Positions 1 to 64,000 of a stretch of DNA of 64,000 bases are shown piece after piece. Each line of letters begins with the position of its first letter. Position 1 is the first letter of the stretch. The position numbers and the translations under genes were made by a program. The notes beneath the pieces were generated by a model. That model was not told the origin of the DNA. It made no database searches and worked only from the letters and a program-made list of their open reading frames with translations. The stretch is from positions 229,996 to 293,995 of the forward strand of contig JAQUNP010000001.1 in assembly GCA_028717565.1 (NCBI GenBank). Direction: 5' to 3'. The stretch is from Patescibacteria group bacterium (GTDB lineage: Bacteria; Patescibacteriota; Kazan-3B-28).

Positions 1-753
1 ATGAAATGATGGCACACCCAACACCAAATGAGCTTGGTCACTTTTTTTATAAATGACTTTCAGTTTTTTGTGGTGCTTTTTGAAAGAGTAGGGGACTGGC
101 TGATTTTTCTTACCACCTTTCTCATAGGGGAAGTATTTTTTGGCCAACCGATTGGCATCTTTTTGGGCAATGCCTCCCACTACCATTAAAACGATGTTTT
201 TTGGAGTATACAGGCGTTGGCGATAATCGCTGAAATCCTTGGATTGTAAGCGTTTGATAACCTCTGGCAGCCCCAAGGTCGTCCAGCCCAATGGATGGTC
301 ACCGAAGAGCAAAGATTCAAAGTCATCCCAAATGCCACGAATGGGGGTATCGTTCTTCATGTTCATTTCCTCTAAAATCACCCCCCTTTCTCGATTCAGA
401 GCATCTTTATCGAAGTGGGCGTTTAAAAGCATATCGGAGAGAACATCAAAGGCGGTCTCTACCTTATTTTTGGCAACTCGCACGTAGTAACCGACGAATT
501 CGTCGTCAGTAAAAGCATTGAACTCGCCACCGATACCATCGACGGTTTCCGAAACCGCTCGAGGTGTCGGGTAGCGTTTACCACCTTTAAAAAACATATG
601 CTCCAAAAAATGAGCGATGCCGTTAATACGTTTGGTCTCATAGCGAGAACCGGCCCGGATGTGAACCATCACGGTGACGGCTTCGGTGGACTGCATTGGA
701 ATAGTGAGAACTCTCATCCCGTTAGGGAGGGTGGTTTTTTTGATTTTTAACAT
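1..753 (-). CDS. M16 (pitrilysin/insulinase) family zinc peptidase, N-terminal part; gene runs off the window start
   Basis: Not in the ORF track because it is open at the edge. My translation from ATG at 753: MLKIKKTTLPNGMRVLTIPMQSTEAVTVMVHIRAGSRYE...GIAHFLEHMFFKGG, which contains the HxxEH zinc motif of M16 peptidases. Confidence 0.85.
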   Translation of the reverse strand, partial: MLKIKKTTLPNGMRVLTIPMQSTEAVTVMVHIRAGSRYETKRINGIAHFLEHMFFKGGKRYPTPRAVSETVDGIGGEFNAFTDDEFVGYYVRVAKNKVETAFDVLSDMLLNAHFDKDALNRERGVILEEMNMKNDTPIRGIWDDFESLLFGDHPLGWTTLGLPEVIKRLQSKDFSDYRQRLYTPKNIVLMVVGGIAQKDANRLAKKYFPYEKGGKKNQPVPYSFKKHHKKLKVIYKKSDQAHLVLGVPSFH

Positions 754-755
754 AG

Positions 756-780
756 AAAAAAAGCTGATGATATATCAGCT
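756..780 (-). terminator. hairpin plus T-run ending 2 nt before the peptidase ATG
   Basis: Minus strand reads AGCTGAT-atatc-ATCAGCT followed by TTTTTT. Confidence 0.5.
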
Positions 781-800
781 ATTATCTTAGCACAAAGTGA

Positions 801-831
801 AGGCCGCCCGAGGTAGAACCAAGGGCGGCCT
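801..831 (-). terminator. GC-rich hairpin downstream of the 70-aa ORF
   Basis: AGGCCGCCC (801-809) pairs with GGGCGGCCT (823-831), 13-nt loop; the tail is not very T-rich. Confidence 0.5.
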
Positions 832-863
832 CTAGGGAGGTCGAATAGCCATGGATGTGCCTC

Positions 864-1076
864 CTACTTGTCGTAGACGGCGATAATTTCCACCTGGCCG
901 TCGTCCGTCCGCTGTGCTGTGAAACCATTCCGCGCCATATCTGTAGAGATGTACACCGAGTCTTGGGGCACAACTCCGACATACTCGAGGAACGGCTTGC
1001 CGTCGGGGTTAACGAACTGCAGAATGCTGCAGATAACCGCCACGGCGACTAGAATCCAGAGGCTGCGAATAGACAT
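864..1076 (-). CDS. hypothetical small secreted/membrane-anchored protein (70 aa), high-GC cassette A1
   Basis: ORF track. N-terminal hydrophobic signal-like segment (SLWILVAVAVICSIL). GGAGGG SD (1082-1087) 5 nt before the ATG, with its own promoter and terminator. No family recognised. Confidence 0.5.
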   Translation of the reverse strand: MSIRSLWILVAVAVICSILQFVNPDGKPFLEYVGVVPQDSVYISTDMARNGFTAQRTDDGQVEIIAVYDK

Positions 1077-1182
1077 TTTGACCCTCCAATAGGGTGCATC
1101 CTCACAATAGACCGAGGTTGTCTCGGTAATCGGTGTCGAGGCATAATTTACCCCTTATAGGGGCATACCACCGATTGCTCTC
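1077..1182 (-). promoter_or_regulatory. structured ~105-nt 5' leader of cassette A1
   Basis: 8-bp stem AATCGGTG (1128-1135) / CACCGATT (1169-1176) encloses CCCCT-ata-AGGGG. Next comes ACCGAG-acaac-CTCGGT, then CCCT-attgg-AGGG overlapping the SD. Confidence 0.4.
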
Positions 1183-1234
1183 ATTGTACCGCGTTTCCAC
1201 CTTTTTGTCAAGAGTTTTGTCGCTCCCAGAGCGC
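1183..1234 (-). promoter_or_regulatory. sigma70-type promoter of cassette A1 with shared upstream module
   Basis: Minus strand: GCGCTCTGGGAGCGACAAAACTC-TTGACA(1211-1206)-17 nt-TACAAT(1188-1183). The 29-mer at 1234-1206 matches 52275-52303 at 27/29 positions. Confidence 0.7.
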
Positions 1235-1354
1235 ATTTCTCGCAACTCCAAAGAAGTTGCAGTCCCGAAGCACTGAGGGATTTTCCATACACCTGAAAAC
1301 CATCCCGAGCCTGCCGAGTGACCACCCCTCAATTCTTCTTCGGGGTTCTTCGAA

Positions 1355-1389
1355 TAAAAAACTGCCCTGACACGCGAACGTGTCAGGGC
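1355..1389 (-). terminator. strong intrinsic terminator of the 69-aa ORF
   Basis: Minus strand GCCCTGACACG-ttcg-CGTGTCAGGGC followed by AGTTTTTTATT. Confidence 0.8.
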
Positions 1390-1413
1390 GATACAACAAG
1401 CCGGTAATCCCCG

Positions 1414-1623
1414 TTAACCTTCCTCTACACAAGCCGCGTGTCCGATGCTGCTAGCCGCCGTACCCCCCGGCTGACTTGCAGCAACTAGACCCGTGGCACC
1501 ACAGCCGCCACAGACAGCTGTGGCTCCCGTGGCGATGTTTCTGACGCCACAGGTCTTGCATCTGACTCGGCTACCACCGAGCGGGATGAATTGTGACTTC
1601 AGTTTCTTTGGTCCTTTGCCCAT
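1414..1623 (-). CDS. hypothetical small Cys/Gly/Ala-rich protein (69 aa), CxxC-x13-CxxC zinc-ribbon-like, cassette A2
   Basis: In-frame ATG at 1623 (MGKGPKKLKSQF...) preceded by GAGG 8 nt upstream; the ORF track starts 11 codons earlier. Own promoter and terminator. No family recognised. Confidence 0.45.
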   Translation of the reverse strand: MGKGPKKLKSQFIPLGGSRVRCKTCGVRNIATGATAVCGGCGATGLVAASQPGGTAASSIGHAACVEEG

Positions 1624-1699
1624 AGGCAATACCTCACAAATAGGGGATTGGTGCAATCAGTTGATAACAACTGAGCGCCCAAAATTTGGACGCTCGGTT

Positions 1700-1728
1700 A
1701 TTTAACCACAAAGTAGGGGAGAGGTCAA
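1700..1728 (-). promoter_or_regulatory. promoter of cassette A2, starting 2 nt after the rny stop
   Basis: TTGACC(1728-1723)-17 nt-TTAAAT(1705-1700). Followed by the palindrome GAGCG-t-CCAAA-ttt-TGG-g-CGCTC. Confidence 0.5.
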
Positions 1729-1730
1729 TC

Positions 1731-3278
1731 CTATTTAGCGATGGCCTCGGCTCTAGTTTCTCGGATGACGTTGACTTTGACTTGCCCGGGATAGGTCATT
1801 TCTTTCTCGATTTGTTTGGCAATATTGGTAGCCATTTTAGCCGCTTCCAAATCGTCAACTTTTTCTGGCTGGACCATAATGCGAATCTCACGACCGGCTT
1901 GGATAGCAAAGGCCTTGGCCACGCCCTCATAGCTCGTAGCGATAGTTTCAAGATCGTGCAGACGCTTTACAAAACTTTCGGCAGATTCACGCCTGGCCCC
2001 TGGCCGAGCAGCGGAGATGGCATCGGCGGCCATGGTAATGAAATCGAGTGGTGTAGAGGGGCCACCGAAACCTTCATGGCTGACCTCCAGCGCGTGGACG
2101 ATTGGTTCGGGTAGATTGTACTTTTTGGCGATATCTCGCGAGAGGTCAATATGGCTGCCTTCGTACTCGTGATCGAGGGCCTTGCCGATGTCGTGCATCA
2201 AGGCAGCTAGTTTGACCATGCGCAAGTCCTTCATCCCCAATTGGCTGGCTAACATAGCAGCAATATGACCGGCCTCGACGGAATGCCTTAAGACATTTTG
2301 ACCGTAGCTGGTTCGAAACTCCAGTCGGCCGATGATTTTAATAAGGTCGGGGTTAAGACCAGTTAGGCCCAACTCCAACACGGCAGCTTCGCCAGCTTTT
2401 TTCATTTCTTGGTTGATGCTATCCTCGGCTTTCTTTAGCAGCTCCTCAATGCGTGCCGGTTGGATGCGGCCGTCTTTGACCAGTTGCTCTAAAGCCCTTT
2501 TGGCAATATGGCGGCGGATTGGATCGAACCCTGAGATAGTCACCACATCGGGAGTATCGTCGATGATAAGATCGACACCAGAGGCCTTTTCAAAGGCCTG
2601 AATATTGCGACCTTCTTTGCCGATAATACGGCCTTTTATTTCATCGTTGGGCAAGGCCACATTGAAGGTAGTGTTTTCGGTAGCCACTTCTGAAGCGTAG
2701 CGCTGAATGGATTCGGCAATAATCTCTCTGGCTTTCTCGTCAGCTGTTTCTCTAGCTTCGGATTCGATGGATTTGATCATGGCCAAAAGCTCGTCTTTGT
2801 ATTCTTTTTCTAAACGAGCAAAGAGCTGCTCTTTGGCTTGCTCGGTAGGCAGCTTGGCTACTTCTTCAAGCTTTTTGAGTTGCTTGTCTTTGATCTCTAA
2901 GATCTCATCGCGGACACTTAAAATTTCCTTATCTTTTTTTAAGACCGCTTCTTTTTGTTTTTCTAGCTCGTCCATTTTTTTATCCAAGTTTTCGTCCTTG
3001 GTTAAAAGCCGCTTTTCTAAAGCGGAGAGCTCTTCGCGTCGATCACGCTCTTCCTTATCGATTTTGTCACGAAGCTTGGTGGCCTCTTCTTTGGCTTTTA
3101 AGACCACGGCCTTGGCCTCATTGTCGGCCTCGGCGAACTTTTCTTTGGCTTTGGCCAGAATCTTGTTGGCCTCACGCTCAGCGTTGCTAATCTTTTGCCC
3201 AGTCAGCAAACTTTTGGCAAAGTAGCCCAAAGCTAGCCCCACAAGCAGCGCCAATGCCCCGATTACAATGTTTGTCAT
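1731..3278 (-). CDS. rny: ribonuclease Y
   Basis: 515 aa: N-terminal TM, long E/K coiled coil, KH domain (GRIIGKEGRNI), HD domain (LMHDIGKA). AGGAGG SD. Confidence 0.95.
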   Translation of the reverse strand: MTNIVIGALALLVGLALGYFAKSLLTGQKISNAEREANKILAKAKEKFAEADNEAKAVVLKAKEEATKLRDKIDKEERDRREELSALEKRLLTKDENLDKKMDELEKQKEAVLKKDKEILSVRDEILEIKDKQLKKLEEVAKLPTEQAKEQLFARLEKEYKDELLAMIKSIESEARETADEKAREIIAESIQRYASEVATENTTFNVALPNDEIKGRIIGKEGRNIQAFEKASGVDLIIDDTPDVVTISGFDPIRRHIAKRALEQLVKDGRIQPARIEELLKKAEDSINQEMKKAGEAAVLELGLTGLNPDLIKIIGRLEFRTSYGQNVLRHSVEAGHIAAMLASQLGMKDLRMVKLAALMHDIGKALDHEYEGSHIDLSRDIAKKYNLPEPIVHALEVSHEGFGGPSTPLDFITMAADAISAARPGARRESAESFVKRLHDLETIATSYEGVAKAFAIQAGREIRIMVQPEKVDDLEAAKMATNIAKQIEKEMTYPGQVKVNVIRETRAEAIAK

Positions 3279-3367
3279 ATTGACCTCCTGACACAGATTT
3301 CAGAAAGCGAGCTCACACACTCAAAGTCGGGAAGAGTGAAGTGAACCTCCTTAAAGCGCCAACCCTT

Positions 3368-3410
3368 AGAAAAAGAAAATGAAGCTGGAGACCTCTAAAC
3401 CTGGCTCCAG
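3368..3410 (-). terminator. terminator/attenuator-like hairpin inside the rny upstream region
   Basis: Minus strand CTGGAG-ccaggtttagaggt-CTCCAG followed by CTTCATTTTCTTTTTC; lies ~90 nt upstream of the rny ATG. Confidence 0.4.
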
Positions 3411-3575
3411 GACATCAAAAAATGAAACGACTGGTTCTGCAATTAAGGCAAGTAGTAAGCTCATGCTCTGAAATGAATTTTTTAAATATAGATGATCGAA
3501 AGGGTATCTCTTGTCTGCTTCTTCCAATCACTCATAATGTATGCTTTTTAGATTTGGCAGTCAAATAAAATGTGA

Positions 3576-3606
3576 AGCCCCCGCTTCCAAGTGGCGAGTG
3601 GGGGCT
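3576..3606 (-). terminator. hairpin downstream of the 161-aa ORF
   Basis: AGCCCCC ... GGGGGCT 7-bp stem followed on the minus strand by TCACATTTTATTT. Confidence 0.55.
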
Positions 3607-3631
3607 GATGGCAACACAAAGGAGTGCGCGC

Positions 3632-4117
3632 TTACGACTGAACTGCCCGGGAGACCGTGCCGTCGGGGAAATACTTGGCGACCGGACACCAAATCGAGCT
3701 GCCACTCATGTCGCGGTCATAGAGGCATACCTCCTGGCCGCAGACCATGGCGACCGCTGCCAGCGCACGGTGACCGGGTGCAGCGAGCCCGTCCTGGATG
3801 ATGGGAATACCATCGAGCCCGCGGTAGCGTAGGTAGGCCGGCAGACCGTCTGCATCGTCCTGGATGGCTAACATGAGACTATCCAATCGGCTCTCCCCGC
3901 CTACCAGGAGAGAGAGCTGCGGCTGACTGGCCAAGCTGGTGAACTGTGGCGGAAACCGTCTGGCCTGCATGGCGCGGTCGATTTCGGTGCGGTCCTCGGG
4001 CGAGAGCGCTGTCGTACGCTCTGTCCAGGAACCACTGCCCTGCAGAGCCAGTGACTCTGGCTGGGGTACCGCAATCCCAGCACCGAACGCTGCGTCTGCG
4101 AAGCTGCTGTCACACAT
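3632..4117 (-). CDS. hypothetical protein (161 aa), high-GC cassette B
   Basis: ORF track. GAGGAG SD (4124-4129) 6 nt before the ATG. Alternative-frame ORFs overlap it, as expected for high GC. No domain recognised. Confidence 0.5.
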   Translation of the reverse strand: MCDSSFADAAFGAGIAVPQPESLALQGSGSWTERTTALSPEDRTEIDRAMQARRFPPQFTSLASQPQLSLLVGGESRLDSLMLAIQDDADGLPAYLRYRGLDGIPIIQDGLAAPGHRALAAVAMVCGQEVCLYDRDMSGSSIWCPVAKYFPDGTVSRAVQS

Positions 4118-4159
4118 ACGCTGCTCCTCGTCGTTGAGATGAACATTACTTACGTTGCC

Positions 4160-4208
4160 ACGGTACGTCTTTATTTACTACCCGTCAAGATTTTGGCCAT
4201 GAGAACGC
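4160..4208 (-). promoter_or_regulatory. putative promoter of cassette B with a diverged copy of the shared module
   Basis: Minus strand GCGTTCTCATGGCCAAAATC-TTGACG(4188-4183)-17 nt-TACCGT(4165-4160). The -10 is weak. Confidence 0.4.
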
Positions 4209-4470
4209 ATAAATCACTCACGGCGCCAGTATCTTTGTTTCCGTTTTTTAACACCAACCGCCAGTCGGCGCTTCATATTCACATTTTGAGGATCATGCCT
4301 GGACTTGGACTAGCCAACCCACGCCAGGGGCCGTTAACGTGGTGATTGTAGAAGAGGAAATAAATCTTCTGCCATCGTCAACACTACCACTGCCAGCAGC
4401 TGGGGCGCCTTTGAGAATGTGGATGGGAATTGGCTTGATGAGTTTCTGTCTGGCCTCTATGCTGGTGTGG

Positions 4471-4476
4471 TATAGA
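4471..4476 (+). promoter_or_regulatory. -10 box of a leaderless tsaE transcript
   Basis: TGg-TATAGA, then 7 nt, then ATG(4484); no SD. Confidence 0.5.
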
Positions 4477-4483
4477 TTCAACA

Positions 4484-4960
4484 ATGAAATTTATCACCAA
4501 TAGTTTGGCCGAGACCCACACGTTGGGGGAGAAGATGGGCAAAAAATTGAAGGGCGATGAGACCATCGCTTTGATTGGCGATTTGGGTGCAGGCAAGACC
4601 GCCTTCGTGCAAGGACTAGCCAAAGGATTGGGCGCCAAAGCCGCTGTGACAAGCCCAACATTTGTATTAGAAAAGATTTATAAGGGCACGGGAAACAGAA
4701 TGCTGCATCATTTTGATGTTTATAGGATTGAGGGAGAAGATGTCGGCAGCACAGGATTGCTAGAAATCTTGGGAGAGGTCGCCGACCCAGGGGAATCTCT
4801 GACCCGGAGGGGGATAGTGGTAATTGAATGGGCCGACAAGATCAAAAGTGTCTTGCCCCGTGATACGATTTGGATACGGATAATGCATCCGAGCGAAACC
4901 AAGCGCGAATTTATATTTGATATTCCTGAAAGTCGAGACTATCTACGCTATATAGCGTAA
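4484..4960 (+). CDS. tsaE: tRNA t6A37 biosynthesis ATPase TsaE
   Basis: 158 aa; P-loop GDLGAGKT and the SPTF motif typical of TsaE/YjeE. Confidence 0.9.
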   Translation: MKFITNSLAETHTLGEKMGKKLKGDETIALIGDLGAGKTAFVQGLAKGLGAKAAVTSPTFVLEKIYKGTGNRMLHHFDVYRIEGEDVGSTGLLEILGEVADPGESLTRRGIVVIEWADKIKSVLPRDTIWIRIMHPSETKREFIFDIPESRDYLRYIA

Positions 4961-4974
4961 TTACTAGACAAGAT

Positions 4975-5595
4975 ATGAAAAGAAATATTTTGGGTATTGA
5001 TACCAGCCGGCCGGTGACAGTTATTTCACTGAATGGCAAGACAGTGGCATGGGAATCTATACGCAACCAGTCGCAAGAGCTGTTGCCAAAAATCGATAAG
5101 CTCATCACAAGCCAAAAGCTTAAACCCGAAGCTTTAACGGGTGTAGTGGTGAATCTAGGCCCCGGTTCCTTTACCGGCTTGAGAGTGGGCATAACTATTG
5201 CCAATGGATTTGGCTATGGCCTAAAAATTCCAGTAGTGGGCTTGAGTGAATTCGAGATCATCAAAAAACTATACCCGAAAGTTGATTGGATAATTTTAGA
5301 CGCAAAGCGAGACGAGCTTTTTGTCCAGCACAAATCTGCCCAACCAGAGCTGATGAGCGTGGAAGCGTTTGGCCAAAAGCTAAAAAAGAGTGAGCGTGTA
5401 TACATCGATGACTATCGACTAATTAAACTACTACACGACGCTTTGAAGGGAGTGGCTACAATCTACATCCCAAACTTGTCGCGCGAAGAAAAGATGGCTG
5501 CGATGCTCGCTGTTGCCAAGCTGCCCAAGCGTTTCAGCCAAGTGCTTCCACTTTATTTACGTGGAGCCAACATCACACAACCCAAGAAAAGGTAA
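4975..5595 (+). CDS. tsaB: tRNA t6A37 biosynthesis protein TsaB (YeaZ)
   Basis: 206 aa; ILGIDTS and GPGSFTGLRVG motifs; sits next to tsaE. Confidence 0.85.
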   Translation: MKRNILGIDTSRPVTVISLNGKTVAWESIRNQSQELLPKIDKLITSQKLKPEALTGVVVNLGPGSFTGLRVGITIANGFGYGLKIPVVGLSEFEIIKKLYPKVDWIILDAKRDELFVQHKSAQPELMSVEAFGQKLKKSERVYIDDYRLIKLLHDALKGVATIYIPNLSREEKMAAMLAVAKLPKRFSQVLPLYLRGANITQPKKR

Positions 5596-5596
5596 G

Positions 5597-5619
5597 CCCC
5601 GATTCACCTGGAACCGGGG
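5597..5619. terminator. bidirectional hairpin between convergent genes
   Basis: CCCCG (5597-5601) / CGGGG (5615-5619) between the tsaB stop and the stop of the 115-aa ORF. Confidence 0.5.
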
Positions 5620-5620
5620 A

Positions 5621-5968
5621 TTAGAAACCAACTAGGAAGCGAGTGGTTTTGCCTTCTAAAATGGCTTGGCCTAAAGGGATTTCTTCGGCCGCTTGAAAGT
5701 TAGCTGGGTTGTTTAAAATATCTTGAACGTACTTTTGGTATGCAAAGTTCTCCGGTATTGCAGTCGGTTCGAGCATCGTCACTACTGGCGCCGCCTCTAC
5801 TGGAGCGATGGCCGCTTCGGCCATGGCAGCTAGACCAGTGTGGCCACACAAAACATTAATTTCTTCACGGAAGAGAACGATACCTACCAACAAAATATAA
5901 CCCGTCACAATGAAGCCGATCATAGTCGGACTAAGTAGGCGGCGGATTGTGTTGGGGAGGTAGGTCAT
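5621..5968 (-). CDS. hypothetical single-TM protein (115 aa), co-oriented 40 nt downstream of the giant gene
   Basis: ORF track; one hydrophobic helix (MIGFIVTGYILLVGIVLF); no terminator between it and the giant gene. Confidence 0.55.
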   Translation of the reverse strand: MTYLPNTIRRLLSPTMIGFIVTGYILLVGIVLFREEINVLCGHTGLAAMAEAAIAPVEAAPVVTMLEPTAIPENFAYQKYVQDILNNPANFQAAEEIPLGQAILEGKTTRFLVGF

Positions 5969-6008
5969 CTTTTTGGTTTTTATTTTTTGTTTTTTTAAAG
6001 TAAGCGCT

Positions 6009-9000
6009 CTATGGCTTCGGCGAACCGTCGCCGAAGTTGGTTAACCAATACCACAGATCGTAGCCGTTGACTAAGAAGTCACGATGCATATCGGCCAGAT
6101 AGGAGTCGGCATCCCAAGCCGCTAGGATAATATCTAAGTCGAGGCCATTGATTTGATTGTCGTGCCACGGAGTCGTGACTTGCTGTGCATTGATTTCGGG
6201 GGACAGGTCAGAGGCCTTGAGTTCATTAAAGGTCACATTGACTGTTGAGCTAGCCGAAGAAGTAGTGAATTGTTTGGTGGCCGCTAAGTGGTTTTTACCT
6301 TTAACCCACACGTCATAGGTTTTATTGGCGCGAAGATAGAACGGATTAGGTAGACCTTGCAGCAGCTCGTTGCCGTCACGGGAGTAGGCCTCATCGACTT
6401 CATAAGGTTCGACAGAGTTGGCCTCATGAATAGTTAACCAGATGCCTGGGTTGGTGACATTATCATAATCGTAATCGCGTGCCTCGACAGGTACCTTGAT
6501 GCCTAGATTGGTGATAGGCACCAGACCGTTTTCAAATGAAATCGGAGCCTTGACGGTAGTACCGGCAATTAAGGCAGTGGCTTCAGTTTTGTGAGCCGTA
6601 TTAGAGCTGACTCTAAAGACCACATGGCCACCATTACTGGTAGTAAATGTACTCGGATTATTTATGCCAGCGCCCGTGACATCGCGCAGAACATCCTGTG
6701 TTGAGTTAGTGGTACCAATGGTAACGGAAATACCATCCAGCGGGATGCCGTTATCATTTCTTACGGTCACCGTCACAGTCGAGTAGGCGCTGCCATTGGC
6801 TGGCACACGATACGGTGCCGCAGCAATATGACGATATCCCACGTCCTGGCCGGCGACTTTCTGCAATAACAAACTCTTTTGGGGCAGGAGCAGGGGTACG
6901 GCACTAGCAAAGACGTTGCCAATCTGACTACCTGGCACAAAGTTGGTGGTTAGTGTACCAGCTAAGCTCGTGACACCGTTGTAGCGAGTCAGATAATCCG
7001 CCGTGTGCTGACCAGCGAGTTTGAAAACAATCGGCCAGCCACCCATCGGTTTTAGAGTTTGACCATCAACCAAAGTAGCGGTTAGGATGACGTAATCACT
7101 GCCACCCACCTCCACAGTAGTTTTGTTAGCCGCCCACGTCAGCTGATATCTTTCGGTGTCAGCATTGTATTTGTTGATAGTTATTGGATTTGAGTACAAC
7201 CAGCCATAGGTAGGCAAGAGGGCCTTGGCACGAATCTCGACCGTGCCTACATTGGCATCGGCCACATAATGGCTATAGGCAATACCCAAGCCGTTGCTTT
7301 TATCAATAACCGGGTCTAGTGAGCCGGTGCCATCGGTAATGATGAAAGTCACATCCTGCTGAGGCACCACTTTGCCAGTGGGGTCAGTGAGGGTGGCAGT
7401 CAACAGAGAGGCGGCATATTGTCCAGGAATGATTTCGAGCTTATCCACTTCGCTAATCAACTCAAATTCGTAGACGTTGTCTTGCTTTATGATAGTGGTT
7501 GATCCTTCTACAAAGACGCCTTCCGTGGCATTTTCATACGTAGCCAAAATACTGGCTTCGATTGGTTCCACGCCGGCCTCTTCATTGTCGATGGTGTAGG
7601 TGAAGGTAAAACCGCCATGCTCGTCGGTAGTTACTTCTTTGGTGCTAAGAGTGCCTTGCTCCCGTTCATCTTGGAAGTGAATATCCACAACGGCGTCAGC
7701 TACTGGGATAATACCACCCGTGCCAACATCAAACCGAGCTAAGATGCCCGTAATAGTAGATTTTTCCAGACCGTTCCGTAGCAAAGCATTGGGGCTGGCA
7801 GTCATATCAATGGCATAACCACTGCTGGAGACGATTGTAAAATCATAGTGACCCGGATATTCAGCATGTTCGGTATAGGACTTGTCGACAAAGGTTTCGA
7901 CGTAGATATCCCAGTAACCAATCTTGGCACTGGCCGGGATAGAGGTTTCCACTACGAGTTGATTCGCACTGAGCACGTTGATCTTGGCAGGATCAGTTAT
8001 ATCAAAACCGTCCGTACCGGGATTCTTGTTATTAGGACTGGGCCGGAAATGAACTGTAGTTCTGTCCTTAGGCGCGACCGTATCAAAGTTGGTGTTAGTA
8101 CCAGTGATAGTAATGTTAAGTGTATCGCCACGATCGCTTGTACGCGGGACAACGCTGGCTAGATACGGGCCAGTGTTTTCGCCTGGTAGTACGGTAAAGA
8201 AAGTGGTTAGACGTTCCGTATAGGCAAAGCCCGTGTCGGTCACGGCAGGGGAGAGAGTAGTAACTCTCCAAATTCCTACAGGAGCCAAGCTGCCAATTTT
8301 TATATCAAAGGTTAGAACCTGTGAGTTCTGATTAATTTCTAAGTTCTCAACCTCAATTGTGCTGATACCTCCAGCCAAGTGATTATAAATTTCCCGACGA
8401 TCGGAGACAAAGTAACCATCAACTTGGGCATGGGCAATTATAAAATCGTAGCCAGGATTATTGGACTCATACCAAACCTCGCGGCAGGCCTCGCCATCAC
8501 CATAAGTACAGCTGGTTGGTGTGGTGTCGATAGTACCGCCGTTGGTAGCAATAAACTGGACGCTGCCACCGTATGTATCGGTAATATTAATCGGGTTGCC
8601 ATCTTGGCCAGTTTCATAAACTCTTACTTTAATAATGGAACGGGTAGTGTTTTCGTCTAACTCTTTGGGATCAACGCTGATGATGCTTAATGAATACGGG
8701 CTGACCGGCTCGATTGCGCGTAACCAAACATGGGCGTCATAATCAACACCAGCATAGGTAGTAGCGCCGACGATTTCGACCATGCCAGCATCCTCCGCAA
8801 CCGGTGCTCGATAGGTAATAGTGGCGATACCACTGGAATTGGTCGGGTAAGTCAATATATCCGGTGGCGAGAAATGGCCAGCGCCGGTGACAATTTCAAA
8901 AGTGATAGGTTGGCCGGCAATGGCGTTACCCTCGTCGTCAACAAATTTGGCAGAAACGGTTTTGGTAGATTGGCCATCCGCCACCACTTGATCGTCGCCC

Positions 9001-12000
9001 GAACTGTAAAGAGCGAGCTGTGATGGTTCATCGAAGAACACCGTGGTCTCGAGACCAAAATGCGAATCGGTACCGGCTATCTGCACATCGTAAATGGTCT
9101 GGCCTTGTTCGCCTTCATCGGGTTCGATGCGTATACCACCCGCATCCGGCACTCCAGCGGAGAACGGCCCCATGTATTGGGTAACTGAAGAACCAATGCC
9201 GCCGTATTGATACACCACACGCGATGGGTTTTCGGTTAAATTAACCGCCGTCAGTCCAGCTGTGGGGAAGCTAGAGGTTAAGTTGACTGGCATTTCAGCC
9301 ATAATTTGCCAACTTTGGCTAAAGGCATCGCCAACCGGAACGTACATGGTGGTTTCAGGGTGGAATTGGAAGCGAATCCACTCTATTTCCTCACCGGGGT
9401 CGCCACCACTTGCTCCTTCGCCAAAAGTTTCGCCCGTGGCTTCGGCAATATTTGGATACATTGGCACATGCGGATCAAGCAAGAAGATCTCGGAGTCGGC
9501 AGGAATGGTGCTGTCATAGCGGTTGTAGGTATTTTTTTGTTGGAAGTCACTTTGTCCACCATGAACCAACACGCCCCCATCCAAGCCAGTAGCAAAGTTG
9601 TTGTAAACCGGAATTGGTTCATGCTCCCCATCATGAATATCACGATAGTCGGCATCGACTTGCCAACCATTGGTCCATTTTTCAGTGCTAGCCGAGGCCT
9701 CAACCTCAATGCGAATGACATCTGTATCGTAAAGTGGACCACCAGTAGTCGGAATCCGATAGGCATAGACCTCCATCACTTCAACATCGTTGGCAATGTT
9801 TCGCAAACCTCCGACGGCGATGAAGTCGTCACCGCTGGGCGTGTAGGAAGCCAGGCCAAAGAAGGCACGACCATGCGCAACTCCGCTCTCCTTGAAGGCA
9901 TATTTAGCATCCAGTTTACTGCGACTATTTGCCAGTCCGGTTACCGGAGTGGTGCCCGACCAATAAGTATTATTAGCCGCCAGTCGGTAGGCCACATTAC
10001 CAACGAATTTATAGTTGAGGGATTTACCGAAGTCCATAACTGGCATACCAAATGGCTTATTGGATCCATCTGGTAGTTTCGACGTAGTATAAAACGGATG
10101 GATGACATCATCTATAACCCAAAAAGTTTTTACTCGGTAGTTATCAACCCGAGCCGTCTGAACATCTGGAGAGATGGGTTGTGGATCGGACGGCCAAGGC
10201 GGGAAGTGAGTAAAGTAGGTTTTGGCAAGCTTGCCGATATGGCTCACCTCCAAGCTCTTAAACCAGCTGGCACCGCCCAGCACTAGAATCTCTCCGGCTT
10301 GGGTTTTTATAACCTCATGTCCATAGCGACCTTGCGGCACTGGCACAATAGAGTAGACCGTTTCTGTCACAGCGTCGGGAGATTCAATGTAGGTGGGCGA
10401 GCCACCACCGGTAACATACCACTGTGGGGTGGTAGTAACTTGGTTGGCTTGAGCCATAAAGCGCAAGTGACCTAAGTGCATTACTCGATTGACCGCCCAC
10501 ACGTCACTCAACTGACCGATATAGTCACTTTCCAGTTCACGTTCAATTGAACCACTGGCAGTCGCGCTAGCGGTTTTGACAATATAGTGTTCACCCACAG
10601 TGGTGACGAAATCACCTGAAAGCAGGGCGTCGCGCAAAAGGGGAGCGAGGTCGATACTGGACTTGATTTTAAATTCATCAGTCATAGCCAAAACATCACC
10701 CATGTGGCTGGGGTGTAAACTGACCATGCGAATAGTAGCATGTTCCGAATAAACATCCGACGGAACCGCCCAAGCCAACTGCTGCGCGGTGACGTTCACG
10801 ATATTGTTGGTGCCTACTTTGTACCAGACTGGGTTGTCATCCAACTTTTTGACTGCATATTCCAACTGGACCGCAAAGCTTTCTTGGGTCGGGACGTTGG
10901 TGTACCAACGAATAGCATAGTTGCTGCCCGGTTCGATGACGGCTGGTTCTTGTTCGCCAGTTTCAGTGTTGAACGGTACAGGCGCACTAAATAATACCCA
11001 GGGCTGACCCCGGTCAGAAACTTGAAAAGTATTAGACAATGACCGTGTCTCTTGCGGATAGTAGTTTACCAACCAAGGATAAGGAGGGACTAAGGTTAAT
11101 CTGAATTGGACTTCGTAAGTAGTCCCGTCAGTTCCAAAGGTTTGCCAGGTATAGCCACCTCGCCCTGCGGGAACCTCGGTGACAAACTGCCAATCCGTCC
11201 AAGTGGTGTTGCCCACAGCACGCCTTTTGTATTCAACCTTTACCGTGCTGTTGGCACCATGAGAGTCCCAAGTGATTCTCTGGCTAGTGTATTCCGACCG
11301 ATCAGTTAGATTCTGCGCGGCTTGAATCCAGTACTCGGGCTTCAAAAGCACTGTGACAGTGTCCACATGTGCACCTGTACATTCAGGATCAATTTCAAAT
11401 TTACCAGTTTCAGGATTGAGACGGTAAGCGGATTGGTCACACAACTTAATGTCAGCCAGAATGTCGTTGCCATGGCCAACATAGGTACCACCCGAGTAAC
11501 TTCCCACGCGCCAAGCATATTTACCGTCGTTCTCTGTACGAGCACTGATAGTTTGCCATTCGGACCAGTAATTATCATCTTCAGGGGGTGGATCGTCGAA
11601 ACTAAACTCACCGCTGTCTTCGTCCAAAATGCGAATAAACAGAGCTGCGAATTGAGTCGCCTGTGGCTCCCAGGTTATGTCATAGTAATCACCAATCTGG
11701 AGTTCTTCCAGTTTTTGTCCGACTGGTTTGCTGGGATCAAAGTCGCGCGGCGTGATGATGCCTAGGTTACTTTGGGCGAAGGCCTTGGTTACAAAATTTT
11801 TCAACCTCATCGCCAGATTGACCATGGTGGTGCTCAATGATTTGTTGAGACCGGCCTCGGCGGCAGCCACGTCGGCAGCCCTGAGCGTATCGATTAGTGT
11901 TTGTCGCGTAGTGTTGATGCCCACATTTAAGCCCCGGTCAGTGGCCAGCTGCTGCAGCTGGTCGGTAGTCATCGAGTCGTACTCATCCGTGGTGGTAGTG

Positions 12001-12911
12001 CTGGTCGTAGAGACAACTGCACTGGTAGATGTGTGATAAGAAACCGTTGTGCCTTGATTGATAGTGGAGCCCACCGTGCCCCCAGGAAGATAGAGTTGGC
12101 TACCAATCGAACCGCCTGGGCCGATGACACGTTTGGTGCTTAAATTCAGCTCCTGCCACTGGCTGCTACCCCAGTCCACAATGCTTTGTAGGGGGTCGCC
12201 ATCCACGCCGACTGGCAGATCGAATGGATAACCATAAACACCACCCATAATATGCAAATCGGTACCGACCGAGATTACTTCTGGATAATAGTTCACACCA
12301 GTCAGCAAGGCGTACACCTTCCAACCGGATTCAATATTGGTTAGGTCCAGACGTTCGATAGTGGAATAAAAGAGTCCGATCTTGTCTGGCTCTTCGGGCG
12401 GAGTATGCATATCACCTGCCACCACGTATAAGAAATTGCCCACTCTCTCGACACCAAACTCCATGTGACCGAAGTTCAGATCGGGGACTTGTTTCCAGTC
12501 AACAAAATTGTTGGTACCGGGTTTAGTTTGGATTAAGCCAGTTTGGTTATCTACCTCGATTCTTTGAACAGAGTTAGACGCCACCCATTCGGTTTGGCCA
12601 TTAATGTAATTGTACCTGGCATCGCCGCCGCCAATAACATAAAGCCAGGTTTGGCCACCCTGTTCTAGTTGGACCAGTTTGGCATGTGCCCGTTTTTCGC
12701 CACCAGTATTCTCAACTTGTTCCCAGGTTTTGTCTAAATCGACAGGCAAAATACCGGCTCGGCTGCCAAAGAGAGAGAAGAGATTGCTAATTTGAGTAGA
12801 GAAAAACACTGCTCCAAACAGCACAAACAGCCCGACAACAAAAATAATCAGGCGTGAGCGGTTCCTAGGGACATCTAACCACTCAAAGAATTGTTCTCTC
12901 CAATTAGACAT
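6009..12911 (-). CDS. giant (2300 aa) N-terminally anchored surface protein: Kelch-like beta-propeller blades, HeH/SAP-like motif, many Ig-like (Big_1-type) repeats, dockerin-like duplicated C-terminal segment
   Basis: A single uninterrupted ORF. TM helix at residues ~20-40. Repeated blade signatures (LYVIGGG, LYVVAGD, LHIMGGV, ILVLGGA, FIAVGGL, VLVHGGQ, YQYGGIG). Invasin-like repeats, e.g. DGQSTKTVSAKFVDDEGNAIAGQPITFEIV. C-terminus DNQINGLDLDIILAAW / DFLVNGYDLWYWL. Confidence 0.9.
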   Translation of the reverse strand: MSNWREQFFEWLDVPRNRSRLIIFVVGLFVLFGAVFFSTQISNLFSLFGSRAGILPVDLDKTWEQVENTGGEKRAHAKLVQLEQGGQTWLYVIGGGDARYNYINGQTEWVASNSVQRIEVDNQTGLIQTKPGTNNFVDWKQVPDLNFGHMEFGVERVGNFLYVVAGDMHTPPEEPDKIGLFYSTIERLDLTNIESGWKVYALLTGVNYYPEVISVGTDLHIMGGVYGYPFDLPVGVDGDPLQSIVDWGSSQWQELNLSTKRVIGPGGSIGSQLYLPGGTVGSTINQGTTVSYHTSTSAVVSTTSTTTTDEYDSMTTDQLQQLATDRGLNVGINTTRQTLIDTLRAADVAAAEAGLNKSLSTTMVNLAMRLKNFVTKAFAQSNLGIITPRDFDPSKPVGQKLEELQIGDYYDITWEPQATQFAALFIRILDEDSGEFSFDDPPPEDDNYWSEWQTISARTENDGKYAWRVGSYSGGTYVGHGNDILADIKLCDQSAYRLNPETGKFEIDPECTGAHVDTVTVLLKPEYWIQAAQNLTDRSEYTSQRITWDSHGANSTVKVEYKRRAVGNTTWTDWQFVTEVPAGRGGYTWQTFGTDGTTYEVQFRLTLVPPYPWLVNYYPQETRSLSNTFQVSDRGQPWVLFSAPVPFNTETGEQEPAVIEPGSNYAIRWYTNVPTQESFAVQLEYAVKKLDDNPVWYKVGTNNIVNVTAQQLAWAVPSDVYSEHATIRMVSLHPSHMGDVLAMTDEFKIKSSIDLAPLLRDALLSGDFVTTVGEHYIVKTASATASGSIERELESDYIGQLSDVWAVNRVMHLGHLRFMAQANQVTTTPQWYVTGGGSPTYIESPDAVTETVYSIVPVPQGRYGHEVIKTQAGEILVLGGASWFKSLEVSHIGKLAKTYFTHFPPWPSDPQPISPDVQTARVDNYRVKTFWVIDDVIHPFYTTSKLPDGSNKPFGMPVMDFGKSLNYKFVGNVAYRLAANNTYWSGTTPVTGLANSRSKLDAKYAFKESGVAHGRAFFGLASYTPSGDDFIAVGGLRNIANDVEVMEVYAYRIPTTGGPLYDTDVIRIEVEASASTEKWTNGWQVDADYRDIHDGEHEPIPVYNNFATGLDGGVLVHGGQSDFQQKNTYNRYDSTIPADSEIFLLDPHVPMYPNIAEATGETFGEGASGGDPGEEIEWIRFQFHPETTMYVPVGDAFSQSWQIMAEMPVNLTSSFPTAGLTAVNLTENPSRVVYQYGGIGSSVTQYMGPFSAGVPDAGGIRIEPDEGEQGQTIYDVQIAGTDSHFGLETTVFFDEPSQLALYSSGDDQVVADGQSTKTVSAKFVDDEGNAIAGQPITFEIVTGAGHFSPPDILTYPTNSSGIATITYRAPVAEDAGMVEIVGATTYAGVDYDAHVWLRAIEPVSPYSLSIISVDPKELDENTTRSIIKVRVYETGQDGNPINITDTYGGSVQFIATNGGTIDTTPTSCTYGDGEACREVWYESNNPGYDFIIAHAQVDGYFVSDRREIYNHLAGGISTIEVENLEINQNSQVLTFDIKIGSLAPVGIWRVTTLSPAVTDTGFAYTERLTTFFTVLPGENTGPYLASVVPRTSDRGDTLNITITGTNTNFDTVAPKDRTTVHFRPSPNNKNPGTDGFDITDPAKINVLSANQLVVETSIPASAKIGYWDIYVETFVDKSYTEHAEYPGHYDFTIVSSSGYAIDMTASPNALLRNGLEKSTITGILARFDVGTGGIIPVADAVVDIHFQDEREQGTLSTKEVTTDEHGGFTFTYTIDNEEAGVEPIEASILATYENATEGVFVEGSTTIIKQDNVYEFELISEVDKLEIIPGQYAASLLTATLTDPTGKVVPQQDVTFIITDGTGSLDPVIDKSNGLGIAYSHYVADANVGTVEIRAKALLPTYGWLYSNPITINKYNADTERYQLTWAANKTTVEVGGSDYVILTATLVDGQTLKPMGGWPIVFKLAGQHTADYLTRYNGVTSLAGTLTTNFVPGSQIGNVFASAVPLLLPQKSLLLQKVAGQDVGYRHIAAAPYRVPANGSAYSTVTVTVRNDNGIPLDGISVTIGTTNSTQDVLRDVTGAGINNPSTFTTSNGGHVVFRVSSNTAHKTEATALIAGTTVKAPISFENGLVPITNLGIKVPVEARDYDYDNVTNPGIWLTIHEANSVEPYEVDEAYSRDGNELLQGLPNPFYLRANKTYDVWVKGKNHLAATKQFTTSSASSTVNVTFNELKASDLSPEINAQQVTTPWHDNQINGLDLDIILAAWDADSYLADMHRDFLVNGYDLWYWLTNFGDGSPKP

Positions 12912-12984
12912 AGTTTTATTTTAATTTTTTTCTTGTAATTCTCCTAATACTATCACCTTACAAGAACCCCCAATATGCAAAAAC

Positions 12985-13013
12985 ATTATACTATTTTTTT
13001 AGTATTTTGTCAA
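12985..13013 (-). promoter_or_regulatory. consensus promoter of the giant gene
   Basis: TTGACA(13013-13008)-17 nt-TATAAT(12990-12985). The ~70-nt leader has a 9-bp hairpin TTCTTGTAA/TTACAAGAA and no obvious SD at the ATG. Confidence 0.7.
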
Positions 13014-13021
13014 GGGGTAGT

Positions 13022-14086
13022 TTACTCGACCCCTAGTTCCTCTAAAGTCGCCCGCTGAATGTCGCTGCCCGCGCCAGTTCCCGTGCTGGCAGTACCGCTG
13101 GTATCATCTTGGTCCGGCATATAATAGCCAGTGATAACTTCACGGATGTAATCCTCATCAGCGACCATGAAGGCGAGAGGGGTATCAAACTGTGCGGCCA
13201 GTTCGCCCATTCTTTCGGGTGACGGCTCAGCAATAGCTACGGTCAAGGCCTCGCCGGAACGGGCGATTGGCACTGCCATGTATTTCACTGCGGTATCATA
13301 CGACATTTCCTGTACCACACCAGGATCAATTTGATAGCGAGAGAGGTCAATGGAGGGAATATGGTACTGATTGCCTAGTGCTCGAATCAGCTCTTCGCGA
13401 GAAATAAGTTCTTTGTCCAATAAGATCTTGCCTAAACGCTGGCCACTACTGTGTTGTTCACGCAAGGCCATAGTTAGGTCTTGGTGCGAGATTGAACCTT
13501 GCGCGACTAAAATCTCACCCAGAGTTTGCGTTGGCTTCATAGTTTTGACTGTCATCTCTCCCGTTCCAGAAGCAGGGTGGGTAGATTCGCTGTAATCAGA
13601 AATGACTTGGGCCCATTTTCTGGCATTGGGGATAGACCGCAACTCAAAGAAACTTTCCTTCCCCGCGGATTGTACCTTTATATCACCGAAACCGAACACC
13701 GAAGCCCAGGTGCCTTGGATGGTAAAACGCACGTCTTGAATCTGGGAAAACGGAATTTGAGAAATCCGACGGTTGAAAAGAGTAACTAGTTGAATATCAA
13801 TTAAGCGTTCCTGGGTAAGTATCCATGCATCCATATACCAGAAAATCCACTGCATCATGAAGAAACTGATAACAAAGACAATATATAATCCACCAAACAT
13901 CCAAGCGCCGGCTTCGACTAAAGGATCCTCAGTCAGCCCTAGTGCGTTAACGCCAATTGCGCCTAAAGCCATTGGCAACAACATGGCCACAGACCATCCA
14001 AAGGGCGCTAGCAAGTTTAAAACATGCCGACGTAGGGTCTTCTCAATACGCTCCTTGGTGGCAAATTGTGAGTCAGAGTACGCCAT
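13022..14086 (-). CDS. membrane bPH (YdbS/YdbT-like) domain protein fused to a T2SSE_N/MshEN-type domain
   Basis: 354 aa: 2 TM helices, then a PH-like region (ILTQERLIDIQ...IQDVRFTIQG...FGFGDIKVQSAG). Two 24-residue motifs, TLGEILVAQGSISHQDLTMALREQ and RLGKILLDKELISREELIRALGNQ, are separated by 5 residues. Confidence 0.8.
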   Translation of the reverse strand: MAYSDSQFATKERIEKTLRRHVLNLLAPFGWSVAMLLPMALGAIGVNALGLTEDPLVEAGAWMFGGLYIVFVISFFMMQWIFWYMDAWILTQERLIDIQLVTLFNRRISQIPFSQIQDVRFTIQGTWASVFGFGDIKVQSAGKESFFELRSIPNARKWAQVISDYSESTHPASGTGEMTVKTMKPTQTLGEILVAQGSISHQDLTMALREQHSSGQRLGKILLDKELISREELIRALGNQYHIPSIDLSRYQIDPGVVQEMSYDTAVKYMAVPIARSGEALTVAIAEPSPERMGELAAQFDTPLAFMVADEDYIREVITGYYMPDQDDTSGTASTGTGAGSDIQRATLEELGVE

Positions 14087-14089
14087 GTC

Positions 14090-14290
14090 TTATACGTTAT
14101 AGGCCACGATACCAGCGATGAGAGAAAACCCTGCTATCGTCACCACCAGAGCCAGATAAATAAATAGAACGATTAAAGATTTGTCGGCTGGATCTTTGAT
14201 ACGGAAGCGAAAGACATGAAATATGTTAATACCGACGTACGTAGCCGCCATTAAAGCCAAGATAATGTATGTAATAATCAGGCCTGTCAT
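14090..14290 (-). CDS. hypothetical 2-TM small membrane protein (66 aa)
   Basis: ORF track; its ATG overlaps the ruvB stop (ATGA). Confidence 0.5.
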
Positions 14291-15303
14291 GATTGAAACA
14301 GCCGTGGGCTGTCCTGTGTAAGACCCAGATGCATACGAGCCTTGTCGGTAACTAGGCGCCCTTGAGCCGTCCGTATAAGATAACCTTCCTGGATCAAATA
14401 CGGCTCATAAACGTCTTCCAAAGTTTGGCTTTCCTCTGAAATAGCTGCTGCCAGAGCCCGTAATCCTACTGGGCCCCCATTAAATTGATTAATAATGATC
14501 GTGATGATGCGCCTGTCAATTTCGTCTAACCCTACCATATCTATGGTCATTAAGTCAAGGGCTTCCTTGACCGTAGCGATGGTGATCTGACCACCATTCT
14601 TGACCAAAGCGAAGTCCCGTACACGTTTGAGAATGCGGTTGGCCGTCCGTGGAGTACGCCGAGAGGCATGGGCCAGTACGTCGATGCATTCTTCATTTAG
14701 GATTATCCCTAGAAGTTTGGCGGAGCGCTTGATGATAGCTTGGATATCTTCGACATCGTAAAAGTCCAACCGAAAAATAGAACCGAAACGATCGCGTAGG
14801 GGAGAAGACAGCAGCCCAGCTCGCGTGGTCGCGCCAATCAGAGTGAACTTGGGTAGGTCGATTTTGATTGAACGAGCCGACGGCCCCTTGCCCACAATAA
14901 TATCAAGTGCATAATCCTCCATGGCCGTGTAGAGCACTTCTTCAATCGGTCGGCTTAAACGATGGATTTCGTCAATAAACAAGATGTCACCGTCTTTGAG
15001 ATTGGTTAAAATCGCTGCCAAATCACCAGCTCGCTCAATCGCAGGGCCGGAAGTAGTTTTAAATCCTACTCCCATTTCTTTGGCGATGATGTTGGCCAGA
15101 GTCGTTTTGCCCAAACCCGGAGGGCCAAATAGCAAAATGTGGTCTAGCGCCGCCGAGCGCTGCTGGGCAGATGCGATAGCAATCTGAATCGCGGCCTTGG
15201 TATTGGTTTGACCAATATAGCTAGCAAAACTCTGCGGACGCAGGTTTTGGTCTAGGAGCTCGTCATCTTCTGAGATGTGGGGGTCAACAACTCGAGTTTG
15301 CAT
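14287..15303 (-). CDS. ruvB: Holliday junction branch migration helicase RuvB
   Basis: Walker [16 protein letters not shown], RuvB winged-helix C-terminus. I prefer ATG 15303 (AAGGA just upstream, 7 nt after the previous stop) over the track's GTG at 15333. Confidence 0.95.
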
Positions 15304-15310
15304 ATCCTTA

Positions 15311-15781
15311 TTATAACGAAAGAAGCGCGACACCCCCCAGTGTCGCAGCCGCAGAAATAATCACGGACAGAAAAATGCCTATTAATAACAAGATGGCGGA
15401 GTGGTGCAGCTTGATGCCAAACAGATACGCCAGAAGTGCACCTGTCCATGCCCCAGAGAAGGGCAAGGGAATCGCAACAAAAATCGTTAAAGCCACCGTG
15501 CCCCAGCGTTCAAATTTCTGAGAATGGCGATGATACGTAGTATGAAAAATGGCGGCAAAGAACTTGTCGATAGCCGGATGCCAAGTCCGCACCCAGCTCG
15601 TTAGATATGTCAGCCCCAATAAGATCGCAAAAGCCGTAACAAAGCTCACTACAGTGGCTATCAACATAACCCAAATTGGTGGCAACCCAAGTGAGATGCC
15701 CAGAATCACTGCACCCCGTGCTTCGATAATTGGCATGATGCTGGCCAGCATGACACTCTGATAGTCGGCGATAAACTCCAT
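15311..15781 (-). CDS. small integral membrane protein, COG2426 / putative small multidrug export family
   Basis: 156 aa, 4-5 TM. Starts ...[11 protein letters not shown]; [10 protein letters not shown] segment typical of that family. Confidence 0.7.
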
Positions 15782-16588
15782 TTATCTAAAAAGATAAAGT
15801 GCTATAAGACCAGCGCCTGTTGCGATAAGATATCCTGCGAAAATGAACAAACGATTGTTTTTTAAGAAGTTTATAAGTAAATGGATAGCTAAAAGACCGA
15901 ATCCGAATGCAGTTACAAAGCCTATTGCTAGTGCCTCCCAGGCCACGGTATCCGCCGCCGTGCTAAACTGCCAGAGAGAATAAAGTCCGGCCAACACGAT
16001 GATGGGCATGGCTGCCAAAAAGGAATAACGGGCAGCGGTTTCGCGTTTTAGACCGTAATACATACCGGTGATGATGGTAGCTCCCGAACGTGAAATGCCC
16101 GGCAAAATAGCCACGGCCTGTGCCAGGCCGATACCAAGCGCATCAAAAAAGTTGAGTTTTGAGGTATCCTTTTTGGCCTGAGAAATACGCTCGAGCCATA
16201 TAAACATCAGACCAGTAAAGACCATCAATGCCGCTACGGGTATCACGCCACGAACTTGCTGCTCAATGGTTTCCGCCCAGAGCAGCGCAGCACCGATGGC
16301 CGGAATAGTAGTAACGACTATCAATAGGAAGAGCCGTCGCGATTGAGTAGCGGTGCGGGTTTCTTTTTTAGAAAAAATGGCAACGGAAATATTTTTCCAT
16401 TCCTGCCAAAAATAAATCAACACAGCGAGAGCTGTGGCCAAATGCAATACGGCGTCAAAAGCCAGACCCTGGTCTTGAAACCCAAAAATTTCTCGAATTA
16501 AAATAAGGTGCCCAGATGAGCTAATCGGAATAAATTCGGTTAAGCCCTGGGTGGCCCCCAAGATTGCTGTCTCAATATACGTAGCCAT
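15782..16588 (-). CDS. uppP: undecaprenyl-diphosphate phosphatase
   Basis: 268 aa polytopic; FIPISSSGHL and SRSGATI motifs of BacA/UppP. Confidence 0.9.
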   Translation of the reverse strand: MATYIETAILGATQGLTEFIPISSSGHLILIREIFGFQDQGLAFDAVLHLATALAVLIYFWQEWKNISVAIFSKKETRTATQSRRLFLLIVVTTIPAIGAALLWAETIEQQVRGVIPVAALMVFTGLMFIWLERISQAKKDTSKLNFFDALGIGLAQAVAILPGISRSGATIITGMYYGLKRETAARYSFLAAMPIIVLAGLYSLWQFSTAADTVAWEALAIGFVTAFGFGLLAIHLLINFLKNNRLFIFAGYLIATGAGLIALYLFR

Positions 16589-16593
16589 GTCCT

Positions 16594-18495
16594 CTATATT
16601 ACATTAATAGTCCAACTAAAAGTTGGGCCAAACCAAGTTATGTATTCGGATACCAACTGGAAGGTTTCTGTGTAAACGCCTGTCTGGCTCGGCGCGAACA
16701 CTTCAACCGCAAGAGTTATAGAACTACCAGGCGGAACATTGAAGCCACCGGTCAAAACGCGATTAGGACTTAGCCAGGTGGGGAGATAAAAGATGCTTTT
16801 ACGATCATGGGGGAGGGCAGTGCCCAGTTTGACGACGCCGGTATTTGAACCGGATTGGCTGCCTAGCCAAGTAGCCGTTCCGGTGTTTTTCAACGTAACA
16901 GACAATAAGACCTTTTCACCCGGACTGGCTACCAATGGACTATTAATTTGTTCGACGTTGGCCTGGTAGGCCACTGGGCTAACAACCGTACCAGACGCCC
17001 CCCCAGTCCCAGTGACAGTGACATCCCAATAGATGCCCAAGTCATTCAGCCAGGTGACTCCCTCGGCCACAACACTAAAATACTCCCTGAAATTGCCAGG
17101 TTGACTTGCGGATATGGTAAAGGTAAAGCGACCAGTTTCGCCCGGCTGGACTACAGCCGGGGACATAGTAGCAGCCCGATTCGAGCTTAACCAACTAGTG
17201 TGATATAAGCTACTCGCTCGATCTTTGGGTCGGTCAGTGCCTAAACGCACTTGACCCATATCGGTTGCCGACTGGACTTGGCTGACCCACGTAGCGGCAC
17301 CAGCATTTTTGAGCTCTACCCACAAAGTAGTTTGCTCACCAACCGCCAGAGTCGGATAGGCACTCTGACCGAGCCATTGCATCCGATAATCAGCGGGGTT
17401 AGAGCTAACTGTAGCTGACGCGACTTGAGTCCCAGCCTGCCCCAGCGCCGCCCAAGCATCAGCGCGTCCGGAACCAAAGAAAATACTTTGGCCGCTACCT
17501 AGCGGAAACGCAGTCGTAGTCATTAAATGCTGGATCTGACTAGGCGAAAGTGCTGGATTCTTTGCCAACAACAAAGACACTATGCCAGTCACTTGTGCAG
17601 AGGCAAAAGACGAGCCAGCTCCATCAACATAATCCTGGCTGCCTAGACCCGCCATCACGATATTCTCACCTGGGGCGACTATGTCCATATTGCTACCATA
17701 GTTTGAAAAGGCAGACAGTTGATTTTGGGCATTAATTGAACCGACGGCAATCACTTGAGGATATCGCGCTGGGTAAAAAATTTCGCCACTGCTATTGTTG
17801 CCAACCGCCGCCACTATCGACACCCCATGCGAGATGGCATAAGTAACGGCTTCGGATAATACCGCTGCATCTGAATTTGAACCAAAGCTCATGTTAATAA
17901 CTGAGGCACCATTGTCCACGGCATAGCGGATGGCTTCAGCCACATCCCAAAAATCGCCTCCGCCCAAATTGTCCAAGGCCTTTAGTGCCATAATGCGCGC
18001 CGACCAATTGATGCCAGCCAGACCCAATTGATTGTTGGTGTTAGCCGCTATGATACTAGCGATGCCAGTCCCGTGGCCATGGCCGTCATTAATATCGGAG
18101 TTGCGATTATAAAAATTGTATCCGAGATAATCATCGACATATCCATTGTGATCATCATCCATTCCGTTATCGGGGATCTCGTCACTATTAACCCAGAGAC
18201 GATTTGTTAAATCTTGATGGTTCCTATTGATTCCAGTATCGATGACTGCCACCGTTGAGGGTGAGCCAGTAGCCAAACTCCAGGCCTGATCAATTTTTAA
18301 TGTACGGAGTGAGACCTGCTGAGGGAAGTAGGGATCGTTGGGGTTGACGGTTTGGATACGAACGGGAGTCGGTTGAATTTGCCCCAAGATTTGTCCAGCA
18401 ATATAAACGTCCGACTCTGACGAAGCCAAGGTCGGCGAAATACCCGCGCAGGTGAAGGGCAGCAATATCGCGACTAGGACAAGCATTTTTCGCAT
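16594..18495 (-). CDS. secreted subtilisin-like (S8) serine peptidase with two C-terminal NBR1-type Ig-like repeats
   Basis: 633 aa; signal peptide; catalytic triad contexts AVIDTG, HGHGTG, GSSFASAQVTG; two ~120-aa repeats homologous to the N-domain of the L,D-transpeptidase at 47243. Confidence 0.9.
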   Translation of the reverse strand: MRKMLVLVAILLPFTCAGISPTLASSESDVYIAGQILGQIQPTPVRIQTVNPNDPYFPQQVSLRTLKIDQAWSLATGSPSTVAVIDTGINRNHQDLTNRLWVNSDEIPDNGMDDDHNGYVDDYLGYNFYNRNSDINDGHGHGTGIASIIAANTNNQLGLAGINWSARIMALKALDNLGGGDFWDVAEAIRYAVDNGASVINMSFGSNSDAAVLSEAVTYAISHGVSIVAAVGNNSSGEIFYPARYPQVIAVGSINAQNQLSAFSNYGSNMDIVAPGENIVMAGLGSQDYVDGAGSSFASAQVTGIVSLLLAKNPALSPSQIQHLMTTTAFPLGSGQSIFFGSGRADAWAALGQAGTQVASATVSSNPADYRMQWLGQSAYPTLAVGEQTTLWVELKNAGAATWVSQVQSATDMGQVRLGTDRPKDRASSLYHTSWLSSNRAATMSPAVVQPGETGRFTFTISASQPGNFREYFSVVAEGVTWLNDLGIYWDVTVTGTGGASGTVVSPVAYQANVEQINSPLVASPGEKVLLSVTLKNTGTATWLGSQSGSNTGVVKLGTALPHDRKSIFYLPTWLSPNRVLTGGFNVPPGSSITLAVEVFAPSQTGVYTETFQLVSEYITWFGPTFSWTINVI

Positions 18496-18526
18496 GAACT
18501 CATTTTACCACAGGACTTTCATTGGT

Positions 18527-18555
18527 TTGACAAGCAAAGTCCATTAAAATAGAAT
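18527..18555 (+). promoter_or_regulatory. promoter of tRNA-Lys(UUU)
   Basis: TTGACA(18527-18532)-17 nt-TAGAAT(18550-18555). Confidence 0.65.
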
Positions 18556-18575
18556 CGGATAGCGACTTTTTCCTT

Positions 18576-18649
18576 GGGTCCATAGCTTAGTGGTAAAGCA
18601 GTTGCCTTTTAAGCAATTGATGAAGGTTCGATTCCTTCTGGACCCACCA
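18576..18649 (+). tRNA. tRNA-Lys (anticodon UUU), CCA encoded
   Basis: GGGTCCA acceptor pairs with TGGACCC. Anticodon arm GTTGC-CTTTTAA-GCAAT. T arm GAAGG-TTCGATT-CCTTC. A-CCA end. Confidence 0.93.
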
Positions 18650-18657
18650 AAAAAATC

Positions 18658-18680
18658 CACCCAGAGACACGTCCTGGGTG
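18658..18680. terminator. bidirectional hairpin between the tRNA and the convergent lipoprotein gene
   Basis: CACCCAG-agacacgtc-CTGGGTG preceded by an A-run. Confidence 0.55.
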
Positions 18681-18687
18681 AGTTGAA

Positions 18688-19584
18688 TTAAAAAGTCATT
18701 GGTAACTCGTTCAACAACGAACCGTAGGGATCAAATTGTTGAACAACTGGTGCCTTAATAGTGGGAACATGGTTATGATTGGACAAAGCGATATCTAAAT
18801 CCACACCCAAAGGAATACCCTGACTGGAGTAGACACCTCGGAAAACTAATCGAGTGGGCCAAAAGTCCCGCTTGCCAATCCAAATATCGACTACGTAGTT
18901 GCTCAATTGATCCAAGACATCATCAGGCAATAGTACCGTGTCCGTCAGCTGCGCCAGTAGGGAAGAGAGAACGGCTGTTTTGACATGGACACGGTAGTGA
19001 TACGAGCGCAGAGCCCCGATGGTCTCGTCAGGCAGCGCCTCTACGATTTCAAACAGATTGGGGTCAAATGACTCGGCGTTGGATAAGGTCAAAGCTTGCG
19101 ACGGAGCTGTGCCCAGAACCTGACCGGCAGTTTCTATGGCTGGATGTTTTACTTTGTACCAACGACCCAGTTGACCAATGTCAGAAGAGAGAAACAAGGG
19201 CAGCTGCAGGGCATCGATCTTGAAATAGGTATAATCGTCCACGCTAATCAGTTGGCCACCGAGTGTGACAGGCAGACCCTCCACTTCAGTAGTGATTTGT
19301 CCGCTGGCTTTGATGTTTGGCTTGGCTGAATCTGTGCCATCCATAAGACCTGTCAAACGAAGGGTGGCTGCTTCCACATTTTGGCCTAAACCGGTGGGGA
19401 GATTGCCAGACAGTTCTAGAGTCAAATCGTAACTGAACCCAGACAGTCGTTCTAGCTCAAGAGAGAAGTTGGTCATCACTTCTGTTGGCTCAAGTGAAGC
19501 GGCTTGCAAACCACTGATACACCCAGACAAGGCAATTGCCGCTGCCGCTAGTGCTAATCCGAGAATTACTAACCTAGACCTCAT
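18688..19584 (-). CDS. hypothetical lipoprotein
   Basis: MRSRLVILGLALAAAAIALSGC, with lipobox LSGC. I prefer ATG 19584, which lies 7 nt after TATAAT (19597-19592), so the transcript would be leaderless. The track starts at TTG 19602. Confidence 0.65.
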   Translation of the reverse strand: MRSRLVILGLALAAAAIALSGCISGLQAASLEPTEVMTNFSLELERLSGFSYDLTLELSGNLPTGLGQNVEAATLRLTGLMDGTDSAKPNIKASGQITTEVEGLPVTLGGQLISVDDYTYFKIDALQLPLFLSSDIGQLGRWYKVKHPAIETAGQVLGTAPSQALTLSNAESFDPNLFEIVEALPDETIGALRSYHYRVHVKTAVLSSLLAQLTDTVLLPDDVLDQLSNYVVDIWIGKRDFWPTRLVFRGVYSSQGIPLGVDLDIALSNHNHVPTIKAPVVQQFDPYGSLLNELPMTF

Positions 19585-19648
19585 ACTAGTCATTATACAC
19601 AACCCCGAATTCCAAAAATTTTCCTATATAATGAAAGCGGAGGTGAAG

Positions 19649-20191
19649 ATGGCGCTCAATCTACGGCCAATTAGCGGCTTTGCAAATATGCCAGTACTCG
19701 ACTTAGAATCTGGCGCCGTGCTGGGGAGAGTTTTGGATTGGATTTTTGATGTACCAAAACAAAAGTTGGTGGCTTTTGTGTTAAACCGTGGGAGTGTATT
19801 GGCCCCCGCACAAGTTTTAGTCCCAACCGATATTGTTGAGTATGGACCTAAAATGATTTTAGCTCGTAATCGTAATGCACTAATCCACCCAAAAGAAGTG
19901 GTCGGCCTGTTAGAATTGATGAAATTGCATCCCAACCTGCTGGGCCTAACCGCTACTAGCGTGGAGGGTAAGTTGCTTGGAAAAATTAATGACTGTGATA
20001 TTGATACAATCAGCTCGATCGTCCAGCGTTACCACATAGGTGCCCCCTTGGTGGCTCTAACCCAACCCGACCTTCTACTGCCGGCTAGTCGGTTTGTACG
20101 CACAGACAAGGGTCGTATTATCTTTGACGTCAGTACACAGCCAACCAAAACACTAGCTGAGTCCCAACAGACTCAAACCGAAACGGCCTAA
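19649..20191 (+). CDS. PRC-barrel domain protein
   Basis: ATG 19649 preceded by GGAGGTG. The N-terminal region MALNLRPISGFANMPVLDLESGAVLGRVLDW resembles PRC-barrel (YlmC/YmxH-like) proteins. The upstream part of the track ORF overlaps the divergent gene. Confidence 0.6.
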   Translation: MALNLRPISGFANMPVLDLESGAVLGRVLDWIFDVPKQKLVAFVLNRGSVLAPAQVLVPTDIVEYGPKMILARNRNALIHPKEVVGLLELMKLHPNLLGLTATSVEGKLLGKINDCDIDTISSIVQRYHIGAPLVALTQPDLLLPASRFVRTDKGRIIFDVSTQPTKTLAESQQTQTETA

Positions 20192-20889
20192 ACCTTTAGC
20201 ACCAGACCCAACTTCTGCAGTTCGACCTTGGCCTGATGGTAGTTAGACAGGCCCTGGATCTTTAGATACTCTTTTTTTACCACACCCGGGGAAAGTTTTT
20301 TGACCAAAAACCCATAGCGCTTGAGTGCCGCTAAGGTTTTAGCATCATATTTGAAACCTAGTTCATGTTTAAACCTAACCACGCGCAAAATTCTAAGTGG
20401 ATCTTCCTGAAACCGGATGCTGGGTTCACCAATGATGCGAATCACCTTGTCTGTAATATCTTGCAGACCACCAACGTAATCTAGGTATTTACCTGTTTTG
20501 GGATTGAGATAGATAGCATTGATGGTGATATCACGGCGCGGTGCATCCTGGGCCGCCACTTGCACGAATTGTACTGCTTCAGGATACCGTTTGACATGGG
20601 CTAAATCTTCGCTATAAATATCCCGTCTAAAAGTGGTAACCTCATAAAGCACTTCATTAAACCGGAAGGCTACCACACCAAATTTTTCATCTACGGTAGC
20701 AGGAATGATATTATGCTGTCTTAGCATTCTGGTCACGTCTTGCGGCCTGGCATTAGTAGCCACATCAATGTCTCTGGGGTCGTCATTAATCCCAAGTAGC
20801 CGACTGCGGACTTGGTTGCCTACAAAATAAGCTGAGAAACCAGCTTCCTGAAGCCAAAACAGAGGCGTGTTAATCTCTTGATTTATCAT
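20188..20889 (-). CDS. minimal class II tRNA nucleotidyltransferase / poly(A) polymerase head domain protein (CCA-adding-like)
   Basis: 233 aa: GNQVRSRLLG, DIDVAT, RRDITINA, EDPLRILRVVRF motifs. It lacks the usual C-terminal body/tail region. Confidence 0.8.
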   Translation of the reverse strand: MINQEINTPLFWLQEAGFSAYFVGNQVRSRLLGINDDPRDIDVATNARPQDVTRMLRQHNIIPATVDEKFGVVAFRFNEVLYEVTTFRRDIYSEDLAHVKRYPEAVQFVQVAAQDAPRRDITINAIYLNPKTGKYLDYVGGLQDITDKVIRIIGEPSIRFQEDPLRILRVVRFKHELGFKYDAKTLAALKRYGFLVKKLSPGVVKKEYLKIQGLSNYHQAKVELQKLGLVLKV

Positions 20890-20899
20890 TTATACCTCA

Positions 20900-21676
20900 T
20901 TATATCCCAAATAACTGCCGCGCATTGGCAGTGGTTTGCTCACATACTTCTTTTAGGGGCAACCCTTTGATCTCGGCAAGCTTTTTCGCCACCTCGCTAA
21001 CGTGCATAGGTTCACATCGGGCTTTGCGGATTTGTTGCGGTGGCAAAAAGGGACAATCTGTTTCTAGAACAATCCGGTTTAGGGGCATATCTTTGGCGGC
21101 TTCCTGCAAGGCAGCATTTTGAGGATAAGTAAGCATATTATTCAGGCCAATATAGAATCCCATTTGTAAAAACTTACGTGCATGCGCAGGGCCCGCCGTG
21201 AATGAATGGATCACACCCGGGATACGTCCACCCAGGTGGGGGAGATAATCTCGTTCGAGTATTTGAACTGCCTCGCCATAAGCATCTCGGCAGTGGATCA
21301 CAACTGGCTTTTTAAGACCGAGGGCTAATTTGAGTTGTTCTGCAAAAGCGGCCTGTTGGCTTTCGTGAGCAGCTAGGTTTCTAAAATAATCCAAGCCAAT
21401 TTCACCAATAGCTACTACCTTGGATTCTTTGGCCAGAGATTTGATCTGACTGGACATCGCTGCAAACTCCTCAGCCGAATGGGGATGTACCCCTACTGCT
21501 GCGTAGATATCTTGGTAGCGGCCGGCTAAGTTGACTGAGTTTTGAGAAGTTTTGAGATCGGTCCCAATGTTTACCATGGTGTTTATACCATGACGTTTGG
21601 CTCGATCGATAACCTGCTCCATATCCTCACGAAACTGGGGGAAATCCAAGTGAACATGTGTATCGATGATATTCAT
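20900..21676 (-). CDS. TatD family metal-dependent hydrolase/DNase
   Basis: 258 aa; IDTHVHLDF start; EIGLDY and HCRDA motifs. Confidence 0.9.
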   Translation of the reverse strand: MNIIDTHVHLDFPQFREDMEQVIDRAKRHGINTMVNIGTDLKTSQNSVNLAGRYQDIYAAVGVHPHSAEEFAAMSSQIKSLAKESKVVAIGEIGLDYFRNLAAHESQQAAFAEQLKLALGLKKPVVIHCRDAYGEAVQILERDYLPHLGGRIPGVIHSFTAGPAHARKFLQMGFYIGLNNMLTYPQNAALQEAAKDMPLNRIVLETDCPFLPPQQIRKARCEPMHVSEVAKKLAEIKGLPLKEVCEQTTANARQLFGI

Positions 21677-21680
21677 AGAC

Positions 21681-22532
21681 CTAATGCATTAAACTAGCCC
21701 AAACCACCAATAGGGTGACAATGATGCTAGCAATAATATTTTTGACCCTCCACTGCTCATGTAAGAAGATAACCGAAAGAATATAAACTAGGATTGGGGA
21801 GAGCACAAAAATAAAAATGGTGTGTGATAACCCCAGAGCATGAAACGCACTATAGGCCGAGACCACTGCCACCACCGCCAACGCACCGATAACTGCAAAT
21901 GGCCCAAGGTGATGTCGTTTTATGATTGAAAAATTTGGCCGCGCCACTAGTGTCAGGGCAACTAGAACCAGCGAGCTTCTAACGAAATACAACACAATCG
22001 GGTCATAGACAGCCAAGAGTGTCTTGATAGCTACCGCCTCGAAACTATATGCAACCATAAATAACACAATGGCCCAAAGGCCTTTGGTTAATGCGAACCG
22101 ATGCTTTTTATGGTGTAACCAAAGCAGCGTGAGGCTCGCAATACCGACTGCCACATAGATAGGCCAACTGCGTTCCTCGGCATAAAAAGCCCCAGCGATA
22201 AGAATGGCGCCCAAGGGGTTAAACAGCAAGAATGGCTCGACCTCTGAGATTTTCTCATGTTCGATTCCCCAAAAGTATAGCAGGTTACTAGTAGTTGCTA
22301 GGATGACCACGATTAATATCAACCACCAAGAAGCTACGGCCTGTGATAAACTCGGCCAAGACCCAAAGAACGGTAATGCCAAGAGCAACACAAACACAAT
22401 GCCGGCAAATTGGAGCCAATTGAATTCTCGGCTAGTTAATCGGCCATATTGGCGAAAAAACTTTTTCGTGATAGTCAAAATTCCCGAATCAGCACAGACC
22501 GCCAAGATTGGCAACAGAACAGGAGGTATCAT
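21681..22532 (-). CDS. EamA/DMT-superfamily transporter
   Basis: 283 aa, ~10 TM, two-fold repeat architecture. Confidence 0.65.
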   Translation of the reverse strand: MIPPVLLPILAVCADSGILTITKKFFRQYGRLTSREFNWLQFAGIVFVLLLALPFFGSWPSLSQAVASWWLILIVVILATTSNLLYFWGIEHEKISEVEPFLLFNPLGAILIAGAFYAEERSWPIYVAVGIASLTLLWLHHKKHRFALTKGLWAIVLFMVAYSFEAVAIKTLLAVYDPIVLYFVRSSLVLVALTLVARPNFSIIKRHHLGPFAVIGALAVVAVVSAYSAFHALGLSHTIFIFVLSPILVYILSVIFLHEQWRVKNIIASIIVTLLVVWASLMH

Positions 22533-22585
22533 AAAAGGGAGGGGTTAGAGGAGTATAGAGTGACATTCCCTCTTATAATAACATT

Positions 22586-23212
22586 ATGGAAATAACCCGA
22601 TTAAAGACCCAGGTATCAAATCCGAATCGAGTGAATGTCTTCGTCGATGGGAAATTTTTTCGTGGGCTAAATACCTTGGTAGCAATGAAACTTGGCCTAA
22701 AGGTTGGTTTAGTTTTAAACCCCTATCTGGTGAAGCAGCTCGACCAGCAGGTCACTGGTGATGACGCATGGGAGTATGCCTTGCGATTGCTGCAGCATAG
22801 TCCAAAAAGTGTGCGCCAATTGGAAACTAAATTGCGTAGTAAGTTTGACACTCAAACCGTGCACAAGACCACCACCAAGTTGATTAGTCAAAGAATTGTG
22901 GATGATACACGCCTAGCTGGTGACTTGGTCGGCCGAGCCATGGCTGAAAAAACGAAGAGCCGACGTCAAATCTTTGTCTGGCTAAAAACTAAGCTATTCG
23001 ATGATGCGACTATCAACCAAGCGTTGAAATTGATAGATGACGATTATGACAGGCAGGCCGCTTGGCAGGTAGGCAGCAAAAAATACGGCCAACTACTGCG
23101 GCAAGGCAAAGTGGGGGATATAAACAAGAAGTTAAGTGCTTATCTGGCACAGAGGGGATTCGGGTACAATGCCGTCAAAGCGGTTTTATCCGATATCCAG
23201 CAGCTGGCCTAG
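22586..23212 (+). CDS. recX: recombination regulator RecX
   Basis: 208 aa; helical-repeat protein with the RecX-like N-terminus NRVNVFVDGKF. TATAAT (22574-22579) lies 6 nt before the ATG, so the transcript would be leaderless. Confidence 0.7.
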   Translation: MEITRLKTQVSNPNRVNVFVDGKFFRGLNTLVAMKLGLKVGLVLNPYLVKQLDQQVTGDDAWEYALRLLQHSPKSVRQLETKLRSKFDTQTVHKTTTKLISQRIVDDTRLAGDLVGRAMAEKTKSRRQIFVWLKTKLFDDATINQALKLIDDDYDRQAAWQVGSKKYGQLLRQGKVGDINKKLSAYLAQRGFGYNAVKAVLSDIQQLA

Positions 23213-23452
23213 ACGCATTTGGTCAAAACCAATTACGATTTCCTCTCGCATAGTCCCACTATCATCTAGCTGAACAATGCTCACTGGAACGCCTAGCTGG
23301 TGACTCTTGGCGACCATCTCCTGACGTGCTTCAACATCTGACGCAACATCTTTTTCTTCAAATGCCACATGGTTTTCTTTTAACCAGTCCTTTAACAAGT
23401 GACAATAGTGACAAGTCGGTGTGGAATAAATAGTGTATTTTGATAACTTCAT
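23186..23452 (-). CDS. glutaredoxin-like (NrdH/YruB-type) protein
   Basis: 88 aa; CHYC redox motif in IYSTPTCHYCHLLKDWL. Confidence 0.75.
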   Translation of the reverse strand: MKLSKYTIYSTPTCHYCHLLKDWLKENHVAFEEKDVASDVEARQEMVAKSHQLGVPVSIVQLDDSGTMREEIVIGFDQMRLGQLLDIG

Positions 23453-23478
23453 GGTGCCTCCTTTTTCAAGTGTCTTGC

Positions 23479-24729
23479 TTAGTGTATCATACCCCGCAAT
23501 CGCATCGCGTTGACCAACCGTTTAATGGCTACCAGGTAAGCCCCGACTCGCAATGAAACTTTGTTGTCAGTCGCCTGACTTAAGACCGCGTGGGTAGAAT
23601 TAGTAATATAACTACGTAATTTCTCGACTACATGTGCCTCGCTCCAATAATCATGGGAAAGGTTTTGGATCAGCTCAAAGTAACTAATGATAACCCCGCC
23701 GGCGTTGGCTAGGATATCAGGGACCACTAGAATATTGCGGGCATCTAGAGTAACGTCGGCCTGGCTGGTAATTGGGTGGTTGGCTAGTTCTAAAATGATT
23801 TTGGCTTGAACATGGTGAGCGTTCTGATCGGTAATTTGATTCTCCATTGCTGCCAAAACCAAAACATCAACGTCTAAACTAAGTAGTTCACTGTTGGTTA
23901 ATACTTGAACATATTCTATATCCTCAAGCGTACCCTGGCTCTGTTTGCGCCGGAGGACCTCACTAATATTGAGCCCACTCGGATTAAAGATAGCGTTGCG
24001 GCTGTCACTGAGCGCCACTACTCGGAAGCGGGGGTCTTGTGCTAAAAGTTGAGCAAAGCCCGCTCCGGCATTGCCAGCGCCTTGGATAGCCACAGTCAGA
24101 TGCGTTTTAGTGATGTTTAAATGTTTGATTATTTCTTCCAAAACATATTTCCCGCCCAAGGCGGTTGCGATGTTCCTGCCCCTAGATCCAAACAGCTCGA
24201 CTGGTTTACCCGTGACGATACCGGGAACTGTGTGCCCAACAATTTGCGAGTACTCATCCATCATCCACGCCATGATTTGATCGCTAGTGTTAACATCTGG
24301 TGCGGCCACATCTTGCCACGGCCCCAGCACGGAATGGAAGGCACGCAGATATGCCCGAGCTAATCTTTCTAACTCTGTTGGGGATAGGTTCTTGCTGTTG
24401 ATCCGAACACCACCCTTAGCGCCACCCAGAGGAATATCAGCTAAAGCGGTTTTAAGAGTCATGAGACCGGCTAGAGTCGTCACCTCAGCTTCATCTACTG
24501 CCGGATGAAACCGCACCCCGCCTTTGTATGCACCTCGCGCATTATTGTGTTGCACCCGCCAGGCCGGGCAGGTAATTGTCTCGCCATTGTCTAGTTCGAT
24601 CCCAAGCGTGGCTTGATGGATAGCATTGGGCTTTAAAATAGCCTCCTGAATCCGATGACTTACCCCCAAAATAGTAATAGCTTCTTTAAATGCAGACGCA
24701 AAACTTGGTAGTTGTGTTACTTCGTTCAT
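23479..24729 (-). CDS. Glu/Leu/Phe/Val dehydrogenase family (glutamate dehydrogenase-like)
   Basis: PLGGAKGG catalytic-Lys motif; Rossmann GAGNAG. ATG 24729 has AAGGGGG 9 nt upstream; the track starts at TTG 24738. Confidence 0.9.
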   Translation of the reverse strand: MNEVTQLPSFASAFKEAITILGVSHRIQEAILKPNAIHQATLGIELDNGETITCPAWRVQHNNARGAYKGGVRFHPAVDEAEVTTLAGLMTLKTALADIPLGGAKGGVRINSKNLSPTELERLARAYLRAFHSVLGPWQDVAAPDVNTSDQIMAWMMDEYSQIVGHTVPGIVTGKPVELFGSRGRNIATALGGKYVLEEIIKHLNITKTHLTVAIQGAGNAGAGFAQLLAQDPRFRVVALSDSRNAIFNPSGLNISEVLRRKQSQGTLEDIEYVQVLTNSELLSLDVDVLVLAAMENQITDQNAHHVQAKIILELANHPITSQADVTLDARNILVVPDILANAGGVIISYFELIQNLSHDYWSEAHVVEKLRSYITNSTHAVLSQATDNKVSLRVGAYLVAIKRLVNAMRLRGMIH

Positions 24730-24757
24730 AAGTATCAACCCCCTTTTAAAAATATGT

Positions 24758-25711
24758 CTATTTAATGTAGCCCTGATCGGCTGACTGGGTATCTGCGCTA
24801 AGCCCTTGAATGTAATTATAAGCCGCTAAGGCCGCCTTGGCACCCTCTCCGGCAGAAATTACAGTTTGTTTAAAGGGAACCGTAGTCGCATCTCCAGCGG
24901 CAAACACCCCCGGAGTGGTAGTTTGATTAACATGATCGATGACAATTTCGCCAGCAGCATTGAGCTGAACCAGCTCACGTATAAACTCACTGCCGACTAC
25001 ACTTCCAATCTCTACAAAGACACCATCGACATTTAGAGTTTGTTCGCCCATCGGTGTTTGAATCACTAATCCAGTTACAAACGAATTTCCTATAATTTTT
25101 TGGACAGTGGCGTTTAGAACAAGCTCTACCTTATCATTGGCTTGGGCACGTTTCACTAAAATTTCTTCTGCCCTAAATGTGTCGCGACGGTGGACGAGAT
25201 AAATTTTCTTGGCAATTTTGGTTAGTAATAAAACTGCGTCAAAAGCCGCGCTACCGCCACCTACCACCGCGACTGTTTTGTCACTAAACAGCGGTGCGTC
25301 GCAGGTGGCGCAGTACACCACGCCCTTGTTGCGAAACTCTTTTTCACCACTTACATCCAGCGCCCGATGGTGTTTGCCAAAGGCCAATATAATCGTCTTG
25401 GCACCATATTCACTACCGTCTTCGGCTTTCACCCAAAAATCTTGCTCACCGCGTTTTTTGATATCAGCGATACCAACTAACTTGATTTGAGCTCCAAACT
25501 TTTTGGCTTGATCAGCAAAGTTATTCATTAGCGCTGGCCCTGTAGAAAAATCTATGCCGGGATAATTCTCTATATCCATCGTGGTAGAAGTTTGACCGCC
25601 CAAATCTTTGCCAAATACCACCGTCGAAAGTTGACGACGCGCAGCATACAGGGCAGCAGTCAGGCCAGCTGCACCAGCCCCCACGATAATAACATCAAAC
25701 TTTTCCTCCAT
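24758..25711 (-). CDS. trxB: thioredoxin-disulfide reductase
   Basis: 317 aa; GAGAAG FAD motif; CATCD redox centre. TATAAT (25723-25718) lies 6 nt before the ATG, so the transcript would be leaderless. Confidence 0.95.
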   Translation of the reverse strand: MEEKFDVIIVGAGAAGLTAALYAARRQLSTVVFGKDLGGQTSTTMDIENYPGIDFSTGPALMNNFADQAKKFGAQIKLVGIADIKKRGEQDFWVKAEDGSEYGAKTIILAFGKHHRALDVSGEKEFRNKGVVYCATCDAPLFSDKTVAVVGGGSAAFDAVLLLTKIAKKIYLVHRRDTFRAEEILVKRAQANDKVELVLNATVQKIIGNSFVTGLVIQTPMGEQTLNVDGVFVEIGSVVGSEFIRELVQLNAAGEIVIDHVNQTTTPGVFAAGDATTVPFKQTVISAGEGAKAALAAYNYIQGLSADTQSADQGYIK

Positions 25712-25745
25712 GATGCAATTATAACAAGACTAGGCAAGGGGGTAT

Positions 25746-25773
25746 TAAAAACCCCGCTTTGAGAACCAAGCGG
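25746..25773 (-). terminator. terminator of the acidic-protein gene
   Basis: Minus strand CCGCTT-ggttctc-AAGCGG followed by GGTTTTT. Confidence 0.6.
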
Positions 25774-25806
25774 AGTTTTTAATATTTCCTTCAAAAAGGA
25801 AGTGGA

Positions 25807-26016
25807 TTACATGTCGTCACCGTCTTCGTCATCCACATCACCCATGTCATCGTCAGCATCCAAGCTGTCGTCATCGGTGTCGGTGTCATCATCATCTCCT
25901 TCACCAGCTGGCGTAGGAGCATTATCTGTGTCACCGTCTTCGTCAATACCAGTATCGGTATCGTCGGTGTCAGGAGTGTCTAGTTCCTGGTCGTCTTGCA
26001 TAATTTCGTCGTCCAT
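25807..26016 (-). CDS. hypothetical poly-acidic protein (69 aa, mostly D/E/T/G)
   Basis: AAGGGG SD 4-5 nt before the ATG, with its own promoter and terminator. The Ser-rich antisense ORF lacks such signals. Confidence 0.6.
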   Translation of the reverse strand: MDDEIMQDDQELDTPDTDDTDTGIDEDGDTDNAPTPAGEGDDDDTDTDDDSLDADDDMGDVDDEDGDDM

Positions 26017-26104
26017 CAGACCCCTTAAAATTAATTGTATGCACTATTACAATCTGTAATCTAAAAAGTTACGACCCTTACAAGTTCTCGTATGTACATT
26101 GGCG

Positions 26105-26133
26105 AGTTTATAAAACCACTTCCCGCCTGTCAA
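26105..26133 (-). promoter_or_regulatory. promoter of the acidic-protein gene
   Basis: TTGACA(26133-26128)-17 nt-TAAACT(26110-26105). Confidence 0.55.
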
Positions 26134-26149
26134 TACATATATTCAAAAT

Positions 26150-26224
26150 TGGTAGCCCGTAGGGGAGTCGAACCCCTGTTTCAAGCTTGAAAAGCTTGCG
26201 TCCTAACCGTTAGACGAACGGGCC
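26150..26224 (-). tRNA. tRNA-Glu (anticodon UUC), CCA encoded
   Basis: GGCCCGTTCGTCTAACGGTTAGGAC... Anticodon arm CAAGC-TTTTCAA-GCTTG. T arm GGGGTTCGACTCCCC. G1-U72 wobble. Confidence 0.92.
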
Positions 26225-26265
26225 CTATGAGTCGACCGACTCTTCGGGCTCAAGACCTTAAGCCA

Positions 26266-26327
26266 GTGCAGTGGGATTTGAACCCTTGGTCAATTCTGCT
26301 AAATAGCAGAATGGCTGCTTAACTGCC
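26266..26327 (-). pseudogene. decayed tRNA-like fragment (T-arm-like GGGTTCAAATCCC, abnormal anticodon-like hairpin, no D arm)
   Basis: Minus strand GGCAGTTAAGCAGCCATTCTGCTATTTAGCAGAATTGACCAAGGGTTCAAATCCCACTGCAC. Only a 3-bp T stem and a 5/7 acceptor pairing. The anticodon-like hairpin has a 6-nt (or 8-nt) loop. Confidence 0.4.
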
Positions 26328-26331
26328 AGGG

Positions 26332-26403
26332 TGGGCGCAGAAGGATTCGAACCTTCGGCCAATCGCTTAAGAGGCGACTGCTCTACCGCTGAGCTATGCG
26401 CCC
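26332..26403 (-). tRNA. tRNA-Lys (anticodon CUU), 3' CCA not encoded (ACCC)
   Basis: GGGCGCATAGCTCAGCGGTAGAGCA; anticodon arm GTCGC-CTCTTAA-GCGAT; T arm GAAGGTTCGAATCCTTC; TGCGCCC-A. Flanks extend the acceptor helix by 8 bp. Confidence 0.92.
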
Positions 26404-26410
26404 ACCCTGA

Positions 26411-26445
26411 CTGTTAAGCCTTCCCACCGCTTTAGCTATGTGCCC
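26411..26445 (-). pseudogene. degenerate duplicate of the 5' half of tRNA-Lys(CUU)
   Basis: Minus strand GGGCACATAGCTAAAGCGGTGGGAAGGCTTAACAG aligns to GGGCGCATAGCTCAGCGGTAGAGCAGTCGCCTCTTAAGCG of the intact gene just downstream. Confidence 0.5.
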
Positions 26446-26459
26446 AGGTTGTTAATTAC

Positions 26460-26536
26460 TGGCGTCCCCGGGAGGACTCGAACCTCCGACCTTTGGTACC
26501 GGAAACCAACGCTCTAATCCGCTGAGCTACGGGGAC
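26460..26536 (-). tRNA. tRNA-Arg (anticodon CCG), CCA encoded
   Basis: GTCCCCGTAGCTCAGCGGATTAGAGC; anticodon arm TTGGT-TTCCGGT-ACCAA; T arm GGAGGTTCGAGTCCTCC; CGGGGAC-G-CCA. Confidence 0.92.
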
Positions 26537-26578
26537 ATTGTAGCGGTTTAATTCAAACAATGTCTAGGCCAAGCCTAC

Positions 26579-26654
26579 TGGGGTGGACGATGGGATTCGA
26601 ACCCACGACCGCTCGGACCACAACCGAGAGCTCTACCGCTGAGCTACGTCCACC
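26579..26654 (-). tRNA. tRNA-His (anticodon GUG) with encoded G-1, CCA encoded
   Basis: G-GTGGACGTAGCTCAGCGGTAGAGC; anticodon arm CTCGG-TTGTGGT-CCGAG; T arm GTGGGTTCGAATCCCAT; CGTCCAC-C-CCA. The extra 5' G opposite C73 is the His identity element. Confidence 0.93.
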
Positions 26655-26665
26655 ATGAAACATCT

Positions 26666-26741
26666 TGGCACCCCGGGCAGGACTCGAACCTGCGACGCTC
26701 GGTTTAGAAAACCGATGCTCTATCCACTGAGCTACCGGGGC
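26666..26741 (-). tRNA. tRNA-Arg (anticodon UCU), CCA encoded
   Basis: GCCCCGGTAGCTCAGTGGATAGAGC; anticodon arm TCGGT-TTTCTAA-ACCGA; T arm GCAGGTTCGAGTCCTGC; CCGGGGT-G-CCA. Confidence 0.92.
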
Positions 26742-26854
26742 AAACAGTAAAAGTAATTAGTTTAAGATACATCACCAATTTAGCACAAGCAATACAAAAA
26801 ATCCTTAAAGCGGCTAGATCGCATAGGGACACTGGCGAGCAACGAATTGTGTTC

Positions 26855-27244
26855 TTAGCAGAGAGGGGAGTGGGCCTGGTGACGTTTTAAGGCGGCGTCA
26901 ATTTCTGATTTAGTCATGACAAAGAACTGCAGAAAGCCGAGTTGCGAGACGGTCAAATGTTTAAAAATCTGTTTTGACTGATTTTCTACCCGGAGTTCTC
27001 GCCAGCTAGGGTAAAGTTCGTGTAAGAGTTCGTGTACCAGAGTAATCACGCGATCATTTATACCGATATTTTTGTTGATATAAATCCTGAGCTCATCTGG
27101 AGCAATGTAGCCCTTGGCTTCACGAAATCTAACATATTCGCCCTTGGCCACAACCATTTTGGCACTTAAAACCACCTCATAACCAGAGTGGAGGAGGGCA
27201 TCTTTAATCTTTTCGAAAATGTAGCGAGTTGCTTGTTTGGTCAC
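26855..27244 (-). CDS. hypothetical small HExxH protein (possible ImmA/IrrE- or SprT-like metallopeptidase fold)
   Basis: 129 aa, GTG start. Single HExxH (LVHELLHELYP). Own consensus promoter. Confidence 0.55.
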   Translation of the reverse strand: MTKQATRYIFEKIKDALLHSGYEVVLSAKMVVAKGEYVRFREAKGYIAPDELRIYINKNIGINDRVITLVHELLHELYPSWRELRVENQSKQIFKHLTVSQLGFLQFFVMTKSEIDAALKRHQAHSPLC

Positions 27245-27302
27245 TTCTTTTTGTTTTTATTTTGCGAGGGATGATGAGGGGAACTTCCCGACTCATTAGT
27301 AA

Positions 27303-27331
27303 ATTATATCACAAAAAAACCGGTGTGTCAA
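27303..27331 (-). promoter_or_regulatory. consensus promoter of the HExxH gene
   Basis: TTGACA(27331-27326)-17 nt-TATAAT(27308-27303). Confidence 0.65.
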
Positions 27332-27392
27332 GTACATAAAATTGGCTCCAGATATACCAAACTACCTTCTTAGGATAGAAAGGGCTGGGAGT

Positions 27393-27468
27393 TGGAGCGG
27401 GTAACGGGAATCGAACCCGTATCTTCTGCTTGGAAGGCAGATATAATAAGCCGTTATACTATACCCGC
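27393..27468 (-). tRNA. tRNA-Gly (anticodon UCC), CCA encoded
   Basis: GCGGGTATAGTATAACGGCTTATTATA; anticodon arm TCTGC-CTTCCAA-GCAGA; T arm ACGGGTTCGATTCCCGT; TACCCGC-T-CCA. D loop unusually long (11 nt). Confidence 0.9.
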
Positions 27469-27504
27469 AAGGGGAGCTTGTATGCTTATATTATGGCAAA
27501 GTCG

Positions 27505-27548
27505 CCTAAAACAAAACTCCCGTCATTCATGAGCAGGGGAGGAGTTTT
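27505..27548 (-). terminator. terminator of hup
   Basis: AAAACTCC ... GGAGTTTT 8-bp stem followed by GTTTT on the minus strand. Confidence 0.55.
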
Positions 27549-27563
27549 GTCGTAATATTAAAT

Positions 27564-27836
27564 CTACTTAATTAAAGCGCGCAATTCTTTGCCGGCTTTG
27601 AAACGAGGAACTTTAGTGGCAGGAATAACAATCGGTTCGCCGGTCTGTGGATTGACACCATTGCGGGCAGCCCGAGAGCTGACGGAAAAAGTGCCGAAGC
27701 CGGTAATAGTTACCTTCTTGTTTTCTACCAAGTTCTTCTTTACGGATTCAATAAACAAATCAATCACGTTATTGGCCGATTTCTTCGAAAGGTTGGCCTT
27801 GTTCGCGATCATCTCGATAAGTTGAGATTTGTTCAT
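27564..27836 (-). CDS. hup: DNA-binding protein HU
   Basis: MNKSQLIEMIANKANLSKK...GFGTFSVSSRAARNGVNPQTGEPIVIPATKVPRFKAGKELR. GGAGGTG SD before ATG 27836. Confidence 0.93.
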   Translation of the reverse strand: MNKSQLIEMIANKANLSKKSANNVIDLFIESVKKNLVENKKVTITGFGTFSVSSRAARNGVNPQTGEPIVIPATKVPRFKAGKELRALIK

Positions 27837-27928
27837 TTTCACCTCCATACAAGTGATTAATATAAGCTAGTGCTATTGTATATGATTATATTTTTCTGTC
27901 AAACTTTTTCTTCTCTAGCAAAGGATTT

Positions 27929-28321
27929 TTATCTTCCTCGGGCTAACCAGTTCTCAAGTATAACGGCGGCAGAGACCGCATCAATATCGGCCCGCGTATG
28001 CTCGACCATCCGGAGACGGTGGGCAGCTGTATGGCTGGTTAGGCGCTCATCCTCTAGGATAACGGGGAGGTCCAGCTTGGTTTTTATCTTCTCAACCACT
28101 TCTTTGACACGAGAAGCTTGCTCTCCCTCGTGCCCCGCTAAAGTGAGTGGTAAACCGACTATCAGCTTTTTAATATCATGCTGTGAAACGAGTTTTTTGA
28201 GCTCATTAACAAACAGCCGGTTATGCCTCAGGGTCAAAAGAGGGGAGGGAATATCAACCTGCGTATCAACAATCGCTACCCCAATGCGCCGGTCGCCAAT
28301 ATCTAGTCCTAGTATTTTCAT
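27929..28321 (-). CDS. ruvX: Holliday junction resolvase-like / pre-16S rRNA nuclease RuvX (YqgF)
   Basis: MKILGLDIGDRRIGVAI start; 130 aa. Confidence 0.9.
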   Translation of the reverse strand: MKILGLDIGDRRIGVAIVDTQVDIPSPLLTLRHNRLFVNELKKLVSQHDIKKLIVGLPLTLAGHEGEQASRVKEVVEKIKTKLDLPVILEDERLTSHTAAHRLRMVEHTRADIDAVSAAVILENWLARGR

Positions 28322-29958
28322 TACTCGCCCAAGTAGATGACTTGGATACGGATATTATTCAACAACATCGGCATCCGAGTCAAAAAAGTTGGCACAATCT
28401 CAACCGAGCCAGTTGTGATATTAGCATCAGATTGTAACTGCTCGACGGCCTTGGCCACGGGTTGGTTGGCTAAGCTTTGGCGGATTGATTCAATATCCAG
28501 CTGCGGACCAACCCGGCCATCCAATTTAACAGCCAGTTGAATTTCTCTGGTCAAAAAATTGCTTTCTAAGACCTCGACTGTAGCGTTGGCAACGGTTTGC
28601 TGGGTAACTTGTTTACCCTCTGGCACCTCAAAAACGGCGGCATTAGAAATGGCCTCGTTAATGCTTTTGCGCCCGACGACAATAACCCAACTCCGCGACT
28701 GTACCCTGACCTCGAATTCATCACGTTTAGCCCCGGCCGTGGCGCTCGGCACAGCGTCAATCACATCATTTTGAATCAAAAATGGCAGGACTTCTTCGCC
28801 ACGCTTCAGCTGGTTATTGATTTCACCTTCGGCGGCCACGAAAATATTTTTTGTAGCTTCTTCCTTGGCTTGGTTGATATCGTCTTCGGATACCACCTTG
28901 ATAATGTCGTCAGTCCCACCGGCAAAAGTTCCGACTACTTCGCCGTAGACCAGATCAATTCCGGTGTCTCCCAAACCAGGAACAGTCAATTTGGTTGGGG
29001 CGGACACATTGTAAGCCGTGCCGCCGCCATCCGAGGTGGCCGATACCACAGCTGTACCCGGGCTACCAGACCGAGCTGGGCTTACCAACACTTCCTCATT
29101 GATTCGAAAGATTAGACCAGCTGATGACTCAAAGCGAGTATTCTTTACGATACCCTGGATGACATTGGTGTGGTTGACAATTCGGATTTGTCCGCTAGAT
29201 TTTTCGCCTCGGTTCTCTTCACCAGTGGCCTTAAATGAGCTGACATCTTCTCGGGTCACTTCGAGAAATCTACCCGTTAAAACATTTGGGCCAGCTGCAC
29301 GTAAATCCTGTTCGTCCGCTAGAGTAATAGTGAACTGTTTGGCGAATGGTTCTGATTGTACTTCTATGTCAACGAAGGCCTTGGGCGCCACAAAAAAAGA
29401 AACGGCGCCAACCAAGATGAGACCCATGAGAATAAACCCGAACAAAATTTGATGATGTCGTTGAATCTTAAAGTTTTTGATGAGGTGCCAATCCCAACGC
29501 ATAGCTGCACGTAACTTTTTGGTTCGTTGCGATGGCATTTCTAGAGCCAGATCGTCAGTTTGTGGCAGGGGATCGGCTAATTTTTTGTAGCGCACAACCG
29601 GAATCTCGCCACCAGCATCAAAACTGGATATATTATCCTGATAAGACGAGGTTTTCGGGGCTGAGGGAAGAGTAGGAGTGGCAACAGCCGCAGTCGGCGC
29701 CTCGCCCAGCTGATCTAAGAGCTTGAGGCCCACCTGACTGGCAAAATTCTTCGCGATTTCATCTTGGGTAATAATGCTCAAAACTAATTTTAGAGCATCT
29801 GCTTGTTGTTTAATTACTTTAAAATTAATCGGACTGTGTGCAATAACTGCCCGTTTCGGGATGACGAGAACCACGTGATCTTGTTTGGCGCCCCTTAGAC
29901 GCGTGACCACCTCGGCTATTCCATCGCCAATATCTAAATAGATGAGTTGCTCGGCCAT
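28321..29958 (-). CDS. hypothetical bitopic membrane protein (545 aa): ~170-aa cytoplasmic N-domain, one TM, ~350-aa external domain
   Basis: ORF track. TM ILFGFILMGLILVGAVSFFVAP. Start abuts the stop of the FtsA-like gene. No family recognised with confidence. Confidence 0.7.
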   Translation of the reverse strand: MAEQLIYLDIGDGIAEVVTRLRGAKQDHVVLVIPKRAVIAHSPINFKVIKQQADALKLVLSIITQDEIAKNFASQVGLKLLDQLGEAPTAAVATPTLPSAPKTSSYQDNISSFDAGGEIPVVRYKKLADPLPQTDDLALEMPSQRTKKLRAAMRWDWHLIKNFKIQRHHQILFGFILMGLILVGAVSFFVAPKAFVDIEVQSEPFAKQFTITLADEQDLRAAGPNVLTGRFLEVTREDVSSFKATGEENRGEKSSGQIRIVNHTNVIQGIVKNTRFESSAGLIFRINEEVLVSPARSGSPGTAVVSATSDGGGTAYNVSAPTKLTVPGLGDTGIDLVYGEVVGTFAGGTDDIIKVVSEDDINQAKEEATKNIFVAAEGEINNQLKRGEEVLPFLIQNDVIDAVPSATAGAKRDEFEVRVQSRSWVIVVGRKSINEAISNAAVFEVPEGKQVTQQTVANATVEVLESNFLTREIQLAVKLDGRVGPQLDIESIRQSLANQPVAKAVEQLQSDANITTGSVEIVPTFLTRMPMLLNNIRIQVIYLGE

Positions 29959-31221
29959 TTATTCCCTCATGGATCTTACTATGCTTTGTAGAGTATTAGT
30001 GACTACATCCTGTTCGCTAGTTAAATCCAAGGACAGCTTGGCTAAACACAGCGGCGGCGTATCTTGCGTTTCTAAATCCAACTCTTCGAGATTGGCCACT
30101 CCCCACATATCGGTAGGTTTGATGAGGTAGGGGAATGGTTTTTTCAAAAATGGCAGCTGTTCGGTCCAGGCCTTGGTTAGTAACACCCGCTTGAGTTCTG
30201 GCAGAGGCGCAGAGCCACCGGTTAGATATATCTTGGAGGGGAGAATTTTTAAGTCGGGAAACTCACTTAAGGCAACCTGTACCCCTGCCAGCCAGAGCTG
30301 GGCTTCCTCTAGCAGTTCGGCTGTGAGTTTGGCAGTAGTCCGCTTATCGAGCTTACCTGAAACATATTCTAATTTAGTATCTTCACTTTTCTCTAAGCTT
30401 TTGCCGGTCAGGTTTTGTATCCGTTTGGTAAAGGCCTCGCCGCCAAAGGCAAAACTTTGGATACCTTCGACGCTGCCATTTTTAACTACTACAACGTCAG
30501 TAGTTGTGCCTCCTATATCTATAAAAATGGCATCGCGTTTATCGTCTTCCTCCGCCAGCAAGTTCGGATTCACAAAAACTTTTGAGATGCTATAAGGCAA
30601 TGCTGCAATGCTGACGATATCTAGGCCCAACTCTTTGGCGACATTCTGCAGGATGCTGGTGTAGAGTAGGGGGACATAGGCGTTGAAAATCGTTAAGCTG
30701 AGACGTTTGCCTTGGAATCCTACTGGATTTTCTATGCGATAACCATCGAGTTGGACATCGACTACCGAAGCATGAATTAATTCAATATCAGGATGGTCAT
30801 CTAAAAACTTTTCCTGCAAACTGGTACGTAACTTTTCGGATGAGCGCTGTTGGATTTTGTAGATAATATTTTTTAATTCCGCATGTTCCAGAGGTTGCTC
30901 CGGATGCGCTCGATCATAGTGCACTGTAGTGGTAACCCCCTCGATGAGTTGTCCATTCACACCAAAGATGGTTTGGCGGCAGGCCTCGCCACTATCTTCC
31001 CAGACGGCTTCAACAGTTTCTTTACAGGCCAAGATAACATCGTGCAAATTGGCTACCATGGCCCCTTTCATGCTGTTTGGCTCATGCTGTCTGACAGCAC
31101 TAGAGACGACTCTAACTTGGTTGTTATCAATGTAATATAAAACCGCTTTCACAAAAGAGGTGCCGATGTCTAGAACCAGCAAGTGCTCTGGTTTTGTTTG
31201 TTTGGTTAACCCCCAGACCAT
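29959..31221 (-). CDS. FtsA/PilM-like actin-fold ATPase
   Basis: 420 aa; phosphate-1 LVLDIGTSFVKAV and phosphate-2/adenosine FIDIGGTTTDVVVV motifs. Confidence 0.8.
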   Translation of the reverse strand: MVWGLTKQTKPEHLLVLDIGTSFVKAVLYYIDNNQVRVVSSAVRQHEPNSMKGAMVANLHDVILACKETVEAVWEDSGEACRQTIFGVNGQLIEGVTTTVHYDRAHPEQPLEHAELKNIIYKIQQRSSEKLRTSLQEKFLDDHPDIELIHASVVDVQLDGYRIENPVGFQGKRLSLTIFNAYVPLLYTSILQNVAKELGLDIVSIAALPYSISKVFVNPNLLAEEDDKRDAIFIDIGGTTTDVVVVKNGSVEGIQSFAFGGEAFTKRIQNLTGKSLEKSEDTKLEYVSGKLDKRTTAKLTAELLEEAQLWLAGVQVALSEFPDLKILPSKIYLTGGSAPLPELKRVLLTKAWTEQLPFLKKPFPYLIKPTDMWGVANLEELDLETQDTPPLCLAKLSLDLTSEQDVVTNTLQSIVRSMRE

Positions 31222-31224
31222 AAA

Positions 31225-32943
31225 TTATTCTAAAACGGCTTTTATACGCCTGATGCCAGCGGAACTGCTCTGTTCTTTGATGATTTTAAAAGTTCCCAGT
31301 TGGCTACTATCCGCCACATGTGGCCCGCCACAAAGTTCCTGACTAATGACCTCACCGCTGTTTCCATTATATATGGTGTAGACGTCGACCATATCGGGAT
31401 ACTTCTCTTTGAAAAAGGCATAAGCCCCTTTGGCGATGGCTTCATCATAGGGCAAAGTGTCCTTTGTTACTTGAAAGCCACAGCGGATTTTATCATTCAC
31501 CCAATCTTCTACTGATTTGATCTCGGCGTCAGTTAGTTTCCGTTCGAAGTTAAAATCAAACCGTGCTCGCTCAGGGTTAATATCTGAACCGGCCTGGTGA
31601 ATATCTTCACCCAGAATGGTTTTTAGGGCTTTATGTAGCAAGTGAGTAGCGGTGTGCAAACGGGTGATTTTCGCTGTATCGGCCTCGCTGATAGTAGCAC
31701 CAGCTGCCAGTCCATGACCGCCGAACTTGGCCTCTACTCCAGCCCGCGAGATAGCTTGGTGCTTGGCAAAGGCAGTATCAAAACCTTTTTCATCCACAGT
31801 GGCTTTTTCCTTTATAAAATCGATGGGCAAACCATAGGTAGAAAAAAGCATAAATGCAGTTTCGCCGTCTAGCCGAGAGGTTTTGGTTAATAACTTATTA
31901 AGTTCATTTTCACCGGCATCAAGAGTCCGAGAGAATTTGTCGGCCTCCTCGCGAGCGAATTGTTTGATATGATCCTGTTCTTGCAGCAGCTCTGGGTATA
32001 CCGAGCCAAAAATCTCAATGACTTTGTCTATTAGATCCTCTAGAGCTACGCCGCTATTCCGCAAATGGATGAGCAAACGACGGAGTATCCGACGTAGGAC
32101 ATAACCCTCTTCCTTGTTTGATGGCCGAACATGATCAGCCATTAAAAAGACCGTGCCACGAATATGGTCGGCGATTATACGCTGGGATTTTTCCGGCAAA
32201 GCCGATAACATCCCAATCAGCGGGGATAACACGTCGGTTTCAAAAAGATGAGTCATCTTATTGACCGCCACCAACAATCTTTCAAAACCCGTTCCCATGT
32301 CCACGCCCAGGCCAGTTGGTGAAGGAGTTAGAGACTGATCGGGATGGCAGTAAAATTCATTAAATACAGAATTCCAAACCTCCACCCCATCGACATAAAA
32401 CTCTACGTTAGGACCACATGGCCCCTCGTCCCCAGTTGGACCCCAAAAATTATCAGAATCGGGATGGGCACTGATTTGAGTTAGCCCCGAGAGCCCTTCT
32501 AGAGCCGCCTGGGACTCGGTATCTGCGCTAGTGCCTACACGGTTGCCGTTATAGTAAGTAGCCGAAATCCGTGTTGGGTCGATGCCCATCCATTGCGTGT
32601 CTGTTAAAAACTCCCAGGCCAAATCGATAGCTTCTTTTTTGCTCACAGCATTTCCAAAGGCGAAGTGGCCCAACATTTCAAAAAATGTCAGATGGGTGTT
32701 ATCGCCCACATCATCAATATCCGCAGTGCGAAAACACTTCTGAATCGATACAGTCTTGTCAGAGTGAAAGTCACGTTGCACGTCTTTTACCCCAACAAAA
32801 TATGGTTTGAACTGCTGCATACCAGCTACGGTGAATAACACCGAAGGGTCATCTTTAGGAAGTAGGGGAGCGGAAGCTACCCAAACGTGGCCTCGGCTTT
32901 CAAAAAACTGCTTGAATTTGGCTCTTAGCTCGGTATGTTTCAT
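31225..32943 (-). CDS. alaS: alanine--tRNA ligase, short form (572 aa; editing-domain HxxxH present, no C-Ala/DHHA1 tail)
   Basis: MKHTELRAKFKQFFESRGH...FTVAGMQQFKPYF; VDMGTGFERL; HTATHLLHKAL; ends at ...SSAGIRRIKAVLE. Confidence 0.95.
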   Translation of the reverse strand: MKHTELRAKFKQFFESRGHVWVASAPLLPKDDPSVLFTVAGMQQFKPYFVGVKDVQRDFHSDKTVSIQKCFRTADIDDVGDNTHLTFFEMLGHFAFGNAVSKKEAIDLAWEFLTDTQWMGIDPTRISATYYNGNRVGTSADTESQAALEGLSGLTQISAHPDSDNFWGPTGDEGPCGPNVEFYVDGVEVWNSVFNEFYCHPDQSLTPSPTGLGVDMGTGFERLLVAVNKMTHLFETDVLSPLIGMLSALPEKSQRIIADHIRGTVFLMADHVRPSNKEEGYVLRRILRRLLIHLRNSGVALEDLIDKVIEIFGSVYPELLQEQDHIKQFAREEADKFSRTLDAGENELNKLLTKTSRLDGETAFMLFSTYGLPIDFIKEKATVDEKGFDTAFAKHQAISRAGVEAKFGGHGLAAGATISEADTAKITRLHTATHLLHKALKTILGEDIHQAGSDINPERARFDFNFERKLTDAEIKSVEDWVNDKIRCGFQVTKDTLPYDEAIAKGAYAFFKEKYPDMVDVYTIYNGNSGEVISQELCGGPHVADSSQLGTFKIIKEQSSSAGIRRIKAVLE

Positions 32944-32951
32944 ACCCTAAT

Positions 32952-32990
32952 AGTATACTGGGAGGAAGCATTTCTTGAAAGCTCCCAGAG
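32952..32990 (-). promoter_or_regulatory. alaS leaderless promoter bracketed by a 7-bp inverted repeat
   Basis: Minus strand CTCTGGGAGC-TTTCAAG...CTCCCAG-TATACT-8 nt-ATG. CTGGGAG and CTCCCAG are separated by 17 nt. Confidence 0.5.
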
Positions 32991-33000
32991 ATTGGGCACA

Positions 33001-33035
33001 AAAAACACGCCAGAATAAGTCGCGACGTGTTTTTT
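33001..33035 (-). terminator. terminator of the basic-repeat gene
   Basis: Minus strand AAAACACG-...-CGTGTTTTTTG. Confidence 0.55.
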
Positions 33036-33045
33036 GGCATAAGGT

Positions 33046-33297
33046 CTACTTCTTTTTGCGAGCCGTGGTCTTACGACGACGGGTCGTAGTGCGTTTCTTG
33101 GTCGTAGTCCGCTTGCGAGTTGTAGTCCGCTTCTTGGCAGTAGACTTCCGACGGGTTGTTGTCCGCTTCTTGGCAGTAGACTTCCGGCGAGTTGTTGTCC
33201 GCTTCTTAGCGGTTGTCTTCCGACGGGTTGTCTTCTTGCGAGTAGCGGGTTTACGCTTTGCGGTTGTCCGCTTCTTGCGTATCATGCTGACCCCCAT
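33046..33297 (-). CDS. hypothetical poly-basic repeat protein (K/R/T-rich, histone H1-like composition)
   Basis: MGVSMIRKKRTTAKRK...; 12-aa repeat KKRTTTRRKSTA encoded by 36-bp tandem DNA repeats. Start uncertain (ATG 33297 or 33285; the track uses TTG 33321). Confidence 0.6.
   Translation of the reverse strand: MGVSMIRKKRTTAKRKPATRKKTTRRKTTAKKRTTTRRKSTAKKRTTTRRKSTAKKRTTTRKRTTTKKRTTTRRRKTTARKKK
33125..33196. repeat. 36-bp tandem repeat x2 (34/36 identical) with degenerate flanking copies
   Basis: GTCCGCTTCTTGGCAGTAGACTTCCGACGGGTTGTT (33125-33160) vs GTCCGCTTCTTGGCAGTAGACTTCCGGCGAGTTGTT (33161-33196). Confidence 0.9.
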
Positions 33298-33383
33298 GTT
33301 TTTAATAATATATAAAAACAAAAAATGAAAATGTTTTTACATTTAAATTATAGATTATTTTTTACAATAAAAAATAAAAAATA

Positions 33384-33411
33384 TAAAAAAACTTACTTTT
33401 TATTTTGTAAG
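33384..33411 (-). terminator. terminator of rplY
   Basis: Minus strand CTTAC-aaaataaaaa-GTAAG followed by TTTTTTT. Confidence 0.6.
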
Positions 33412-33443
33412 TTAATTAAAAAAATAAAAACTTTTTTAAAAAG

Positions 33444-34148
33444 TTATTTGTCGTCAGCAGGTGTTTCCGTAGTTTTGGCTTCGCCTTCTGCAGCTTCTGC
33501 CCCCGCTTCACTCTCAACCTCAACACCCGCTACTGCTTCGGCCTCACTGACCACAGGCTCCTCTTCTTCTTCCCGCTTAGCATTGACCACTACAATAGAT
33601 TCCTCGGCATCGTCCAAAATTTCAACTCCGCCCGGAAGTTTCAAATCTTTGATCTGGATTGAATCATCTATGGCCTTAAGAGCGCTTAAGTCCACCTCAA
33701 TCGCATGAGGCAAGTCACGAGGCAAACATTCGATTTCTACTTTGTCCTTGTTGGTAATTAGCACACCTTCCAGCTCTTCAACAGCTGGCGACTCGCCAAC
33801 AAAGACCAACGGAATGTCGGTACGAAGTTTTTCGCCAAGTTTGATTTGATACAAATCAACATGAGTTACTTCATTGGTTCGCGGATCGTGTTGCAAATCT
33901 TTAAACAACACGATTCTATCTTCATTATCTAAATTCAAATTAACTAGTGAGCTTTCACCAGCTTGTCTGTAAATGTTATAGAATTCTTTGATATCAAAAA
34001 CTACGGGTTTGCTGTCCGTTTCTTTGCCATAAACCACCGCTGGCAACTGGCCAGCCCGACGCAGTGCGGATAGGCTCTCGGCGATGTCGCGAGGTTTAGC
34101 TGTAATAGAATATTTACCAATACCCATAACAAGAGCCATTCTATACAA
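33444..34148 (-). CDS. rplY: 50S ribosomal protein L25 / general stress protein Ctc, with acidic C-terminal tail
   Basis: ITAKPR...LRRAGQLPAVVYGK...; full Ctc-type length. Start ambiguous (TTG 34148, ATG 34139 or ATG 34127); a TATAGA box directly abuts ATG 34139. Confidence 0.85.
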   Translation of the reverse strand: MYRMALVMGIGKYSITAKPRDIAESLSALRRAGQLPAVVYGKETDSKPVVFDIKEFYNIYRQAGESSLVNLNLDNEDRIVLFKDLQHDPRTNEVTHVDLYQIKLGEKLRTDIPLVFVGESPAVEELEGVLITNKDKVEIECLPRDLPHAIEVDLSALKAIDDSIQIKDLKLPGGVEILDDAEESIVVVNAKREEEEEPVVSEAEAVAGVEVESEAGAEAAEGEAKTTETPADDK

Positions 34149-34211
34149 AAAAACCGCATCAAGTCAAAGGTTTTGTCTCAAAAGAGATGCGGTTTTTAGA
34201 GGGGGGAGTGG

Positions 34212-34685
34212 TTAGCTCATCAATTTTTCAAAATCGCCTCTGAAAGTGTCCAGATATTGATGGACATCCAGAACGTCGTCATAGGAAACAGGAGTGAGGG
34301 CCATTAGTACCTTCTCGGCCTTGATAGCTTCAACCGGAATGTCCTGGGGCTCGGTCTCGGGGCTATCGATGTCTATCGATCTTTGCTCAAAACCAACATT
34401 GCGCAGCTCTTCATCATAGGCCAGCTCCTCGCCAGCTGGGCTATCGGTAACTGCAATATCTTCAGCCGTGATATCGCTGGGGAACAGCTCGCCATTTTCA
34501 TTGGTGGTAGCCACACTAGCAAAAACTGGGGAGTGACACTGGCTACATTTCATATGCAAAAATGTCATACCATCGAGCTGACCCAGATAGCTGACATCAC
34601 CGAGCGAGTATTTTGCAGAACAATGCGGACATCTCATGACGTCCTGGAGGTTAGCGACTAAACGCTCAAACTGCTGATTGTTCAT
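34212..34685 (-). CDS. hypothetical zinc-ribbon protein with acidic C-terminal half
   Basis: 157 aa; CPHC...CSQC four-Cys ribbon. Confidence 0.55.
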   Translation of the reverse strand: MNNQQFERLVANLQDVMRCPHCSAKYSLGDVSYLGQLDGMTFLHMKCSQCHSPVFASVATTNENGELFPSDITAEDIAVTDSPAGEELAYDEELRNVGFEQRSIDIDSPETEPQDIPVEAIKAEKVLMALTPVSYDDVLDVHQYLDTFRGDFEKLMS

Positions 34686-34756
34686 AACGTTTGGTTTTAG
34701 TTTTTATTTTTGACCTTCCGAACTTTATCTAATCATACAACAAAATTAGCCGATTG

Positions 34757-35782
34757 TCAAGAGCGCCGTCTTTGACGCAACCAGCTTAAAATGCGGATTA
34801 GAATGACTACCCCAACCACCATGATAAGCAAAGCTACTAGTTTACTTGAACTGCTGGTCATGAGTGCTACCGTACCAAAGCCGGCGGTCAAGAGATAATA
34901 GATTGAAACCGTCTGACGTTGGCTCAACCCTGACGACAGGAAAAGATGGTGCAGATGGCCCAAGTCGGCCGACCAGGGGGCTTGGCCCTTTAAGATACGA
35001 CGGGCAGCCGACCAAATGACGTCTATAAGTGGTAAGCCCAGCACTAACACGGCGGTGGCCAACTTCCCGCCGCTGATAATAGCCAGGGTGGCTAACATAA
35101 AACCTAGCACATGGCTGCCGGAATCACCCATAAACAGCTTGGCTGGATGCCAGTTGTGAACCAAAAAACCTAAAGCCGCGCCACCAACAACTAGTGCCAA
35201 TATGGCGGTGTCGGGCTGGTTGATATAGGCATATAAACTTAGGATAGCAATGATGAGTGAACCGATGGCAGTCACTCCCGAGGCCAAACCATCCATGCCA
35301 TCCAACCAGTTGAGAGCATTTATGACAAAAACTATCCAAATGCCGGTAAGCAGTACATCGAGCCAGGGAGCCAGCAAGATGTTGCCACCAAAGGGATTGG
35401 TAAGATTGCTGATAGTAATCCCAAACATGATGACTAGACTAGCTGCGAGGGCTTGCCCTATAAACTTAGCCAGAGGTGGCAGCTGGTAGATGTCATCCAA
35501 AAGGCCGACAACAAAAACTACGATTAACCCTAAAATGACTCCATAAAGTTTTGGATCAAATCCAAAAGTGAACAACATCACCAGTAGTATGCTCACAAAT
35601 AAAACTATGCCGCCCACTCGTGGAGTAGGGGAAGTATGCAGCCGACGCGCAGACGGGAGATCAAACAACCCGATTCTTTTAGCCCAGTTAGCTACTATGG
35701 GCGCACCCAGCCAGCTAATCAAAAAAGCTGGTACTAAAGCTACCAACATTGAGGTCCATGGGAAAAATGCTAGATTACTCAT
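34757..35782 (-). CDS. glycosyltransferase family 4, WecA/TagO-like undecaprenyl-phosphate GlcNAc-1-phosphate transferase
   Basis: 341 aa polytopic; HTSPTPRVGG, DDIYQLPP, NWLDGMDGLA motifs. Confidence 0.85.
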   Translation of the reverse strand: MSNLAFFPWTSMLVALVPAFLISWLGAPIVANWAKRIGLFDLPSARRLHTSPTPRVGGIVLFVSILLVMLFTFGFDPKLYGVILGLIVVFVVGLLDDIYQLPPLAKFIGQALAASLVIMFGITISNLTNPFGGNILLAPWLDVLLTGIWIVFVINALNWLDGMDGLASGVTAIGSLIIAILSLYAYINQPDTAILALVVGGAALGFLVHNWHPAKLFMGDSGSHVLGFMLATLAIISGGKLATAVLVLGLPLIDVIWSAARRILKGQAPWSADLGHLHHLFLSSGLSQRQTVSIYYLLTAGFGTVALMTSSSSKLVALLIMVVGVVILIRILSWLRQRRRS

Positions 35783-36077
35783 GATGTAAGTTTAACAGTG
35801 AAGTTTGATTATCTTGGGGCGAGATCTTGTTTTTATGGATATGCCCACATTTTAAACACTGATGCACAATTTTGTCGGGTAGCCCACCTTTCAGTTGCAC
35901 TGATACCGGTTCCATCAAGCCGCCACAGAGATTAGCCCGATCACCCGGGACATTATCCACATGCTTACTAAAAAGACATTTGGGACAGTGGTTAGTATAA
36001 CCGTCACCTTGGACTGGTGTACCACAATTTTCACAAATGAAATCTTCGGGTTGTCTGATAAAATTTTTTCTTGGCAT
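35775..36077 (-). CDS. RNHCP domain protein
   Basis: MPRKNFIRQPEDFICENCG...GYTNHCPKCLFSKHVD. ATG 36077 lies 6 nt after TATAAT (36089-36084), so the transcript would be leaderless. The track's 16-codon extension is unsupported. Confidence 0.7.
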   Translation of the reverse strand: MPRKNFIRQPEDFICENCGTPVQGDGYTNHCPKCLFSKHVDNVPGDRANLCGGLMEPVSVQLKGGLPDKIVHQCLKCGHIHKNKISPQDNQTSLLNLHHE

Positions 36078-36143
36078 ATCTTTATTATAAAGAAAGCGCT
36101 GGCCCATGGGCGACCAACGCTTCAAGACGGAGCACTCCGGGTT

Positions 36144-36437
36144 TTAAGCTGGTGCACTGGTAGTAGGGATAGCCGAGACGTCGGCCGTGTCTTCAATGAC
36201 ACCCACCACGGTGACCATCTCTGCGCCATGATAGAGACGCTTGCACACATGGCAGTGCGGGCAACGTACTGGCATGGTGGGTGACCCTGGGGGCGGAGCC
36301 CCAGCACAGCTGAGTACGTCCACCAACTCGACGTGTAACCGCCGGCTGGTACCCTCCAAACACAGAGGGTGCACCGTGTCACCGACTTTGGGGTTAAGAC
36401 TCCTCGGGACCAAATGAGCGATCCTTGCCTTTTCCAT
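36144..36437 (-). CDS. hypothetical Cys/His-rich protein (97 aa), high-GC cassette C
   Basis: GGAGGG SD 8 nt before the ATG. CPHCHVC cluster. Own promoter. No family recognised. Confidence 0.45.
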   Translation of the reverse strand: MEKARIAHLVPRSLNPKVGDTVHPLCLEGTSRRLHVELVDVLSCAGAPPPGSPTMPVRCPHCHVCKRLYHGAEMVTVVGVIEDTADVSAIPTTSAPA

Positions 36438-36468
36438 ATTGTATTCCCTCCAGCAAAGAATTGGCTAA

Positions 36469-36497
36469 ATCTTAGCCCCTAGAGCCAACAAAGTCAA
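36469..36497 (-). promoter_or_regulatory. promoter of cassette C, overlapping the stop codon of the comEC MBL ORF
   Basis: TTGACT(36497-36492)-17 nt-TAAGAT(36474-36469). Confidence 0.5.
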
Positions 36498-37360
36498 TTG
36501 TCGGAAGACACGGCATACCGTGTTCCATCTGTCACAATTTCTACCGTACCGTCGGCTAATGTGGAATAAATATGTGAGCCGGCCTGTTGTAGCTTGGCCA
36601 ACGTTTCAGGGTGAGGGTGCCCAAAGCTATTCTTCCCGACTGTGAGGACAGCCGTTTCTGGCTGCACAACTTTCAAGAAAGCTTCGCTGGTCGAGTAGCG
36701 ACTGCCTTGATGCCCAACTTTTAGAACCTCTACATTGTGTAGCTGACTATGGGCTATTAGTTCTCGCTCTATGTCCGCACTGATATCAGCAACGAAAAGA
36801 GCGTTGAAGTCGCCACAGGTTAACTCTGAAACAATAGAGGTGTCATTGACATCGGTAAGTGTTTGGCTGAGATTGCCTCTATATAAAATGTCCAGCCGGC
36901 ATTCGTTAAAATCATATGTCATACCGGCTTTGGCCTCTACCAAATTAACCTGTTTCTGACTAATGACGCTATATAGCGTAGATATAGTGTGCGTATCGTA
37001 ATCAACCGGGTTGTGGAGAAACGCATCAACGTGATAGCGGTTTATGACTTCGATCAAACCGGTCACATGATCGGCATGTGGATGAGTTAAGACAACTAGA
37101 TCTAAGTTTCGTTTCCAAACCGGCAACCGGCTATCAATCTGAGCCACAACACTAGCGCTAGGGCCGCCGTCAATGAGGATGGCCTGCCGCTCGGGGGTAG
37201 TAATCAAGATGGAGTCGCCGTGACCTACATCTAAAAAATAAATGTGGGTGAGCCCATCATGTCGCGTTACGACGGCCCATACCCAAGTCAGATTGGCCAG
37301 CACCAATAGTATTGCTACCCATAATCTAGGCGTAAATTTGCCGAATACGTTTCTTCTCAC
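36494..37360 (-). CDS. comEC: ComEC C-terminal metallo-beta-lactamase domain protein (separate ORF)
   Basis: 288 aa; GTG start; one TM; FLDVGHGDS and THPHADH MBL motifs. Confidence 0.8.
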   Translation of the reverse strand: MRRNVFGKFTPRLWVAILLVLANLTWVWAVVTRHDGLTHIYFLDVGHGDSILITTPERQAILIDGGPSASVVAQIDSRLPVWKRNLDLVVLTHPHADHVTGLIEVINRYHVDAFLHNPVDYDTHTISTLYSVISQKQVNLVEAKAGMTYDFNECRLDILYRGNLSQTLTDVNDTSIVSELTCGDFNALFVADISADIERELIAHSQLHNVEVLKVGHQGSRYSTSEAFLKVVQPETAVLTVGKNSFGHPHPETLAKLQQAGSHIYSTLADGTVEIVTDGTRYAVSSDN

Positions 37361-38834
37361 ACAGCCACCAATAAATTATTAAAAGCCCAAGATAATAACC
37401 GATGGGCGCCCATACCGAAAGAGACGGAGTTTCTAGAAAAGCGAACGGTAGTGAGCCAAACCAGGTAATAATAAGAACCACCAGTTTGGCAGTGATGACT
37501 CCCAAAACATTAACGGCTGCCCAAGGAATAACTAATGTTATGACCAAGGAGATAAAACCTACTAACATCGTCCACGGGATAAGTGGTAGAACAACCAAGT
37601 TAGCTAAGAGCGCAATAACTGACACGCCGCCAAAATGAAAAGCTGCTAGGGGAAGCGTCATGGCTGTGGCAGCCAAGGTAGTAGCTATGACTTCGCTGAG
37701 AACCCTGGGGACTCGTCTAAGTTGAGGGGTGATGAGCGGAACCAATGTAATAATCCCAATCGTGGCAGCGAGCGATAGTTGGAAGCCAATATCGTATTGC
37801 AGAATATAGGGGTTAATCATCACCATTCCGGCGCCGGCCACCAAAACCGCATTAAGCCCATGGCGACGGCGCCCCCACCATAAAGTCAGAAGCATTATCC
37901 AGCCCATTATGGCCGCTCTGGTAACAGAGCTACTAGCCCCTGTCATTAGAACAAATAATAAAATACCGATCGCGGCTGCAACTAGCGCCCATTCGCGTCT
38001 GAGGGGACGTGCCAGGAATAAAAGAAATCCGGCAATAATAGTAATATTGAATCCAGACAAAGCAATAATGTGAGTTGTACCAGAATTTTTTAGATAATCT
38101 TTGAAGTCGTCAGGCAATTGAACTCTAAGGCCAAGCAGCAGTCCGTTCATTAGTCCTGCGCTGGGCTCTGGGAAAAGTGTGTTGATACGTTGGGAAATGA
38201 AGTCACGAAATTGATATAAGCCACCTAGTAGAGAGGTATGGGGCGCATCAACCAGCTCAACCTCTGATCTAGTTTGTCCGATAGCAACTATGCCGTCCTT
38301 CCTAAGATAGCGCAGATACGTAGAGTCGTCCGCTGTAAGCATTGTGACAGCTTGCACGACAGCACCGTACTCAAAAGTAGGGAAGGGGAAAGTTTGAATA
38401 AGAATTTTGTATGGTATGGCTACTGGTTTTGAATTGATGGTATCAATACGTAAATAAAAGGACTGTTCGCCATCCTGGGTGGCGGGGTGATTAATAATTT
38501 GCCCCGTGACATTGATAGAGGTACCCAGATACTGGACGGGGATACTAGATAGGACGCCGACTTCAAACCGTAACATACCCAAAACCACCCCAATCACAAT
38601 TACCAACCAAAATTTTACCCAGCTCAACCGAGCTAGCCAGATACCTGCGAGACAAAACCCCAGAATGACGAGAGCTAACCAGAGATTAAAAGTAAAGTAT
38701 GAGCCTAGAACTACTCCCAGAAGAATGCTTAGAGCGGCGGTGGCAAAGTATTGATACGGATAAACGTTATAAGTACTTGGCTTTATTGGCGTTGTGTTCA
38801 GAGAGAGTTTTGGCGTAGTAGGTGTTGCCGTCAT
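37326..38834 (-). CDS. comEC: ComEC/Rec2 DNA-uptake channel (DUF4131 plus competence domain)
   Basis: 502 aa polytopic. Overlaps the MBL ORF by 35 nt in a different frame, and overlaps the mltG 3' end by 68 nt (true start may be further downstream). Confidence 0.8.
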   Translation of the reverse strand: MTATPTTPKLSLNTTPIKPSTYNVYPYQYFATAALSILLGVVLGSYFTFNLWLALVILGFCLAGIWLARLSWVKFWLVIVIGVVLGMLRFEVGVLSSIPVQYLGTSINVTGQIINHPATQDGEQSFYLRIDTINSKPVAIPYKILIQTFPFPTFEYGAVVQAVTMLTADDSTYLRYLRKDGIVAIGQTRSEVELVDAPHTSLLGGLYQFRDFISQRINTLFPEPSAGLMNGLLLGLRVQLPDDFKDYLKNSGTTHIIALSGFNITIIAGFLLFLARPLRREWALVAAAIGILLFVLMTGASSSVTRAAIMGWIMLLTLWWGRRRHGLNAVLVAGAGMVMINPYILQYDIGFQLSLAATIGIITLVPLITPQLRRVPRVLSEVIATTLAATAMTLPLAAFHFGGVSVIALLANLVVLPLIPWTMLVGFISLVITLVIPWAAVNVLGVITAKLVVLIITWFGSLPFAFLETPSLSVWAPIGYYLGLLIIYWWLCEKKRIRQIYA

Positions 38835-39750
38835 CGTCGTGCAAATAATAAAGATAATCGGAATCGGTGGGGGAGAGCACGGCTTTAATCGCAGCTAGGC
38901 CTGGGTTGCAAATCGGGCCTGGTGGCAAACCAGCAAAACGCCGAGTATTGTATGGCGAGTTGATATTTAAATCGGATTGGGTAATAGGACCCTTCCAGTT
39001 ATTTGTGAGGTATCGGACCGTGGCGTCCACATCGAGTCGCATACCAATGTCGAGCCGGTTGATTAAAATCCCCGCTACCATTTTTCTAACCTCATCGGTA
39101 CGAGCTTCCTTTTCTACTAGAGAAGCTAGGGTAATAATTTCATGCAGAGAATATGAGCTACTTTCGATTTGGCTGGTCAAAGATTTGGTGCGGCTGCTGA
39201 AGTTGTTTAACATTTGTCGAGCCAGGACATCCGCCGCGGTACCTTTATTCATGTTGTAGGTATCGGGGAAGAGATATCCCTCCAAAGAATTATTTGCACG
39301 GCTTTTCAAAAAGTCATAATCTGGCGGAAAATTCTCGGCCGCAACAATAAAATCTTTGGCAGTAATCAAGCCCAACGCATCCATCCGCTCGGCAATTTGG
39401 TTAATGGTAAACCCTTCTGGAATAGTCAGACGGACAGTGGAAGTTTCACCCATGCGCATCAGTCGAGCAATCTGCCAAGCATCCATTCTGGGCGAAATAT
39501 TATAACTGCCATCCTTAATCGCTGTGACTCGGCTTAAACGAAAAGCTATTTTGGTACCAAAAACGGATTTTACTAATCCTTCAGTGTGTAAACCAGTAAT
39601 AATTTGAGTAATGGACTGGCCAGAGTCCACCACAAACAGCTTGGCCTCGCCACGATAGTTGGCAGGTGCAAGCCATAAAAGGTAAGCGCCGACAAAGATT
39701 ACTGCCAGCGCCCCCAAGACACTCAAGATAATGCCGTGATTTTTCTTCAA
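38767..39750 (-). CDS. mltG: endolytic murein transglycosylase MltG (YceG-like)
   Basis: 327 aa; N-terminal TM; LEGYLFPDTY and ASLVEKEA motifs. Confidence 0.9.
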   Translation of the reverse strand: MKKNHGIILSVLGALAVIFVGAYLLWLAPANYRGEAKLFVVDSGQSITQIITGLHTEGLVKSVFGTKIAFRLSRVTAIKDGSYNISPRMDAWQIARLMRMGETSTVRLTIPEGFTINQIAERMDALGLITAKDFIVAAENFPPDYDFLKSRANNSLEGYLFPDTYNMNKGTAADVLARQMLNNFSSRTKSLTSQIESSSYSLHEIITLASLVEKEARTDEVRKMVAGILINRLDIGMRLDVDATVRYLTNNWKGPITQSDLNINSPYNTRRFAGLPPGPICNPGLAAIKAVLSPTDSDYLYYLHDDDGNTYYAKTLSEHNANKAKYL

Positions 39751-39752
39751 GC

Positions 39753-39941
39753 CTAGTCCTTATCTTCTAAGAAGGCCTTCAGGCCTAATACAATCAAGAT
39801 GACTGGCCAGTACGCCAACCATTCATAGCTCAGGAAGCCGAGGTTGACAAGCAATAAAATCACACCAACCAAGACCAACAAGAGCTTTTCGGTGAAGTCG
39901 AAAGTGTTTTCAAAAAACCCTTCGTATTTTTTCTTCATCAC
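39753..39941 (-). CDS. hypothetical 2-TM small protein (LiaF/DUF5668-like TM hairpin)
   Basis: 62 aa, ORF track; tightly packed between ruvA and mltG. Confidence 0.5.
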   Translation of the reverse strand: MMKKKYEGFFENTFDFTEKLLLVLVGVILLLVNLGFLSYEWLAYWPVILIVLGLKAFLEDKD

Positions 39942-39963
39942 ATGCCCCCATGTGTTATTAATA

Positions 39964-40527
39964 TTATTTGCCCAGTAGTTTTAATGCGTGTTTAACTCGA
40001 TCTTCCGTGTCTGCCAGATCTCTGGGAATTTGCGGCAGAACTGCTTTGACTTCATATGTATTATATCCCAGAGCCGAAAGAGCTGTCAGTAATTCTTCGG
40101 TATCTTTAGATGCGTTACCAGAAAAGCCATCCAGCTTGTTTTTAAGATCAATAATAATACGCTCGGCGGTTTTGCGACCGATACCAGAAATCGTGGTAAA
40201 TAGAGCCACATTAGAGTCATTAATGGCACTTTTGAGATCGTCTACCTTACCAGCGTTGAGTATGCCTAAGGCACTCCGGGGGCCCACACCAGAAATGCCG
40301 ATTAAAGCTTTGAAAAATTCGACTGTAGGTTGGTCTTCGAAACCATACAGCGCCAACACATCCTCTCGAACAACTAGATGGGTTGATAAAGTTAGATCGT
40401 CACCAATTTGAGCTTTGGTTAAAAGATCGTGGGTGGCATAAACCTTATAGCCAACTCCGCCAGAAGTGCCAATCAGCACCCAGTCGCTACCTTTGTCCTG
40501 AACTTGTCCGGTAATACGTCCGATCAT
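39964..40527 (-). CDS. ruvA: Holliday junction DNA helicase subunit RuvA
   Basis: MIGRITGQV start; HhH motifs (GISGVGPRSAL, ISGIGRKTAERI). Confidence 0.92.
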   Translation of the reverse strand: MIGRITGQVQDKGSDWVLIGTSGGVGYKVYATHDLLTKAQIGDDLTLSTHLVVREDVLALYGFEDQPTVEFFKALIGISGVGPRSALGILNAGKVDDLKSAINDSNVALFTTISGIGRKTAERIIIDLKNKLDGFSGNASKDTEELLTALSALGYNTYEVKAVLPQIPRDLADTEDRVKHALKLLGK

Positions 40528-41018
40528 GATAGTTGTTCCTCAAGCCGCTTCGAATGCGCACAAGTAATAGCAATAGCTAGGGCATCGGCGGCGTCATCAG
40601 GACGGGGTATATCTTCCATCCTTAATATCATTTTAACCATTTTTTGGATTTGCTTCTTGTCGGCCTTGCCATAGCCAGTGAGGGCCTGCTTAACTTGCAG
40701 GGGAGTATAGCTAACAATCGCCACATGGTGATTGGTGGCAGTTTGTAGAATCACCCCGCGAGCGTGTGCTACCGAGATAGCCGAGGTAATATTTTTGAAA
40801 AAATACAGTTCCTCAACCGCAACGCGAGTCGGCTTGTGTTTTTTTAGGAGAGTGGCAAAGGCCTTAGCTATCGTATCCAGGCGAAGATGCAAATCGGTTT
40901 TGGCTGGCGTTTGGATAGTCCCATGGTCAATATAAAAGATTTGGTCGTCTTGGACCTCCACTACACCAAACCCGGTAGTAGCAGTACCGGGGTCAATGCC
41001 GATAATGATGTCTGTCAT
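40524..41018 (-). CDS. ruvC: crossover junction endodeoxyribonuclease RuvC
   Basis: IIGIDPGTATTGFGVV; 164 aa; overlaps ruvA by 4 nt. Confidence 0.92.
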   Translation of the reverse strand: MTDIIIGIDPGTATTGFGVVEVQDDQIFYIDHGTIQTPAKTDLHLRLDTIAKAFATLLKKHKPTRVAVEELYFFKNITSAISVAHARGVILQTATNHHVAIVSYTPLQVKQALTGYGKADKKQIQKMVKMILRMEDIPRPDDAADALAIAITCAHSKRLEEQLS

Positions 41019-41755
41019 GACAAATTATTTAGAATCTCGTCGTCTATATCAAAGTTGGCAAAAACTTCGGTGACATCTTCATGATCATCCAAGGCATCCA
41101 TTAAGTTCAGGATCTTCTTGGCCACTGCCGGATCGGATACTTTGACCATACTGGTTGGTACCATAGCCAGCTTGGCGTCCTTGGCCTCTAGGCCTTCGGT
41201 GGCGAGGGTCTGTTTGACTTTGTTCAAATCTTTGGGCTCAGTGTGGACTTCGAAACTATCGCCTAAATCTTCATAGCTGACTGCCCCGGCATCAATCAGT
41301 TTTAGTTCGGTCTCTTCATCTTTTTTGGGCACCACCAAAACTCCTCGGCTAACAAACTGCCAGGCCACTGACCCAGAACTACCGAGATTGCCGCCGGTTT
41401 TAGCAAAGATGTTTCTAAGCTCGGCTACTGTACGATTACGATTGTCGGTAAGGGCGTTGATCATAATCGCCACATTGCCTGGGCCCAAGCCCTCGTAAAC
41501 GACTTCCTCAATACTACTAGCATCTTTCCCCAGACCTGCACCCTTTTGAATGGCCTTTTCGATATTGATTGCCGGCATATTAGCGGCTTTGGCTTTTTGG
41601 ACTGCTAGTTTAAGCCGGAAGTTCATCTCTGGGTCAGCACCGCCCTTAGCCGCTACCTCAATAATCCGAGCGATTTTACTGAAAAGCGCACCACGCTTCG
41701 CATCGGTGGCGGCTTTTTTGTGCTTGATAGTAGACCATTTAGAATGCCCTGACAT
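41015..41755 (-). CDS. YebC/PmpR family DNA-binding transcriptional regulator
   Basis: Canonical N-terminus MSGHSKWSTIKHKKA at ATG 41755, 6 nt after TATACT (41767-41762). The 43-codon upstream extension in the track crosses a terminator-like hairpin. Confidence 0.9.
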   Translation of the reverse strand: MSGHSKWSTIKHKKAATDAKRGALFSKIARIIEVAAKGGADPEMNFRLKLAVQKAKAANMPAINIEKAIQKGAGLGKDASSIEEVVYEGLGPGNVAIMINALTDNRNRTVAELRNIFAKTGGNLGSSGSVAWQFVSRGVLVVPKKDEETELKLIDAGAVSYEDLGDSFEVHTEPKDLNKVKQTLATEGLEAKDAKLAMVPTSMVKVSDPAVAKKILNLMDALDDHEDVTEVFANFDIDDEILNNLS

Positions 41756-41787
41756 AAGCAGAGTATAACAAACTATAGTCCCAGAGC

Positions 41788-41829
41788 AAAAAAAGAGGGG
41801 TGGGATAATGCTCCTCCGAAGAGGTCCCC
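41788..41829 (-). terminator. UUCG-tetraloop hairpin plus T7 just upstream of the yebC promoter
   Basis: Minus strand GGGGACCTC-TTCG-GAGG...CCCACCCC followed by TCTTTTTTT. Confidence 0.5.
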
Positions 41830-41990
41830 ATCGCCCGAGAGCGACAGAGCAGGTCGCGCGGCTTTCAAACGCAACCTTAGACATTCACCACCCCCTGAGG
41901 AGGCAACGAGACATGGAAGTGCTCCATATCCCTTACCGACAATCTGGAACTCGTCGGCTTTGCTACGATATCATTAAAAAAGTCAAAGGG
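41830..41990 (-). other. high-GC structured transcript candidate (small RNA or micro-ORF cassette E)
   Basis: Hairpins CCGAC-...-GTCGG and TGGA-gcac-TCCA. 16-codon micro-ORF 41927-41877 (MEHFHVSLPPQGVVNV). Possible TTGACC/TTGACT -35 boxes near 41980-41995. 63% GC in my count of 41821-41880. Confidence 0.3.
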
Positions 41991-42011
41991 TCAATGTATA
42001 TAATGTAAAGC

Positions 42012-44117
42012 ATGGGTAACAAACTAGGCGATCTCAACCCGGAGCAAATCAAAGCCGTTAAACAAATCGATGGGCCGGTTTTGGTTTTGGCGGGAGCTGG
42101 CAGTGGCAAAACCAAGGCACTCACGCACCGCATTGCGTATTTAATGAATGAGAAAAATGTCAGTCCACAAAATATTTTGGCGATTACTTTCACCAATAAA
42201 GCGGCTGAAGAAATCCGCAACCGCGTTAAAAAACTGACTCAGCTTAAAAGTGATAAACGTTTCAATATCAGCACCTTCCACTCACTTTGTGCCAAGCTTC
42301 TGCGTATAGAAAGCCACCTGATTGGCTTTAATAAGAGTTTTTCTATTCTTGATTCCGACTCGCAACTAACTGCGGTGAAACAAGCTATGGCCTATCTGCA
42401 GATTGATACTAAGCGTGTCGTACCAGAAGCCGTCCGTTCACATATCTCATCGGCAAAAAACGAGCTGATCAGTGCTGCAGAGTATGCTAACCATGCACAG
42501 GGAACCTTCCAGCGAGTGGTGGCCAAAATATATCCCGTGTATCAACAAATCATTGAACGGGCTCAGGCCTTGGATTTTGATGATTTGATTATGCGAACAG
42601 TGCGACTATTCCAAGAATCACCCGAGACGTTGGCTAAGTATCAAAATCTTTTTAAGTATATTTTGATCGACGAGTATCAGGATACCAATACGGCTCAATA
42701 TACTTTGAGCAAGCTCTTGGCCGCAGCCCATCGGAATATTTTTGTAGTCGGGGACGACTGGCAAAGTATTTACTCTTGGCGCGGAGCCAACTTTAGAAAT
42801 ATTCTGAATTTTAATACCGATTACCCCGATGCGGTGGTAATTAAACTGGAGCAAAACTATCGCTCTAGTCAAAATATTCTCGATGCTGGTCATGCGCTGA
42901 TTGAAAAAAATCGACATAAGAGCACTAAGGTATTGTGGACGGACCAGCCGTCTGGTGAGCCGATTACAATCTATGCCGCCTTAAGCCAGCGGGATGAGGG
43001 CGATTTCATCGTACGTGAGATTCAGCGTCTCCAAACCTTAGGCGCCTCATTAAATGAGATGGTAGTACTCTACCGCACCAATGCGCAGTCACGTAGTTTG
43101 GAAGAGGTCATGTTGCAGAATCAGATTCCCTATAAGGTAGTGGGCGGAGTGAAGTTCTACGACCGGAAAGAGATTCGCGACATGTTGGCGTATCTGACCT
43201 TGTTGGTGAACATCCATGACAATTTAGCGTTAGGGCGAATTATTAATGAGCCAACTCGCGGAATCGGCAAACAAACTTTGGCTAAACTCGAGGAGCTGGC
43301 TCAGGCCGATGGCAAAAGTACGTATTTATATATCTTGGAGGGCCGGGAGCTCCCGCCCACTGTGGTCGAGTTTAAGAAAATGATGACGCAACTGGAGACC
43401 AAAAAGAAAACCCTGGCTCTAAGCAAATTGCTGGACAGTTTGTTAGTCGTGACTCGCTATAAACAAATGTTGACTGACCAGGGCATAGAAGGGGAGACCC
43501 GCTTAGAAAATATCTACGAGCTCAAGTCGGTAATGGAAAAGTATGATCATCTGGAGACCGAGGAAGCGCTAACTACATTTTTAGAAGAAGTGAGTTTGAT
43601 TTCTGATATAGATAATTTGGACGCCAAGGCCAATGGCATAACCTTGATGACCCTACATGCCGCGAAGGGTTTGGAATTTGACTATGTCTTTATCGCTGGT
43701 CTAGAAGAAAACATTTTTCCCCATAGCCGAGCCATCTTTGATTCAGATGAACTAGAAGAAGAGCGGCGGCTGGCTTACGTGGGTGTCACTCGAGCCAAGA
43801 AGAAGGTTTATATGATTTATGCACAGGAGCGAATGCTATACGGTTCGTTGCAAAATAACCCGCCCTCAAGATTTATTGAGGACATCCCGAGTGAGCTAGT
43901 TGAGACCATCCGCCCTCGCGGTATGAGTCATCTAAATCAAACCGTCCCCTCCGGCCAAGGACGCAGAGCTATGGAACCAGGCACAAAAGTAGTCCATCAG
44001 CAATTTGGAGAGGGGATAGTCATCAGCAAGACAGGCAATGTACTAACTGTGGCGTTCAGACACAAAGGGATCAAGAGTCTGGCAGAAGAGTTTGCTCACC
44101 TACGCCTAAAGAAATAA
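42012..44117 (+). CDS. pcrA: ATP-dependent DNA helicase PcrA/UvrD family
   Basis: 701 aa; AGAGSGKT Walker A; DEYQDTN; QNYRS; VTRAKK. TATAAT (41999-42004) lies 7 nt before the ATG. Confidence 0.95.
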   Translation: MGNKLGDLNPEQIKAVKQIDGPVLVLAGAGSGKTKALTHRIAYLMNEKNVSPQNILAITFTNKAAEEIRNRVKKLTQLKSDKRFNISTFHSLCAKLLRIESHLIGFNKSFSILDSDSQLTAVKQAMAYLQIDTKRVVPEAVRSHISSAKNELISAAEYANHAQGTFQRVVAKIYPVYQQIIERAQALDFDDLIMRTVRLFQESPETLAKYQNLFKYILIDEYQDTNTAQYTLSKLLAAAHRNIFVVGDDWQSIYSWRGANFRNILNFNTDYPDAVVIKLEQNYRSSQNILDAGHALIEKNRHKSTKVLWTDQPSGEPITIYAALSQRDEGDFIVREIQRLQTLGASLNEMVVLYRTNAQSRSLEEVMLQNQIPYKVVGGVKFYDRKEIRDMLAYLTLLVNIHDNLALGRIINEPTRGIGKQTLAKLEELAQADGKSTYLYILEGRELPPTVVEFKKMMTQLETKKKTLALSKLLDSLLVVTRYKQMLTDQGIEGETRLENIYELKSVMEKYDHLETEEALTTFLEEVSLISDIDNLDAKANGITLMTLHAAKGLEFDYVFIAGLEENIFPHSRAIFDSDELEEERRLAYVGVTRAKKKVYMIYAQERMLYGSLQNNPPSRFIEDIPSELVETIRPRGMSHLNQTVPSGQGRRAMEPGTKVVHQQFGEGIVISKTGNVLTVAFRHKGIKSLAEEFAHLRLKK

Positions 44118-44126
44118 AATTAAAAC

Positions 44127-45005
44127 GTGGATATCGACCTGACCGACATCAAGACGATTAAGAGTTTATTAACTCACTATAATACGTCGGCGCATAAATC
44201 TTTGGGGCAGAATTTTTTAATTGACCCGGAGGTGCTAGACGAGATTTTGTGTGCGGCGCAACTTAGCAAAAACGACTTCGTGGTAGAAGTCGGCCCGGGT
44301 TTTGGGGTGCTGACTTTGCCAGTCGCCGATGCCGCTGGCAGAGTATTGGCCATTGAAACCGATAAAAAAATCTTGCAGATTCTAAAGGCCTTAAGCAGCG
44401 GATATACCAATATAGACATCTTGCCCGCCAATGTTTTGAAACTAGAAAGCCGCCAACTGTATGAACGTTACCGACTATGGCGCAAAGCCCGAAATAAAAC
44501 CACACAATACAAGCTAGTTTCTAATTTGCCGTATTACATTACTTCCAGCATCCTAAAACAGTTTTTGGAAACCGAATTCCGACCCTCTTTACTGGTAGTG
44601 ATGGTACAAAAAGAGGTGGCAGAGAGAATCGTAGCCAAAGAGGGCGAGAGGTCAATTCTTTCTGTCTCAGTGCAGTTTTTCGGTAAGCCCGAAATTGTTC
44701 GAATCGTACCCAAGACCTCCTTTTGGCCAAAACCAGAGGTCGATTCAGCCATTTTGAAAATTGTTCCTTATCCTGAATTGCCGCACAATGTAGATGATAT
44801 CAAACTGTTTTTCCGTGTAGTAAAAGCTGGCTTTGGAGAACGACGCAAGCAACTCCACAATGCCTTAAGCGGTGGGCTGGGTGTTGATGACACGGTGATG
44901 CAAAAAGTTCTGAAAGAAAATCGCATCAATCCTAAACATCGAGCTCAAGACTTATCCATCGACCAGTGGGTCAAACTCTATCACGCGTTGGAAAAAATTA
45001 TATGA
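44127..45005 (+). CDS. rsmA: 16S rRNA (adenine1518/1519-N6)-dimethyltransferase RsmA/KsgA
   Basis: GTG start; LGQNFLID, VEVGPGFG, NLPYYITS motifs. Confidence 0.9.
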   Translation: MDIDLTDIKTIKSLLTHYNTSAHKSLGQNFLIDPEVLDEILCAAQLSKNDFVVEVGPGFGVLTLPVADAAGRVLAIETDKKILQILKALSSGYTNIDILPANVLKLESRQLYERYRLWRKARNKTTQYKLVSNLPYYITSSILKQFLETEFRPSLLVVMVQKEVAERIVAKEGERSILSVSVQFFGKPEIVRIVPKTSFWPKPEVDSAILKIVPYPELPHNVDDIKLFFRVVKAGFGERRKQLHNALSGGLGVDDTVMQKVLKENRINPKHRAQDLSIDQWVKLYHALEKII

Positions 45006-46234
45006 TTAGCGTTCCGATAAAAAGACGCCGCCGCTTCCGCCACAGTTTCAGCATATCTCAAGACGGCGTTATTACAGGTGCGGCAGATAATGACCCGGCT
45101 GGCATTGCCACTTATTTACAAGTGGGGGCTACTACTGGCTTCTCTTTGTTGTGGCTAATGGTTTTGATCACTCCTCTGACCATCGCCATCGAGGAGATGA
45201 GCGCTAGGATTGGGGTGATTACCAAAAAGGGACTCGCCAGAATCATCCGAGAACGCTATGGCCCAACTTGGGCATATATAGCCGCCTTTATTGTTTTGCT
45301 CTGTAACATTGCCACCATCACCGCCAACATTGCTGCAATGGCGGAGATTTTATCTGTCTTCACTGGAATTAGTTGGGCTTGGTTTGTCCTCCCGATAGCC
45401 GCAGTGTTACTGGCGGTATTGATTGCCAAAAGCTATGCCACAATCAGTCGGTATCTAATCATTACCACTCTAGTTCTGATCTTATACATTATTACTGGCA
45501 TCATGATGCAGCCGTCTCTGTCGGATGTATTGGCTGGCGTTTTTAGGCCGGTGTTTGAACTGGACAACCTCTTTTTGTTGGCTGGGGTTGGTTTGATAGG
45601 TACCACTATCGCACCTTATTTAATCTTTTGGCAGGCAACTTCGGAGATAGAAGATAATAAACAGATTAAAGATTTGCGACAAGAATCTTTTGGTGTGGCC
45701 TTGGGCTTTATCTTCGCTGGGCTGGTGGCTTTCTTTATTATCATTGCAGCAGCTATGACATTTGGGGGGAGCGAGCTAATCCCGACCACTACGGAAGCTG
45801 CGTTAGCATTAAAGCCGTTAGTCGGACACTGGGCGTTCTTATTCTTTGCGATTGGGATTTTAGGATCAGGTCTGCTAGGGATACCCGTCCTGGCCTCTTC
45901 TACTGCATATGTCGGGGCAGAGGCCATGCGGTTGCCAGAGGGGTTAAGCAAAACTGTTAAGCAGGCCCCCGGTTTTTATGTGTTGCTTATTGCTACGCTT
46001 TTTGGGGCTGGGCTTTTGGGCTTAAGCAGTATCCCACCCATGCTGATGTTGCTATATAGTCAGGTTTTAAACGGTATTCTTACCCCCGTATTAATTATTT
46101 TGCTGATGCTCCTAGCCAACGATAAACGCATTATGAAAACCCACCGCAATGGATTTTGGAGTAATTGTTTGGGCATAGTCAGTCTAGTAGTTATGATTGG
46201 ATTTGATATTGCGTTACTTGTAACATATTTGTAG
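45002..46234 (+). CDS. NRAMP-family divalent metal cation transporter
   Basis: Polytopic, ~11 TM; DNDPAGIATY motif. ATG 45002 overlaps the rsmA stop (ATGA). Confidence 0.8.
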   Translation: MISVPIKRRRRFRHSFSISQDGVITGAADNDPAGIATYLQVGATTGFSLLWLMVLITPLTIAIEEMSARIGVITKKGLARIIRERYGPTWAYIAAFIVLLCNIATITANIAAMAEILSVFTGISWAWFVLPIAAVLLAVLIAKSYATISRYLIITTLVLILYIITGIMMQPSLSDVLAGVFRPVFELDNLFLLAGVGLIGTTIAPYLIFWQATSEIEDNKQIKDLRQESFGVALGFIFAGLVAFFIIIAAAMTFGGSELIPTTTEAALALKPLVGHWAFLFFAIGILGSGLLGIPVLASSTAYVGAEAMRLPEGLSKTVKQAPGFYVLLIATLFGAGLLGLSSIPPMLMLLYSQVLNGILTPVLIILLMLLANDKRIMKTHRNGFWSNCLGIVSLVVMIGFDIALLVTYL

Positions 46235-46888
46235 ATGCTGTTTGTTGTTGCCACCCCCATAGGCCATCTCGATGACATTACCCTGCGCGCACTCAAAACT
46301 TTACGCGAAGTGGATTTAATATTGGCTGAGGATACTCGGGTTACCCAGAAGCTACTGAAACATTTCGAGATCTCCACACCAGTCAAAAGTTTGCATCATC
46401 ATTCGAGCCCCGAGAAAATCCGGTGGGTAGTTGAGGAACTCAAAACCAAGAAAGCTATGGCTCTGGTAACCGACGCGGGGACACCAGGCATTGCTGACCC
46501 AGCGGGGCATTTGGTAGAGGCCGTGTATCAAGCTGGGCTATCAGTTGTGCCCATCCCCGGTAGCAGCGCCCTTACCACGCTCTTAAGCGTCTCGGGGATA
46601 AATACCGACCAATTTATCTTTGCCGGTTTTTTGCCCAAAAAGAAGGGTCGCCAAACTTTTTTTGCTAAGTTCAAAGATATACATATGCCGATTGTGATTT
46701 TCGAATCGCCCATGCGTGTTGTCAAAACCCTAGAAGATATCAAAGCGGCTTGGGGGTCACGTGAGATAGTCATTGGACGTGAGCTAACTAAGCTACACGA
46801 AGAAGTGTTGCGGTGTGATACCAACACGGCTATCAAATATTTCACAGACAAAAAACCAAAAGGGGAGTTTGTGCTAATTGTCCGTTAA
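46235..46888 (+). CDS. rsmI: 16S rRNA (cytidine1402-2'-O)-methyltransferase RsmI
   Basis: LFVVATPIGHLDDITLRALKTLREVDLILAEDTR; 217 aa. Confidence 0.9.
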   Translation: MLFVVATPIGHLDDITLRALKTLREVDLILAEDTRVTQKLLKHFEISTPVKSLHHHSSPEKIRWVVEELKTKKAMALVTDAGTPGIADPAGHLVEAVYQAGLSVVPIPGSSALTTLLSVSGINTDQFIFAGFLPKKKGRQTFFAKFKDIHMPIVIFESPMRVVKTLEDIKAAWGSREIVIGRELTKLHEEVLRCDTNTAIKYFTDKKPKGEFVLIVR

Positions 46889-46908
46889 TCTATAATAGAG
46901 TAGACAAG

Positions 46909-47118
46909 ATGAAGGCAAAGAAAAAAATTGAGAAGGCTGTCAAACAAGCTAGATCTACTAGCCGATTCAGTATTTTAAGGATGCCGGAAGATACAGATGA
47001 GGCACCACATTGGTTGTTTTGGTTGCTGGTAATTGCGTTAATCGCTTTATTGGCAAGCTGGATATGGGAAAGCGTTTCGCTCAACTCTAGCCTGCAGGCA
47101 TACCTGCCATACCTCTAG
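46909..47118 (+). CDS. hypothetical small single-TM protein (69 aa)
   Basis: Lys-rich N-terminus plus TM (WLFWLLVIALIALLASWIW). TATAAT (46891-46896) lies 12 nt upstream. A competing antisense ORF at 46890-47084 lacks signals. Confidence 0.35.
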   Translation: MKAKKKIEKAVKQARSTSRFSILRMPEDTDEAPHWLFWLLVIALIALLASWIWESVSLNSSLQAYLPYL

Positions 47119-47142
47119 GACAAACCTACCACCTGATAAAGC

Positions 47143-47171
47143 TTGACTGGAAGCTGGTTTTTTGATATAAT
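47143..47171 (+). promoter_or_regulatory. consensus promoter of the L,D-transpeptidase gene
   Basis: TTGACT(47143-47148)-17 nt-TATAAT(47166-47171). The ~65-nt leader contains GGGCGCCC and CCAAATTTGG palindromes. Confidence 0.65.
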
Positions 47172-47242
47172 GAAAACAATACTAGCGGGGGGCGCCCGTC
47201 CAAATTTGGCTGACAACGGTCGGGAAAAATAAAAACAAACCC

Positions 47243-48190
47243 ATGCACCTCACCCAGTTTAAATTTTTAGTAGTGTCCCTGCTCGGCTTCTCCATGGTAG
47301 TGGGGATTTTTAATGTCTCCAGCACCTTCGCAGGGATTAACGATCCTGACACCGATTACGTAGCAGTTAATAATACGCCGGTTTTAAGTATGCGGCCTGG
47401 TGAAACTCGACAGGTGAGCGTTTTATTGAAAAACGCCTCGGTTGAAACTTGGGGAAGAGACATCGTGAAGTTGGGAAGTGTTTTCTACACCGAAGATATT
47501 GATCGACCAAGTGCGTGGGTAACTGATGAATGGGAGTCCAACACGCGGGTGAGCGCAGACAACGAAAGCAGCATTAGACCCTTGCAGATCGCTGAATTCA
47601 CTTTTTCTGTCACAGCACCCGAGCGCACAGGGGTTTATCAAGAATATTTTCGCCCGGTACTAGAATACAATCGCTGGTTGAATGGCGCGCCGGTTATTTT
47701 GACATTCAAGGTAGGCGAACTGGGTGATGTGATGGTGGCAGAGGGAGCCGAGAAGGAAGTCCGCATTTATCGCCGAACTCAAGAAGCAGACCTGCTAACC
47801 GGCGGTGTGATTATAGCCACCCTGCCGATATCTTCAGGCGCTCCGGGTTATAGCACCCCAGCTGGACAATATTCAATCATGAACCATTATAAGGACGCCT
47901 ATTCGTCTGAATATGCTTTGTGGATGCCGCATTGGATGGGGCTATATAGTTTTCAAAACGGATTCCAAGGATACGGTTTGCATGGTTTGCCCTACTGGAG
48001 AGTAAACCCAGCAAGATACGAAGAGGGCATGGTTTATCCTGGTGGTCGGCTCTATACACAAGGTCGGCTCTACGAAGGTTATGAGCATTTGGGTAAGCCC
48101 GTTTCACACGGCTGCGTGAGATTTGGAATTGATGAAATAAAGGTTGTGTACGACTGGGCCGAGAACGGTACACCAGTGACTATTATCTAA
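47243..48190 (+). CDS. L,D-transpeptidase (YkuD domain) with N-terminal NBR1-type Ig-like domain
   Basis: Signal/TM N-terminus; catalytic HGLP...SHGCVRF motif. Confidence 0.9.
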   Translation: MHLTQFKFLVVSLLGFSMVVGIFNVSSTFAGINDPDTDYVAVNNTPVLSMRPGETRQVSVLLKNASVETWGRDIVKLGSVFYTEDIDRPSAWVTDEWESNTRVSADNESSIRPLQIAEFTFSVTAPERTGVYQEYFRPVLEYNRWLNGAPVILTFKVGELGDVMVAEGAEKEVRIYRRTQEADLLTGGVIIATLPISSGAPGYSTPAGQYSIMNHYKDAYSSEYALWMPHWMGLYSFQNGFQGYGLHGLPYWRVNPARYEEGMVYPGGRLYTQGRLYEGYEHLGKPVSHGCVRFGIDEIKVVYDWAENGTPVTII

Positions 48191-48223
48191 ATGAAAACCC
48201 CGCCTTCCAGCGGGGTTTTTGGT

Positions 48224-49213
48224 TTAGACCTTGTGAAGTTTGCGGATTTCTTTTTCGAGTGCCTTGGCTTCTTTGGGATTGTCTCGCAAATATTGTTTGG
48301 CGGCATCCCGACCCTGGCCAATTTTGGCTCCATTGTACTCATACCAAGCACCGCTCTTTTCAACGAGACCAGCATGTACCGCTAGATCGATGATCTCGCC
48401 GGTTTTAGCAATGCCCTGGTCAAACATAATATCGAACTCGGCTTGTCGGAAAGGAGGAGCCACTTTGTTTTTTACTACTTTAACCCGCACTCGGTTGCCA
48501 GTGGGGGTTTCGCCCTCTTTGAGCGTTTGGATTCGCCGAATATCCAAGCGAACCGAAGAGTAAAACTTCAGGGCGTTACCACCCGTAGTGGTTTCGGGAT
48601 TACCGAACATCACCCCAATCTTCATTCGAATTTGGTTGATAAAAATGACTGTTGTATGAGAACGAGAAACGGCTGCAGTGATTTTGCGCAACGCCTGACT
48701 CATCAAGCGGGCCTGCAACCCCATATGCGAATCGCCCATGTCGCCTTCGATCTCGGCCTTGGGGGTTAGGGCAGCCACTGAATCAATGACGATTAAGCCC
48801 ACCGCATTGGAGCGAATAAGTGTTTCGGCAATGTCTAGAGCTTGCTCGCCCGTATCCGGTTGAGAGATGAGCAGTTCTTTGGTTTGTACGCCAATTTTTT
48901 TGGCATACTCTGGGTCGAGAGCATGTTCAGCGTCAATAAACGCTACCGTGTCGCCTAGCTTTTGGGCTTCGGCCACCACATGCAAAGCCAGAGTCGTTTT
49001 ACCTGAACTTTCTGGGCCAAAAATCTCAATCACTCGGCCACGAGGCACACCACCAACACCAAGGGCGATATCAAGAGTGAGGGAGCCAGTGGAAATCGTC
49101 TCAACATCAAGCTGTTTGGTATCACCCAAACGCATAATAGACCCCTCGCCGTAGTCCTTTTGGATACCTTGGAGAGTTTCGTCTAGTGTGGGGACAGTGC
49201 TAAGTTTGGTCAT
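48224..49213 (-). CDS. recA: recombinase RecA
   Basis: [12 protein letters not shown] Walker A; VIDSVAAL; L2 region; 329 aa. Confidence 0.97.
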
Positions 49214-49236
49214 AACATCAAAATTAAAAACGAATA

Positions 49237-49731
49237 TTATCGATAGTTAATAAATTGGAGTGGGAGAGCAACTGGCGCAGAAGCTTTTAACAGTGTCATG
49301 ATGGCCTGAAGCTCATCGATACTTTTCCCACTAACTCGGATTGTTTCTCCCTGGATAGTGGGTTTAACTTTGGGGAATTTATCGCGAATTAGTTTGTTAA
49401 TCTTTTTGGCGTTCTCGGCATCGATACCAGCAAGTAGGGGAATGTGGGAGCGAATCTGGCCACCGCTGGCTGGCTCGTTTTTGGCCTCGCCCAAAATCTT
49501 TATATCCAGACCTCGCCGCATAAGCTTAGTTTCTAAAATGTCTCTGACAGCACGTAGCTTGTGTTCATCGGCTGTGGTGATAGTCAGCGCCTTGTCTTCT
49601 TGCTTGATATCTGTGGGCACCCCTTTAAAATCATACCGCACTATGATCTCTTTGCGGACCTGATCCAACGCATTGGCCAACTCCTGCAAATCAATCTCGG
49701 AAACTATATCAAATGAATGTTCTGAGGCCAT
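49237..49731 (-). CDS. yajQ: YajQ family (UPF0234) nucleotide-binding protein
   Basis: [19 protein letters not shown]...RYDFKG N-terminus typical of YajQ; 164 aa. Confidence 0.85.
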
Positions 49732-49777
49732 AAAAATATTTAATTAATAGGACAAACCTGGAGGCACCGAGATTGTT

Positions 49778-49846
49778 CCGGTCCCACCGGAATGGGCTTT
49801 TGCCCATGAGCGTTGAGGGGAAAAGACCCCTCGGGTTTACCTCAAG
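49778..49846 (-). other. GC-rich cluster of three stem-loops directly after the ftsK stop
   Basis: CCGGT-ccc-ACCGG (49778-49790), ATGGGC-tttt-GCCCAT (49792-49807), GAGGGG-aaaaga-CCCCTC (49815-49832), plus outer TTGAGG/CCTCAA. No T-run. Confidence 0.35.
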
Positions 49847-49849
49847 GTT

Positions 49850-52066
49850 CTAGTAATCTTCACCTTCTCGAAATTCCTCGCCGGTTTCTTCATCAACATC
49901 TGTGTTGCCAAAAATTCGAGGGAGATCTTCTTTTTTAATTAATACATCGCGAGGTTTAGCACCCTCTGAAGGACCGATGATGCCCTTATCTTCCAAAATA
50001 TCAAGCAGACGGGCAGCCCGGGCATAGCCGATTCTAAATCTTCTTTGTAAATACGACGCCGAGGCCTTGCCCGTTTTGGCCACCAACTCGACTGCATCCT
50101 GAAAGAGATCATCGCCCTCGTCGTTATCGCTGCCACCAAACATATTACCGCCACTGCCCTTGCTATCTCGCAAGACCTCTTCAACATATTGAGGCCCGCT
50201 CATTTCGCGCAGGGCATTGCTGACGGCCTTGACTTCTTTGTCATCAATAAAGCAGGCCTGGATACGTTTTGGCTTCGAAGAGTCAGACGGCATGAAGAGC
50301 ATGTCTCCATTGCCAAGCAGTTTTTCAGCCCCGATAGTATCTAATACCGTTCTGGAATCAGTACCAGAGGTAACCGCAAAAGCAATGCGAGACGGGAAGT
50401 TGGCCTTGATCAGACCCGTGATAACATCAACCGAAGGCCTTTGAGTGGCGAGCACCAAGTGGATACCAACAGCTCGAGACATCTGAGCCAATCGACAAAT
50501 ATAGGCCTCTACTTCCCGAGCCGAGACTGCCATCAGGTCTGCTAACTCATCTATAACCAACACAATGTAGGGCATTTTACCGTCTCGGTTTTGACGATTG
50601 TAGCTGGCGATATCACGCACTTTAGCATCGGACATCGCTCGATAACGTCTGTCCATTTCCACCACTAACCACTTTAAGGAGTTAATGGTTTTGTGTGGGT
50701 CAACGATGACTGGCGAGAGCAAGTGGGGGACATCGTTATAGGTCGTGAACTCTACTCGTTTGGGATCAACTAGAATAATCCTCAAGTCCTCTGGAGAATT
50801 TTGGTACAAAAGACCAATCAACAAACTATTTAGAAAAACGCTTTTACCAGCACCAGTCGCACCAGCAATTAGCAGATGTGGCATTTTAATCAAATCGGTC
50901 GCCATCGGAGTACCAGCCACATCGCGACCTAAGGGGATTCTCAAAGGGGACTTGATGCTATCAAACTCACCGGATTCCATCACTTCCCGCAAACGCACTA
51001 AAGCAGTTTTTTTGTTAGGCACCTCGATACCTACCAGTGAACGGCCGGGGATAGGTGCCTCAATACGGATGGGGTGAGCCGCTAAAGCCAGAGCTAAGTC
51101 ATTAGTAAGGTTGGCGATCCGCGACAGCTTGATACCCGAGGCGGGCTTTAAAGTATATTGCGTGACAGTTGGGCCAACGTTGACCTCATGCATTTCCACA
51201 GCAATATTAAAGTCCTCCAGAGTTTCTTGGATAGTAGCGATATTGGCATTAATGTTTCCGCTATCAACTTTGGTGACCGCATCACTAAGCAGATCAATGG
51301 ACGGAGGAGACCAGTCGCCAGTTGGAGTGAACTGGGGGACAAACTCGGTTTCTTGTGCGGTCTTTTCTGACTTCGACTTGAACATGGCCTTGTAGGCCTT
51401 TTTTGCGCCATCATCTTCTCCCGCCTCTTCACCGATTTCAAAGTCGCTATTGATTTTAACATCAGGCATCTTTGGTATCTCTGGCAAAGATATCTTTGTC
51501 CGCAAATAGAGATCTTTTAGGGGCTGGCCGAAGGCAAACAAAAGCGAAATGGCAAAGCCCACCACAATAATTAAGAACGAAGCCCAGAAATCCATCAGAT
51601 TGAGTAGAAAACGACTAACCCAGAATCCCAAAAAGCCACCACCGCCACCTTCTTGAGCCAAAGCCAATCCGTTTTCTGGACCGATAAAGACATGCATTAG
51701 GGCGGACAGGGTGGTAATAAAAAGTAGCAAGCCAATCACATTGGCGGTTTTGAAATGGTAGCGCACGGGGTAGAAAAGGGCGACGCCAGAACCGGCGAAG
51801 AGGATAGGCATAATAAAGCTGGTCCAGCCCAAACCTAGACGTAGCGCTGTAAAGAAAATCTTACCCACGCTGCCAGCCCCCCCAAGAATGGCCAACAGAG
51901 TAAAAAGACCTAGCCCTACCAGTAGAATAGCGATTATCTCGCGGACTACCGCCGGATCTAGCTCTAGGTCAAAATTTAAATTGTCCACCCAATTGGTGGC
52001 CTTATTTTGGTAGGAGCGATAATTATATCTCCTAGTACCTTTTTTCTTTTTTCTTTTCCTAGCCAT
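49850..52066 (-). CDS. ftsK: DNA translocase FtsK
   Basis: 738 aa; N-terminal TM helices; motor domain GATGAGKS Walker A, VIDELADL; gamma winged-helix C-terminus. Confidence 0.95.
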   Translation of the reverse strand: MARKRKKKKGTRRYNYRSYQNKATNWVDNLNFDLELDPAVVREIIAILLVGLGLFTLLAILGGAGSVGKIFFTALRLGLGWTSFIMPILFAGSGVALFYPVRYHFKTANVIGLLLFITTLSALMHVFIGPENGLALAQEGGGGGFLGFWVSRFLLNLMDFWASFLIIVVGFAISLLFAFGQPLKDLYLRTKISLPEIPKMPDVKINSDFEIGEEAGEDDGAKKAYKAMFKSKSEKTAQETEFVPQFTPTGDWSPPSIDLLSDAVTKVDSGNINANIATIQETLEDFNIAVEMHEVNVGPTVTQYTLKPASGIKLSRIANLTNDLALALAAHPIRIEAPIPGRSLVGIEVPNKKTALVRLREVMESGEFDSIKSPLRIPLGRDVAGTPMATDLIKMPHLLIAGATGAGKSVFLNSLLIGLLYQNSPEDLRIILVDPKRVEFTTYNDVPHLLSPVIVDPHKTINSLKWLVVEMDRRYRAMSDAKVRDIASYNRQNRDGKMPYIVLVIDELADLMAVSAREVEAYICRLAQMSRAVGIHLVLATQRPSVDVITGLIKANFPSRIAFAVTSGTDSRTVLDTIGAEKLLGNGDMLFMPSDSSKPKRIQACFIDDKEVKAVSNALREMSGPQYVEEVLRDSKGSGGNMFGGSDNDEGDDLFQDAVELVAKTGKASASYLQRRFRIGYARAARLLDILEDKGIIGPSEGAKPRDVLIKKEDLPRIFGNTDVDEETGEEFREGEDY

Positions 52067-52210
52067 ACCCTGTAGAAGATTTTAGAAGGTAATATTTACA
52101 ATTTGATATACACTTTTTTACTAGCGTTGCCCCAGAGAGAAGGATAATTGCATCGTAGGTTATCCCAATATTACCAGATAGAATTGTTCTAAAATTCTCT
52201 ACAGGGCATA
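52064..52210. mobile_element. MITE-like element: 139 bp with 20-bp terminal inverted repeats (18/20) flanked by a CATA direct repeat
   Basis: CCCTGTAGAAGATTTTAGAA (52068-52087) vs TTCTAAAATTCTCTACAGGG (52187-52206). CATA at 52064-52067 and 52207-52210. The left CATA contains the ftsK start codon. Confidence 0.4.
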
Positions 52211-52225
52211 GTTTTTGACTATCTG

Positions 52226-52254
52226 ATTATAGCATATTTTATAGGTGTTGTCAG
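52226..52254 (-). promoter_or_regulatory. ftsK promoter
   Basis: CTGACA(52254-52249)-17 nt-TATAAT(52231-52226), upstream of the inverted-repeat element. Confidence 0.55.
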
Positions 52255-52274
52255 CCCCCTATGTTGCAAAAAAC

Positions 52275-52326
52275 GCGCTCTGGGAGCAAGAAAACTCTTG
52301 ACAGGACCCTTAATTTGGAGAATAAT
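52275..52326 (+). promoter_or_regulatory. promoter of cassette D with shared upstream module
   Basis: GCGCTCTGGGAGCAAGAAAACTC-TTGACA(52298-52303)-17 nt-AATAAT(52321-52326). 27/29 identical to 1234-1206 on the minus strand. Partial repeat GCGTTCTGGGGGAAACTCTAGAACGC in the leader (52342-52367). Confidence 0.7.
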
Positions 52327-52392
52327 TGGGCCATCATTCTAGCGTTCTGGGGGAAACTCTAGAACGCACATCAAAATTAAGTGAGGTATGCA

Positions 52393-53361
52393 ATGGAAAC
52401 CATTTTCCATGTGTTAGGCGTTGCGTTGTTTGTCATCTATGCGGTCCTGGTAATCTGGGACCCTCGACCTGCCGGATGGGGCTGGATCAGCGGGTGGGTA
52501 CGCCTCCGCTGGCTATCCCTGCTCGGCTTCACTGCCGGTCTGGCAATCATGTGCTGGACCATTCAGCTGGATCAGCCCGTCGTCGATTCTACGGCCTGGA
52601 CCACGACCTTCAATGGAGGTACGTGGTGGAGCTGGTTGTTAATCGCCGGCAGTGTAGCCGTGATGTCGTTTGGCGCTTTCCGGCCAGATGAGATCACGGG
52701 AACTAATCGCTTTACAGGCGATGATGTCCGGCTGGCCTTCGGTGGAGCACTGTTAGCAGTGATCTTCTGGGTTCCCCAAGGGAACCTGCAGATCAACTGC
52801 GGCGACACTATCCTGTGTCCTGTCCGCGGTACAGTTGCCGCCGGCCAGACCACAGAGGCTTATGTGGCTGCTGCCAAGAACGGTGCCCACCCTGATGTGG
52901 ACACGGAGAGGATCTTTACTCGCCCCGCCTTAGGGGACGAGGAAAGCGATTCTGCGCGTCTGATCTGGACCGGCTGGGGCCGGTGGATAGTGGTCGGCGT
53001 CGACTCACAGCCGGCTGCGAATGCCGCCCGGCTGCCACACTGGGCGAGTAAGCGCTTTAATGCGGCGAACAACCCGTCGCTCCTCAGCGCTGCCTCAGGT
53101 GGCTGGCTCAGACGCATGGTGCAACTGGATATCAATCCCGCACCCGAAAGCATCGGCATTGATGTTCCGCCCGCCACACCATCCGCACCGGCAGCCGACC
53201 CTGTGATGGAAAAGCTGGATGGCATCTCTGACCAGATCACCGCGCAGGAAGAGCACCTCAAAAACCTGGACGAGAAAGTCCAGGATATGGATGAACGGTT
53301 AGCACATGCCGAAGAGGGTGTGCGACAGTTCATTGAGATCGGGAAAAACGGCTGTGGTTAG
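52393..53361 (+). CDS. hypothetical Trp-rich 4-TM membrane protein with C-terminal coiled coil (322 aa), high-GC cassette D
   Basis: ATG 52393 preceded by GTGAGG. TM helices in the first ~150 aa. C-terminal heptad-like EKLDGISDQITAQEEHLKNLDEKVQDMDERLAHAEE. Confidence 0.55.
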   Translation: METIFHVLGVALFVIYAVLVIWDPRPAGWGWISGWVRLRWLSLLGFTAGLAIMCWTIQLDQPVVDSTAWTTTFNGGTWWSWLLIAGSVAVMSFGAFRPDEITGTNRFTGDDVRLAFGGALLAVIFWVPQGNLQINCGDTILCPVRGTVAAGQTTEAYVAAAKNGAHPDVDTERIFTRPALGDEESDSARLIWTGWGRWIVVGVDSQPAANAARLPHWASKRFNAANNPSLLSAASGGWLRRMVQLDINPAPESIGIDVPPATPSAPAADPVMEKLDGISDQITAQEEHLKNLDEKVQDMDERLAHAEEGVRQFIEIGKNGCG

Positions 53362-53395
53362 CCTAAGCTGTGGGCACGCACCGATCTACTCTAAC

Positions 53396-53430
53396 GGGAG
53401 GCGAGACCCTATCGCCCCCCGTTTATTTTT
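53396..53430 (+). terminator. terminator of cassette D
   Basis: GGGAGGCGA-gaccctA-TCGCCCCCC followed by GTTTATTTTT. Confidence 0.65.
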
Positions 53431-53443
53431 ATCTGTTTCTATA

Positions 53444-53472
53444 TTGACAAGGAATAATTTTTATGATATAAT
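53444..53472 (+). promoter_or_regulatory. perfect consensus promoter of the 451-aa ORF
   Basis: TTGACA(53444-53449)-17 nt-TATAAT(53467-53472); GGGGA SD 8 nt before the ATG. Confidence 0.7.
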
Positions 53473-53493
53473 GAAAATACTGGGGATAATGCA

Positions 53494-54849
53494 ATGTCTA
53501 TGATAGAAAAGGCTCCTGATAATTTGGACAACACTGAACCGGTTCGCGGATGGCGTGCCGATAGCGAACTGCGGCACGACGAACTCTATTCACAACCAGA
53601 ATCGGATGTTGAGTCAGACAGCCGCCCCGGTTCAACAAAAAGCATAGAGGCCAAACTGGGCGGTCGTTTTAGTACGCAAGGGATTGTGGAGTGGGGAGTG
53701 ACAGAAACTATCTGGGCCAAGAACCCACGCATCCGAGAGCAGGCCTATGAACTGGCTAAAGCTCGTTATCCGATGCCGGGTGAACAAACAGGTGAGAATG
53801 TGCCGAGATGGCTTCAAATAAAATATGAGAACGCGTGGCGCAGTACTGGCAAATGGCTGATTAGAACAGCAGTTTTTGGCGCCAAGATTGAAACCGATGA
53901 TTCCGCTGAGCAGAATATCCGGGAGGATATGCGCCGGCGAGAGCTTTTGGCTTATAATTTTCTTATACCCACAGAAACTAAACGCAACTGGGGAAAAGAA
54001 GAGAGATTGATCCGGCGCGGCGAGAAACAGGTCAGGACTGCGGCGGATAAATTGAGTGCACGTGCCAAAGTGGAACGCGACCAGCTGGTAAAAAAAGTGG
54101 CCGCAGGTGAGGCTGATGTCTCAATTTTACGAGAATATGACAAGAAAAAGGCACTGGAACAACAGGCTCTGGTTGAAAAAATGGAACGAAAACGTCAGCG
54201 ACTGCTTGAACGCCGAGAGGGGTTGGCGCAAGTGCAAACTGAAATTATCCAGGGTATTTTGAACCGACCTGAGTATAGTAGTGCCGAATCGATGATGCAA
54301 ACACTCCTTCAACAAAACGGTCACTGGCTAGAACAGTTACAAGACCCTCATTCGGCGCGTCGACGCTTCAGAGCCATTCGGCAAAGGTTTAGTTTTACTG
54401 AAACCGATTGGGTCCACCCAGAAGATCAACAAGCAATAGCGCAAGTTGGTGGTTTATCCGCAGAAGCACAACGACGAAGAGTAGAGATAATGGGTGCTAC
54501 TAGATTTGTCGAAAGCCGCCGACAGCAACTCGAACAATTGCAAGGCATCTGGAAAGAGCTTGACCAAAAACAGCCCGAAGATTTTTTGGAGCCGTTTAGG
54601 GAAGCCCTCCTGGAAGGTGTAAGTAGACAGGACTTTGTAGACATCTGGCATGATCGGTTGGTGCAAGAGATAGATGATACAACGCAAAAGAGTTTCACCA
54701 CATCTCTGCAAGAACGTTTGGGAAAGGCAAAAGCCTCTGTGGAAAAACAGCGCCAAGAACTCTTGCGCCTATATGACGCTACGGATCGTTTTGTCGAACC
54801 AGAATCTTCTGCAACGGGCGACAAGAAGAAAAAGAATAAAGCTGCCTAA
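53494..54849 (+). CDS. hypothetical charged, coiled-coil-rich protein (451 aa)
   Basis: ORF track; long E/R/K/Q helical stretches; no TM or catalytic motif recognised. Its stop overlaps the rnj stop. Confidence 0.6.
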   Translation: MSMIEKAPDNLDNTEPVRGWRADSELRHDELYSQPESDVESDSRPGSTKSIEAKLGGRFSTQGIVEWGVTETIWAKNPRIREQAYELAKARYPMPGEQTGENVPRWLQIKYENAWRSTGKWLIRTAVFGAKIETDDSAEQNIREDMRRRELLAYNFLIPTETKRNWGKEERLIRRGEKQVRTAADKLSARAKVERDQLVKKVAAGEADVSILREYDKKKALEQQALVEKMERKRQRLLERREGLAQVQTEIIQGILNRPEYSSAESMMQTLLQQNGHWLEQLQDPHSARRRFRAIRQRFSFTETDWVHPEDQQAIAQVGGLSAEAQRRRVEIMGATRFVESRRQQLEQLQGIWKELDQKQPEDFLEPFREALLEGVSRQDFVDIWHDRLVQEIDDTTQKSFTTSLQERLGKAKASVEKQRQELLRLYDATDRFVEPESSATGDKKKKNKAA

Positions 54850-56561
54850 ACTTCGATTACTACTGGCAAGACAAGTGGTCGGCGACCGGTCTCTTGGAAT
54901 AGGAACTCACTAAGTTGCTCACGCAGCTTGGATTTGATATTGGTCCAATCGTCAGGGATTTCTTTGACATGCTTTTTAAATAGATTTTGAACTCGTTGTT
55001 TTGCCATATCCATTAAAGCACCTTTTTCTTTAACATAAACAAAGCCGCGCGACATGATATCAGGAGTGCCGACCAGCCGCCCGCGCTTATCCACCACGGT
55101 AATCACTACAAAAGTGCCTTCTTTGGCCATGGTTTGACGATCTCTTAAAACCACTTCTTTCACGTCACCCACGCCTAAGCCATCAATCAGAACCGAGCCA
55201 GCATGAATGCGGTCTTTAAGCTTCTTGGCTTTGCCGTTTTTAAACTCTACCACATCACCATCTTCAATCACAAAGATGTTTTTAGGCGGGATGCCCACAC
55301 TTTCTGCAAGTTCCTTGTGGGCTACTAGCATGTGGTATTCGCCGTGCACGGGAATAAAGTAGCGAGGTCGAACTAGCTCCAACATTTGTTTCATTTCTTC
55401 TTGGTAGGCATGGCCGGTAACGTGGATTTGCATTTTTTTATCGAAGATAACATGCGCCCCTGCACGATAAAGATTATTGATTACGGCCGAAATAGATCGC
55501 TCGTTGCCTGGGATAGGGGAGGAGGACACTACCACGGTATCACCCTCTTTGATCTGCACCTGCCTGTGCTCCTTGAAGGCCATCCGCTGCAGAGCCGAGC
55601 CCTCTTGACCTTGGCTGCCAGTGCTCAAAATAACTAATTGGTGGTCTTTGATACGTTTAATTTGATGCAATGGCACCAAGAGACCCTTGGGAACTTTGAG
55701 ATAGCCCAGTTTGACTGCAACATCAAAATATTTCACCATACTCCGACCCGCAATTGCGACTTTGCGTTTATACTTGGCCGCAGCAGATAAGACATGCTGC
55801 ATCCGATCGATTCTCGAAGCAAATGAGGAAACAATGAGCCGACCTTTGGTGGATGCAAAAATGTCCATAAAGGTATCGGCAATGACCTGCTCAGAGACCG
55901 TTCGCCCAGGAGTATGCGCATTGGTGCTCTCACTCATAAGCAGAAGAGGTTTTTTGTCACCAATTTGTTTAAGTTTGTCATAGTCAGCACCAATCCCGTC
56001 TGGGGGAGTAGGATCGAATTTAAAGTCCCCGGTATGGAGGATGATCCCCTCGGGGGTTTCAACGATTAGACCAAAAGCGTCTGGGATACTGTGAGTTACC
56101 CTAAAGAAAGAAACGGTGAAGGCCTTGCCAACACGGATTTTGTCCTGGGGCTTGTATTTAATGACCTTGACCTGATTTTTGAGCGCAAATTCCTCTAAGT
56201 TGATTTCAATCAGAGCGGCAGCTAACACGGGAGCATAGACCGGCACATTCAGCTTCGGTGCGATATAGGGCACAGCCCCAATATGGTCTTCGTGTCCGTG
56301 AGTAACCACAATCGCCCGAACTCGCGACTTGTTTTGTTCTAAGTAAGTTGTGTCAGGAATCACGTAGTCGATACCTAGCATTGATTCATCTGGGAACATA
56401 AACCCACAGTCGATGATCAAAATATCGTTTTGATATTCAACAGCAACTAAATTTTTGCCCATTTGACCGACTCCGCCTAAAGGAATGATTTTTAATCCAT
56501 CCCCACCAGGAGATTTCATCTGGGGAATTTGGGAACTAGTTTGAGATTTCTTTTTTGACAT
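54846..56561 (-). CDS. rnj: ribonuclease J
   Basis: 571 aa; beta-CASP MBL with HGHEDHIGA motif. Confidence 0.95.
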   Translation of the reverse strand: MSKKKSQTSSQIPQMKSPGGDGLKIIPLGGVGQMGKNLVAVEYQNDILIIDCGFMFPDESMLGIDYVIPDTTYLEQNKSRVRAIVVTHGHEDHIGAVPYIAPKLNVPVYAPVLAAALIEINLEEFALKNQVKVIKYKPQDKIRVGKAFTVSFFRVTHSIPDAFGLIVETPEGIILHTGDFKFDPTPPDGIGADYDKLKQIGDKKPLLLMSESTNAHTPGRTVSEQVIADTFMDIFASTKGRLIVSSFASRIDRMQHVLSAAAKYKRKVAIAGRSMVKYFDVAVKLGYLKVPKGLLVPLHQIKRIKDHQLVILSTGSQGQEGSALQRMAFKEHRQVQIKEGDTVVVSSSPIPGNERSISAVINNLYRAGAHVIFDKKMQIHVTGHAYQEEMKQMLELVRPRYFIPVHGEYHMLVAHKELAESVGIPPKNIFVIEDGDVVEFKNGKAKKLKDRIHAGSVLIDGLGVGDVKEVVLRDRQTMAKEGTFVVITVVDKRGRLVGTPDIMSRGFVYVKEKGALMDMAKQRVQNLFKKHVKEIPDDWTNIKSKLREQLSEFLFQETGRRPLVLPVVIEV

Positions 56562-56570
56562 AATGTTTCT

Positions 56571-57179
56571 TTAAAATAATGCGCCCTGGCTTTGCGGAGA
56601 AAATGAAGCATCGTTTTGTAGTTCATCAATCTTTTGCAGCAACACAGGGATTTTTTTAATATCACTAAAGAGAGTGTCTTTGAGACGGGGATCATAGAGG
56701 GCGGCCGCCGGATGATACATGGCAAAAAAGATTCGGTTGCCTTGTCGTTTGGCAGTGCCTCTAAGAGAACTAATCTTTTCATTGGGTAAGAACCACTGCA
56801 GAGCATGGCGACCCAGAAGCACAATAAGTTTTGGCTGGATAAGCTCTAGCTCCCGTTCTAAAAATGGCTTGTGTTCTGCCACTTCAGAGGCCAATGGGTC
56901 GCGATTGCCAGGGGGGCGGCATTTAACCACATTGGTGATGTAAACATCTTCACGTTGCATATCGATTTGAGCCAGCCCTTCGTCCAGTAGCTTTCCGGCA
57001 GCCCCCACAAAGGGCCGACCCAGTTCATCCTCGGTTTTCCCGGGACCTTCGCCAATAAATACTACTGGGCTGTCAATATTACCTTCGCCCGGGACAGCTT
57101 GGATGCACCCGTCTCGGAGAGAGCAGTGGTGCTGTTTGATATCCTCGACTAACTGTTTGAACTCGGCAGCTCTATCCAT
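56571..57179 (-). CDS. uracil-DNA glycosylase, family 4
   Basis: GEGPGKTEDELGRPFVGAAGKLLD motif; 202 aa. Confidence 0.9.
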   Translation of the reverse strand: MDRAAEFKQLVEDIKQHHCSLRDGCIQAVPGEGNIDSPVVFIGEGPGKTEDELGRPFVGAAGKLLDEGLAQIDMQREDVYITNVVKCRPPGNRDPLASEVAEHKPFLERELELIQPKLIVLLGRHALQWFLPNEKISSLRGTAKRQGNRIFFAMYHPAAALYDPRLKDTLFSDIKKIPVLLQKIDELQNDASFSPQSQGALF

Positions 57180-57423
57180 AAATCACAAAGAAGATTATAG
57201 CGATAACCACCAGACCCACTACCACTATCCATCCCCAAATTGGTTTGGTCGCAGTCGGGGTAGAGGAGTACTGGATATCCACCAAATGTTCAGCTTGAGG
57301 GGGTACCATGACACTTTTGTTGCCATCCAACACCACGGGCTTTCTCTTATGCAATATCTCTAAACATCCCGCACAGAAAGTGTGGTCTGGCTGGTTTTCT
57401 CGTCCACAGGATTGGCAGCGCAT
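57172..57423 (-). CDS. hypothetical zinc-ribbon plus single-TM protein (83 aa)
   Basis: MRCQSCGRENQPDHTFCAGC; C-terminal TM. The ATG directly abuts the pnp stop. Confidence 0.55.
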   Translation of the reverse strand: MRCQSCGRENQPDHTFCAGCLEILHKRKPVVLDGNKSVMVPPQAEHLVDIQYSSTPTATKPIWGWIVVVGLVVIAIIFFVIYG

Positions 57424-59520
57424 TTATTGTCTTTTATTGAGTACGGCCTTGTGTGAGAGATTGATCCGACCACGGTCGTCTATCTCTGTTACAATCACTT
57501 CCAGTGTATCACCCTCTTTTACCACGTCGTTAATGTTTTCCACTCGTTCATTTCTGAACTGAGAAATGTGTACCATACCTTCACGACCTGGCAAAATCTC
57601 AACAAAGGCGCCGAAGTCCATTACTCGAGTTACTCGACCGGTGAATTTCTCGCCCGGCTTAATCTCTCGAACCATGTCTCGAATAGTTTGAGCGGCCTGT
57701 TCAGCCATCTCTTTCTTGGTGGAAGTGATGAAGGCCTGGCCGTCATCTTCAATGGAGATGGTGGTAACGCTTTTACCACCAGCTTCGTCAATAATGCCAT
57801 TAATAACCTTACCACCTGGCCCAATAATTTCACCAATCTTATCGACTGGGATTTGAACTGTAATAACTCGTGGGGCTCGGGGCGATACTTCTGGCCGAGG
57901 AGCAGCAATGATTTTTGCCATTTCATCCAGCAAGAACATTCGGGCTTGTTTGGCTTTGGCTAGTGCCTGTTCAAAAATTGGCCTCGTAATGCCTGCGATC
58001 TTAATGTCCATTTGCAAAGCGGTGATGCCGTCACGACTCCCAGCAACTTTGAAGTCCATGTCGCCGTTAAAATCTTCTATCCCGGCTAGATCGGTTAAAA
58101 CCTTGAATTGATCGCCATTAGTGATTAAGCCCATAGCCACTCCGGCGACTGGTTTTTTGATCGGTACTCCAGTATCCATCAATGACAGGGTGCTACCGCA
58201 AACAGAAGCCATTGAGCTGCTGCCATTGCTAGACAGAATTTCCGATACCACGCGAATGGTATAGGGAAAGTCCGTCCGGTTAGGGATCATGGGGGAGAGG
58301 GCGCGTTCGGCCAACGCTCCATGACCGATCTCACGTCGACCAGTTGAACGCATCGGCTTGGCCTCATTGGTGGCAAATGGTGGGAAATTGTAGTGATGCA
58401 TATATCGTTTGGTCGTGTCTTGCTCCATGGTGTCAATCAGCTGTTCATCGTCTAGTGACCCAAGAGTGACTACTGACAGAGCCTGGGTTTCGCCGCGTGT
58501 GAAAAGAGCTGAGCCATGAGTACTGGGCAGAAGTCCTACCTCCATCGACAACGGCCGGATGTCGTCTAGGCCACGGCCATCGGGACGACGGTCGTGCTCA
58601 ATAATATTTTTTCGTAACTCTTGTCCGATCACTTTGTCAAAAATACTTTCCACCATAACTTCTGGAGTTTCTTCGGCTACGAATTCGGCAAATAGTTCCT
58701 GACGTAGCTCATCCAGTTTGGCGTTCCGCACCATTTTTTCGGAATGATAGATGGCTTCCTCTAACCGACCAGATAACTTGCTAGCAATTTGATGTTTCAG
58801 CTCTTCGGATGGGGCAATTAGTTGATAGTCGCCCGGCTGGATATTGAGTTCTTTCACCATTTGCTCTTGAAACTCAATCAGGGGTTGCATGGCTTTGTGC
58901 CCAAAATCGATAGCCGCCAACATGACATCCTCGGGCACCTCATTGGCGCCGGCCTCGACCATCATAACGGCATCTTTAGTCCCCGCTATCACCAAATCGA
59001 GGTCGCTAGCATTTCTTTGCTCCCGTGTGGGGTTAGCAACTAGCTCACCGTCAATCCGTCCGACTCGGATACCAGCAACTGGCCCTTGGAAAGGGGAGCC
59101 CGTTTGCATTAAAGCCGCCGATGCCGTATTGAGCGCAACTATATCGGGATCGTTACTTAGATCTGCCGACAGAGTGGTAATAACTATTTGGACATCGTTA
59201 TAAAACCCTTTCGGGAAAAGCGGCCGGATAGGCCGATCGATTAGACGAGCGGTTAGAATCGCTTCCTCACTGGGGCGACCTTCGCGCTTAATAAAGCGAC
59301 TGCCAGAAATCTTGCCGCTAGCGTACATCTTCTCTTCAAACTCAACCATCAGTGGGAAAAATTCGGCTCCTGCTTTGGCGTTGGGCGAAACCACGGCAGT
59401 TGCTAAAACCACCGTATCTCCCAATCGGCCAACTACAGATCCACTGGCCAAGGTGGCCAATTTACCTGTTGAGAATGTAAAACTTCTTCCCCCAACTTGC
59501 GCTTCGAACTTCTTTTCCAT
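57424..59520 (-). CDS. pnp: polyribonucleotide nucleotidyltransferase (PNPase)
   Basis: Two RNase PH domains plus KH plus S1 (GKFTGRVTRVMDFGAFVEI). ATG 59520 (MEKKFEAQVGGR) preceded by AAGGAA; the track's 17-codon extension is unsupported. Confidence 0.97.
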   Translation of the reverse strand: MEKKFEAQVGGRSFTFSTGKLATLASGSVVGRLGDTVVLATAVVSPNAKAGAEFFPLMVEFEEKMYASGKISGSRFIKREGRPSEEAILTARLIDRPIRPLFPKGFYNDVQIVITTLSADLSNDPDIVALNTASAALMQTGSPFQGPVAGIRVGRIDGELVANPTREQRNASDLDLVIAGTKDAVMMVEAGANEVPEDVMLAAIDFGHKAMQPLIEFQEQMVKELNIQPGDYQLIAPSEELKHQIASKLSGRLEEAIYHSEKMVRNAKLDELRQELFAEFVAEETPEVMVESIFDKVIGQELRKNIIEHDRRPDGRGLDDIRPLSMEVGLLPSTHGSALFTRGETQALSVVTLGSLDDEQLIDTMEQDTTKRYMHHYNFPPFATNEAKPMRSTGRREIGHGALAERALSPMIPNRTDFPYTIRVVSEILSSNGSSSMASVCGSTLSLMDTGVPIKKPVAGVAMGLITNGDQFKVLTDLAGIEDFNGDMDFKVAGSRDGITALQMDIKIAGITRPIFEQALAKAKQARMFLLDEMAKIIAAPRPEVSPRAPRVITVQIPVDKIGEIIGPGGKVINGIIDEAGGKSVTTISIEDDGQAFITSTKKEMAEQAAQTIRDMVREIKPGEKFTGRVTRVMDFGAFVEILPGREGMVHISQFRNERVENINDVVKEGDTLEVIVTEIDDRGRINLSHKAVLNKRQ

Positions 59521-59698
59521 ATATTCCTTTCTTGAAAAGAAAATCGGAAGTCGAATCCTTTTTAAGGGCAACGCGAGTTTTCAAAAGAGCTTGAGATTTA
59601 AGCCAGGAGCAAAAGTAGGTTTATGGCATTCCCGCGACGAGCTTGGGACAAACACAACATACGCTTACTTCTGACTTTGCTCTTAATAAATAACGGCG

Positions 59699-59968
59699 TT
59701 ACTTCCTGATTTTCAATTTCTTAATTAATTTGTTATATGATTTTAGATCCTGTTTCTCTAGATAATTCAAAAGGCGACGGCGATTGCCCACCATTTTAAA
59801 CAAGCCCTGGCGAGAGTGCATATCACCCTTGTGTTTCTTCAAGTGCTTGGTCAAATCATCGATTTTCACCGTCAGTAAAGCGATCTGTACCTCGACAGAA
59901 CCTGTGTCCTTCTCATGGGACCGGTGTTCGCCAATGATTTTTTGTTTTTTATCCGCTTTTAATGCCAT
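59699..59968 (-). CDS. rpsO: 30S ribosomal protein S15
   Basis: 89 aa; GSVEVQIALLT...HLKKHKGDMHSRQGL; classical rpsO-pnp linkage. Confidence 0.95.
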   Translation of the reverse strand: MALKADKKQKIIGEHRSHEKDTGSVEVQIALLTVKIDDLTKHLKKHKGDMHSRQGLFKMVGNRRRLLNYLEKQDLKSYNKLIKKLKIRK

Positions 59969-60026
59969 TTTCTAGGTCAAAATAAATCCTTCACATGATA
60001 ACACCAACGCTGGATTTTTTCAAGAG

Positions 60027-61226
60027 TTAGTAGTAAGAATTTTCTTCTACAGGAGTATCTTTTTGTACATTCTGTCGGTGAGAGGCCAGATTTAGGCGTT
60101 CGGCCTGATAGGTTTTGATATTGTCTATAATCTCGGTGGCGGCTTGTTCCAAAGAGGACTTGGGCAGTTTAAAGGCAGCCGCCCCAGGGTGCCCACCACC
60201 TCCAAAGAGCTTGGCAATCTCATCCGCTTTGGCATCTGAGTTGGTACGGATGCTGCCATGGATAATACCTGGTTCACGCTCACTAATTAGAATAGCCACA
60301 TCAGTATCGGGGACACTGGACAAGAATTCATCGATCAGACCGCTTAAGTCCTGCTGGGTGGCACCAGTTGCGGACAGATCGTCTAGATTGGCCGTAGTCC
60401 AGACCAAGCGGTACTCTGTGTCTGATTGTGCCCGAGCCAGCACCCGCCCCCAGAGTTGGAGCGCGCCCAAGCTCTTGGTGCGATAGATATTTTTAATAAT
60501 TTCTTGCTGTCTAGCGCCAAACCCTACCATCTGAGCAGCTACGGTTAAGGCCTTGGGCGTAGTATTGGGGTTTTGGAATGAGTTGGTATCAGCAATCATG
60601 GCCGTCAAAAGGCAGGTGGCCACATCGTCATCTAGTAAATTAGAGCCAAGCGCCTCGATTAGGCCGACCAAAATCTCTGCCGTTGAGGCAGCCGTCATAT
60701 TAACCAGATTGACTTTGCCAAAGTAATCATTAGAAGCATGATGGTCAATATTGATAACTGGCGTCTCCTTAAATAACTCCTCATGTTTTTTGTAAATCTC
60801 ACCCAAATGAGACAAGCTAGCTGCGTCTAGGGTAATGATCAAATCATACTGAACAGAGCCGACTGTGAAGCTGACGTCCTCGGGTTTGAATTGGCCTTTT
60901 TTAGTGGCAATGATGACATTGAGCTTGCCGTTATCAAAGTTATACGAAAGCTTATCCGTTTCGACAGTCGCATTGTCCAGAGTTATGACAAAGTCGCGCC
61001 CACCTTCTAAGCTATTTCTCAAATCATGGATGTGCGGCAGGAAGCGGTAAGACGCATGCGGTGATTCTAGAGAAATAACCGCAATTTGTTTCCCTAGTTT
61101 TTTCAAGACACGAAACAGCCCGAGCGAGGAACCCAGGGAGTCCCCATCGAGAGCACTGGGCACCAACAGGATACTGTTGGCTTGGGTAATCAGCTCGATG
61201 GCTTGTTGTTTGGGGGTTGCTTCCAT
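60027..61226 (-). CDS. DHH/DHHA1 family phosphoesterase (NrnA-like)
   Basis: DHH motif (IDHHASN) and DHHA1 GGGGH motif; 399 aa. Confidence 0.85.
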   Translation of the reverse strand: MEATPKQQAIELITQANSILLVPSALDGDSLGSSLGLFRVLKKLGKQIAVISLESPHASYRFLPHIHDLRNSLEGGRDFVITLDNATVETDKLSYNFDNGKLNVIIATKKGQFKPEDVSFTVGSVQYDLIITLDAASLSHLGEIYKKHEELFKETPVINIDHHASNDYFGKVNLVNMTAASTAEILVGLIEALGSNLLDDDVATCLLTAMIADTNSFQNPNTTPKALTVAAQMVGFGARQQEIIKNIYRTKSLGALQLWGRVLARAQSDTEYRLVWTTANLDDLSATGATQQDLSGLIDEFLSSVPDTDVAILISEREPGIIHGSIRTNSDAKADEIAKLFGGGGHPGAAAFKLPKSSLEQAATEIIDNIKTYQAERLNLASHRQNVQKDTPVEENSYY

Positions 61227-61350
61227 AAATCAGCTATTGATAAGATAGTTCAGCTTATCGGAAGTAGGGGAGGAAGTCAATTTAGGCCTTTACAAACTAG
61301 GGGATAACCTCTAATCTTTGTAGAGTTAAGTTAAATAGTTAAAACGTCTT

Positions 61351-61584
61351 ATGCCAATTATCAAATCAGCCAAAAAGCGGATGCGCAGCAGCGCTCGGCA
61401 GAAAGCGCTCAATCTGTCTGTCAAACAAGCTTATAAGAGCTCAGTGAAAACTGCCCGCGCCCAGAAATCGGATGAAACTGTAAAACAGGCCTTTAAAGCA
61501 CTCGACAAAGCCGCCAAGCGTGGCGTGATTCATCCCAATAAGGCCGCTCGCTTAAAGTCCAGATTGGCCAAGAGTGCCGTCTAA
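61351..61584 (+). CDS. rpsT: 30S ribosomal protein S20
   Basis: MPIIKSAKKRMRSSARQKALN; 77 aa. Confidence 0.92.
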   Translation: MPIIKSAKKRMRSSARQKALNLSVKQAYKSSVKTARAQKSDETVKQAFKALDKAAKRGVIHPNKAARLKSRLAKSAV

Positions 61585-62525
61585 AGAGCTGCCGTAGTAA
61601 CTAACTTCACCGGAACATTCTCTGGAGCACATGCCCCAGTTTTTAGCTGATGGTCTATAGCCACCAAGCATTGGTATTGAGCCGTCAGCTGCGCCTTGGT
61701 TAAACCTTTTACGAGGGCTAGGTTTTGTTTGACCGCAAAGGGATGAAGCCCAACGCGAGCAGCGATTTGATGAGCTGACAGTCCTTGGTTGGCTAACTCC
61801 CAAACCTGAACCGCTCCCCTGAGCTGAAAGGTAAGTGCCCCTAGGATTTTCACAATATCTTCGCCTTTATCTAACTGCTGGTTAAAAATATCCAAGAATG
61901 TCCGAGAATCCTTTCTCACTAGGGCGGACAAGGCGGAAAAAACATTAAGTTGGAGCACACCAGGCAAAAGTGCGGCGATATCCGTTTCACACAGCGTTCG
62001 ATTTTGGGAGAAGGCGCTCAGTTTTTTGAGGTCATTATCAATCCCCAGAAGATCGCCCTGGCTGCTGACAATCAGTTGGTCAACGATAGCTGGAGTTAAT
62101 TTTAATCCGTACCCTAAAGCAAGCTCACCAACTCGCCGAACTAGCACGATGCCTGTCGGGTTTAAGAATTCTTGAACTTGCCTGGGCTTATTTAAAAACT
62201 TATAAAGTGCTTGGCGTTTGTCAAAGGTTTCTGATTCATAAAAAATCACCGTGGTGTCACTAAAATCCTGAGGCTTTATTAGCTCTAGCAGGGCGGTCTT
62301 GAACTCGGCGGGGGAGAGAGCCAAAATATTTTTTAGGACAATCAGCCGCTTGCCTCCAAGAAGGGTTTGCGCCAAAAAGAGATTGGGTAGTTTGGGAATA
62401 GTCAGCTCGTTAGCAGAACGCACCAAGAGATTCTCGGGCGGGTTGGTGGCTAAAAACTTATCTTGAATCGCCGTCAATTTTTGACGGGAAGACAAAACAT
62501 CTTCGCCATAAAGTAAAAACATCAT
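61581..62525 (-). CDS. holA: DNA polymerase III delta subunit
   Basis: 314 aa; LLYGEDVLSSRQKL N-terminus and delta-like helical C-domain. Confidence 0.75.
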   Translation of the reverse strand: MMFLLYGEDVLSSRQKLTAIQDKFLATNPPENLLVRSANELTIPKLPNLFLAQTLLGGKRLIVLKNILALSPAEFKTALLELIKPQDFSDTTVIFYESETFDKRQALYKFLNKPRQVQEFLNPTGIVLVRRVGELALGYGLKLTPAIVDQLIVSSQGDLLGIDNDLKKLSAFSQNRTLCETDIAALLPGVLQLNVFSALSALVRKDSRTFLDIFNQQLDKGEDIVKILGALTFQLRGAVQVWELANQGLSAHQIAARVGLHPFAVKQNLALVKGLTKAQLTAQYQCLVAIDHQLKTGACAPENVPVKLVTTAAL

Positions 62526-63967
62526 GCTGGGGGAGACTGATCTGGTATAGCTTCAGCGAGTGGCTCTTCGGAGGCGGCATCCTCGGGCAAAATATTTTCT
62601 GGGTTGGCCTCTACCGCACCCGCATCTTCAACTCCACGTAAGTATTTGGCTGGCCACGGGATATAGTGGCTTTTGAACGTATCTTCCAAAATTAGCTTAC
62701 CGTCTTTATAGACTTTGCGGTATAGTACAGCGTCAGCCCCTCGATGAGCAATATCCACTTGTTGGATTTCGCCTGGCTCGAGAGTAGAAGTGTCTATATA
62801 AATAGGCTCAGGATAATCGGTAACATTAAAAATACGTGGCCCATCTAGCTCGACAGTACGACCAGTGTCAGTTCCATAAAAATCAAAATAGAGCTTAGTG
62901 CCTTCTATATATGTATCCATAAAAATATGTGCACCAGTATCATTTTTGAACTTGAGATCCGGATAGGGCTGGTAAATGGTAGCATCAGTCCCTGCAGGTT
63001 CATAGTACACCACTCGGTAGGAGTGGTTGCGGCGCTCAACTACTGGTAACCCACCGTTCAAAATGGCTCGGAAGGCTGTGGTAGAAACCTGACACAGGCC
63101 CCCACCATATTCAGGGACGGTCTCGTCACCTTTGATAACTAGCTCCGGCAAATAACCTGTGCTGGCGTCAACATTGCCTAGGTTCTGGACAAAAGAAAAA
63201 GTGGCATCCGGTTTTATAATCAGTCCGTCGAAACGACCGGCCCCCACACCAATATTATGTCGCCGGTTACGGGGGCTACCAGAAAAATCGGAAACACCCC
63301 GAGCCACCAGGGTTTCTATACCCAAGGTATTGGTGTCGGCCAAAGTAATTTTGGGGCGAGTTATTTTTACTGGCAGCTCAATCGGCTCAATGGGATCCAG
63401 CAGCCGACTAGCAATTAGTGTTACGGCCCTATCTACATCCAGCTTGTGACCAGTTTGTTCACTAACAAACTCCACCACACGGTTGTTTTTTATAACCAGT
63501 TTAGCGTCGCGACCTTCTTGATCTACGTCATTGGCGATACTGTTGAGGTACTCCATCAGCGCCTCATGGTTGAACTGAGACATGAGATAGCCAGAATCAA
63601 TGAGTTGCTGTGGGCGTGCCAACACGGCTAAAAACCTCTCTTTTATTTGAGTGGCTAGACCGCCACGACGCCCAATGCTGATGGCAGTCTGAGTAAGTAC
63701 ATCTGCATCAAGTCTAAAATCAAATGCCTCTGGGCTAACCGTCCAAGCCGTGTTATCGAACTTTAGTGTAATGGGGTCTAGTTTGGCACTTTCCACCCTG
63801 TCACTAATCAAATGTAGTGCGCTGGTGATAGTGGCGCCACCTAGATTGACATCCGCAAAGGCAACTCGGGGCAAGACCTTGTTTTTATAAATTAGGTCGA
63901 CGCCAAAAAAAGCCAAAAGCAAAATGACGATTATAATACTTGCCCCAAAAATAATTTTTTGGAGCAA
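62522..63967 (-). CDS. VanW family protein
   Basis: N-terminal TM. VanW core ...FSFVQNLGNVDASTGYLPELVIKGD...GGGLCQVSTTAFRA. The frame stays open upstream to the window end, so the true start may lie beyond 64000. Confidence 0.85.
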   Translation of the reverse strand: MLQKIIFGASIIIVILLLAFFGVDLIYKNKVLPRVAFADVNLGGATITSALHLISDRVESAKLDPITLKFDNTAWTVSPEAFDFRLDADVLTQTAISIGRRGGLATQIKERFLAVLARPQQLIDSGYLMSQFNHEALMEYLNSIANDVDQEGRDAKLVIKNNRVVEFVSEQTGHKLDVDRAVTLIASRLLDPIEPIELPVKITRPKITLADTNTLGIETLVARGVSDFSGSPRNRRHNIGVGAGRFDGLIIKPDATFSFVQNLGNVDASTGYLPELVIKGDETVPEYGGGLCQVSTTAFRAILNGGLPVVERRNHSYRVVYYEPAGTDATIYQPYPDLKFKNDTGAHIFMDTYIEGTKLYFDFYGTDTGRTVELDGPRIFNVTDYPEPIYIDTSTLEPGEIQQVDIAHRGADAVLYRKVYKDGKLILEDTFKSHYIPWPAKYLRGVEDAGAVEANPENILPEDAASEEPLAEAIPDQSPPA

Positions 63968-64000
63968 GTATTTTGATTTCGGTACTAAGTTAAGGTCATC

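Follow-up and report, generated by a model that had tools for sequence, protein, structure and literature searches.

Why should two unrelated genes of one small bacterial genome be preceded by promoters whose upstream halves are almost the same? The question is raised by a 64,000-nt stretch of DNA from a Patescibacteria group bacterium, the whole of which is called the window here. An initial annotation had proposed that a 29-nt module in front of both genes is either the site of a common regulator or part of a promoter that travels with the gene cassettes behind it.

The two module copies in the window

The two 29-nt sequences, GCGCTCTGGGAGCGACAAAACTCTTGACA on the minus strand (1234->1206) and GCGCTCTGGGAGCAAGAAAACTCTTGACA on the plus strand (52275-52303), are 27/29 identical, as had been reported, and the similarity extends further than this. 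In a local alignment the common block is 41 nt long, from GTTGC to TTGACA, with 36/41 positions identical (88%), and it ends exactly at the last base of the -35 hexamer TTGACA. The pair is the longest inverted repeat of the whole window (I1). The parts of the two promoters are the following.

1206-1246, minus strand: module copy 1, 41 nt, GTTGCGAGAAATGCGCTCTGGGAGCGACAAAACTCTTGACA (family HMM E 6e-14)
1232->1222, minus strand: core of copy 1, GCTCTGGGAGC
1211->1206, minus strand: -35 hexamer of copy 1, TTGACA
1183-1188, minus strand: -10 hexamer of copy 1, TACAAT (1188->1183), 17 nt past the -35
52263-52303, plus strand: module copy 2, 41 nt, GTTGCAAAAAACGCGCTCTGGGAGCAAGAAAACTCTTGACA (family HMM E 9.8e-15)
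52277-52287, plus strand: core of copy 2
52298-52303, plus strand: -35 hexamer of copy 2
52321-52326, plus strand: -10 hexamer of copy 2, AATAAT, after a 17-nt spacer and with TTTGGAG directly before it

Both promoters agree with the sigma-70-type consensus at 11/12 positions, and the 17 nt that the initial annotation had counted between the module and a -10 box are present in each. Transcription is predicted to start at about 1176 (minus strand) and about 52333 (plus strand). The downstream proteins, of 70 and 322 aa, show no relationship to each other, again as had been claimed, and neither has a Pfam family. With a position weight matrix the two copies reach 55-56 bits, whereas 30 shuffles gave no score above 17. 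A third full copy was not found with this matrix or with the nhmmer family model in the whole window and about 230 kb of relatives' DNA; the family HMM recovers copies 1 and 2 and the versions in the relatives L004 and L005. Other matches listed in the initial annotation have a different nature. The supposed diverged copy at 4208->4183 (minus strand) is missed by the family HMM even at E<=50, as is the supposed partial copy at 52342-52367, which is the stem of a hairpin in a 5'-UTR. The match near ftsK (52140-52131) lies inside the ftsK leader, and a further CTCTGGG at 18660 belongs to a terminator stem.

Genomic setting of the two copies

Copy 1 stands at the head of a small cassette, the elements of which are listed below.

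1077-1176, minus strand: predicted structured 5' leader of about 100 nt (MFE -34.4 kcal/mol, z -2.97; no Rfam match)
864-1076, minus strand: orphan 70-aa ORF with an N-terminal hydrophobic segment
759-831, minus strand: two hairpins that end the cassette, one GC-rich (831->801) and one followed by a T-run (783->759)
800-1363, minus strand: approximate extent of an insertion of about 560 nt, missing from the relatives L122, L123 and L124

Relatives for this locus were obtained through RNase Y homologs (L121-L124). Their gene order is rny, a small zinc-ribbon ORF (L121, L122) and the M16 peptidase gene (L122-L124), the L121 contig stopping short of the last of these. Because neither the module nor the 70-aa ORF is present at the rny/M16 peptidase locus of these relatives, the stretch of about 560 nt around copy 1, which contains the module, the leader, the 70-aa ORF and hairpins, is best regarded as an insertion separating the M16 peptidase gene from the rny/zinc-ribbon ORF. 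In the window the peptidase gene comes after the hairpins of the cassette. The 70-aa ORF has a GC3 of 0.72, compared with about 0.49 for the genome, and among 1.84e9 representative proteins it found only itself, save one borderline match of 22 residues (E 3.5e-4). No target-site duplication, terminal inverted repeat, transposase or integrase signature was found around the insertion, and a transposon-like insertion of the cassette was rejected for want of target-site duplication and terminal repeats. A known structured RNA was also rejected, since Rfam gave no match at the gathering threshold in the window other than tRNAs, and none at E<=1 within 760-1400 or 52067-52420.

Copy 2 lies in the region between ftsK and the gene for the 322-aa protein.

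49850-52066, minus strand: ftsK
52226-52254, minus strand: divergent ftsK promoter, CTGACA-17-TGnTATAAT
52342-52367, plus strand: 5'-UTR stem-loop, GCGUUCUGGGG-GAAA-CUCUAGAACGC (-19.5 kcal/mol, z -4.06), absent from the orthologous leader in L094
52393-53361, plus strand: fast-evolving 322-aa membrane protein

FtsK is 70-74% identical to its closest homologs, which come from MAGs assigned to candidate division Kazan or to Patescibacteria; a complete 560-kb chromosome is among these. The window amounts to more than one tenth of a very small CPR genome. A homolog search with the 322-aa protein matched only itself. By local tblastn, L094 has an ortholog of it at the same position (35% identical) and also keeps a diverged ortholog of a 451-aa protein (26% identity), both between ftsK and rnj. 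The presence of these diverged orthologs in the same place shows that the cassette at this locus, cassette D, is vertically inherited and fast-evolving rather than foreign.

The motif itself is also found in relatives at this position divergent from ftsK. The full core is present in L094, and versions occur in L004/L098 (29/41 nt matching in L004) and in L005, while L003/L006/L008 have the weaker form AAAAT.A.GGCTGG(G/A)AGCG..TTGAC. The spacers and downstream genes of these syntenic modules differ among the relatives. The spacing between the core and the rightward -35 is constant, whereas that between the core and the ftsK promoter is not (the window and L094 disagree by about 9 nt), and we therefore assign the core to the rightward promoter.

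Recurrence of the module and of its core

The exact pattern GCGCTCTGGGAGCNNNAAAACTC had no match in the genome or metagenome contig collections. The looser pattern GCTCTGGGANNNNNAAAANNNTTGACA, used for a metagenome scan, matched one viral contig and 32 loci in metagenomes. Some eight distinct sequences seem to be chance matches; none of them has a -10, and they include the mreC region of a gut bacterium, which was found five times. By our own count 18 of about 26 distinct sequences carry features beyond the demands of the pattern, and at least 18 loci have one architecture. The perfect -35 and fixed spacing of the metagenome set are imposed by the search pattern; the features that it did not demand are a TAnnnT exactly 17 nt downstream, a 'GC' that completes GCTCTGGGAGC in most sequences and an A-rich stretch upstream. 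TAnnnT at 17 nt is present in 19/20 aligned sequences, among which copies 1 and 2 are included, copy 2 (AATAAT) being the exception. The family consensus is AaAAAt..GCTCTGGGAGCg.aAAAA.tcTTGACA-N17-TAnnnT, that is, an A-tract at about -64 to -59, the core at about -56 to -46 with its centre at about -51, AAAA at about -43 to -39, TTGACA, 17 nt and TAnnnT. One third of the family, copy 2 among them, has tTTGGAG directly before the -10. The small inverted repeat that the initial annotation had placed near -50 has its counterpart in a core centred at about -51, but this core is asymmetric, GCTCTGG[GA]AGC, and only weakly palindromic across the family. The arms of the dyad, GCTC/GAGC, are 4 bp long (5 bp in copy 1), and the variants GCTCTGGAAGC, GGGAGT and GGGATT cut the symmetry to 3 bp.

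Among the contigs that could be named, L102/L105 and L103 are from candidate division Kazan, and L084 and L096 are Patescibacteria MAGs. The viral contig, L115, encodes the small and large terminase subunits of a phage, and on it the module is followed by a GC-rich 92-aa ORF and a strong terminator. Non-syntenic contigs share the module DNA only (30-60 nt, 83-97% identity), and unseeded extra copies are present on the same contigs at position 10786 of L084 and position 147 of L106. L092 and L106 have 175 nt and the module in common and diverge about 8 nt past the -35, within the spacer, and the similarity of L083/L084/L102/L092 runs on through the -10. All the family copies that were examined are joined directly to a promoter. 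Behind them lie unrelated genes, most of them orphans. Many of the products have a hydrophobic segment at the N-terminus, and the GC content of the genes is generally above that of their own locus. A Pfam search of 16 downstream proteins gave a pentapeptide repeat, a radical SAM domain, a marginal TSP3 repeat just under the cutoff and little else, so that no functional theme emerges beyond 'orphan, often membrane or secreted'.

The module is carried by a small minority of promoters, and tRNA and other promoters that match the consensus at 12/12 positions, in the window and in relatives, are without it. In about 300 kb of unseeded Kazan DNA about 6/71 promoter-like sites have a core-like sequence (>=8/11), and the exact core is limited to the two window copies, of which copy 2 falls outside the scan with its -10 AATAAT. 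Unseeded cores lie 9, 10, 13 and 29 nt from a -35, or inside coding sequence. No Rfam family corresponds to the module. A literature search with the motif strings gave only unrelated papers among the matches listed, and the papers listed for Patescibacteria promoters and for Kazan bacteria held nothing relevant.

A shorter form of the core is found at further promoters. The 8-mer CTGG[GA]AGC is intergenic in 4/5 of its occurrences in the window, against 0.6 expected (binomial p ~8e-4, our own calculation), and the four intergenic occurrences, all in sense orientation, are in the promoters of several unrelated units: the two modules, alaS and a ykuD-like gene. In about 120 kb of relatives' DNA 3/9 occurrences are intergenic (1.15 expected), a weak enrichment. 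The matches at other promoters are these.

32981-32990, minus strand: exact core 10-mer CTCTGGGAGC, adjoining the -35 of alaS (TTTCAA)
41778-41787, minus strand: GCTCTGGGAC, within the -35/spacer region at yebC; this promoter belongs to the extended -10 type (TGtTATACT)
47147-47154, plus strand: CTGGAAGC, in the promoter of the ykuD-like gene, TTGACTGGAAGCTGGTTTTTTGATATAAT, right after the TTGA of the -35

The alaS match had been reported before as an exact 10-mer, and the yebC match, GCTCTGGGA (41787-41779), as a looser one. Both do lie in promoters, the first exact and in sense orientation and the second partly conserved, but for the whole-module HMM both are at noise level. The alaS promoter has an inverted partner, CTCCCAG, just before its -10, and its core has no conserved counterpart before alaS in either L116 or L120. 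At yebC, the true start of which is at 41755, a related GCTC-N3-GAGC-like sequence is present in L116, inverted in L118 and not present in L120. In the promoter of the ykuD-like gene the sequence at the core is TTGACTGGAAGC; TTGACT-G-AGC-G-TTTT is invariant in four genomes and the spacer nearly so. Together with the ftsK-divergent promoter (L094, L004 and L005, and partly L003/L006/L008), this gives a phylogenetic footprint at two promoters. The 8-mer is also found, inverted, in the leader of the ECF-sigma gene of L124.

The family allows the history of the two window copies to be considered. They match at 17/22 positions not fixed by the search pattern, the best of 190 family pairs, while copy 2 matches its own orthologs at 7/22 (L094) and 10/22 (L098) of these positions. 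The copies, the closest pair of the whole family, are paralogs, related by duplication within the genome or by gene conversion. Copy 2 is the ancestral one, since versions of it are retained beside ftsK in relatives, and copy 1 is recent. The comparison indicates that copy 1 arose by duplication or conversion inside this genome. It may have come along with, or been recruited to, the genome-specific cassette of about 560 nt, with its promoter, leader, orphan 70-aa ORF and hairpins.

A proposed regulatory site, its rivals and known systems

Because GCTCTGGGAGC recurs at the same position in many related genomes and one phage, a docking site for a putative regulator is likelier than a private repeat. 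The sequences are best explained if the module forms the upstream half of strong promoters of the sigma-70 type, and if these belong to a class conserved across the Kazan lineage. We give an even chance to the proposal that a DNA-binding protein specific to this lineage occupies the core and acts from about -51, the A-tracts serving alpha-CTD. Such a protein would bind the core and contact RNA polymerase from about -51 in the manner of a class-I-type activator, and the flanking A-tracts would serve as alpha-CTD or UP-like contacts. The same 8-mer overlies the -35 or spacer of the ykuD, yebC and alaS promoters, which suggests that the same protein may act there as a repressor. The promoters with the module would make up a regulon whose proteins are accessory, evolve fast and are for the most part secreted or located in the membrane, and the near-identity of the two window copies would have a second cause, their paralogy. 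Against the proposal, the consensus -35, the good -10 and the 17-nt spacer have no obvious need for an activator, and the palindrome is weak, with arms of 3-4 bp around an asymmetric CTGG. Candidates for a DNA-binding protein seen in relatives are MerR_1, TrpR-like, ECF sigma and YebC proteins. Upstream of the TrpR-like genes in relatives the palindromes are different ones. YebC is a weak candidate at most: the motif in its own promoter is only partly conserved and the published motif differs, the predicted YebC-family motif being SSTAGACR (PMC5561223), which the core does not match. Sigma-54 and ECF-promoter readings of the core were rejected on inspection, because the spacings do not fit.

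The module could instead be an upstream element that needs no factor, in which phased A-tracts around a GC core, UP-like or curved, are read directly by RNA polymerase, with alpha-CTD or sigma region 4 as the reader. The promoters would then be constitutively strong and there would be no regulon. The A-tracts at about -43 to -39, where a proximal UP subsite would lie, and at about -64 to -59 are roughly two helical turns apart. All modules are joined to a consensus or near-consensus TTGACA-17-TAnnnT. The asymmetry of the core and the use of the same promoter type by a phage, as expected of a signal read by the host RNA polymerase, also fit. We nevertheless consider it rather unlikely, since only a small minority of strong promoters carry the module, the centre is GC-rich, unlike UP elements, and the 8-mer is found at other promoter positions and inverted in the L124 leader. 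Less probable again, in our view, is that the module is purely a reused or mobile promoter, copied between loci or brought in by a moron-like cassette, perhaps through a phage, with no shared regulation. This would agree with the window copies being the closest pair, with the position of copy 1 inside an insertion that relatives lack, with the GC-rich orphan ORF and its own terminator, with the similar unit on the phage contig and with the sequence common to L092 and L106, which diverge so soon after the -35. Recent descent, however, fails to explain why core and position are kept where the flanks share no similarity, it leaves unexplained why the module is also kept at an orthologous locus where proteins have diverged by about 30%, and no trace of a transposase, an integrase or the ends of an element was seen around copy 1. 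It accounts for the extra identity of the window copies, and so complements the regulatory-site reading, but it leaves the family unexplained.

A different possibility is that the modules are substrates or junctions of recombination, dispersed repeats of about 40 nt or a site near the -35, through which downstream genes could be swapped. The window copies lose their homology at the -35 and L092/L106 lose theirs within the spacer, the genes behind the syntenic ftsK-divergent module differ between relatives, and the ORFs behind modules are generally richer in GC than the locus around them. Spacers are normally unconstrained, so that similarity would be lost past the -35 in any case; moreover, L083/L084/L102/L092 remain similar through the -10, no recombinase was seen nearby among the annotated ORFs, and cassette D is vertically inherited in L094. 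We regard this explanation as very improbable. To chance similarity, or a weak terminator for the opposite strand, we give next to no weight. Identity at 36/41 positions is far beyond chance. On the minus strand at copy 2, GCTCCCAGAGCG with TTTTTT does resemble a terminator, but this was rejected because the stem, of 4-5 bp, is too short and the T-run is missing from copy 1 and from the family consensus.

Both options of the initial annotation are therefore partly supported, but their framing was too local. In favour of a common regulator, or of a shared contact with RNA polymerase, the same motif lies at the same promoter position at no fewer than 18 other Kazan/Patescibacteria loci, before unrelated genes, and is conserved at the syntenic ftsK-divergent position in relatives whose FtsK is about 70% identical. 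A promoter that travels with its cassettes agrees with the setting of copy 1, the closeness of the pair and the phage unit, but not with cassette D, which is not foreign.

The module is probably an undescribed cis-regulatory motif or regulon of an uncultured lineage, and not a new kind of system. To our knowledge, transcriptional regulation is almost unexplored in CPR/Patescibacteria, bacteria that cannot be cultivated on their own. A motif conserved in sequence and in position in many Kazan-group genomes and a phage would offer a concrete handle on CPR gene regulation. The candidate regulon consists of fast-evolving surface or secreted proteins, plausibly for interactions with a host or with phage, and the module could be used as a probe for the putative regulator and as a marker for recently recruited genes. 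Copies 1 and 2 illustrate how a promoter may be reused inside a very small genome. A more far-reaching idea, which we hold to be highly doubtful, is that the module promoters serve Kazan bacteria and their phages as fixed 'expression slots', in which genes are captured by promoter anchoring, with no integrase. If this were true, recombination at or just past the -35 would time and again install or exchange genes that are novel, of foreign composition or of de novo origin, and all captured genes would at once come under one lineage-specific regulator, an arrangement distinct from integrons.

Compared with known systems, the module does not resemble MITE, REP or IS-derived repeats: there are no target-site duplications or terminal repeats, the window has two copies, and all copies are fused to promoters. 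Phage morons are self-contained units of promoter, gene and terminator with an atypical composition. Like them, the copy-1 cassette and the unit on L115 are composed of a promoter, a small GC-rich ORF and a terminator between conserved genes; unlike morons, copy 1 is chromosomal, with no prophage context in view, and cassette D is vertically inherited. Putative mobile promoters are similar non-coding sequences upstream of non-homologous, mostly hypothetical genes, and their definition asks for 50 nt or more at 80% identity or higher, lying no more than about 150 nt before non-homologous CDSs (Matus-Garcia et al. 2012, PMC3488235). In its duplication the module resembles them, and it is also found upstream of non-homologous genes, within one genome and across genomes, but its shared block of 41 nt (88% identity) is shorter than 50 nt. 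Its family is united by a short core at a fixed promoter position and not by recent overall identity.

The UP element of E. coli rrnB P1-type promoters is A/T-rich and lies at -40 to -60. The module has an A-tract at the position of the proximal subsite (-43 to -39) and a second one upstream, fixed relative to the -35. Unlike an UP element it has a conserved GC-rich 11-mer at -56 to -46, so that, of the uninterrupted A/T-rich run expected between -59 and -38, the proximal A-tract alone is there, and the module is present at a minority of promoters only. In class I activator-dependent promoters the activator binds upstream of the -35, for example CRP at -61.5, or at sites of the phage P2 Ogr/Mu Mor type at about -45 to -55, and activator-dependent promoters typically have a poor -35. 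The module differs from these in its very short half-sites and asymmetric centre, in promoters that already have a consensus -35 and a good -10, and in the presence of its 8-mer over the -35 or spacer of other promoters. It is like them in having a short, partly symmetric core upstream of the -35, at about -51, adjoined by A-rich DNA for possible alpha-CTD docking, and in being limited to a subset of promoters. Of the systems compared, the closest in presumed mode of action would be a class-I activator site together with a proximal UP subsite.

GC-rich small ORFs and the tsaE-rny locus

Several small ORFs of the window have a markedly raised GC3, 0.62-0.72 against about 0.49 for the remaining genome, and most of them have their own promoter and terminator. 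The high-GC3 set is made up of the following:

864-1076 (-), 70-aa ORF of the copy-1 cassette, the insertion of about 560 nt that carries the first module
1414-1656 (-), small Cys-rich (zinc-ribbon-like) ORF after rny
3632-4117 (-), 161-aa GC-rich orphan ORF between tsaE and rny
52393-53361 (+), 322-aa ORF behind module copy 2
36144-36437, also in the set

The zinc-ribbon-like ORF has a GC3 of 0.52 and an overall GC of 57%. Its true start is probably MGKGPKK, which would make it shorter than annotated. In the relatives' contigs L121 and L122 the positional counterparts of this ORF have CxxC pairs, and each is followed by a strong terminator. At the tsaE/rny position of the relatives L121-L124, the place of the 161-aa ORF is taken by an LTD-domain protein of 643-785 aa, and in L121 and L123 a TrpR-like gene is additionally present. 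The locus of the 161-aa ORF, which adjoins the copy-1 cassette, looks like a second gene-replacement site.

Promoters of alaS, yebC and ykuD

The alaS promoter of the window (32958-32990, minus strand) contains a perfect 7-bp inverted repeat, CTGGGAG/CTCCCAG, with its arms on either side of the -35 and spacer. Its arms may serve as a pair of operators or fold into a hairpin; conservation of the repeat does not extend to L116 or L120, two of the relatives' contigs used for promoter comparison. The ORF that directly precedes alaS, also on the minus strand, is small and very basic (K/R/T-rich) and holds three to four units of a tandem 36-nt repeat (D1, 33077-33220). The promoter of yebC is of the extended -10 type, TGtTATACT. 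The mechanically called 289-aa yebC ORF is too long at its start, and the conserved protein begins at the ATG at 41755 (MSGHSKW...; region 41755-41884). The ykuD-like L,D-transpeptidase gene has a promoter whose spacer, TTGACTGGGAGCgGTTTTTtTGnTATAAT, is almost invariant among four genomes whose proteins are about 65-75% identical; such constancy is unusual for a spacer. The four promoters compared are:

Window, 47143-47171 (+)
L116, 4232-4276
L118, 4685-4724
L120, 1927-1964

Palindromes and an inverted core

The window has a 24-nt repeat (I3) with copies at 4940-4963 and 36961-36984 that are 96% complementary to each other. Within the repeat is a perfect palindrome of 14 nt, ACGCTATATAGCGT. 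Of the two repeat copies, one falls at the tsaE/tsaB junction and one within a coding region. In the relatives, long perfect palindromes such as TATGGTACTACGGTACGTACCGTAGTACCATA are found upstream of the TrpR-like genes (L121 ~3670-3800; L123 ~9480-9560). Repeated palindromic units (CCTACAACACCGTGTTGTAGG or CCGCAACGTTGCGG) crowd the region upstream of MerR_1 genes in L122, L123 and L124. An inverted A-tract and core (GCTCCCAGAGCTGGTTTTTGG) is located at L124 20077-20100 (-), upstream of an ECF sigma gene at 20152; it precedes a putative ECF-type promoter (TGTCAC-N17-CGTTAT) by about 17 nt. This inverted element is in part conserved in L122.

Modules on other contigs

The ORFs found 3' of modules on other contigs have the same tendency towards high GC as those of the window. 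The related contigs L092 (1331-1545) and L106 (1-185) have in common 175 nt of non-coding DNA and the module, to about 8 nt beyond the -35. Past that point the two contigs differ completely: in what is left of the spacer, in the -10, in the leader and in the gene. On the phage contig L115 (IMGVR_UViG_3300020125_000659), a module promoter is followed by a GC-rich 92-aa ORF and then by a strong terminator (6699-7160), and the small and large terminase subunits are encoded about 2-3 kb from this unit. The L115 unit is moron-like, and its promoter motif is that of the host lineage.

Follow-up and report, generated by a model that had tools for sequence, protein, structure and literature searches.

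A predicted giant envelope protein with Kelch-like, Ig-like and dockerin-like modules in a Patescibacteria bacterium

What use does an ultra-small bacterium of the Patescibacteria (CPR) make of a protein of 2300 residues? In the 64-kb window, i.e. the whole stretch of DNA that was analysed, a single uninterrupted ORF of 6.9 kb takes up 10.8% of the sequence (Table 1). The original prediction, made from the letters alone, had given this share as about 11% and proposed that the encoded protein is a host-contact or adhesion machine. Is the gene intact, which modules does its product contain, and what might those modules do together?

Table 1. Features of the locus, with window coordinates and, for protein segments, residue numbers
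Feature	Residues	Position	Strand	Remarks
Terminator-like hairpin (intrinsic type)		5597..5619	-	9 pairs, 6 G-C; T-rich tail; directly 3' of small ORF
115-aa single-TM protein ORF		5621..5968	-	40 nt 3' of giant gene; TM at ~residues 14-33
Giant protein CDS	1-2300	6009..12911	-	2300 aa; stop codon at 6009-6011
Dockerin-like module	2233-2300	6012..6215	-	Two D/N-rich repeats, each plus helix
Stalk, ~10 predicted beta-sandwich (Ig-like) domains D1-D10	1255-2232	6216..9149	-	AF2, Foldseek, Pfam Big_1
Kelch-like block B	750-1254	9150..10664	-	Eight motifs; profile matches to Kelch proteins
Hypervariable insert between blade blocks	401-749	10665..11711	-	~350 aa, probably beta-sandwich
Thr/Ser-rich low-complexity linker	301-400	11712..12011	-	Holds SAP/HeH-like segment and Ala-rich helices
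SAP/HeH-like segment	311-346	11874-11981	-	Pfam SAP, sub-threshold
Kelch-like block A	59-300	12012..12737	-	Three candidate blades: ...WLYVIGG, ...FLYVVAGD, ...LHIMGGVYG
Juxtamembrane motif (E/Q-I/L-x-N-L...S-x-A)	40-58	12738..12794	-	Conserved; region identity 0.44
TM / signal-anchor segment	21-39	12795..12851	-	Only Kyte-Doolittle window >1.6 in the protein
Basic cytoplasmic N-terminus (predicted)	1-20	12852-12911	-	Basic PRNRSR before TM
5' leader, ~66 nt		12912..12978	-	Extent inferred from -10 position
Sigma-70 promoter TTGACA-17 nt-TATAAT		12985..13013	-	12/12 match; -35 at 13013-13008, -10 at 12990-12985
Upstream neighbour gene		13022..14086	-	Membrane protein, 2 TM, bPH_2 and MshEN c-di-GMP-binding domain

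The gene and its surroundings

The product corresponds to NCBI entry MDD5605954.1, titled 'Ig-like domain-containing protein [Patescibacteria group bacterium]', and an identical protein, with no frameshift or stop, is encoded by the independent Logan assembly of SRR22315506. No tandem DNA repeats were found within the gene. Ten syntenic orthologues in other Patescibacteria MAGs span 1577-2647 aa and differ widely in domain number and insert; those of full length share 28-41% identity and keep both ends and the synteny, and one relative is located on a complete chromosome of 560 kb. Compared region by region with the window protein, the orthologues are conserved at both ends and variable in the middle. 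The family is uncharacterised, confined to relatives of the source organism, and rare: when a profile of Kelch-like block B was run against 1.84e9 proteins, only 41 representative clusters were retrieved at E <= 1e-10, their members being mostly of 1.6-3.0 kaa, plus short fragments. Judging from sequence, we take the protein to be a real and intact component of the cell envelope.

The gene appears to be expressed from a strong, conserved sigma-70 promoter of its own. This promoter, predicted to be a perfect consensus, is indeed one; it begins 9 nt past the stop codon of the upstream gene, and a TTGAC[AT]-17-(TAG)TATAAT site is found 75-110 nt 5' of the ATG in 8 of the 10 orthologous loci. It is not unique, being one of three perfect sites in the window, where six further sites carry a single mismatch (nine in total versus 0.42 expected). 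The leader does contain the A/U-rich, 9-bp hairpin that had been described (arms TTCTTGTAA, 12966-12958, and TTACAAGAA, 12938-12930) with AGGAG in its loop (12945-12941), but its fold is no better than chance when compared with shuffles (z = -0.13), and the AGGAG is not conserved: the nearest orthologue, on L002, retains the stem with one U.G wobble and has AGGCA instead, and other orthologous loci have a TGnTACAAT-like element at this place. After the hairpin, an A-rich stretch runs to the ATG without any SD, as had been noted, and translation cannot begin further upstream, given the in-frame TAA at 12923-12921. The missing SD is normal for the source genome, not special; only 9 of 52 ORFs in the window have one, and A-rich leaders of this kind are common there.

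On the 3' side, the 115-aa single-TM ORF follows with no intervening terminator, again in agreement with the prediction, and it is a conserved gene. Its product has an 'EEIN' juxtamembrane motif and a conserved C-terminus (..NxPxNF..EGKTxxFLxGF), shares 39% identity (E 1e-11) with the product of a 114-aa gene that closes the L005 operon, and matches no Pfam or NCBIfam family. The hairpin that comes after it probably marks the end of a two-gene operon, and the giant gene and the small TM gene are predicted to be co-transcribed.

On the 5' side, the neighbouring protein carries MshEN (Pfam 1.4e-12; NCBIfam c-di-GMP_motif 57.2 bits vs a cutoff of 38), with two canonical 24-residue motifs, and bPH_2 (1.7e-7). 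This bPH/MshEN neighbour is found at loci L001, L002, L004, L005 and L006, and at L003 the left neighbour of the giant is a 200-aa protein that lacks both domains. The conserved gene order is S8 peptidase - BacA - (Sm_multidrug_ex) - RuvB - 66 aa - bPH/MshEN - giant - (extra secreted proteins) - small TM protein - TsaD/TsaE, in which the S8 peptidase, four genes upstream, is secreted and bears Ig-like domains. The giant gene has a fixed chromosomal position, surrounded by genes for housekeeping and the envelope (BacA, S8 peptidase, L,D-transpeptidase, VanW).

Modules of the protein

A short cytoplasmic N-terminus and one TM had been predicted, and a single hydrophobic segment does follow the basic PRNRSR, so that everything beyond residue 40 should be extracytoplasmic. 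This N-terminal region is the best-conserved part of the protein, with identities to the window sequence of 0.41 for the TM segment and 0.44 for the juxtamembrane motif, versus 0.08-0.11 for the linker and insert. Within the juxtamembrane motif, S50 and A52, both invariant or near-invariant, fit the -3/-1 rule of signal peptidase at a putative site 13-15 residues past the hydrophobic core, and S-x-A or S-A-A is present here in all 11 orthologues. If this conserved motif were a signal-peptidase site, the topology of the protein would reverse.

Kelch-like blades had been proposed to recur through the first ~1250 residues. Blades of Kelch type are supported by profile, but they fall into two blocks and are not continuous. 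In block A, the motifs are invariant across orthologues; blade HMMs B1 and B3 align, blade after blade, with the hhhhGG strand of real Kelch proteins, scoring ~20 bits versus a control maximum of 4; and the block, which alone within the N-terminal AF2 model reaches pLDDT 50-85, is all-beta in that model, with a weak Foldseek match to the FBXO42 Kelch propeller. Block B comprises the motifs FVTTVGEH, GHLRF, PQGRYGH..LVLGGASW, FWVIDD, GRAFFG..AVGGL, GLDGGV..GGQ, DPHVP and VVYQYGG. Blade B6 aligns with 12 blades in a row of the Kelch protein P0043, and in weaker block B profile matches the GRYGH..GGASW blade is aligned 3-10 times each; the seven of these matches that were sampled are all true Kelch propellers by Pfam (E 1e-63 to 1e-134). 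The L003 orthologue has a Kelch_2 match above cutoff, and a second Kelch protein of 1310-1473 aa, found after the giant on L003, L005 and L008, has a weak paralogous relation to it (FVTTVG...RYGH..GG). With Pfam and NCBIfam, no Kelch match reaches threshold in the window protein; blades 5 and 7 give no detectable Kelch signal with the blade HMMs; and the blades are irregularly spaced, at 50-150 aa. We consider Kelch-type blades to be supported at the level of motif and profile and the propeller fold to be a candidate, given that the N-terminal AF2 model (pLDDT 41.9) does not confirm it.

The expected Thr/Ser-rich linker is present between the two blocks, and it is hypervariable and gap-rich across orthologues (occupancy 0.45, identity 0.08). 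It contains MTTDQLQQLATDRGLNVGINTTRQTLIDTLRA (residues 314-345), which had been read as an embedded HeH/SAP helix-extended-helix, an odd DNA-binding motif for an extracellular protein. That reading is not supported: the Pfam SAP match is sub-threshold (E = 9.4e-4; 19.2 bits against a cutoff of 23.9), its setting is hypervariable, and the motif is in none of the ten orthologues, where the segment is absent or unalignable. The adjoining insert (identity 0.11) has a low-confidence, beta-rich AF2 model whose Foldseek matches are mostly Ig-like, and two orthologues have sub-threshold Kre9_KNH Ig-like matches here (best E 0.0046). It is present in some orthologues only: the interval equivalent to window residues 300-750, which is 450 aa here and about 380-510 in L002, L003 and L012, measures only 17-31 aa in L009, L010 and L013.

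For the stalk, where at least six to eight invasin/intimin-type Ig repeats had been proposed, about ten beta-sandwich domains are predicted; four to five are Big_1, and the invasin/intimin label applies to that domain only, not to family membership. AF2 segment modelling, which does not confirm the N-terminal propeller, gives an all-beta Ig stalk (mean pLDDT 78.4), and Foldseek matches this model to multi-Ig/MG arrays (E down to 1.6e-20). Big_1 is recognisable in D2 (1306-1378), D6, D7, weakly D8, and D9 (2033-2122), with an overall Pfam value of 2e-24 (86 bits vs a cutoff of 34.9) and segment values of 3e-13, 3e-4, 3e-6, 0.054 and 1.3e-8; Invasin_D3 is also matched. The last domain, D10 (2129-2232), lies directly N-terminal to the dockerin-like module, and together they form the second-best conserved part of the protein (0.36-0.38).

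The duplicated D-x3-N-G-x-D-L segment at the C-terminus, likened at the outset to dockerin calcium loops, is a genuine two-repeat dockerin relative that takes up the last 65 residues and, by sequence, is most like the type II dockerins linked to X modules. Repeat 1 reads ...D2235...D2251-N-x-I-N2255-x-x-D2258 and repeat 2 D2274-x-H-x-D2278-x-x-V-N2282-x-x-D2285, each followed by a helix, and the protein ends in NFGxGxPxP. The D/N positions are invariant among orthologues. A tail profile of the 11 orthologues matches at least 20 PDB dockerins (2y3n_B, 1.5e-5; 5k39_B, 4.1e-5) and, at ~3e-4, the CipA type II X-Doc chains 5g5d_B and 2b59_B, with both repeats aligned. Like the number of promoter sites, the dockerin-profile, Big_1 and Kelch-type blade matches exceed what chance would give. 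Pfam Dockerin_1 is matched in 6 of 11 orthologues (best 0.0034) and NCBIfam dockerin_GC at 0.0047; the window protein alone is below the dockerin thresholds of both. AF2 models two helices with low pLDDT, and the loops are partly degenerate: loop 1 lacks ligands at its positions 1 and 3, and loop 2 has His at its position 3. A search for a cohesin or another partner, which covered the 64 kb of the window and loci of ~20 kb, found none among 10 unannotated window ORFs, the extra operon genes of the orthologous loci and the conserved lipoprotein.

Role and topology

How might such a protein work? We lean, at little better than even confidence, towards an envelope-anchored, adhesin-like fibril that docks via its dockerin onto a cohesin-like partner and serves surface assembly or attachment. 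The N-terminal helix and juxtamembrane motif would hold it in the cytoplasmic membrane, possibly with the small TM protein as partner, and the Ig stalk, ~30-40 nm if extended, would take the C-terminus through and past the wall. There, the calcium-loop dockerin could plug into a cohesin-like module of another protein, which might be carried by the surface layer of the bacterium itself or by a partner or host cell, and the Kelch-like module and hypervariable insert may provide a second, rapidly evolving binding surface. Such a net role is what would be expected for an obligate episymbiont. There is a precedent in the cultivated Saccharibacterium Southlakia epibionticum, whose essential envelope protein SEML1_0315 is described below. 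Of the proposed host-contact machine, what is supported is a very large, N-anchored and predicted extracytoplasmic protein of a reduced-genome organism; for attachment to another cell the protein is a good candidate, and its adhesive function is what we infer. Several points count against this anchored-fibril reading: the negative partner search in the sequence covered, the sub-threshold dockerin and Kelch matches of the window protein, the partly degenerate dockerin loops, the unconfirmed propeller with its irregular blades, and the S-x-A motif as a possible signal-peptidase site. In addition, an N-terminal anchor would put the hypervariable insert beside the membrane, an odd place for a host-contact surface.

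The hypervariability and the presence or absence of the insert fit a distal, exposed tip better, and the opposite topology would supply one. In this possible, if distinctly less probable, arrangement, residues 1-52 form a long signal peptide of the Gram-positive type that is cleaved after S-x-A, and the released protein is held by its dockerin on a wall- or membrane-anchored cohesin, leaving the Kelch-like module and insert as a ligand-binding tip. The model would be CipA, whose X-Doc dockerin anchors the scaffoldin to the cell. The conserved S50 and A52 speak for it, as do the alignment of both dockerin repeats with X-module-linked 2b59_B, 5g5d_B and 5k39_B and the ordinary cleavable-looking signal peptides of the extra Kelch proteins of the same operons. 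Yet the distance of the putative site from the 17-19-residue hydrophobic core is long for signal peptidase I, the strong conservation of the TM and juxtamembrane segments is unusual for a discarded signal peptide, and no cohesin-bearing anchor was found nearby.

Alternatively, might the protein be structural, i.e. an abundant, membrane-rooted strut or S-layer-like scaffold whose dockerins and propellers link neighbouring molecules or the wall and so fix the distance of the surface layer? The perfect, conserved promoter suggests high, constitutive expression, the ends are conserved and the middle variable, the gene has its fixed place among envelope genes, and an envelope protein of Southlakia epibionticum with Ig-like domains and a listed dockerin, SEML1_0315 (927 aa), is essential in Tn-seq (PMC10633639). 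We nonetheless think this unlikely: the family is limited to a narrow set of genomes, domain number and insert vary widely between orthologues, as in adhesins, and in Southlakia the RuvB-PH pair occurs with no such giant beside it, so the protein is not a general envelope requirement.

Very improbable, in our estimation, is a Lap-like, releasable adhesin under c-di-GMP control, in which the MshEN protein, as a c-di-GMP receptor, would govern a protease, e.g. the S8 subtilase, that cuts the juxtamembrane S-x-A and sheds the fibril. The 2-TM MshEN protein does adjoin the giant in most loci, the secreted S8 peptidase is conserved in the neighbourhood, and a conserved small-x-small motif lies beside the anchor. 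However, since the L003 neighbour has neither bPH nor MshEN domains, the two genes may lie side by side through inheritance of their order, with no link in function. In Southlakia the PH-protein/RuvB pair occurs without any giant gene; the giant gene has a promoter to itself; neither a LapG-type protease nor a LapD-type receptor is present; and the window showed no diguanylate cyclase. Finally, a pseudogene, assembly chimera or non-coding ORF, raised because very long repeat-bearing ORFs can mis-assemble, found no support and is effectively refuted by the identical independent assembly, the full-length syntenic orthologues, the absence of tandem DNA repeats, and the conserved promoter and terminator.

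Comparison with known systems

In the cellulosome, an X-Doc dockerin attaches the very large scaffold to a cohesin on the cell surface. The X-module-linked type II dockerins (CipA X-Doc, PDB 2B59 and 5G5D; X-Doc 5K39/5M0Y) resemble the giant in having a C-terminal, two-repeat calcium-loop dockerin right after a beta-sandwich, and the family profile aligns with them over both repeats (E 4e-5 to 4e-4). Shared with them are the signatures 'DN-x-IN-x-x-D' in the first repeat and 'D-x-N-x-D-G-x-(I/V)-N-x-x-D' in the second. Unlike cellulosomal scaffoldins, the giant has no cohesins, carbohydrate-binding modules or glycoside hydrolases, and unlike cellulosomal X-Doc proteins it has an N-terminal membrane anchor; its first loop has a 7-residue insertion, the ligands are non-canonical in the window copy, with His at position 3, and D10 has no significant sequence match to X modules.

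The four to five stalk domains that match Big_1/Invasin_D3 liken the giant to invasin/intimin-type arrays, both being rod-like tandems of beta-sandwiches. The giant, from a monoderm-type CPR organism, lacks their LysM or outer-membrane beta-barrel anchor and their C-type-lectin-like C-terminal tip; its anchor polarity is that of an N-terminal TM helix, not a barrel. Bacterial Kelch surface proteins such as P0043 (Kelch propellers with Big_9/cadherin-like domains) have a blade core, R/G-x-x-h...hhhhGG, that the giant matches periodically, although only one blade gives an extended match and the window protein has no Pfam match. Compared with canonical propellers, the blade spacing is 50-150 rather than ~50 aa and a variable insert interrupts the module; the fold is putative.

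Two further likenesses come from ultra-small bacteria. Compared by description, SEML1_0315 of Southlakia, a cultivated Saccharibacterium, is likewise an extracytoplasmic, Ig-like protein of a Patescibacteria episymbiont with a listed dockerin, and it has been proposed to target host-cell surface structures (PMC10633639). It differs in length (927 vs 2300 aa), in having no reported Kelch-like module and in genomic context, the Southlakia RuvB-PH locus containing no giant gene. The dockerin-type giants of Omnitrophota differ in that they exceed 30,000 aa, are anchored at the C-terminus and combine many dockerin and thrombospondin repeats with enzymatic and SecA-like domains, compared with the single terminal dockerin and no enzymatic domains here. 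Like our giant, they are membrane-anchored and mostly extracellular with dockerin/EF-hand-type calcium repeats, and a role in attaching these ultra-small, host-dependent bacteria to host or prey has been proposed for them (bioRxiv 10.1101/2023.11.21.568195).

Gene integrity, family and gene order

The giant gene is intact. As originally predicted, one uninterrupted open reading frame encodes all 2300 residues of the giant surface protein; translation cannot begin farther upstream because of an in-frame TAA at 12923-12921, and the nearest homologue has the same N-terminus (MSNW.EQF). The identical 2300-aa protein is present in an independent Logan assembly of run SRR22315506, NCBI lists it as MDD5605954.1 ('Ig-like domain-containing protein [Patescibacteria group bacterium]'), and Tandem Repeats Finder detected no DNA repeats within the gene, which together rule out a pseudogene or an assembly artefact. 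The original prediction of a propeller, Ig-repeat and dockerin-like surface protein with a role in adhesion proves largely correct in its observations and reasonable in its main interpretation; two of its details, a helix-extended-helix (HeH) motif and a leader hairpin with AGGAG in its loop, do not hold up.

A word-indexed search returned seven homologues at 29-41% identity, and a scan of GTDB species genomes added six further loci. All come from MAGs of Patescibacteria or of an uncultured bacterium; one is labelled Candidatus Saccharibacteria and one lies on a complete 560-kb chromosome. An exhaustive HMM search with a profile of block B, the second of two blocks of Kelch-like blades, retrieved, among 1.84 billion representatives, no more than 41 clusters at E <= 1e-10, mostly of 1.6-3.0 kaa with a few short fragments. 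A word-indexed search with an X-like-plus-dockerin profile found nothing, and one with an N-terminal alignment gave fewer proteins than the single-sequence search, the word index limiting both profile searches. Comparison of the whole protein with the PDB by phmmer yielded nothing significant, and a literature search found no description of the family. Architecturally, the protein is a new variant among modular bacterial surface proteins, and its rare family is restricted to Patescibacteria. It joins three well-known modules for binding or assembly in an arrangement not previously described: a Kelch-like module that a hypervariable insert splits, then the Big_1 stalk, then a dockerin of X-Doc-like type.

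Gene order is conserved among the loci: EamA, TatD, PolyA_pol, PRC, a 300-aa lipoprotein, S8 peptidase and BacA, then (Sm_multidrug_ex), RuvB, a 66-aa protein, a bPH/MshEN membrane protein and the giant, and finally the small TM protein and TsaD/TsaE. The small TM protein is itself conserved (39% identity, E 1e-11) and belongs to no known family. In some genomes, additional secreted proteins are encoded after the giant and before the small TM protein. One of these, a second Kelch protein at three loci, shows an unambiguous Kelch blade towards the N-terminus, together with an FVFTTVG motif like the FVTTVGEH of the giant; the stop of its gene overlaps the start of the small gene, and the window holds no copy. 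By sequence it looks like a distant paralogue of block B. BLASTP with the giant aligned only the RYGH..GG blade (E 0.08), and hhalign of the blade blocks against the second Kelch protein, and of the first block (block A) against block B, gave single-blade similarity only (E 0.004-0.7).

Domain architecture

The basic residues 1-20 are followed by the only hydrophobic segment, residues 21-39, in agreement with the short N-terminus and single TM segment first described. This composition indicates either a signal anchor of the N-in/C-out type or a long signal peptide. Conservation across the protein peaks in the TM segment and the juxtamembrane motif (identity 0.41-0.44), and an S-x-A lies about 13-15 residues behind the hydrophobic core in all orthologues. 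A similar motif, (E/Q)-(I/L)-x-N, follows the TM helix in the small TM protein and in the giant (EEIN versus TQISNL); the likeness may be due to chance or may mark an element for recognition or interaction that both proteins share.

Seven candidate blades of the type R/G-x-x-h....hhhhGG (B1-B7) lie in residues 59-300 (block A) and 750-1254 (block B). Are they Kelch repeats? Against Pfam, the window protein has no Kelch match (E <= 0.1 to 10); five of ten orthologues have sub-threshold Kelch matches, and the sole match above its cutoff is Kelch_2 on the orthologous locus L003 (22.4 versus 21.3 bits). Decisive for the Kelch reading, at the level of profiles, is the exhaustive block-B search: beyond its own family it found proteins with 3-10 matched stretches each (library-wide E 8e-11 to 1e-3), nearly all of the matches falling on the GRYGH..GGASW blade, and the seven proteins sampled were all bona fide Kelch propellers (Pfam E 1e-63 to 1e-134). 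Single-blade HMMs of B1, B3, B4 and B6 scored above shuffled and reversed controls and matched successive Kelch blades periodically; B2 was marginal, and B5 and B7 gave no Kelch signal. The protein thus carries the repeat signature, a hydrophobic strand and GG doublet recurring after R/G-x-x-h, but falls below the curated threshold. A Kelch propeller is closed and has 5-7 four-stranded blades of about 50 residues; the blades of the giant are spaced 50-150 aa apart. The AF2 model of residues 55-1254, built from an 8-sequence alignment, has a mean pLDDT of 41.9 and is of no use for the propeller question: only residues ~75-225 are moderately confident, and all-beta, and Foldseek returned mostly Ig matches from the insert and one weak match to the FBXO42 Kelch propeller. 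Because the blade matches hold and the model failed, the predicted blades stand as Kelch-type repeats by profile comparison, whereas a closed propeller is not demonstrated and is a candidate only.

Residues 401-749 form a beta-rich, probably Ig-like insert with an identity of only 0.11 across orthologues. The interval between residues 300 and 750 is 450 aa long in the window copy versus 17-31 aa at L009, L010 and L013, so the two blade blocks are nearly contiguous at those loci; the comparison suggests that blocks A and B make up one module, which a hypervariable insertion has divided. The SAP/HeH-like segment that had been read as a DNA-binding-type motif in an extracellular protein lies in the Thr/Ser-rich linker of residues 301-400. 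The segment's SAP match, at 19.2 bits, stays under the threshold of 23.9, with an E-value of 9.4e-4 for a 121-aa fragment and of 0.012-0.066 for longer ones; its AF2 helices have a pLDDT below 35, and it occurs in no orthologue, falling in a gap-rich, unalignable stretch. With a sub-threshold score and no conservation, a functional DNA-binding element is unsupported.

The predicted Ig repeats are well borne out. Residues 1255-2232 comprise about ten beta-sandwich domains (D1-D10) in a confident AF2 model (pLDDT 78.4), with Big_1 recognisable in D2, D6, D7 and D9 and weakly in D8; Big_1 scores 86 bits (cutoff 34.9) and Invasin_D3 55 bits (cutoff 33). Foldseek gives a generic likeness to multi-Ig/MG arrays, and its matches to A2M and complement reflect generic beta-sandwich arrays. 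An alpha-2-macroglobulin or thioester protein is rejected because there is neither a thioester motif nor a helical domain: none of the four Cys (491, 511, 1468, 1476) stands in a CxEQ motif, the MG4 match has only E = 0.01, and the modelled residues 1255-2300 contain no helical domain apart from two dockerin helices. LPXTG sortase-anchored proteins and T1SS RTX adhesins are likewise excluded, as the protein ends in ...NFGDGSPKP, has no second hydrophobic segment, and Pfam and NCBIfam give no RTX or HemolysinCabind matches.

A dockerin consists of two tandem segments of ~22 residues, each a 12-residue calcium-binding loop and then a helix (Pfam PF00404, Dockerin_1), with calcium ligands (D/N) at loop positions 1, 3, 5, 9 and 12. 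The duplicated D/N-rich end of the giant, residues 2233-2300, has loop-plus-helix segments at 2247-2266 and 2274-2293, in a pattern invariant across the 11 aligned orthologues, and AF2 places helices at 2256-2264 and 2283-2293 with low pLDDT. By itself the window protein is sub-threshold (NCBIfam dockerin_GC, 17.3 bits versus 29) and has no Pfam dockerin match; Dockerin_1 appears in 6 of the 11 orthologues (best 0.0034). A profile of the 11 tails, however, matches more than 20 solved dockerin chains in the PDB and essentially nothing else, with 2y3n_B (1.5e-5) and 5k39_B (4.1e-5) at the top. The CipA type II X-Doc chains 5g5d_B (2.9e-4) and 2b59_B (4.2e-4) align over both repeats, including the first-loop signature 'DNxINxxD', and a longer profile reproduced the dockerin result. 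Orthologues at L005, L011, L012 and L013 have textbook loops, e.g. ADLNGDGAVNVHDF. In the window copy, loop 1 has ligand positions 5, 9 and 12 only, as does the aligned X-Doc 5k39_B, and loop 2 (D-x-H-x-D-..-N-..-D) is somewhat degenerate, with His at position 3, versus the canonical D-x-N/D-x-D/N-G-x-V-N-x-x-D at L004, L005, L011, L012 and L013. Together with D10, which directly precedes it, the dockerin is the second best conserved part of the protein (identity 0.36-0.38). At profile level the C-terminal module is a member of the dockerin family, nearest to X-Doc type II modules, and the duplication was recognised correctly from the outset.

The original prediction also asked whether a cohesin-like partner exists elsewhere in the genome. 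None was found within the window and the about 20-kb loci, a scope in which absence of a match is uninformative for whole genomes: Pfam found no cohesin family in ten unannotated window ORFs or in the extra operon genes and small TM proteins of other loci, a PDB profile search with the conserved lipoprotein gave no cohesin match, and a regex scan of the window and all loci placed dockerin motifs in the giants only, bar one chance match in a small L003 protein.

Expression and neighbouring genes

The perfect consensus promoter before the giant is real: TTGACA-17-TATAAT matches at 12 of 12 positions. As a sequence it is strong, yet not unique in the window, which has nine sigma-70 sites with at most one mismatch versus 0.42 expected (~20-fold over shuffles), three of them perfect, so the organism clearly uses canonical sigma-70 promoters. 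A near-consensus site, TTGAC[AT]-17-(TAG)TATAAT, lies 75-110 nt 5' of the start codon at 8 of the 10 orthologous loci, conservation that speaks well for a functional promoter at the giant. The other perfect sites stand before a 129-aa ORF and a cluster of five tRNA genes (minus strand) and before an unannotated 451-aa charged ORF with a coiled-coil look by eye (plus strand), and a one-mismatch promoter precedes another unannotated ORF of 326 aa.

The leader hairpin is present and folds no better than shuffles (z = -0.13). Its stem is kept with one wobble in the nearest orthologue, where the AGGAG of the loop becomes AGGCA; other orthologous loci have a TGnTACAAT-like element at this position, and no Rfam family lies anywhere near the leader. 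A riboregulator is thus unsupported. That no SD sits at the ATG is true but not distinctive: among the 52 window ORFs of 100 aa or more, only about 9 are preceded by an SD-like motif, and A-rich leaders are frequent, so its absence is typical of the genome, and the counts suggest that SD-independent initiation is the norm in the source organism. A-rich leaders of the type AAAATAAAAAC stand before, e.g., 5968, 12911, 27244, 34685 and 47243. The predicted 115-aa single-TM ORF begins after 40 A-rich nt downstream of the giant with no terminator between them, and a terminator-like hairpin comes at once behind it; the pair therefore forms a two-gene operon, and the giant is predicted to be co-expressed with this small membrane protein from the strong promoter.

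Upstream, the 354-aa neighbour carries in its MshEN domain two c-di-GMP-binding motifs of 24 residues in tandem, TLGEILVAQGSISHQDLTMALREQ and RLGKILLDKELISREELIRALGNQ. The protein's sequence suggests a membrane-bound c-di-GMP receptor, here in an organism with a reduced genome, and its gene is conserved beside RuvB in most orthologous loci. The lipoprotein and S8 subtilase genes, a few genes upstream of the giant, are found at this position in every locus examined, and Big_1 is also present in some subtilase orthologues. The FtsA/PilM-like, L,D-transpeptidase and VanW/PG_binding_4 genes show, as annotated, a window rich in envelope functions. The tandem repeat, between ORFs read by eye as alanyl-tRNA synthetase and ribosomal protein L25, would give a basic KSTAKKRTTTRR-like repeat when read on the minus strand.

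Features of the window and of orthologous loci in other assemblies (L numbers)
Feature	Position	Strand	Remark
Giant gene	6009-12911	-	2300 aa
Small TM protein gene	5621-5968	-	115 aa
Post-TM motif shared by small TM protein and giant	5621-5968 and 12738-12794	both -	
Terminator-like hairpin	5619-5597	-	directly after 115-aa ORF
Near-consensus sigma-70 promoters	1183-53472		nine sites
Perfect sigma-70 promoter (giant)	13013-12985	-	
Perfect sigma-70 promoter	27331-27303	-	
Perfect sigma-70 promoter	53444-53472	+	451-aa ORF at 53494-54849
One-mismatch sigma-70 promoter	52298-52326	+	
bPH/MshEN neighbour	13022-14086	-	354 aa; two TM segments, bacterial PH, MshEN
S8 subtilase	16594-18495	-	secreted; C-terminal Ig-like domain
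Conserved lipoprotein	18688-19602	-	304 aa; LSGC lipobox; no known family; no PDB match
tRNA genes, five	within 26153-26741	-	seven in window
tRNA gene, sixth	27396-27468	-	
tRNA gene, seventh	18576-18646	+	
Membrane protein, unannotated	28321-29958	-	545 aa; after FtsA/PilM-like gene
FtsA/PilM-like actin-fold protein	29959-31221	-	420 aa
Tandem repeat, only one in window	33077-33231		36-bp unit, 4.3 copies, 78% match
L,D-transpeptidase gene	47243-48190		
VanW/PG_binding_4 gene	62522-64000		cut by window end
Extra Kelch protein between giant and small TM protein	L003:15246-19178; L005:14774-18799; L008:12632-17050		1310-1473 aa
Extra protein between giant and small TM protein	L009, L010		461-464 aa
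Two extra proteins between giant and small TM protein	L013		

Topology, possible roles and known systems

By its sequence the giant appears to be extracytoplasmic; it is modular, conserved at both ends, variable in the middle and terminated by a dockerin. How might such a protein be arranged? The explanation towards which we lean, with modest confidence, is a signal-anchored surface protein that would be held in or at the envelope, with the Ig stalk as a spacer, a dockerin that would bind a cohesin-like partner in a calcium-dependent manner, and a Kelch-like module that, with its hypervariable insert, might offer a second binding surface. The strong conservation of the N-terminal segment favours this topology. 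The serious rival is the reverse, cellulosome-like topology, in which cleavage at S-x-A would remove the signal peptide, leaving the dockerin to anchor the protein close to the cell and the variable propeller to form its tip; this arrangement puts the variable part where an adhesin tip belongs, and we consider it rather unlikely while taking it seriously. Less likely than either topology is a structural, S-layer-like component, which we hold to be improbable.

Bolder, and a long shot, is the reading of the family as the core of a non-cellulosomal cohesin-dockerin attachment apparatus of ultra-small episymbionts, in which the X-Doc-like end would sit in a cohesin-like receptor and the insert would confer host specificity, perhaps under a Lap-like switch by MshEN and S8; the fibril could be membrane-rooted or dockerin-rooted, with the X-Doc-like end as tip or base. 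Lap-like, c-di-GMP-controlled release of the giant, also less likely than the two topologies, is highly improbable: the PH-protein/RuvB pair occurs in Southlakia without a giant gene and the neighbour of the L003 orthologue lacks an MshEN domain, so the link between the giant and its MshEN neighbour may be mere inherited gene order.

Patescibacteria account for a large share of uncultured bacterial diversity and live mostly attached to other cells, and the molecules that make the contact are, to our knowledge, largely unknown. If the dockerin has a cohesin-like receptor, it would provide a concrete handle on surface assembly or host hold in these bacteria and would extend cellulosome-type docking to episymbiosis; if it has none, the giant joins the other large surface proteins with Ig repeats, and the corrected annotation is the chief gain.

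Among known systems, invasin and intimin, the inverse autotransporters, have Big_1 domains in common with the stalk. The original label 'invasin/intimin-type' is apt for the Big_1 and Invasin_D3 domains but not beyond them: those proteins have an N-terminal outer-membrane beta-barrel anchor and a C-terminal lectin-like tip, whereas the giant has a single TM helix, blades and a dockerin C-terminus, and Pfam finds no barrel, LysM or C-type-lectin matches in it. Since the barrel anchor is missing, the giant is not a member of that family. Giant proteins of dockerin type in Omnitrophota offer a looser parallel. The nearest biological precedent is SEML1_0315 of Southlakia epibionticum, which lies at another locus and has no Kelch module reported; this essential protein of 927 aa has Ig-like domains, is listed as dockerin-containing and is proposed by its authors to target host surface glycans (PMC10633639).

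What the first reader, a model, noticed from the sequence alone, without database searches (positions are those of the whole stretch)
13367..13525. Tandem MshEN-type (c-di-GMP receptor) motif pair fused to a membrane bPH domain, immediately upstream of the giant surface-protein gene
Residues 188-211 (TLGEILVAQGSISHQDLTMALREQ) and 217-240 (RLGKILLDKELISREELIRALGNQ) of the 354-aa protein both fit the 24-residue pattern I recall for the MshEN/T2SSE_N c-di-GMP-binding domain: RLGxxLLxxGLLxxxxLxxALxxQ. They are separated by exactly 5 residues, as in characterised MshEN domains. The domain is not attached to a secretion ATPase here. It follows a 2-TM bacterial PH (YdbS/YdbT-like) module. The gene is the last in a ruvB / 66-aa TM ORF / bPH-MshEN string and ends 110 nt before the giant gene. 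This suggests a membrane-bound cyclic-dinucleotide sensor that could gate display or function of the adhesin. That link is inferred from adjacency only. I see no GGDEF, EAL or HD-GYP protein in this window.
Basis: partly seen in the sequence, partly recalled or inferred. Interest (0 to 1): 0.65.

Follow-up and report, generated by a model that had tools for sequence, protein, structure and literature searches.

The report
Membrane-anchored c-di-GMP receptor in Patescibacteria
A small membrane protein of an ultra-small (Patescibacteria/Kazan-type) bacterium really does carry an almost intact cyclic-di-GMP-binding MshEN domain on a YdbS-like membrane PH module, but its conserved genetic partners are ruvB and a tiny membrane protein, not the giant surface-protein gene next door.

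Summary
ORF 13022-14086 (-) encodes a 354-aa protein made of a 2-TM hairpin, a bPH_2 domain and a complete MshEN domain. Residues 188-240 (nt 13367-13525) match NCBI's 53-residue c-di-GMP motif model (57.2 bits, cutoff 38). The AF2 model superposes on c-di-GMP-bound V. cholerae MshE (TM 0.91, rmsd 1.4 Å).

Eleven of the 12 key residues are kept, with T188 replacing the first Arg. The ten Leu/Gly/Gln ligand contacts are near-invariant in 22 relatives (entropy 0.19 vs 1.52 bits).

The family is confined to Kazan-type and a few other Patescibacteria-like lineages. I found no published description of the bPH_2-MshEN architecture.

The adhesin link is weak:
- The giant gene follows in all 13 Kazan-type loci, but the whole block is syntenic there.
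- It has its own conserved consensus sigma-70 promoter in the 110-nt spacer.
- It is absent in two divergent bPH-MshEN lineages and in a stand-alone bPH homologue, all of which keep ruvB and a small 2-TM ORF directly upstream.

The gene is therefore the last of a translationally coupled ruvB/small-TM/bPH-MshEN operon. No GGDEF, EAL or HD-GYP protein was found in the sequence available. Whole-genome cyclase content and actual ligand binding remain untested.

The parts
13022..14086 (-). Gene for the 354-aa bPH_2-MshEN membrane protein (identical to NCBI MDD5605955.1, 'PH domain-containing protein [Patescibacteria group bacterium]')
   Evidence: ORF list; Pfam and NCBIfam hits; exact match P0001
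13832..14023 (-). Residues 22-85: two-helix transmembrane hairpin. The N-terminus is basic (predicted cytoplasmic), and only about 6 residues are exposed outside between the helices.
   Evidence: Kyte-Doolittle windows above 1.5 at residues 22-52 and 55-87; AF2 helices 22-48 and 55-85 with pLDDT 90-94
13583..13831 (-). Residues 86-168: bacterial PH domain (bPH_2 / PHb2, YdbS-like)
   Evidence: PF03703, 31.8 bits against GA 22; AF2 beta-sandwich plus C-terminal helix; Foldseek hits to bacterial PH structures 3dcx and 3hsa, E about 2e-4
13367..13525 (-). Residues 188-240: MshEN_N four-helix subdomain, i.e. two 24-residue c-di-GMP-type motifs with a 5-residue spacer
   Evidence: NF053729, 57.2 bits against cutoff 38; residue mapping to MshE R9..Q61 from the phmmer alignment 186-315 <-> 7-138; conservation analysis
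13115..13366 (-). Residues 241-324: MshEN_C (T2SSE_N1-like) alpha/beta subdomain, followed by a disordered acidic tail (residues 325-354)
   Evidence: PF05157 hit at residues 241-324; AF2 secondary structure and pLDDT; Foldseek to 5htl over 138 columns
14090..14290 (-). 66-aa two-TM ORF, always immediately upstream of the bPH(-MshEN) gene. It belongs to no known family.
   Evidence: A small ORF of 58-88 aa is present in 17 of the 18 related locus records by ORF search, and in the 18th (L021) by its gene call; weak alignment A4; no Pfam family; ATGA overlap with ruvB and 3-nt gap to the bPH gene
14287..15333 (-). ruvB, the first recognisable gene of the tightly packed ruvB / small TM / bPH-MshEN unit
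   Evidence: tblastn 54-71% identity to the RuvB genes upstream of every homologue; Pfam RuvB_N/AAA/WHD_RuvB in the related loci
12985..13013 (-). Consensus sigma-70-type promoter (TTGACA-17-TATAAT, 12/12) inside the 110-nt spacer, driving the giant gene
   Evidence: Promoter scan; the same element at 11-12 of 12 positions in 6 of 7 relatives
6009..12911 (-). Neighbouring 2300-aa N-terminally anchored surface protein (Big_1 x4). It is adjacent, but a functional link is not established.
   Evidence: Pfam Big_1/Invasin_D3; orthologous N-terminal tail, TM and 'FSxQIxNLFxLFGSRA' region in relatives; adjacency statistics

Best explanation
The gene encodes a cytoplasm-facing, membrane-tethered second-messenger receptor. 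A YdbS-like module (2-TM hairpin plus one bPH_2 domain) has acquired a complete MshEN domain at its C-terminus.

Shown:
- Domain identity, fold and topology.
- Near-complete retention of the c-di-GMP contact residues, which are under strong purifying selection.
- Membership of a small Patescibacteria-restricted family.
- Position as the last cistron of a translationally coupled ruvB / small 2-TM ORF / bPH-MshEN operon.
- Independent transcription of the downstream giant gene.

Inferred:
- One c-di-GMP molecule binds between the two 24-residue motifs, as in MshE and PilF GSPII-B.
- Binding reorients MshEN_N against MshEN_C.
- This changes either the packing or oligomerisation of the bPH/TM module with its small TM partner, or the recruitment of a cytoplasmic partner by the N1-like MshEN_C subdomain. 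Either way it would switch a membrane/envelope process.

The MshEN part is an add-on regulatory layer. Related lineages have the same ruvB-small TM-bPH cassette without MshEN, or with MshEN_C only. The output process is unknown. Control of the adjacent giant surface protein is one possibility, but nothing beyond lineage-wide synteny favours it.
For: - **Domain calls.** PF05157, PF03703 and NF053729 are all above their curated cutoffs.
- **Sequence homology to proven c-di-GMP binders.** PilB, PilF and MshE are hit at E 1e-14 to 1e-23.
- **Structure.** The AF2 model has pLDDT 82-93 across most of the MshEN domain. Its best structural matches are the c-di-GMP-bound forms, 5htl_B (TMt 0.91, rmsd 1.4 Å) and PilF GSPII-B holo structures (TMt about 0.87). 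These score ahead of apo PilF and the non-binder XpsE at 0.60-0.71.
- **Key residues.** L189, G190, L204, L208, Q211, R217, L218, G219, L233, L237 and Q240 are kept. G11 and G40 are the residues whose mutation abolishes binding in MshE, whereas Arg mutations change Kd less than 5-fold (PMC5013675). PilF GSPII-B binds at 6 nM with K and L in place of both Arg, and GSPII-C binds with P at that position (PMC11731258), so T188 is not disqualifying.
- **Selection.** The ten contact residues have mean entropy 0.19 bits against 1.52 for the other 43 positions, permutation p<1e-5. Both Gly and both Gln are invariant in 22 sequences at 42-81% identity.
- **Family-wide motif.** 16 of 19 diverse members hit NF053729.
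- **Operon structure.** ATGA overlap and a 3-nt gap.
- **Cassette conservation.** The ruvB-small TM-bPH order is conserved in all 18 loci examined, including lineages only 27-32% identical.
- **Parallel architecture.** bPH_2 plus cNMP_binding proteins occur in Chloroflexi, P0032 and P0033.
- **Second candidate receptor.** A protein of the family NCBI names 'YajQ family cyclic di-GMP-binding protein' lies in the same window at 49237-49731, 191.5 bits against cutoff 146.
Against: - No diguanylate cyclase, EAL or HD-GYP domain was found among the ORFs scanned in the 64-kb window or among the genes called in about 7 kb beyond it and in the related loci. A crude six-frame motif scan of 455 kb found none either.
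- No c-di-GMP riboswitch was found.
- Whether these roughly 0.6-0.7-Mb genomes make c-di-GMP at all is unknown.
- Position 1 of both motifs is variable within the family: T/Q/R/S/K/H/L/P in motif I and R/Q/K/L/P in motif II. The turn Gly of motif II is E226 here.
- Thr at position 1 has not been tested experimentally.
- The Leu residues are also structural, so part of their conservation would be expected without any ligand.
- Some family members have a degenerate motif I (P0043, P0048) or lack MshEN_N altogether (P0041, P0053, P0066). The protein's core function therefore does not require the nucleotide site.
Confidence: 0.6

Rival explanations
1. The bPH-MshEN protein senses cytoplasmic c-di-GMP and gates display, anchoring or release of the adjacent N-terminally anchored giant surface protein, possibly together with the conserved upstream S8 peptidase.
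For: - The giant ORF follows the bPH-MshEN gene in 13 of 13 distinct Kazan-type loci, down to about 34-36% identity of the sensor.
- The giant proteins are orthologous at their short cytoplasmic tail, TM segment and juxtamembrane segment, while their lengths vary from 1622 to 2662 aa for complete ORFs.
- An S8 (mycosin-like) peptidase is conserved four genes upstream of the sensor in the annotated Kazan-type loci that extend that far.
Against: - The giant gene has its own conserved consensus promoter.
- The whole region is syntenic in these genomes, so adjacency carries little information.
- Two independent divergent bPH-MshEN lineages and a stand-alone bPH homologue keep ruvB and the small TM ORF but have no giant gene.
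- The sensor exposes only about 6 residues outside the membrane, so it has no LapD-like periplasmic output domain.
Confidence: 0.12
2. The MshEN domain here is mainly a protein-protein docking module, with T2SSE_N1-like MshEN_C binding an actin-fold partner of the GspL/PilM type. It would tether a pilus, competence or division component to the membrane. The motif pair would be a structural relic, or would bind a different ligand such as cGAMP, pGpG or a host-derived dinucleotide, in an organism that makes no c-di-GMP.
For: - MshEN_C is retained in family members that lost MshEN_N: P0041, P0053 and P0066.
- MshEN_C equals the N1 domain that contacts EpsL in type II secretion (supplement of PMC5013675).
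- MshE also binds cGAMP, weakly.
- No cyclase was seen in any sequence available.
- An FtsA/PilM-like actin-fold protein is encoded at 29959-31221.
Against: - Both Gln residues (Q211, Q240) are invariant, and in MshE they only contact the ligand's ribose and phosphate. Both position-3 Gly are also invariant. Neither is easily explained without a nucleotide ligand.
- Non-binding homologues such as XpsE have lost exactly these residues.
- The model resembles holo rather than apo or non-binder structures.
Confidence: 0.22
3. The motif pair is a chance resemblance in a helical, Leu-rich region.
For: Three positions deviate from the strict consensus.
Against: HMM E-values of 1e-12 to 1e-18 from three independent libraries; a structural match at rmsd 1.4 Å; family-wide conservation.
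Confidence: 0.01

Closest known systems
MshEN domain of Vibrio cholerae MshE (PDB 5HTL) and the GSPII-B domain of Thermus thermophilus PilF (PDB 8PDK)
   Same: - The same two-subdomain fold: a four-helix MshEN_N plus an alpha/beta MshEN_C.
- The same 24+5+24-residue motif layout.
- Conserved Leu triads, position-3 Gly and terminal Gln.
- About 30-32% identity over 138 columns.
   Different: - It is not attached to a T2SS/T4P ATPase.
- It lies C-terminal to a membrane anchor instead of at the N-terminus of a soluble ATPase.
- Thr replaces Arg/Lys at position 1 of motif I, and Glu replaces the turn Gly of motif II.
- Ligand binding is untested.
NfrB (c-di-GMP-activated glycosyltransferase with a C-terminal MshEN domain; NF008411)
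   Same: It is an inner-membrane protein carrying a C-terminal cytoplasmic MshEN domain as regulatory input. The window protein aligns to NfrB residues 478-617. This precedent shows that MshEN can control a membrane-embedded effector.
   Different: There is no glycosyltransferase domain. The membrane part is a 2-TM bPH_2 module of unknown activity.
YdbS / DdE-type 2-TM PHb2 membrane proteins (Bacillus subtilis YdbS; Enterococcus DdE/DdF, required for export of the leaderless bacteriocin EntDD14, PMC8657885)
   Same: The N-terminal half has the same layout of two TM helices plus one PHb2/bPH_2 domain. Stand-alone homologues of about 180-200 aa exist in related lineages in the same ruvB-small TM context.
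   Different: - It carries an extra MshEN domain.
- It is paired with a 58-88-aa non-PH TM protein rather than a YdbT-like 3xPH protein.
- There is no bacteriocin locus.
LapD-LapG-LapA inside-out control of a giant adhesin (Pseudomonas; from my own knowledge)
   Same: A membrane c-di-GMP receptor encoded next to a giant surface protein.
   Different: - No degenerate GGDEF-EAL receptor.
- No periplasmic output domain.
- No LapG-type protease.
- The adhesin is separately transcribed, and the adjacency is lost in divergent family members.
bPH_2 + cNMP_binding proteins of Chloroflexi (P0032, P0033)
   Same: A bPH_2 membrane module fused to a cyclic-nucleotide-binding domain. This is the same design logic with a different messenger.
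   Different: The sensor domain is different (PF00027). The proteins are about 590 aa and come from a different phylum.

Membership tests
MshEN / T2SSE_N domain (PF05157) | Profile HMM score above Pfam gathering threshold | tested here: met
   47.9 bits against 23.1, residues 241-324
MshEN c-di-GMP-binding motif (NF053729) | 53-residue motif model above the NCBI cutoff | tested here: met
   57.2 bits against 38, residues 189-240, model positions 2-53 of 53; 16 of 19 diverse family members also match
MshEN c-di-GMP-binding motif | Two 24-residue motifs joined by a 5-residue spacer | tested here: met
   Residues 188-211, HSSGQ, 217-240, read directly; definition from PMC5013675
MshEN c-di-GMP-binding motif | Gly at position 3 of both motifs (backbone NH to guanine O6/N7; G11 or G40 mutation abolishes binding) | tested here: met
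   G190 and G219, invariant in 22 relatives; requirement
MshEN c-di-GMP-binding motif | Leu at position 2 and the LxxxL pair of each motif (hydrophobic triads stacking on the guanines), plus a terminal Gln | tested here: met
   L189, L204, L208, Q211 and L218, L233, L237, Q240; mean entropy 0.19 bits
MshEN c-di-GMP-binding motif | Arg (extended consensus: R/K/L) at position 1 of each motif | tested here: not met
   Motif I has T188; motif II has R217. The residue is variable in the family. The literature shows this position is tolerant: less than 5-fold effect in MshE, and K, L or P in the PilF domains that bind. Thr itself is untested.
MshEN c-di-GMP-binding motif | Turn Gly between the helices (G18/G47 of MshE) | tested here: inconclusive
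   G197 is present. The second is E226, and the family shows G/N/E/K/D/Q/R there. AF2 still predicts the helix-turn-helix.
MshEN domain | Four-helix N-subdomain plus alpha/beta C-subdomain fold | tested here: met
   Foldseek 5htl_B TMt 0.91, rmsd 1.4 Å over 138 columns; model pLDDT 82-93 across most of the domain
MshEN c-di-GMP receptor | Specific binding of c-di-GMP | not testable with these tools
   Needs ITC, DRaCALA or DSF on the purified domain
c-di-GMP signalling system | A diguanylate cyclase (GGDEF) encoded in the same genome | tested here: inconclusive
   None was found among the scanned ORFs of the 64-kb window or the called genes about 7 kb beyond it and in the syntenic loci of relatives. 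The rest of the 359-kb contig and the complete Kazan genome CP011216.1 could not be read with the tools.
bPH_2 (PF03703; YdbS-like) | Profile score above GA, a PH fold, and two TM helices preceding it | tested here: met
   31.8 bits against 22; Foldseek 3dcx/3hsa; TM hairpin
GspE/PilB/MshE secretion ATPases | T2SSE ATPase domain (PF00437) | tested here: not met
   No PF00437 hit, and the protein ends about 30 residues after MshEN. The NCBI label 'type IV-A pilus assembly ATPase PilB' on homologue P0007 is therefore a misnomer.
LapD-type inside-out adhesin control | Periplasmic output domain, degenerate GGDEF-EAL receptor, cognate protease, and linkage with the adhesin across lineages | tested here: not met
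   The extracytoplasmic loop is only about 6 residues and there is no GGDEF/EAL. The adhesin has its own promoter. Adjacency is lost in P0052, P0057 and P0210.

The most novel reading that the evidence does not exclude
Ultra-small Patescibacteria (Kazan-type) run a minimal cyclic-dinucleotide circuit. In it, a bPH-MshEN membrane receptor, working with its 66-aa TM partner, relays c-di-GMP (self-made or taken from the host) to the cell envelope and so controls anchoring or display of the neighbouring giant Big_1 surface protein used for host attachment. This would be a LapD-independent form of inside-out adhesin control. It would be built on a ruvB-linked membrane cassette that is conserved in at least four lineages with Patescibacteria-type gene neighbourhoods.
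Probability: 0.1. Interest if true: 0.75.

Novelty: new variant of a known kind. Interest (0 to 1): 0.45.

Why it matters
MshEN is an established high-affinity c-di-GMP receptor. It has been characterised almost only on secretion/pilus ATPases and on NfrB. A membrane-tethered bPH_2-MshEN protein would add a new effector class. It would also give a first handle on cyclic-dinucleotide signalling in CPR/Patescibacteria, organisms with genomes of about 0.6-0.7 Mb in which second-messenger signalling has hardly been examined.

It also offers an experimental entry point into the poorly understood bacterial PH (YdbS/YdbT) membrane proteins, because a fused ligand sensor implies a switchable activity. 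The conserved ruvB / small-TM / bPH cassette across divergent lineages is an unexplained gene linkage worth recording.

The practical consequence for this finding is negative: adjacency to the giant gene should not be read as a regulatory link.

Tried and rejected
- **Whole-genome search for cyclases.** Extending the window worked only on the right side: about 7 kb of glycosyltransferases, Wzy and H+-PPase with no GGDEF. The RNase Y look-up on the left side was not on record.
- **c-di-GMP riboswitches.** None in the window or in 7 related loci at Rfam gathering scores.
- **Six-frame motif scan.** A crude scan for GG[DE]EF, HD-GYP, DAC and PilZ motifs over 455 kb gave no GG[DE]EF, HD-GYP or DAC match. 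It gave one chance PilZ-like pattern on the minus strand, at about plus-strand position 60.4 kb, within the DHH/DHHA1 ORF.
- **Hairpin in the giant gene's 5' UTR (TTCTTGTAA...TTACAAGAA).** Not better than shuffles, z = -1.25. Dropped.
- **afdb50 fold search for architecture relatives.** The library was unavailable.
- **Literature.** Searches on MshEN architectures, Patescibacteria or CPR with GGDEF/c-di-GMP, and Kazan found no description of bPH-MshEN and no cyclase census for Kazan. The supplement of PMC5013675 has no PH/YdbS/DUF304 entry among MshEN architectures.
- **The small TM ORF as YajC or another known family.** No Pfam hit.
- **Split PilB.** I considered the protein as a detached N-terminal domain of PilB. 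It was rejected as a membership claim because there is no ATPase domain and no PilB gene in the neighbourhood. A trans-acting interaction cannot be excluded.
Full report
**Observation**

The ORF at 13022..14086 (-) encodes a 354-aa protein. Residues 188-240 correspond exactly to nt 13525..13367. Independent profile libraries recognise the region:
- NCBIfam NF053729 ('cyclic di-GMP-binding domain, MshE-related') covers residues 189-240 at 57.2 bits against a cutoff of 38, E=1.1e-15.
- Pfam MshEN PF05157 covers residues 241-324 at 47.9 bits against GA 23.1.
- Pfam bPH_2 PF03703 covers residues 103-157 at 31.8 bits against GA 22.
- phmmer against PDB sequences finds PilF, PilB and MshE at E 4e-23 to 6e-14 over residues 185-323.

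There is no T2SSE ATPase domain. Two hydrophobic helices (about 22-52 and 55-87) precede the PH domain. The basic N-terminus and the 6-residue inter-helix loop place the PH and MshEN domains in the cytoplasm. That topology is an inference from the positive-inside rule.

**Structure**

An AF2 model built on 22 family sequences has mean pLDDT 77.9. The TM hairpin scores 90-94 and most of the MshEN domain 82-93. In Foldseek against the PDB:
- The best match is c-di-GMP-bound MshE (5htl_B, TMt 0.91, rmsd 1.4 Å over 138 columns).
- Next come the c-di-GMP-bound PilF GSPII-B crystal structures (TMt about 0.87).
- Apo PilF and the non-binder XpsE score lower, at 0.60-0.75.
- The PH part matches bacterial PH structures 3dcx and 3hsa.

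**Is the nucleotide site intact?**

The phmmer alignment (186-315 <-> MshE 7-138) gives this mapping:

| MshE | Window protein |
|---|---|
| R9 | T188 |
| L10 | L189 |
| G11 | G190 |
| G18 | G197 |
| L25 | L204 |
| L29 | L208 |
| Q32 | Q211 |
| R38 | R217 |
| L39 | L218 |
| G40 | G219 |
| G47 | E226 |
| L54 | L233 |
| L58 | L237 |
| Q61 | Q240 |

According to Wang et al. 2016 (PMC5013675), the position-3 Gly residues are essential and the Leu residues contribute 10-36-fold. Arg, Asp and Gln substitutions changed affinity less than 5-fold.

Neissner et al. 2024 (PMC11731258) showed that PilF GSPII-B binds c-di-GMP at 6 nM with Lys and Leu in place of both Arg. GSPII-C binds with Pro at that position. 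The single key-residue deviation here, T188, is therefore at the most tolerant position, although Thr itself is untested.

Across 22 family members at 42-81% identity, the ten Leu/Gly/Gln contact positions have mean entropy 0.19 bits against 1.52 bits for the other 43 motif positions (permutation p<1e-5). Both Gly and both Gln are invariant. The Gln residues only touch the ligand in MshE, so their invariance is the best indirect evidence for a nucleotide ligand.

**Family and distribution**

The protein is identical to NCBI MDD5605955.1, 'PH domain-containing protein [Patescibacteria group bacterium]', on a 359-kb contig.
- About 30 close relatives exist, many labelled candidate division Kazan.
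- Only 8 GTDB species genomes carry one, including the complete 602,646-bp Kazan genome CP011216.1.
- An exhaustive profile search of 1.84 billion representatives adds about 12 50%-identity clusters with the full bPH+MshEN architecture.
- It also finds many stand-alone homologues of the N-terminal half, about 180-200 aa.

Among the divergent members, most keep good motifs: P0044, P0045, P0046, P0049, P0052, P0055, P0057 and P0061. Two have a degenerate motif I (P0043, P0048). Three lack MshEN_N but keep MshEN_C (P0041, P0053, P0066). 16 of 19 members hit NF053729.

I found no published description of this architecture.

**Genomic context**

In the window, ruvB's stop overlaps the start of the 66-aa ORF (ATGA). 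That ORF ends 3 nt before the bPH-MshEN start. The three genes therefore form one tightly coupled unit.

The arrangement ruvB - small ORF (58-88 aa, two TM helices, no known family) - bPH gene is present in all 18 loci examined. The small ORF was recovered by ORF search in 17 of them and by the gene call in L021. This includes three lineages outside the Kazan-type block:
- P0052: RuvA-RuvB-88 aa-bPH/MshEN, followed by convergent genes.
- P0057: RuvA-RuvB-QueH-73 aa-bPH/MshEN-QueA.
- The stand-alone bPH P0210: RuvB-73 aa-bPH-YebC-RuvC.

In L007 an insertion separates ruvB from the small ORF, but the small ORF stays with the bPH gene.

The giant ORF follows the bPH-MshEN gene in 13 of 13 distinct Kazan-type loci, with complete ORFs of 1622-2662 aa. 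In those genomes, however, the whole block (S8 peptidase-BacA-Sm_multidrug_ex-RuvB-...-giant, then TsaD/TsaE-LTD where the locus reaches that far) is collinear. In the three other lineages there is no giant gene.

The 110-nt spacer contains a perfect TTGACA-17-TATAAT promoter at 13013..12985. The same element, at 11-12 of 12 positions, sits upstream of the giant gene in 6 of 7 relatives. The giant gene is thus an independently and probably strongly transcribed unit. Adjacency alone is weak evidence for a functional link.

**Second-messenger context**

Pfam scans of the non-nested window ORFs of at least 120 aa outside the syntenic ruvB-EamA block found no GGDEF, EAL, HD-GYP or DisA_N. The genes of that block were identified by synteny with Pfam-annotated relatives. 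Nothing was found in the loci of relatives, in about 7 kb beyond the right end, or in a crude six-frame motif scan of 455 kb. No c-di-GMP riboswitch was detected.

The window does encode two related proteins:
- A member of the family NCBI names 'YajQ family cyclic di-GMP-binding protein' at 49237-49731, 191.5 bits against cutoff 146.
- A DHH/DHHA1 NrnA-like phosphoesterase at 60027-61226.

Diguanylate cyclases have been reported in ultra-small groundwater MAGs in general (PMC9938205). I could not establish whether Kazan-type genomes have one. This is the main open point.

**Interpretation**

The most likely reading (confidence about 0.6) is a membrane-tethered, cytoplasm-facing c-di-GMP receptor. 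It was created by adding an MshEN domain to a YdbS-like 2-TM/bPH protein that belongs to an older ruvB-small TM-bPH cassette.

[quoted passage not shown] Two outcomes are possible, and neither is shown: a change in the state of the bPH/TM module with its small TM partner, or recruitment of a partner through the N1-like MshEN_C subdomain.

Functional precedents are:
- NfrB, a membrane glycosyltransferase switched by a C-terminal MshEN domain (PMC8669469, listed; alignment).
- bPH_2 plus cNMP_binding fusions in Chloroflexi.
- For the N-terminal half, YdbS/DdE-type proteins needed for export of a leaderless bacteriocin (PMC8657885).

A chance match is excluded.

**Verdict**

The sensor interpretation is plausible but unproven. 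The adhesin link is not supported beyond lineage synteny. This is a new domain architecture for a known receptor domain in a poorly studied phylum, and is of moderate interest.

Noticed in passing
window 49237-49731 (-): A 164-aa DUF520/YajQ protein passes NCBI's equivalog cutoff for 'YajQ family cyclic di-GMP-binding protein' (191.5 bits against 146). It is a second candidate c-di-GMP-binding protein in the same 64-kb window of a tiny genome.
   Followed up: partly
window 14090-14290 (-); L001 9804-9998, L016 9738-10004, L019 7771-7992, L022 5771-5992: A family-less 58-88-aa two-TM ORF always sits between ruvB and the bPH gene, often overlapping by 4 nt. The ruvB / small-TM / bPH cassette is conserved in lineages whose bPH proteins are only about 27-32% identical, and also where the bPH protein has no MshEN domain. 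I have no explanation for the ruvB linkage.
   Followed up: partly
window 12985-13013 (-): There is a perfect sigma-70 consensus promoter (TTGACA-17-TATAAT) in front of the giant gene. It is conserved as CTTGACA-N17-TATAAT in 6 of 7 relatives, which suggests very strong constitutive expression of the giant surface protein.
   Followed up: yes
window 13022-13048 (-), residues 346-354 of the bPH-MshEN protein: After a disordered acidic/Gly-Ser tail, the extreme C-terminus 'ATLEELGVE' is conserved as LE(D/E)LG(I/V/L)E in about half of the Kazan-type relatives (12 of 22 in alignment A1). It looks like a short linear docking motif.
   Followed up: no
window 16594-18495 (-): A 633-aa S8 peptidase resembles T7SS mycosin (205 bits, below the cutoff of 278). 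It is conserved four genes upstream of the sensor in the annotated Kazan-type loci that extend that far, and some orthologues carry Big_1 domains. It could process surface proteins.
   Followed up: no
window 6009-12911 (-), N-terminal 60 residues: The giant proteins of relatives vary in length (complete ORFs 1622-2662 aa). They share an orthologous N-terminus: an 18-residue cytoplasmic tail (W..PRNR.R in several), one TM helix, and an 'FSxQIxNLFxLFGSRA' juxtamembrane segment followed by Kelch-like repeats.
   Followed up: partly
homologue P0007 (L001 10001-11038): NCBI names this 345-aa orthologue 'type IV-A pilus assembly ATPase PilB'. It has no ATPase domain, so the name is an annotation artefact caused by the MshEN hit.
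   Followed up: yes
window 60027-61226 (-): A 399-aa DHH/DHHA1 protein gives a weak NrnA-like hit. It could degrade pGpG/pApA, the linear products of cyclic dinucleotide hydrolysis.
   Followed up: no
window 28321-31221 (-): A divergent FtsA/PilM-like actin-fold protein (420 aa) is followed by a 545-aa ORF with no Pfam or NCBIfam family.
   Followed up: no
L022 1324-4350: In the lineage with the stand-alone bPH homologue, a 1008-aa T2SSE-type ATPase with a faint MshEN hit lies immediately upstream of ruvB-small TM-bPH.
   Followed up: no
window 26150-27468 (-): There is a cluster of six tRNA genes (Glu, Lys, Arg, His, Arg, Gly).
   Followed up: no
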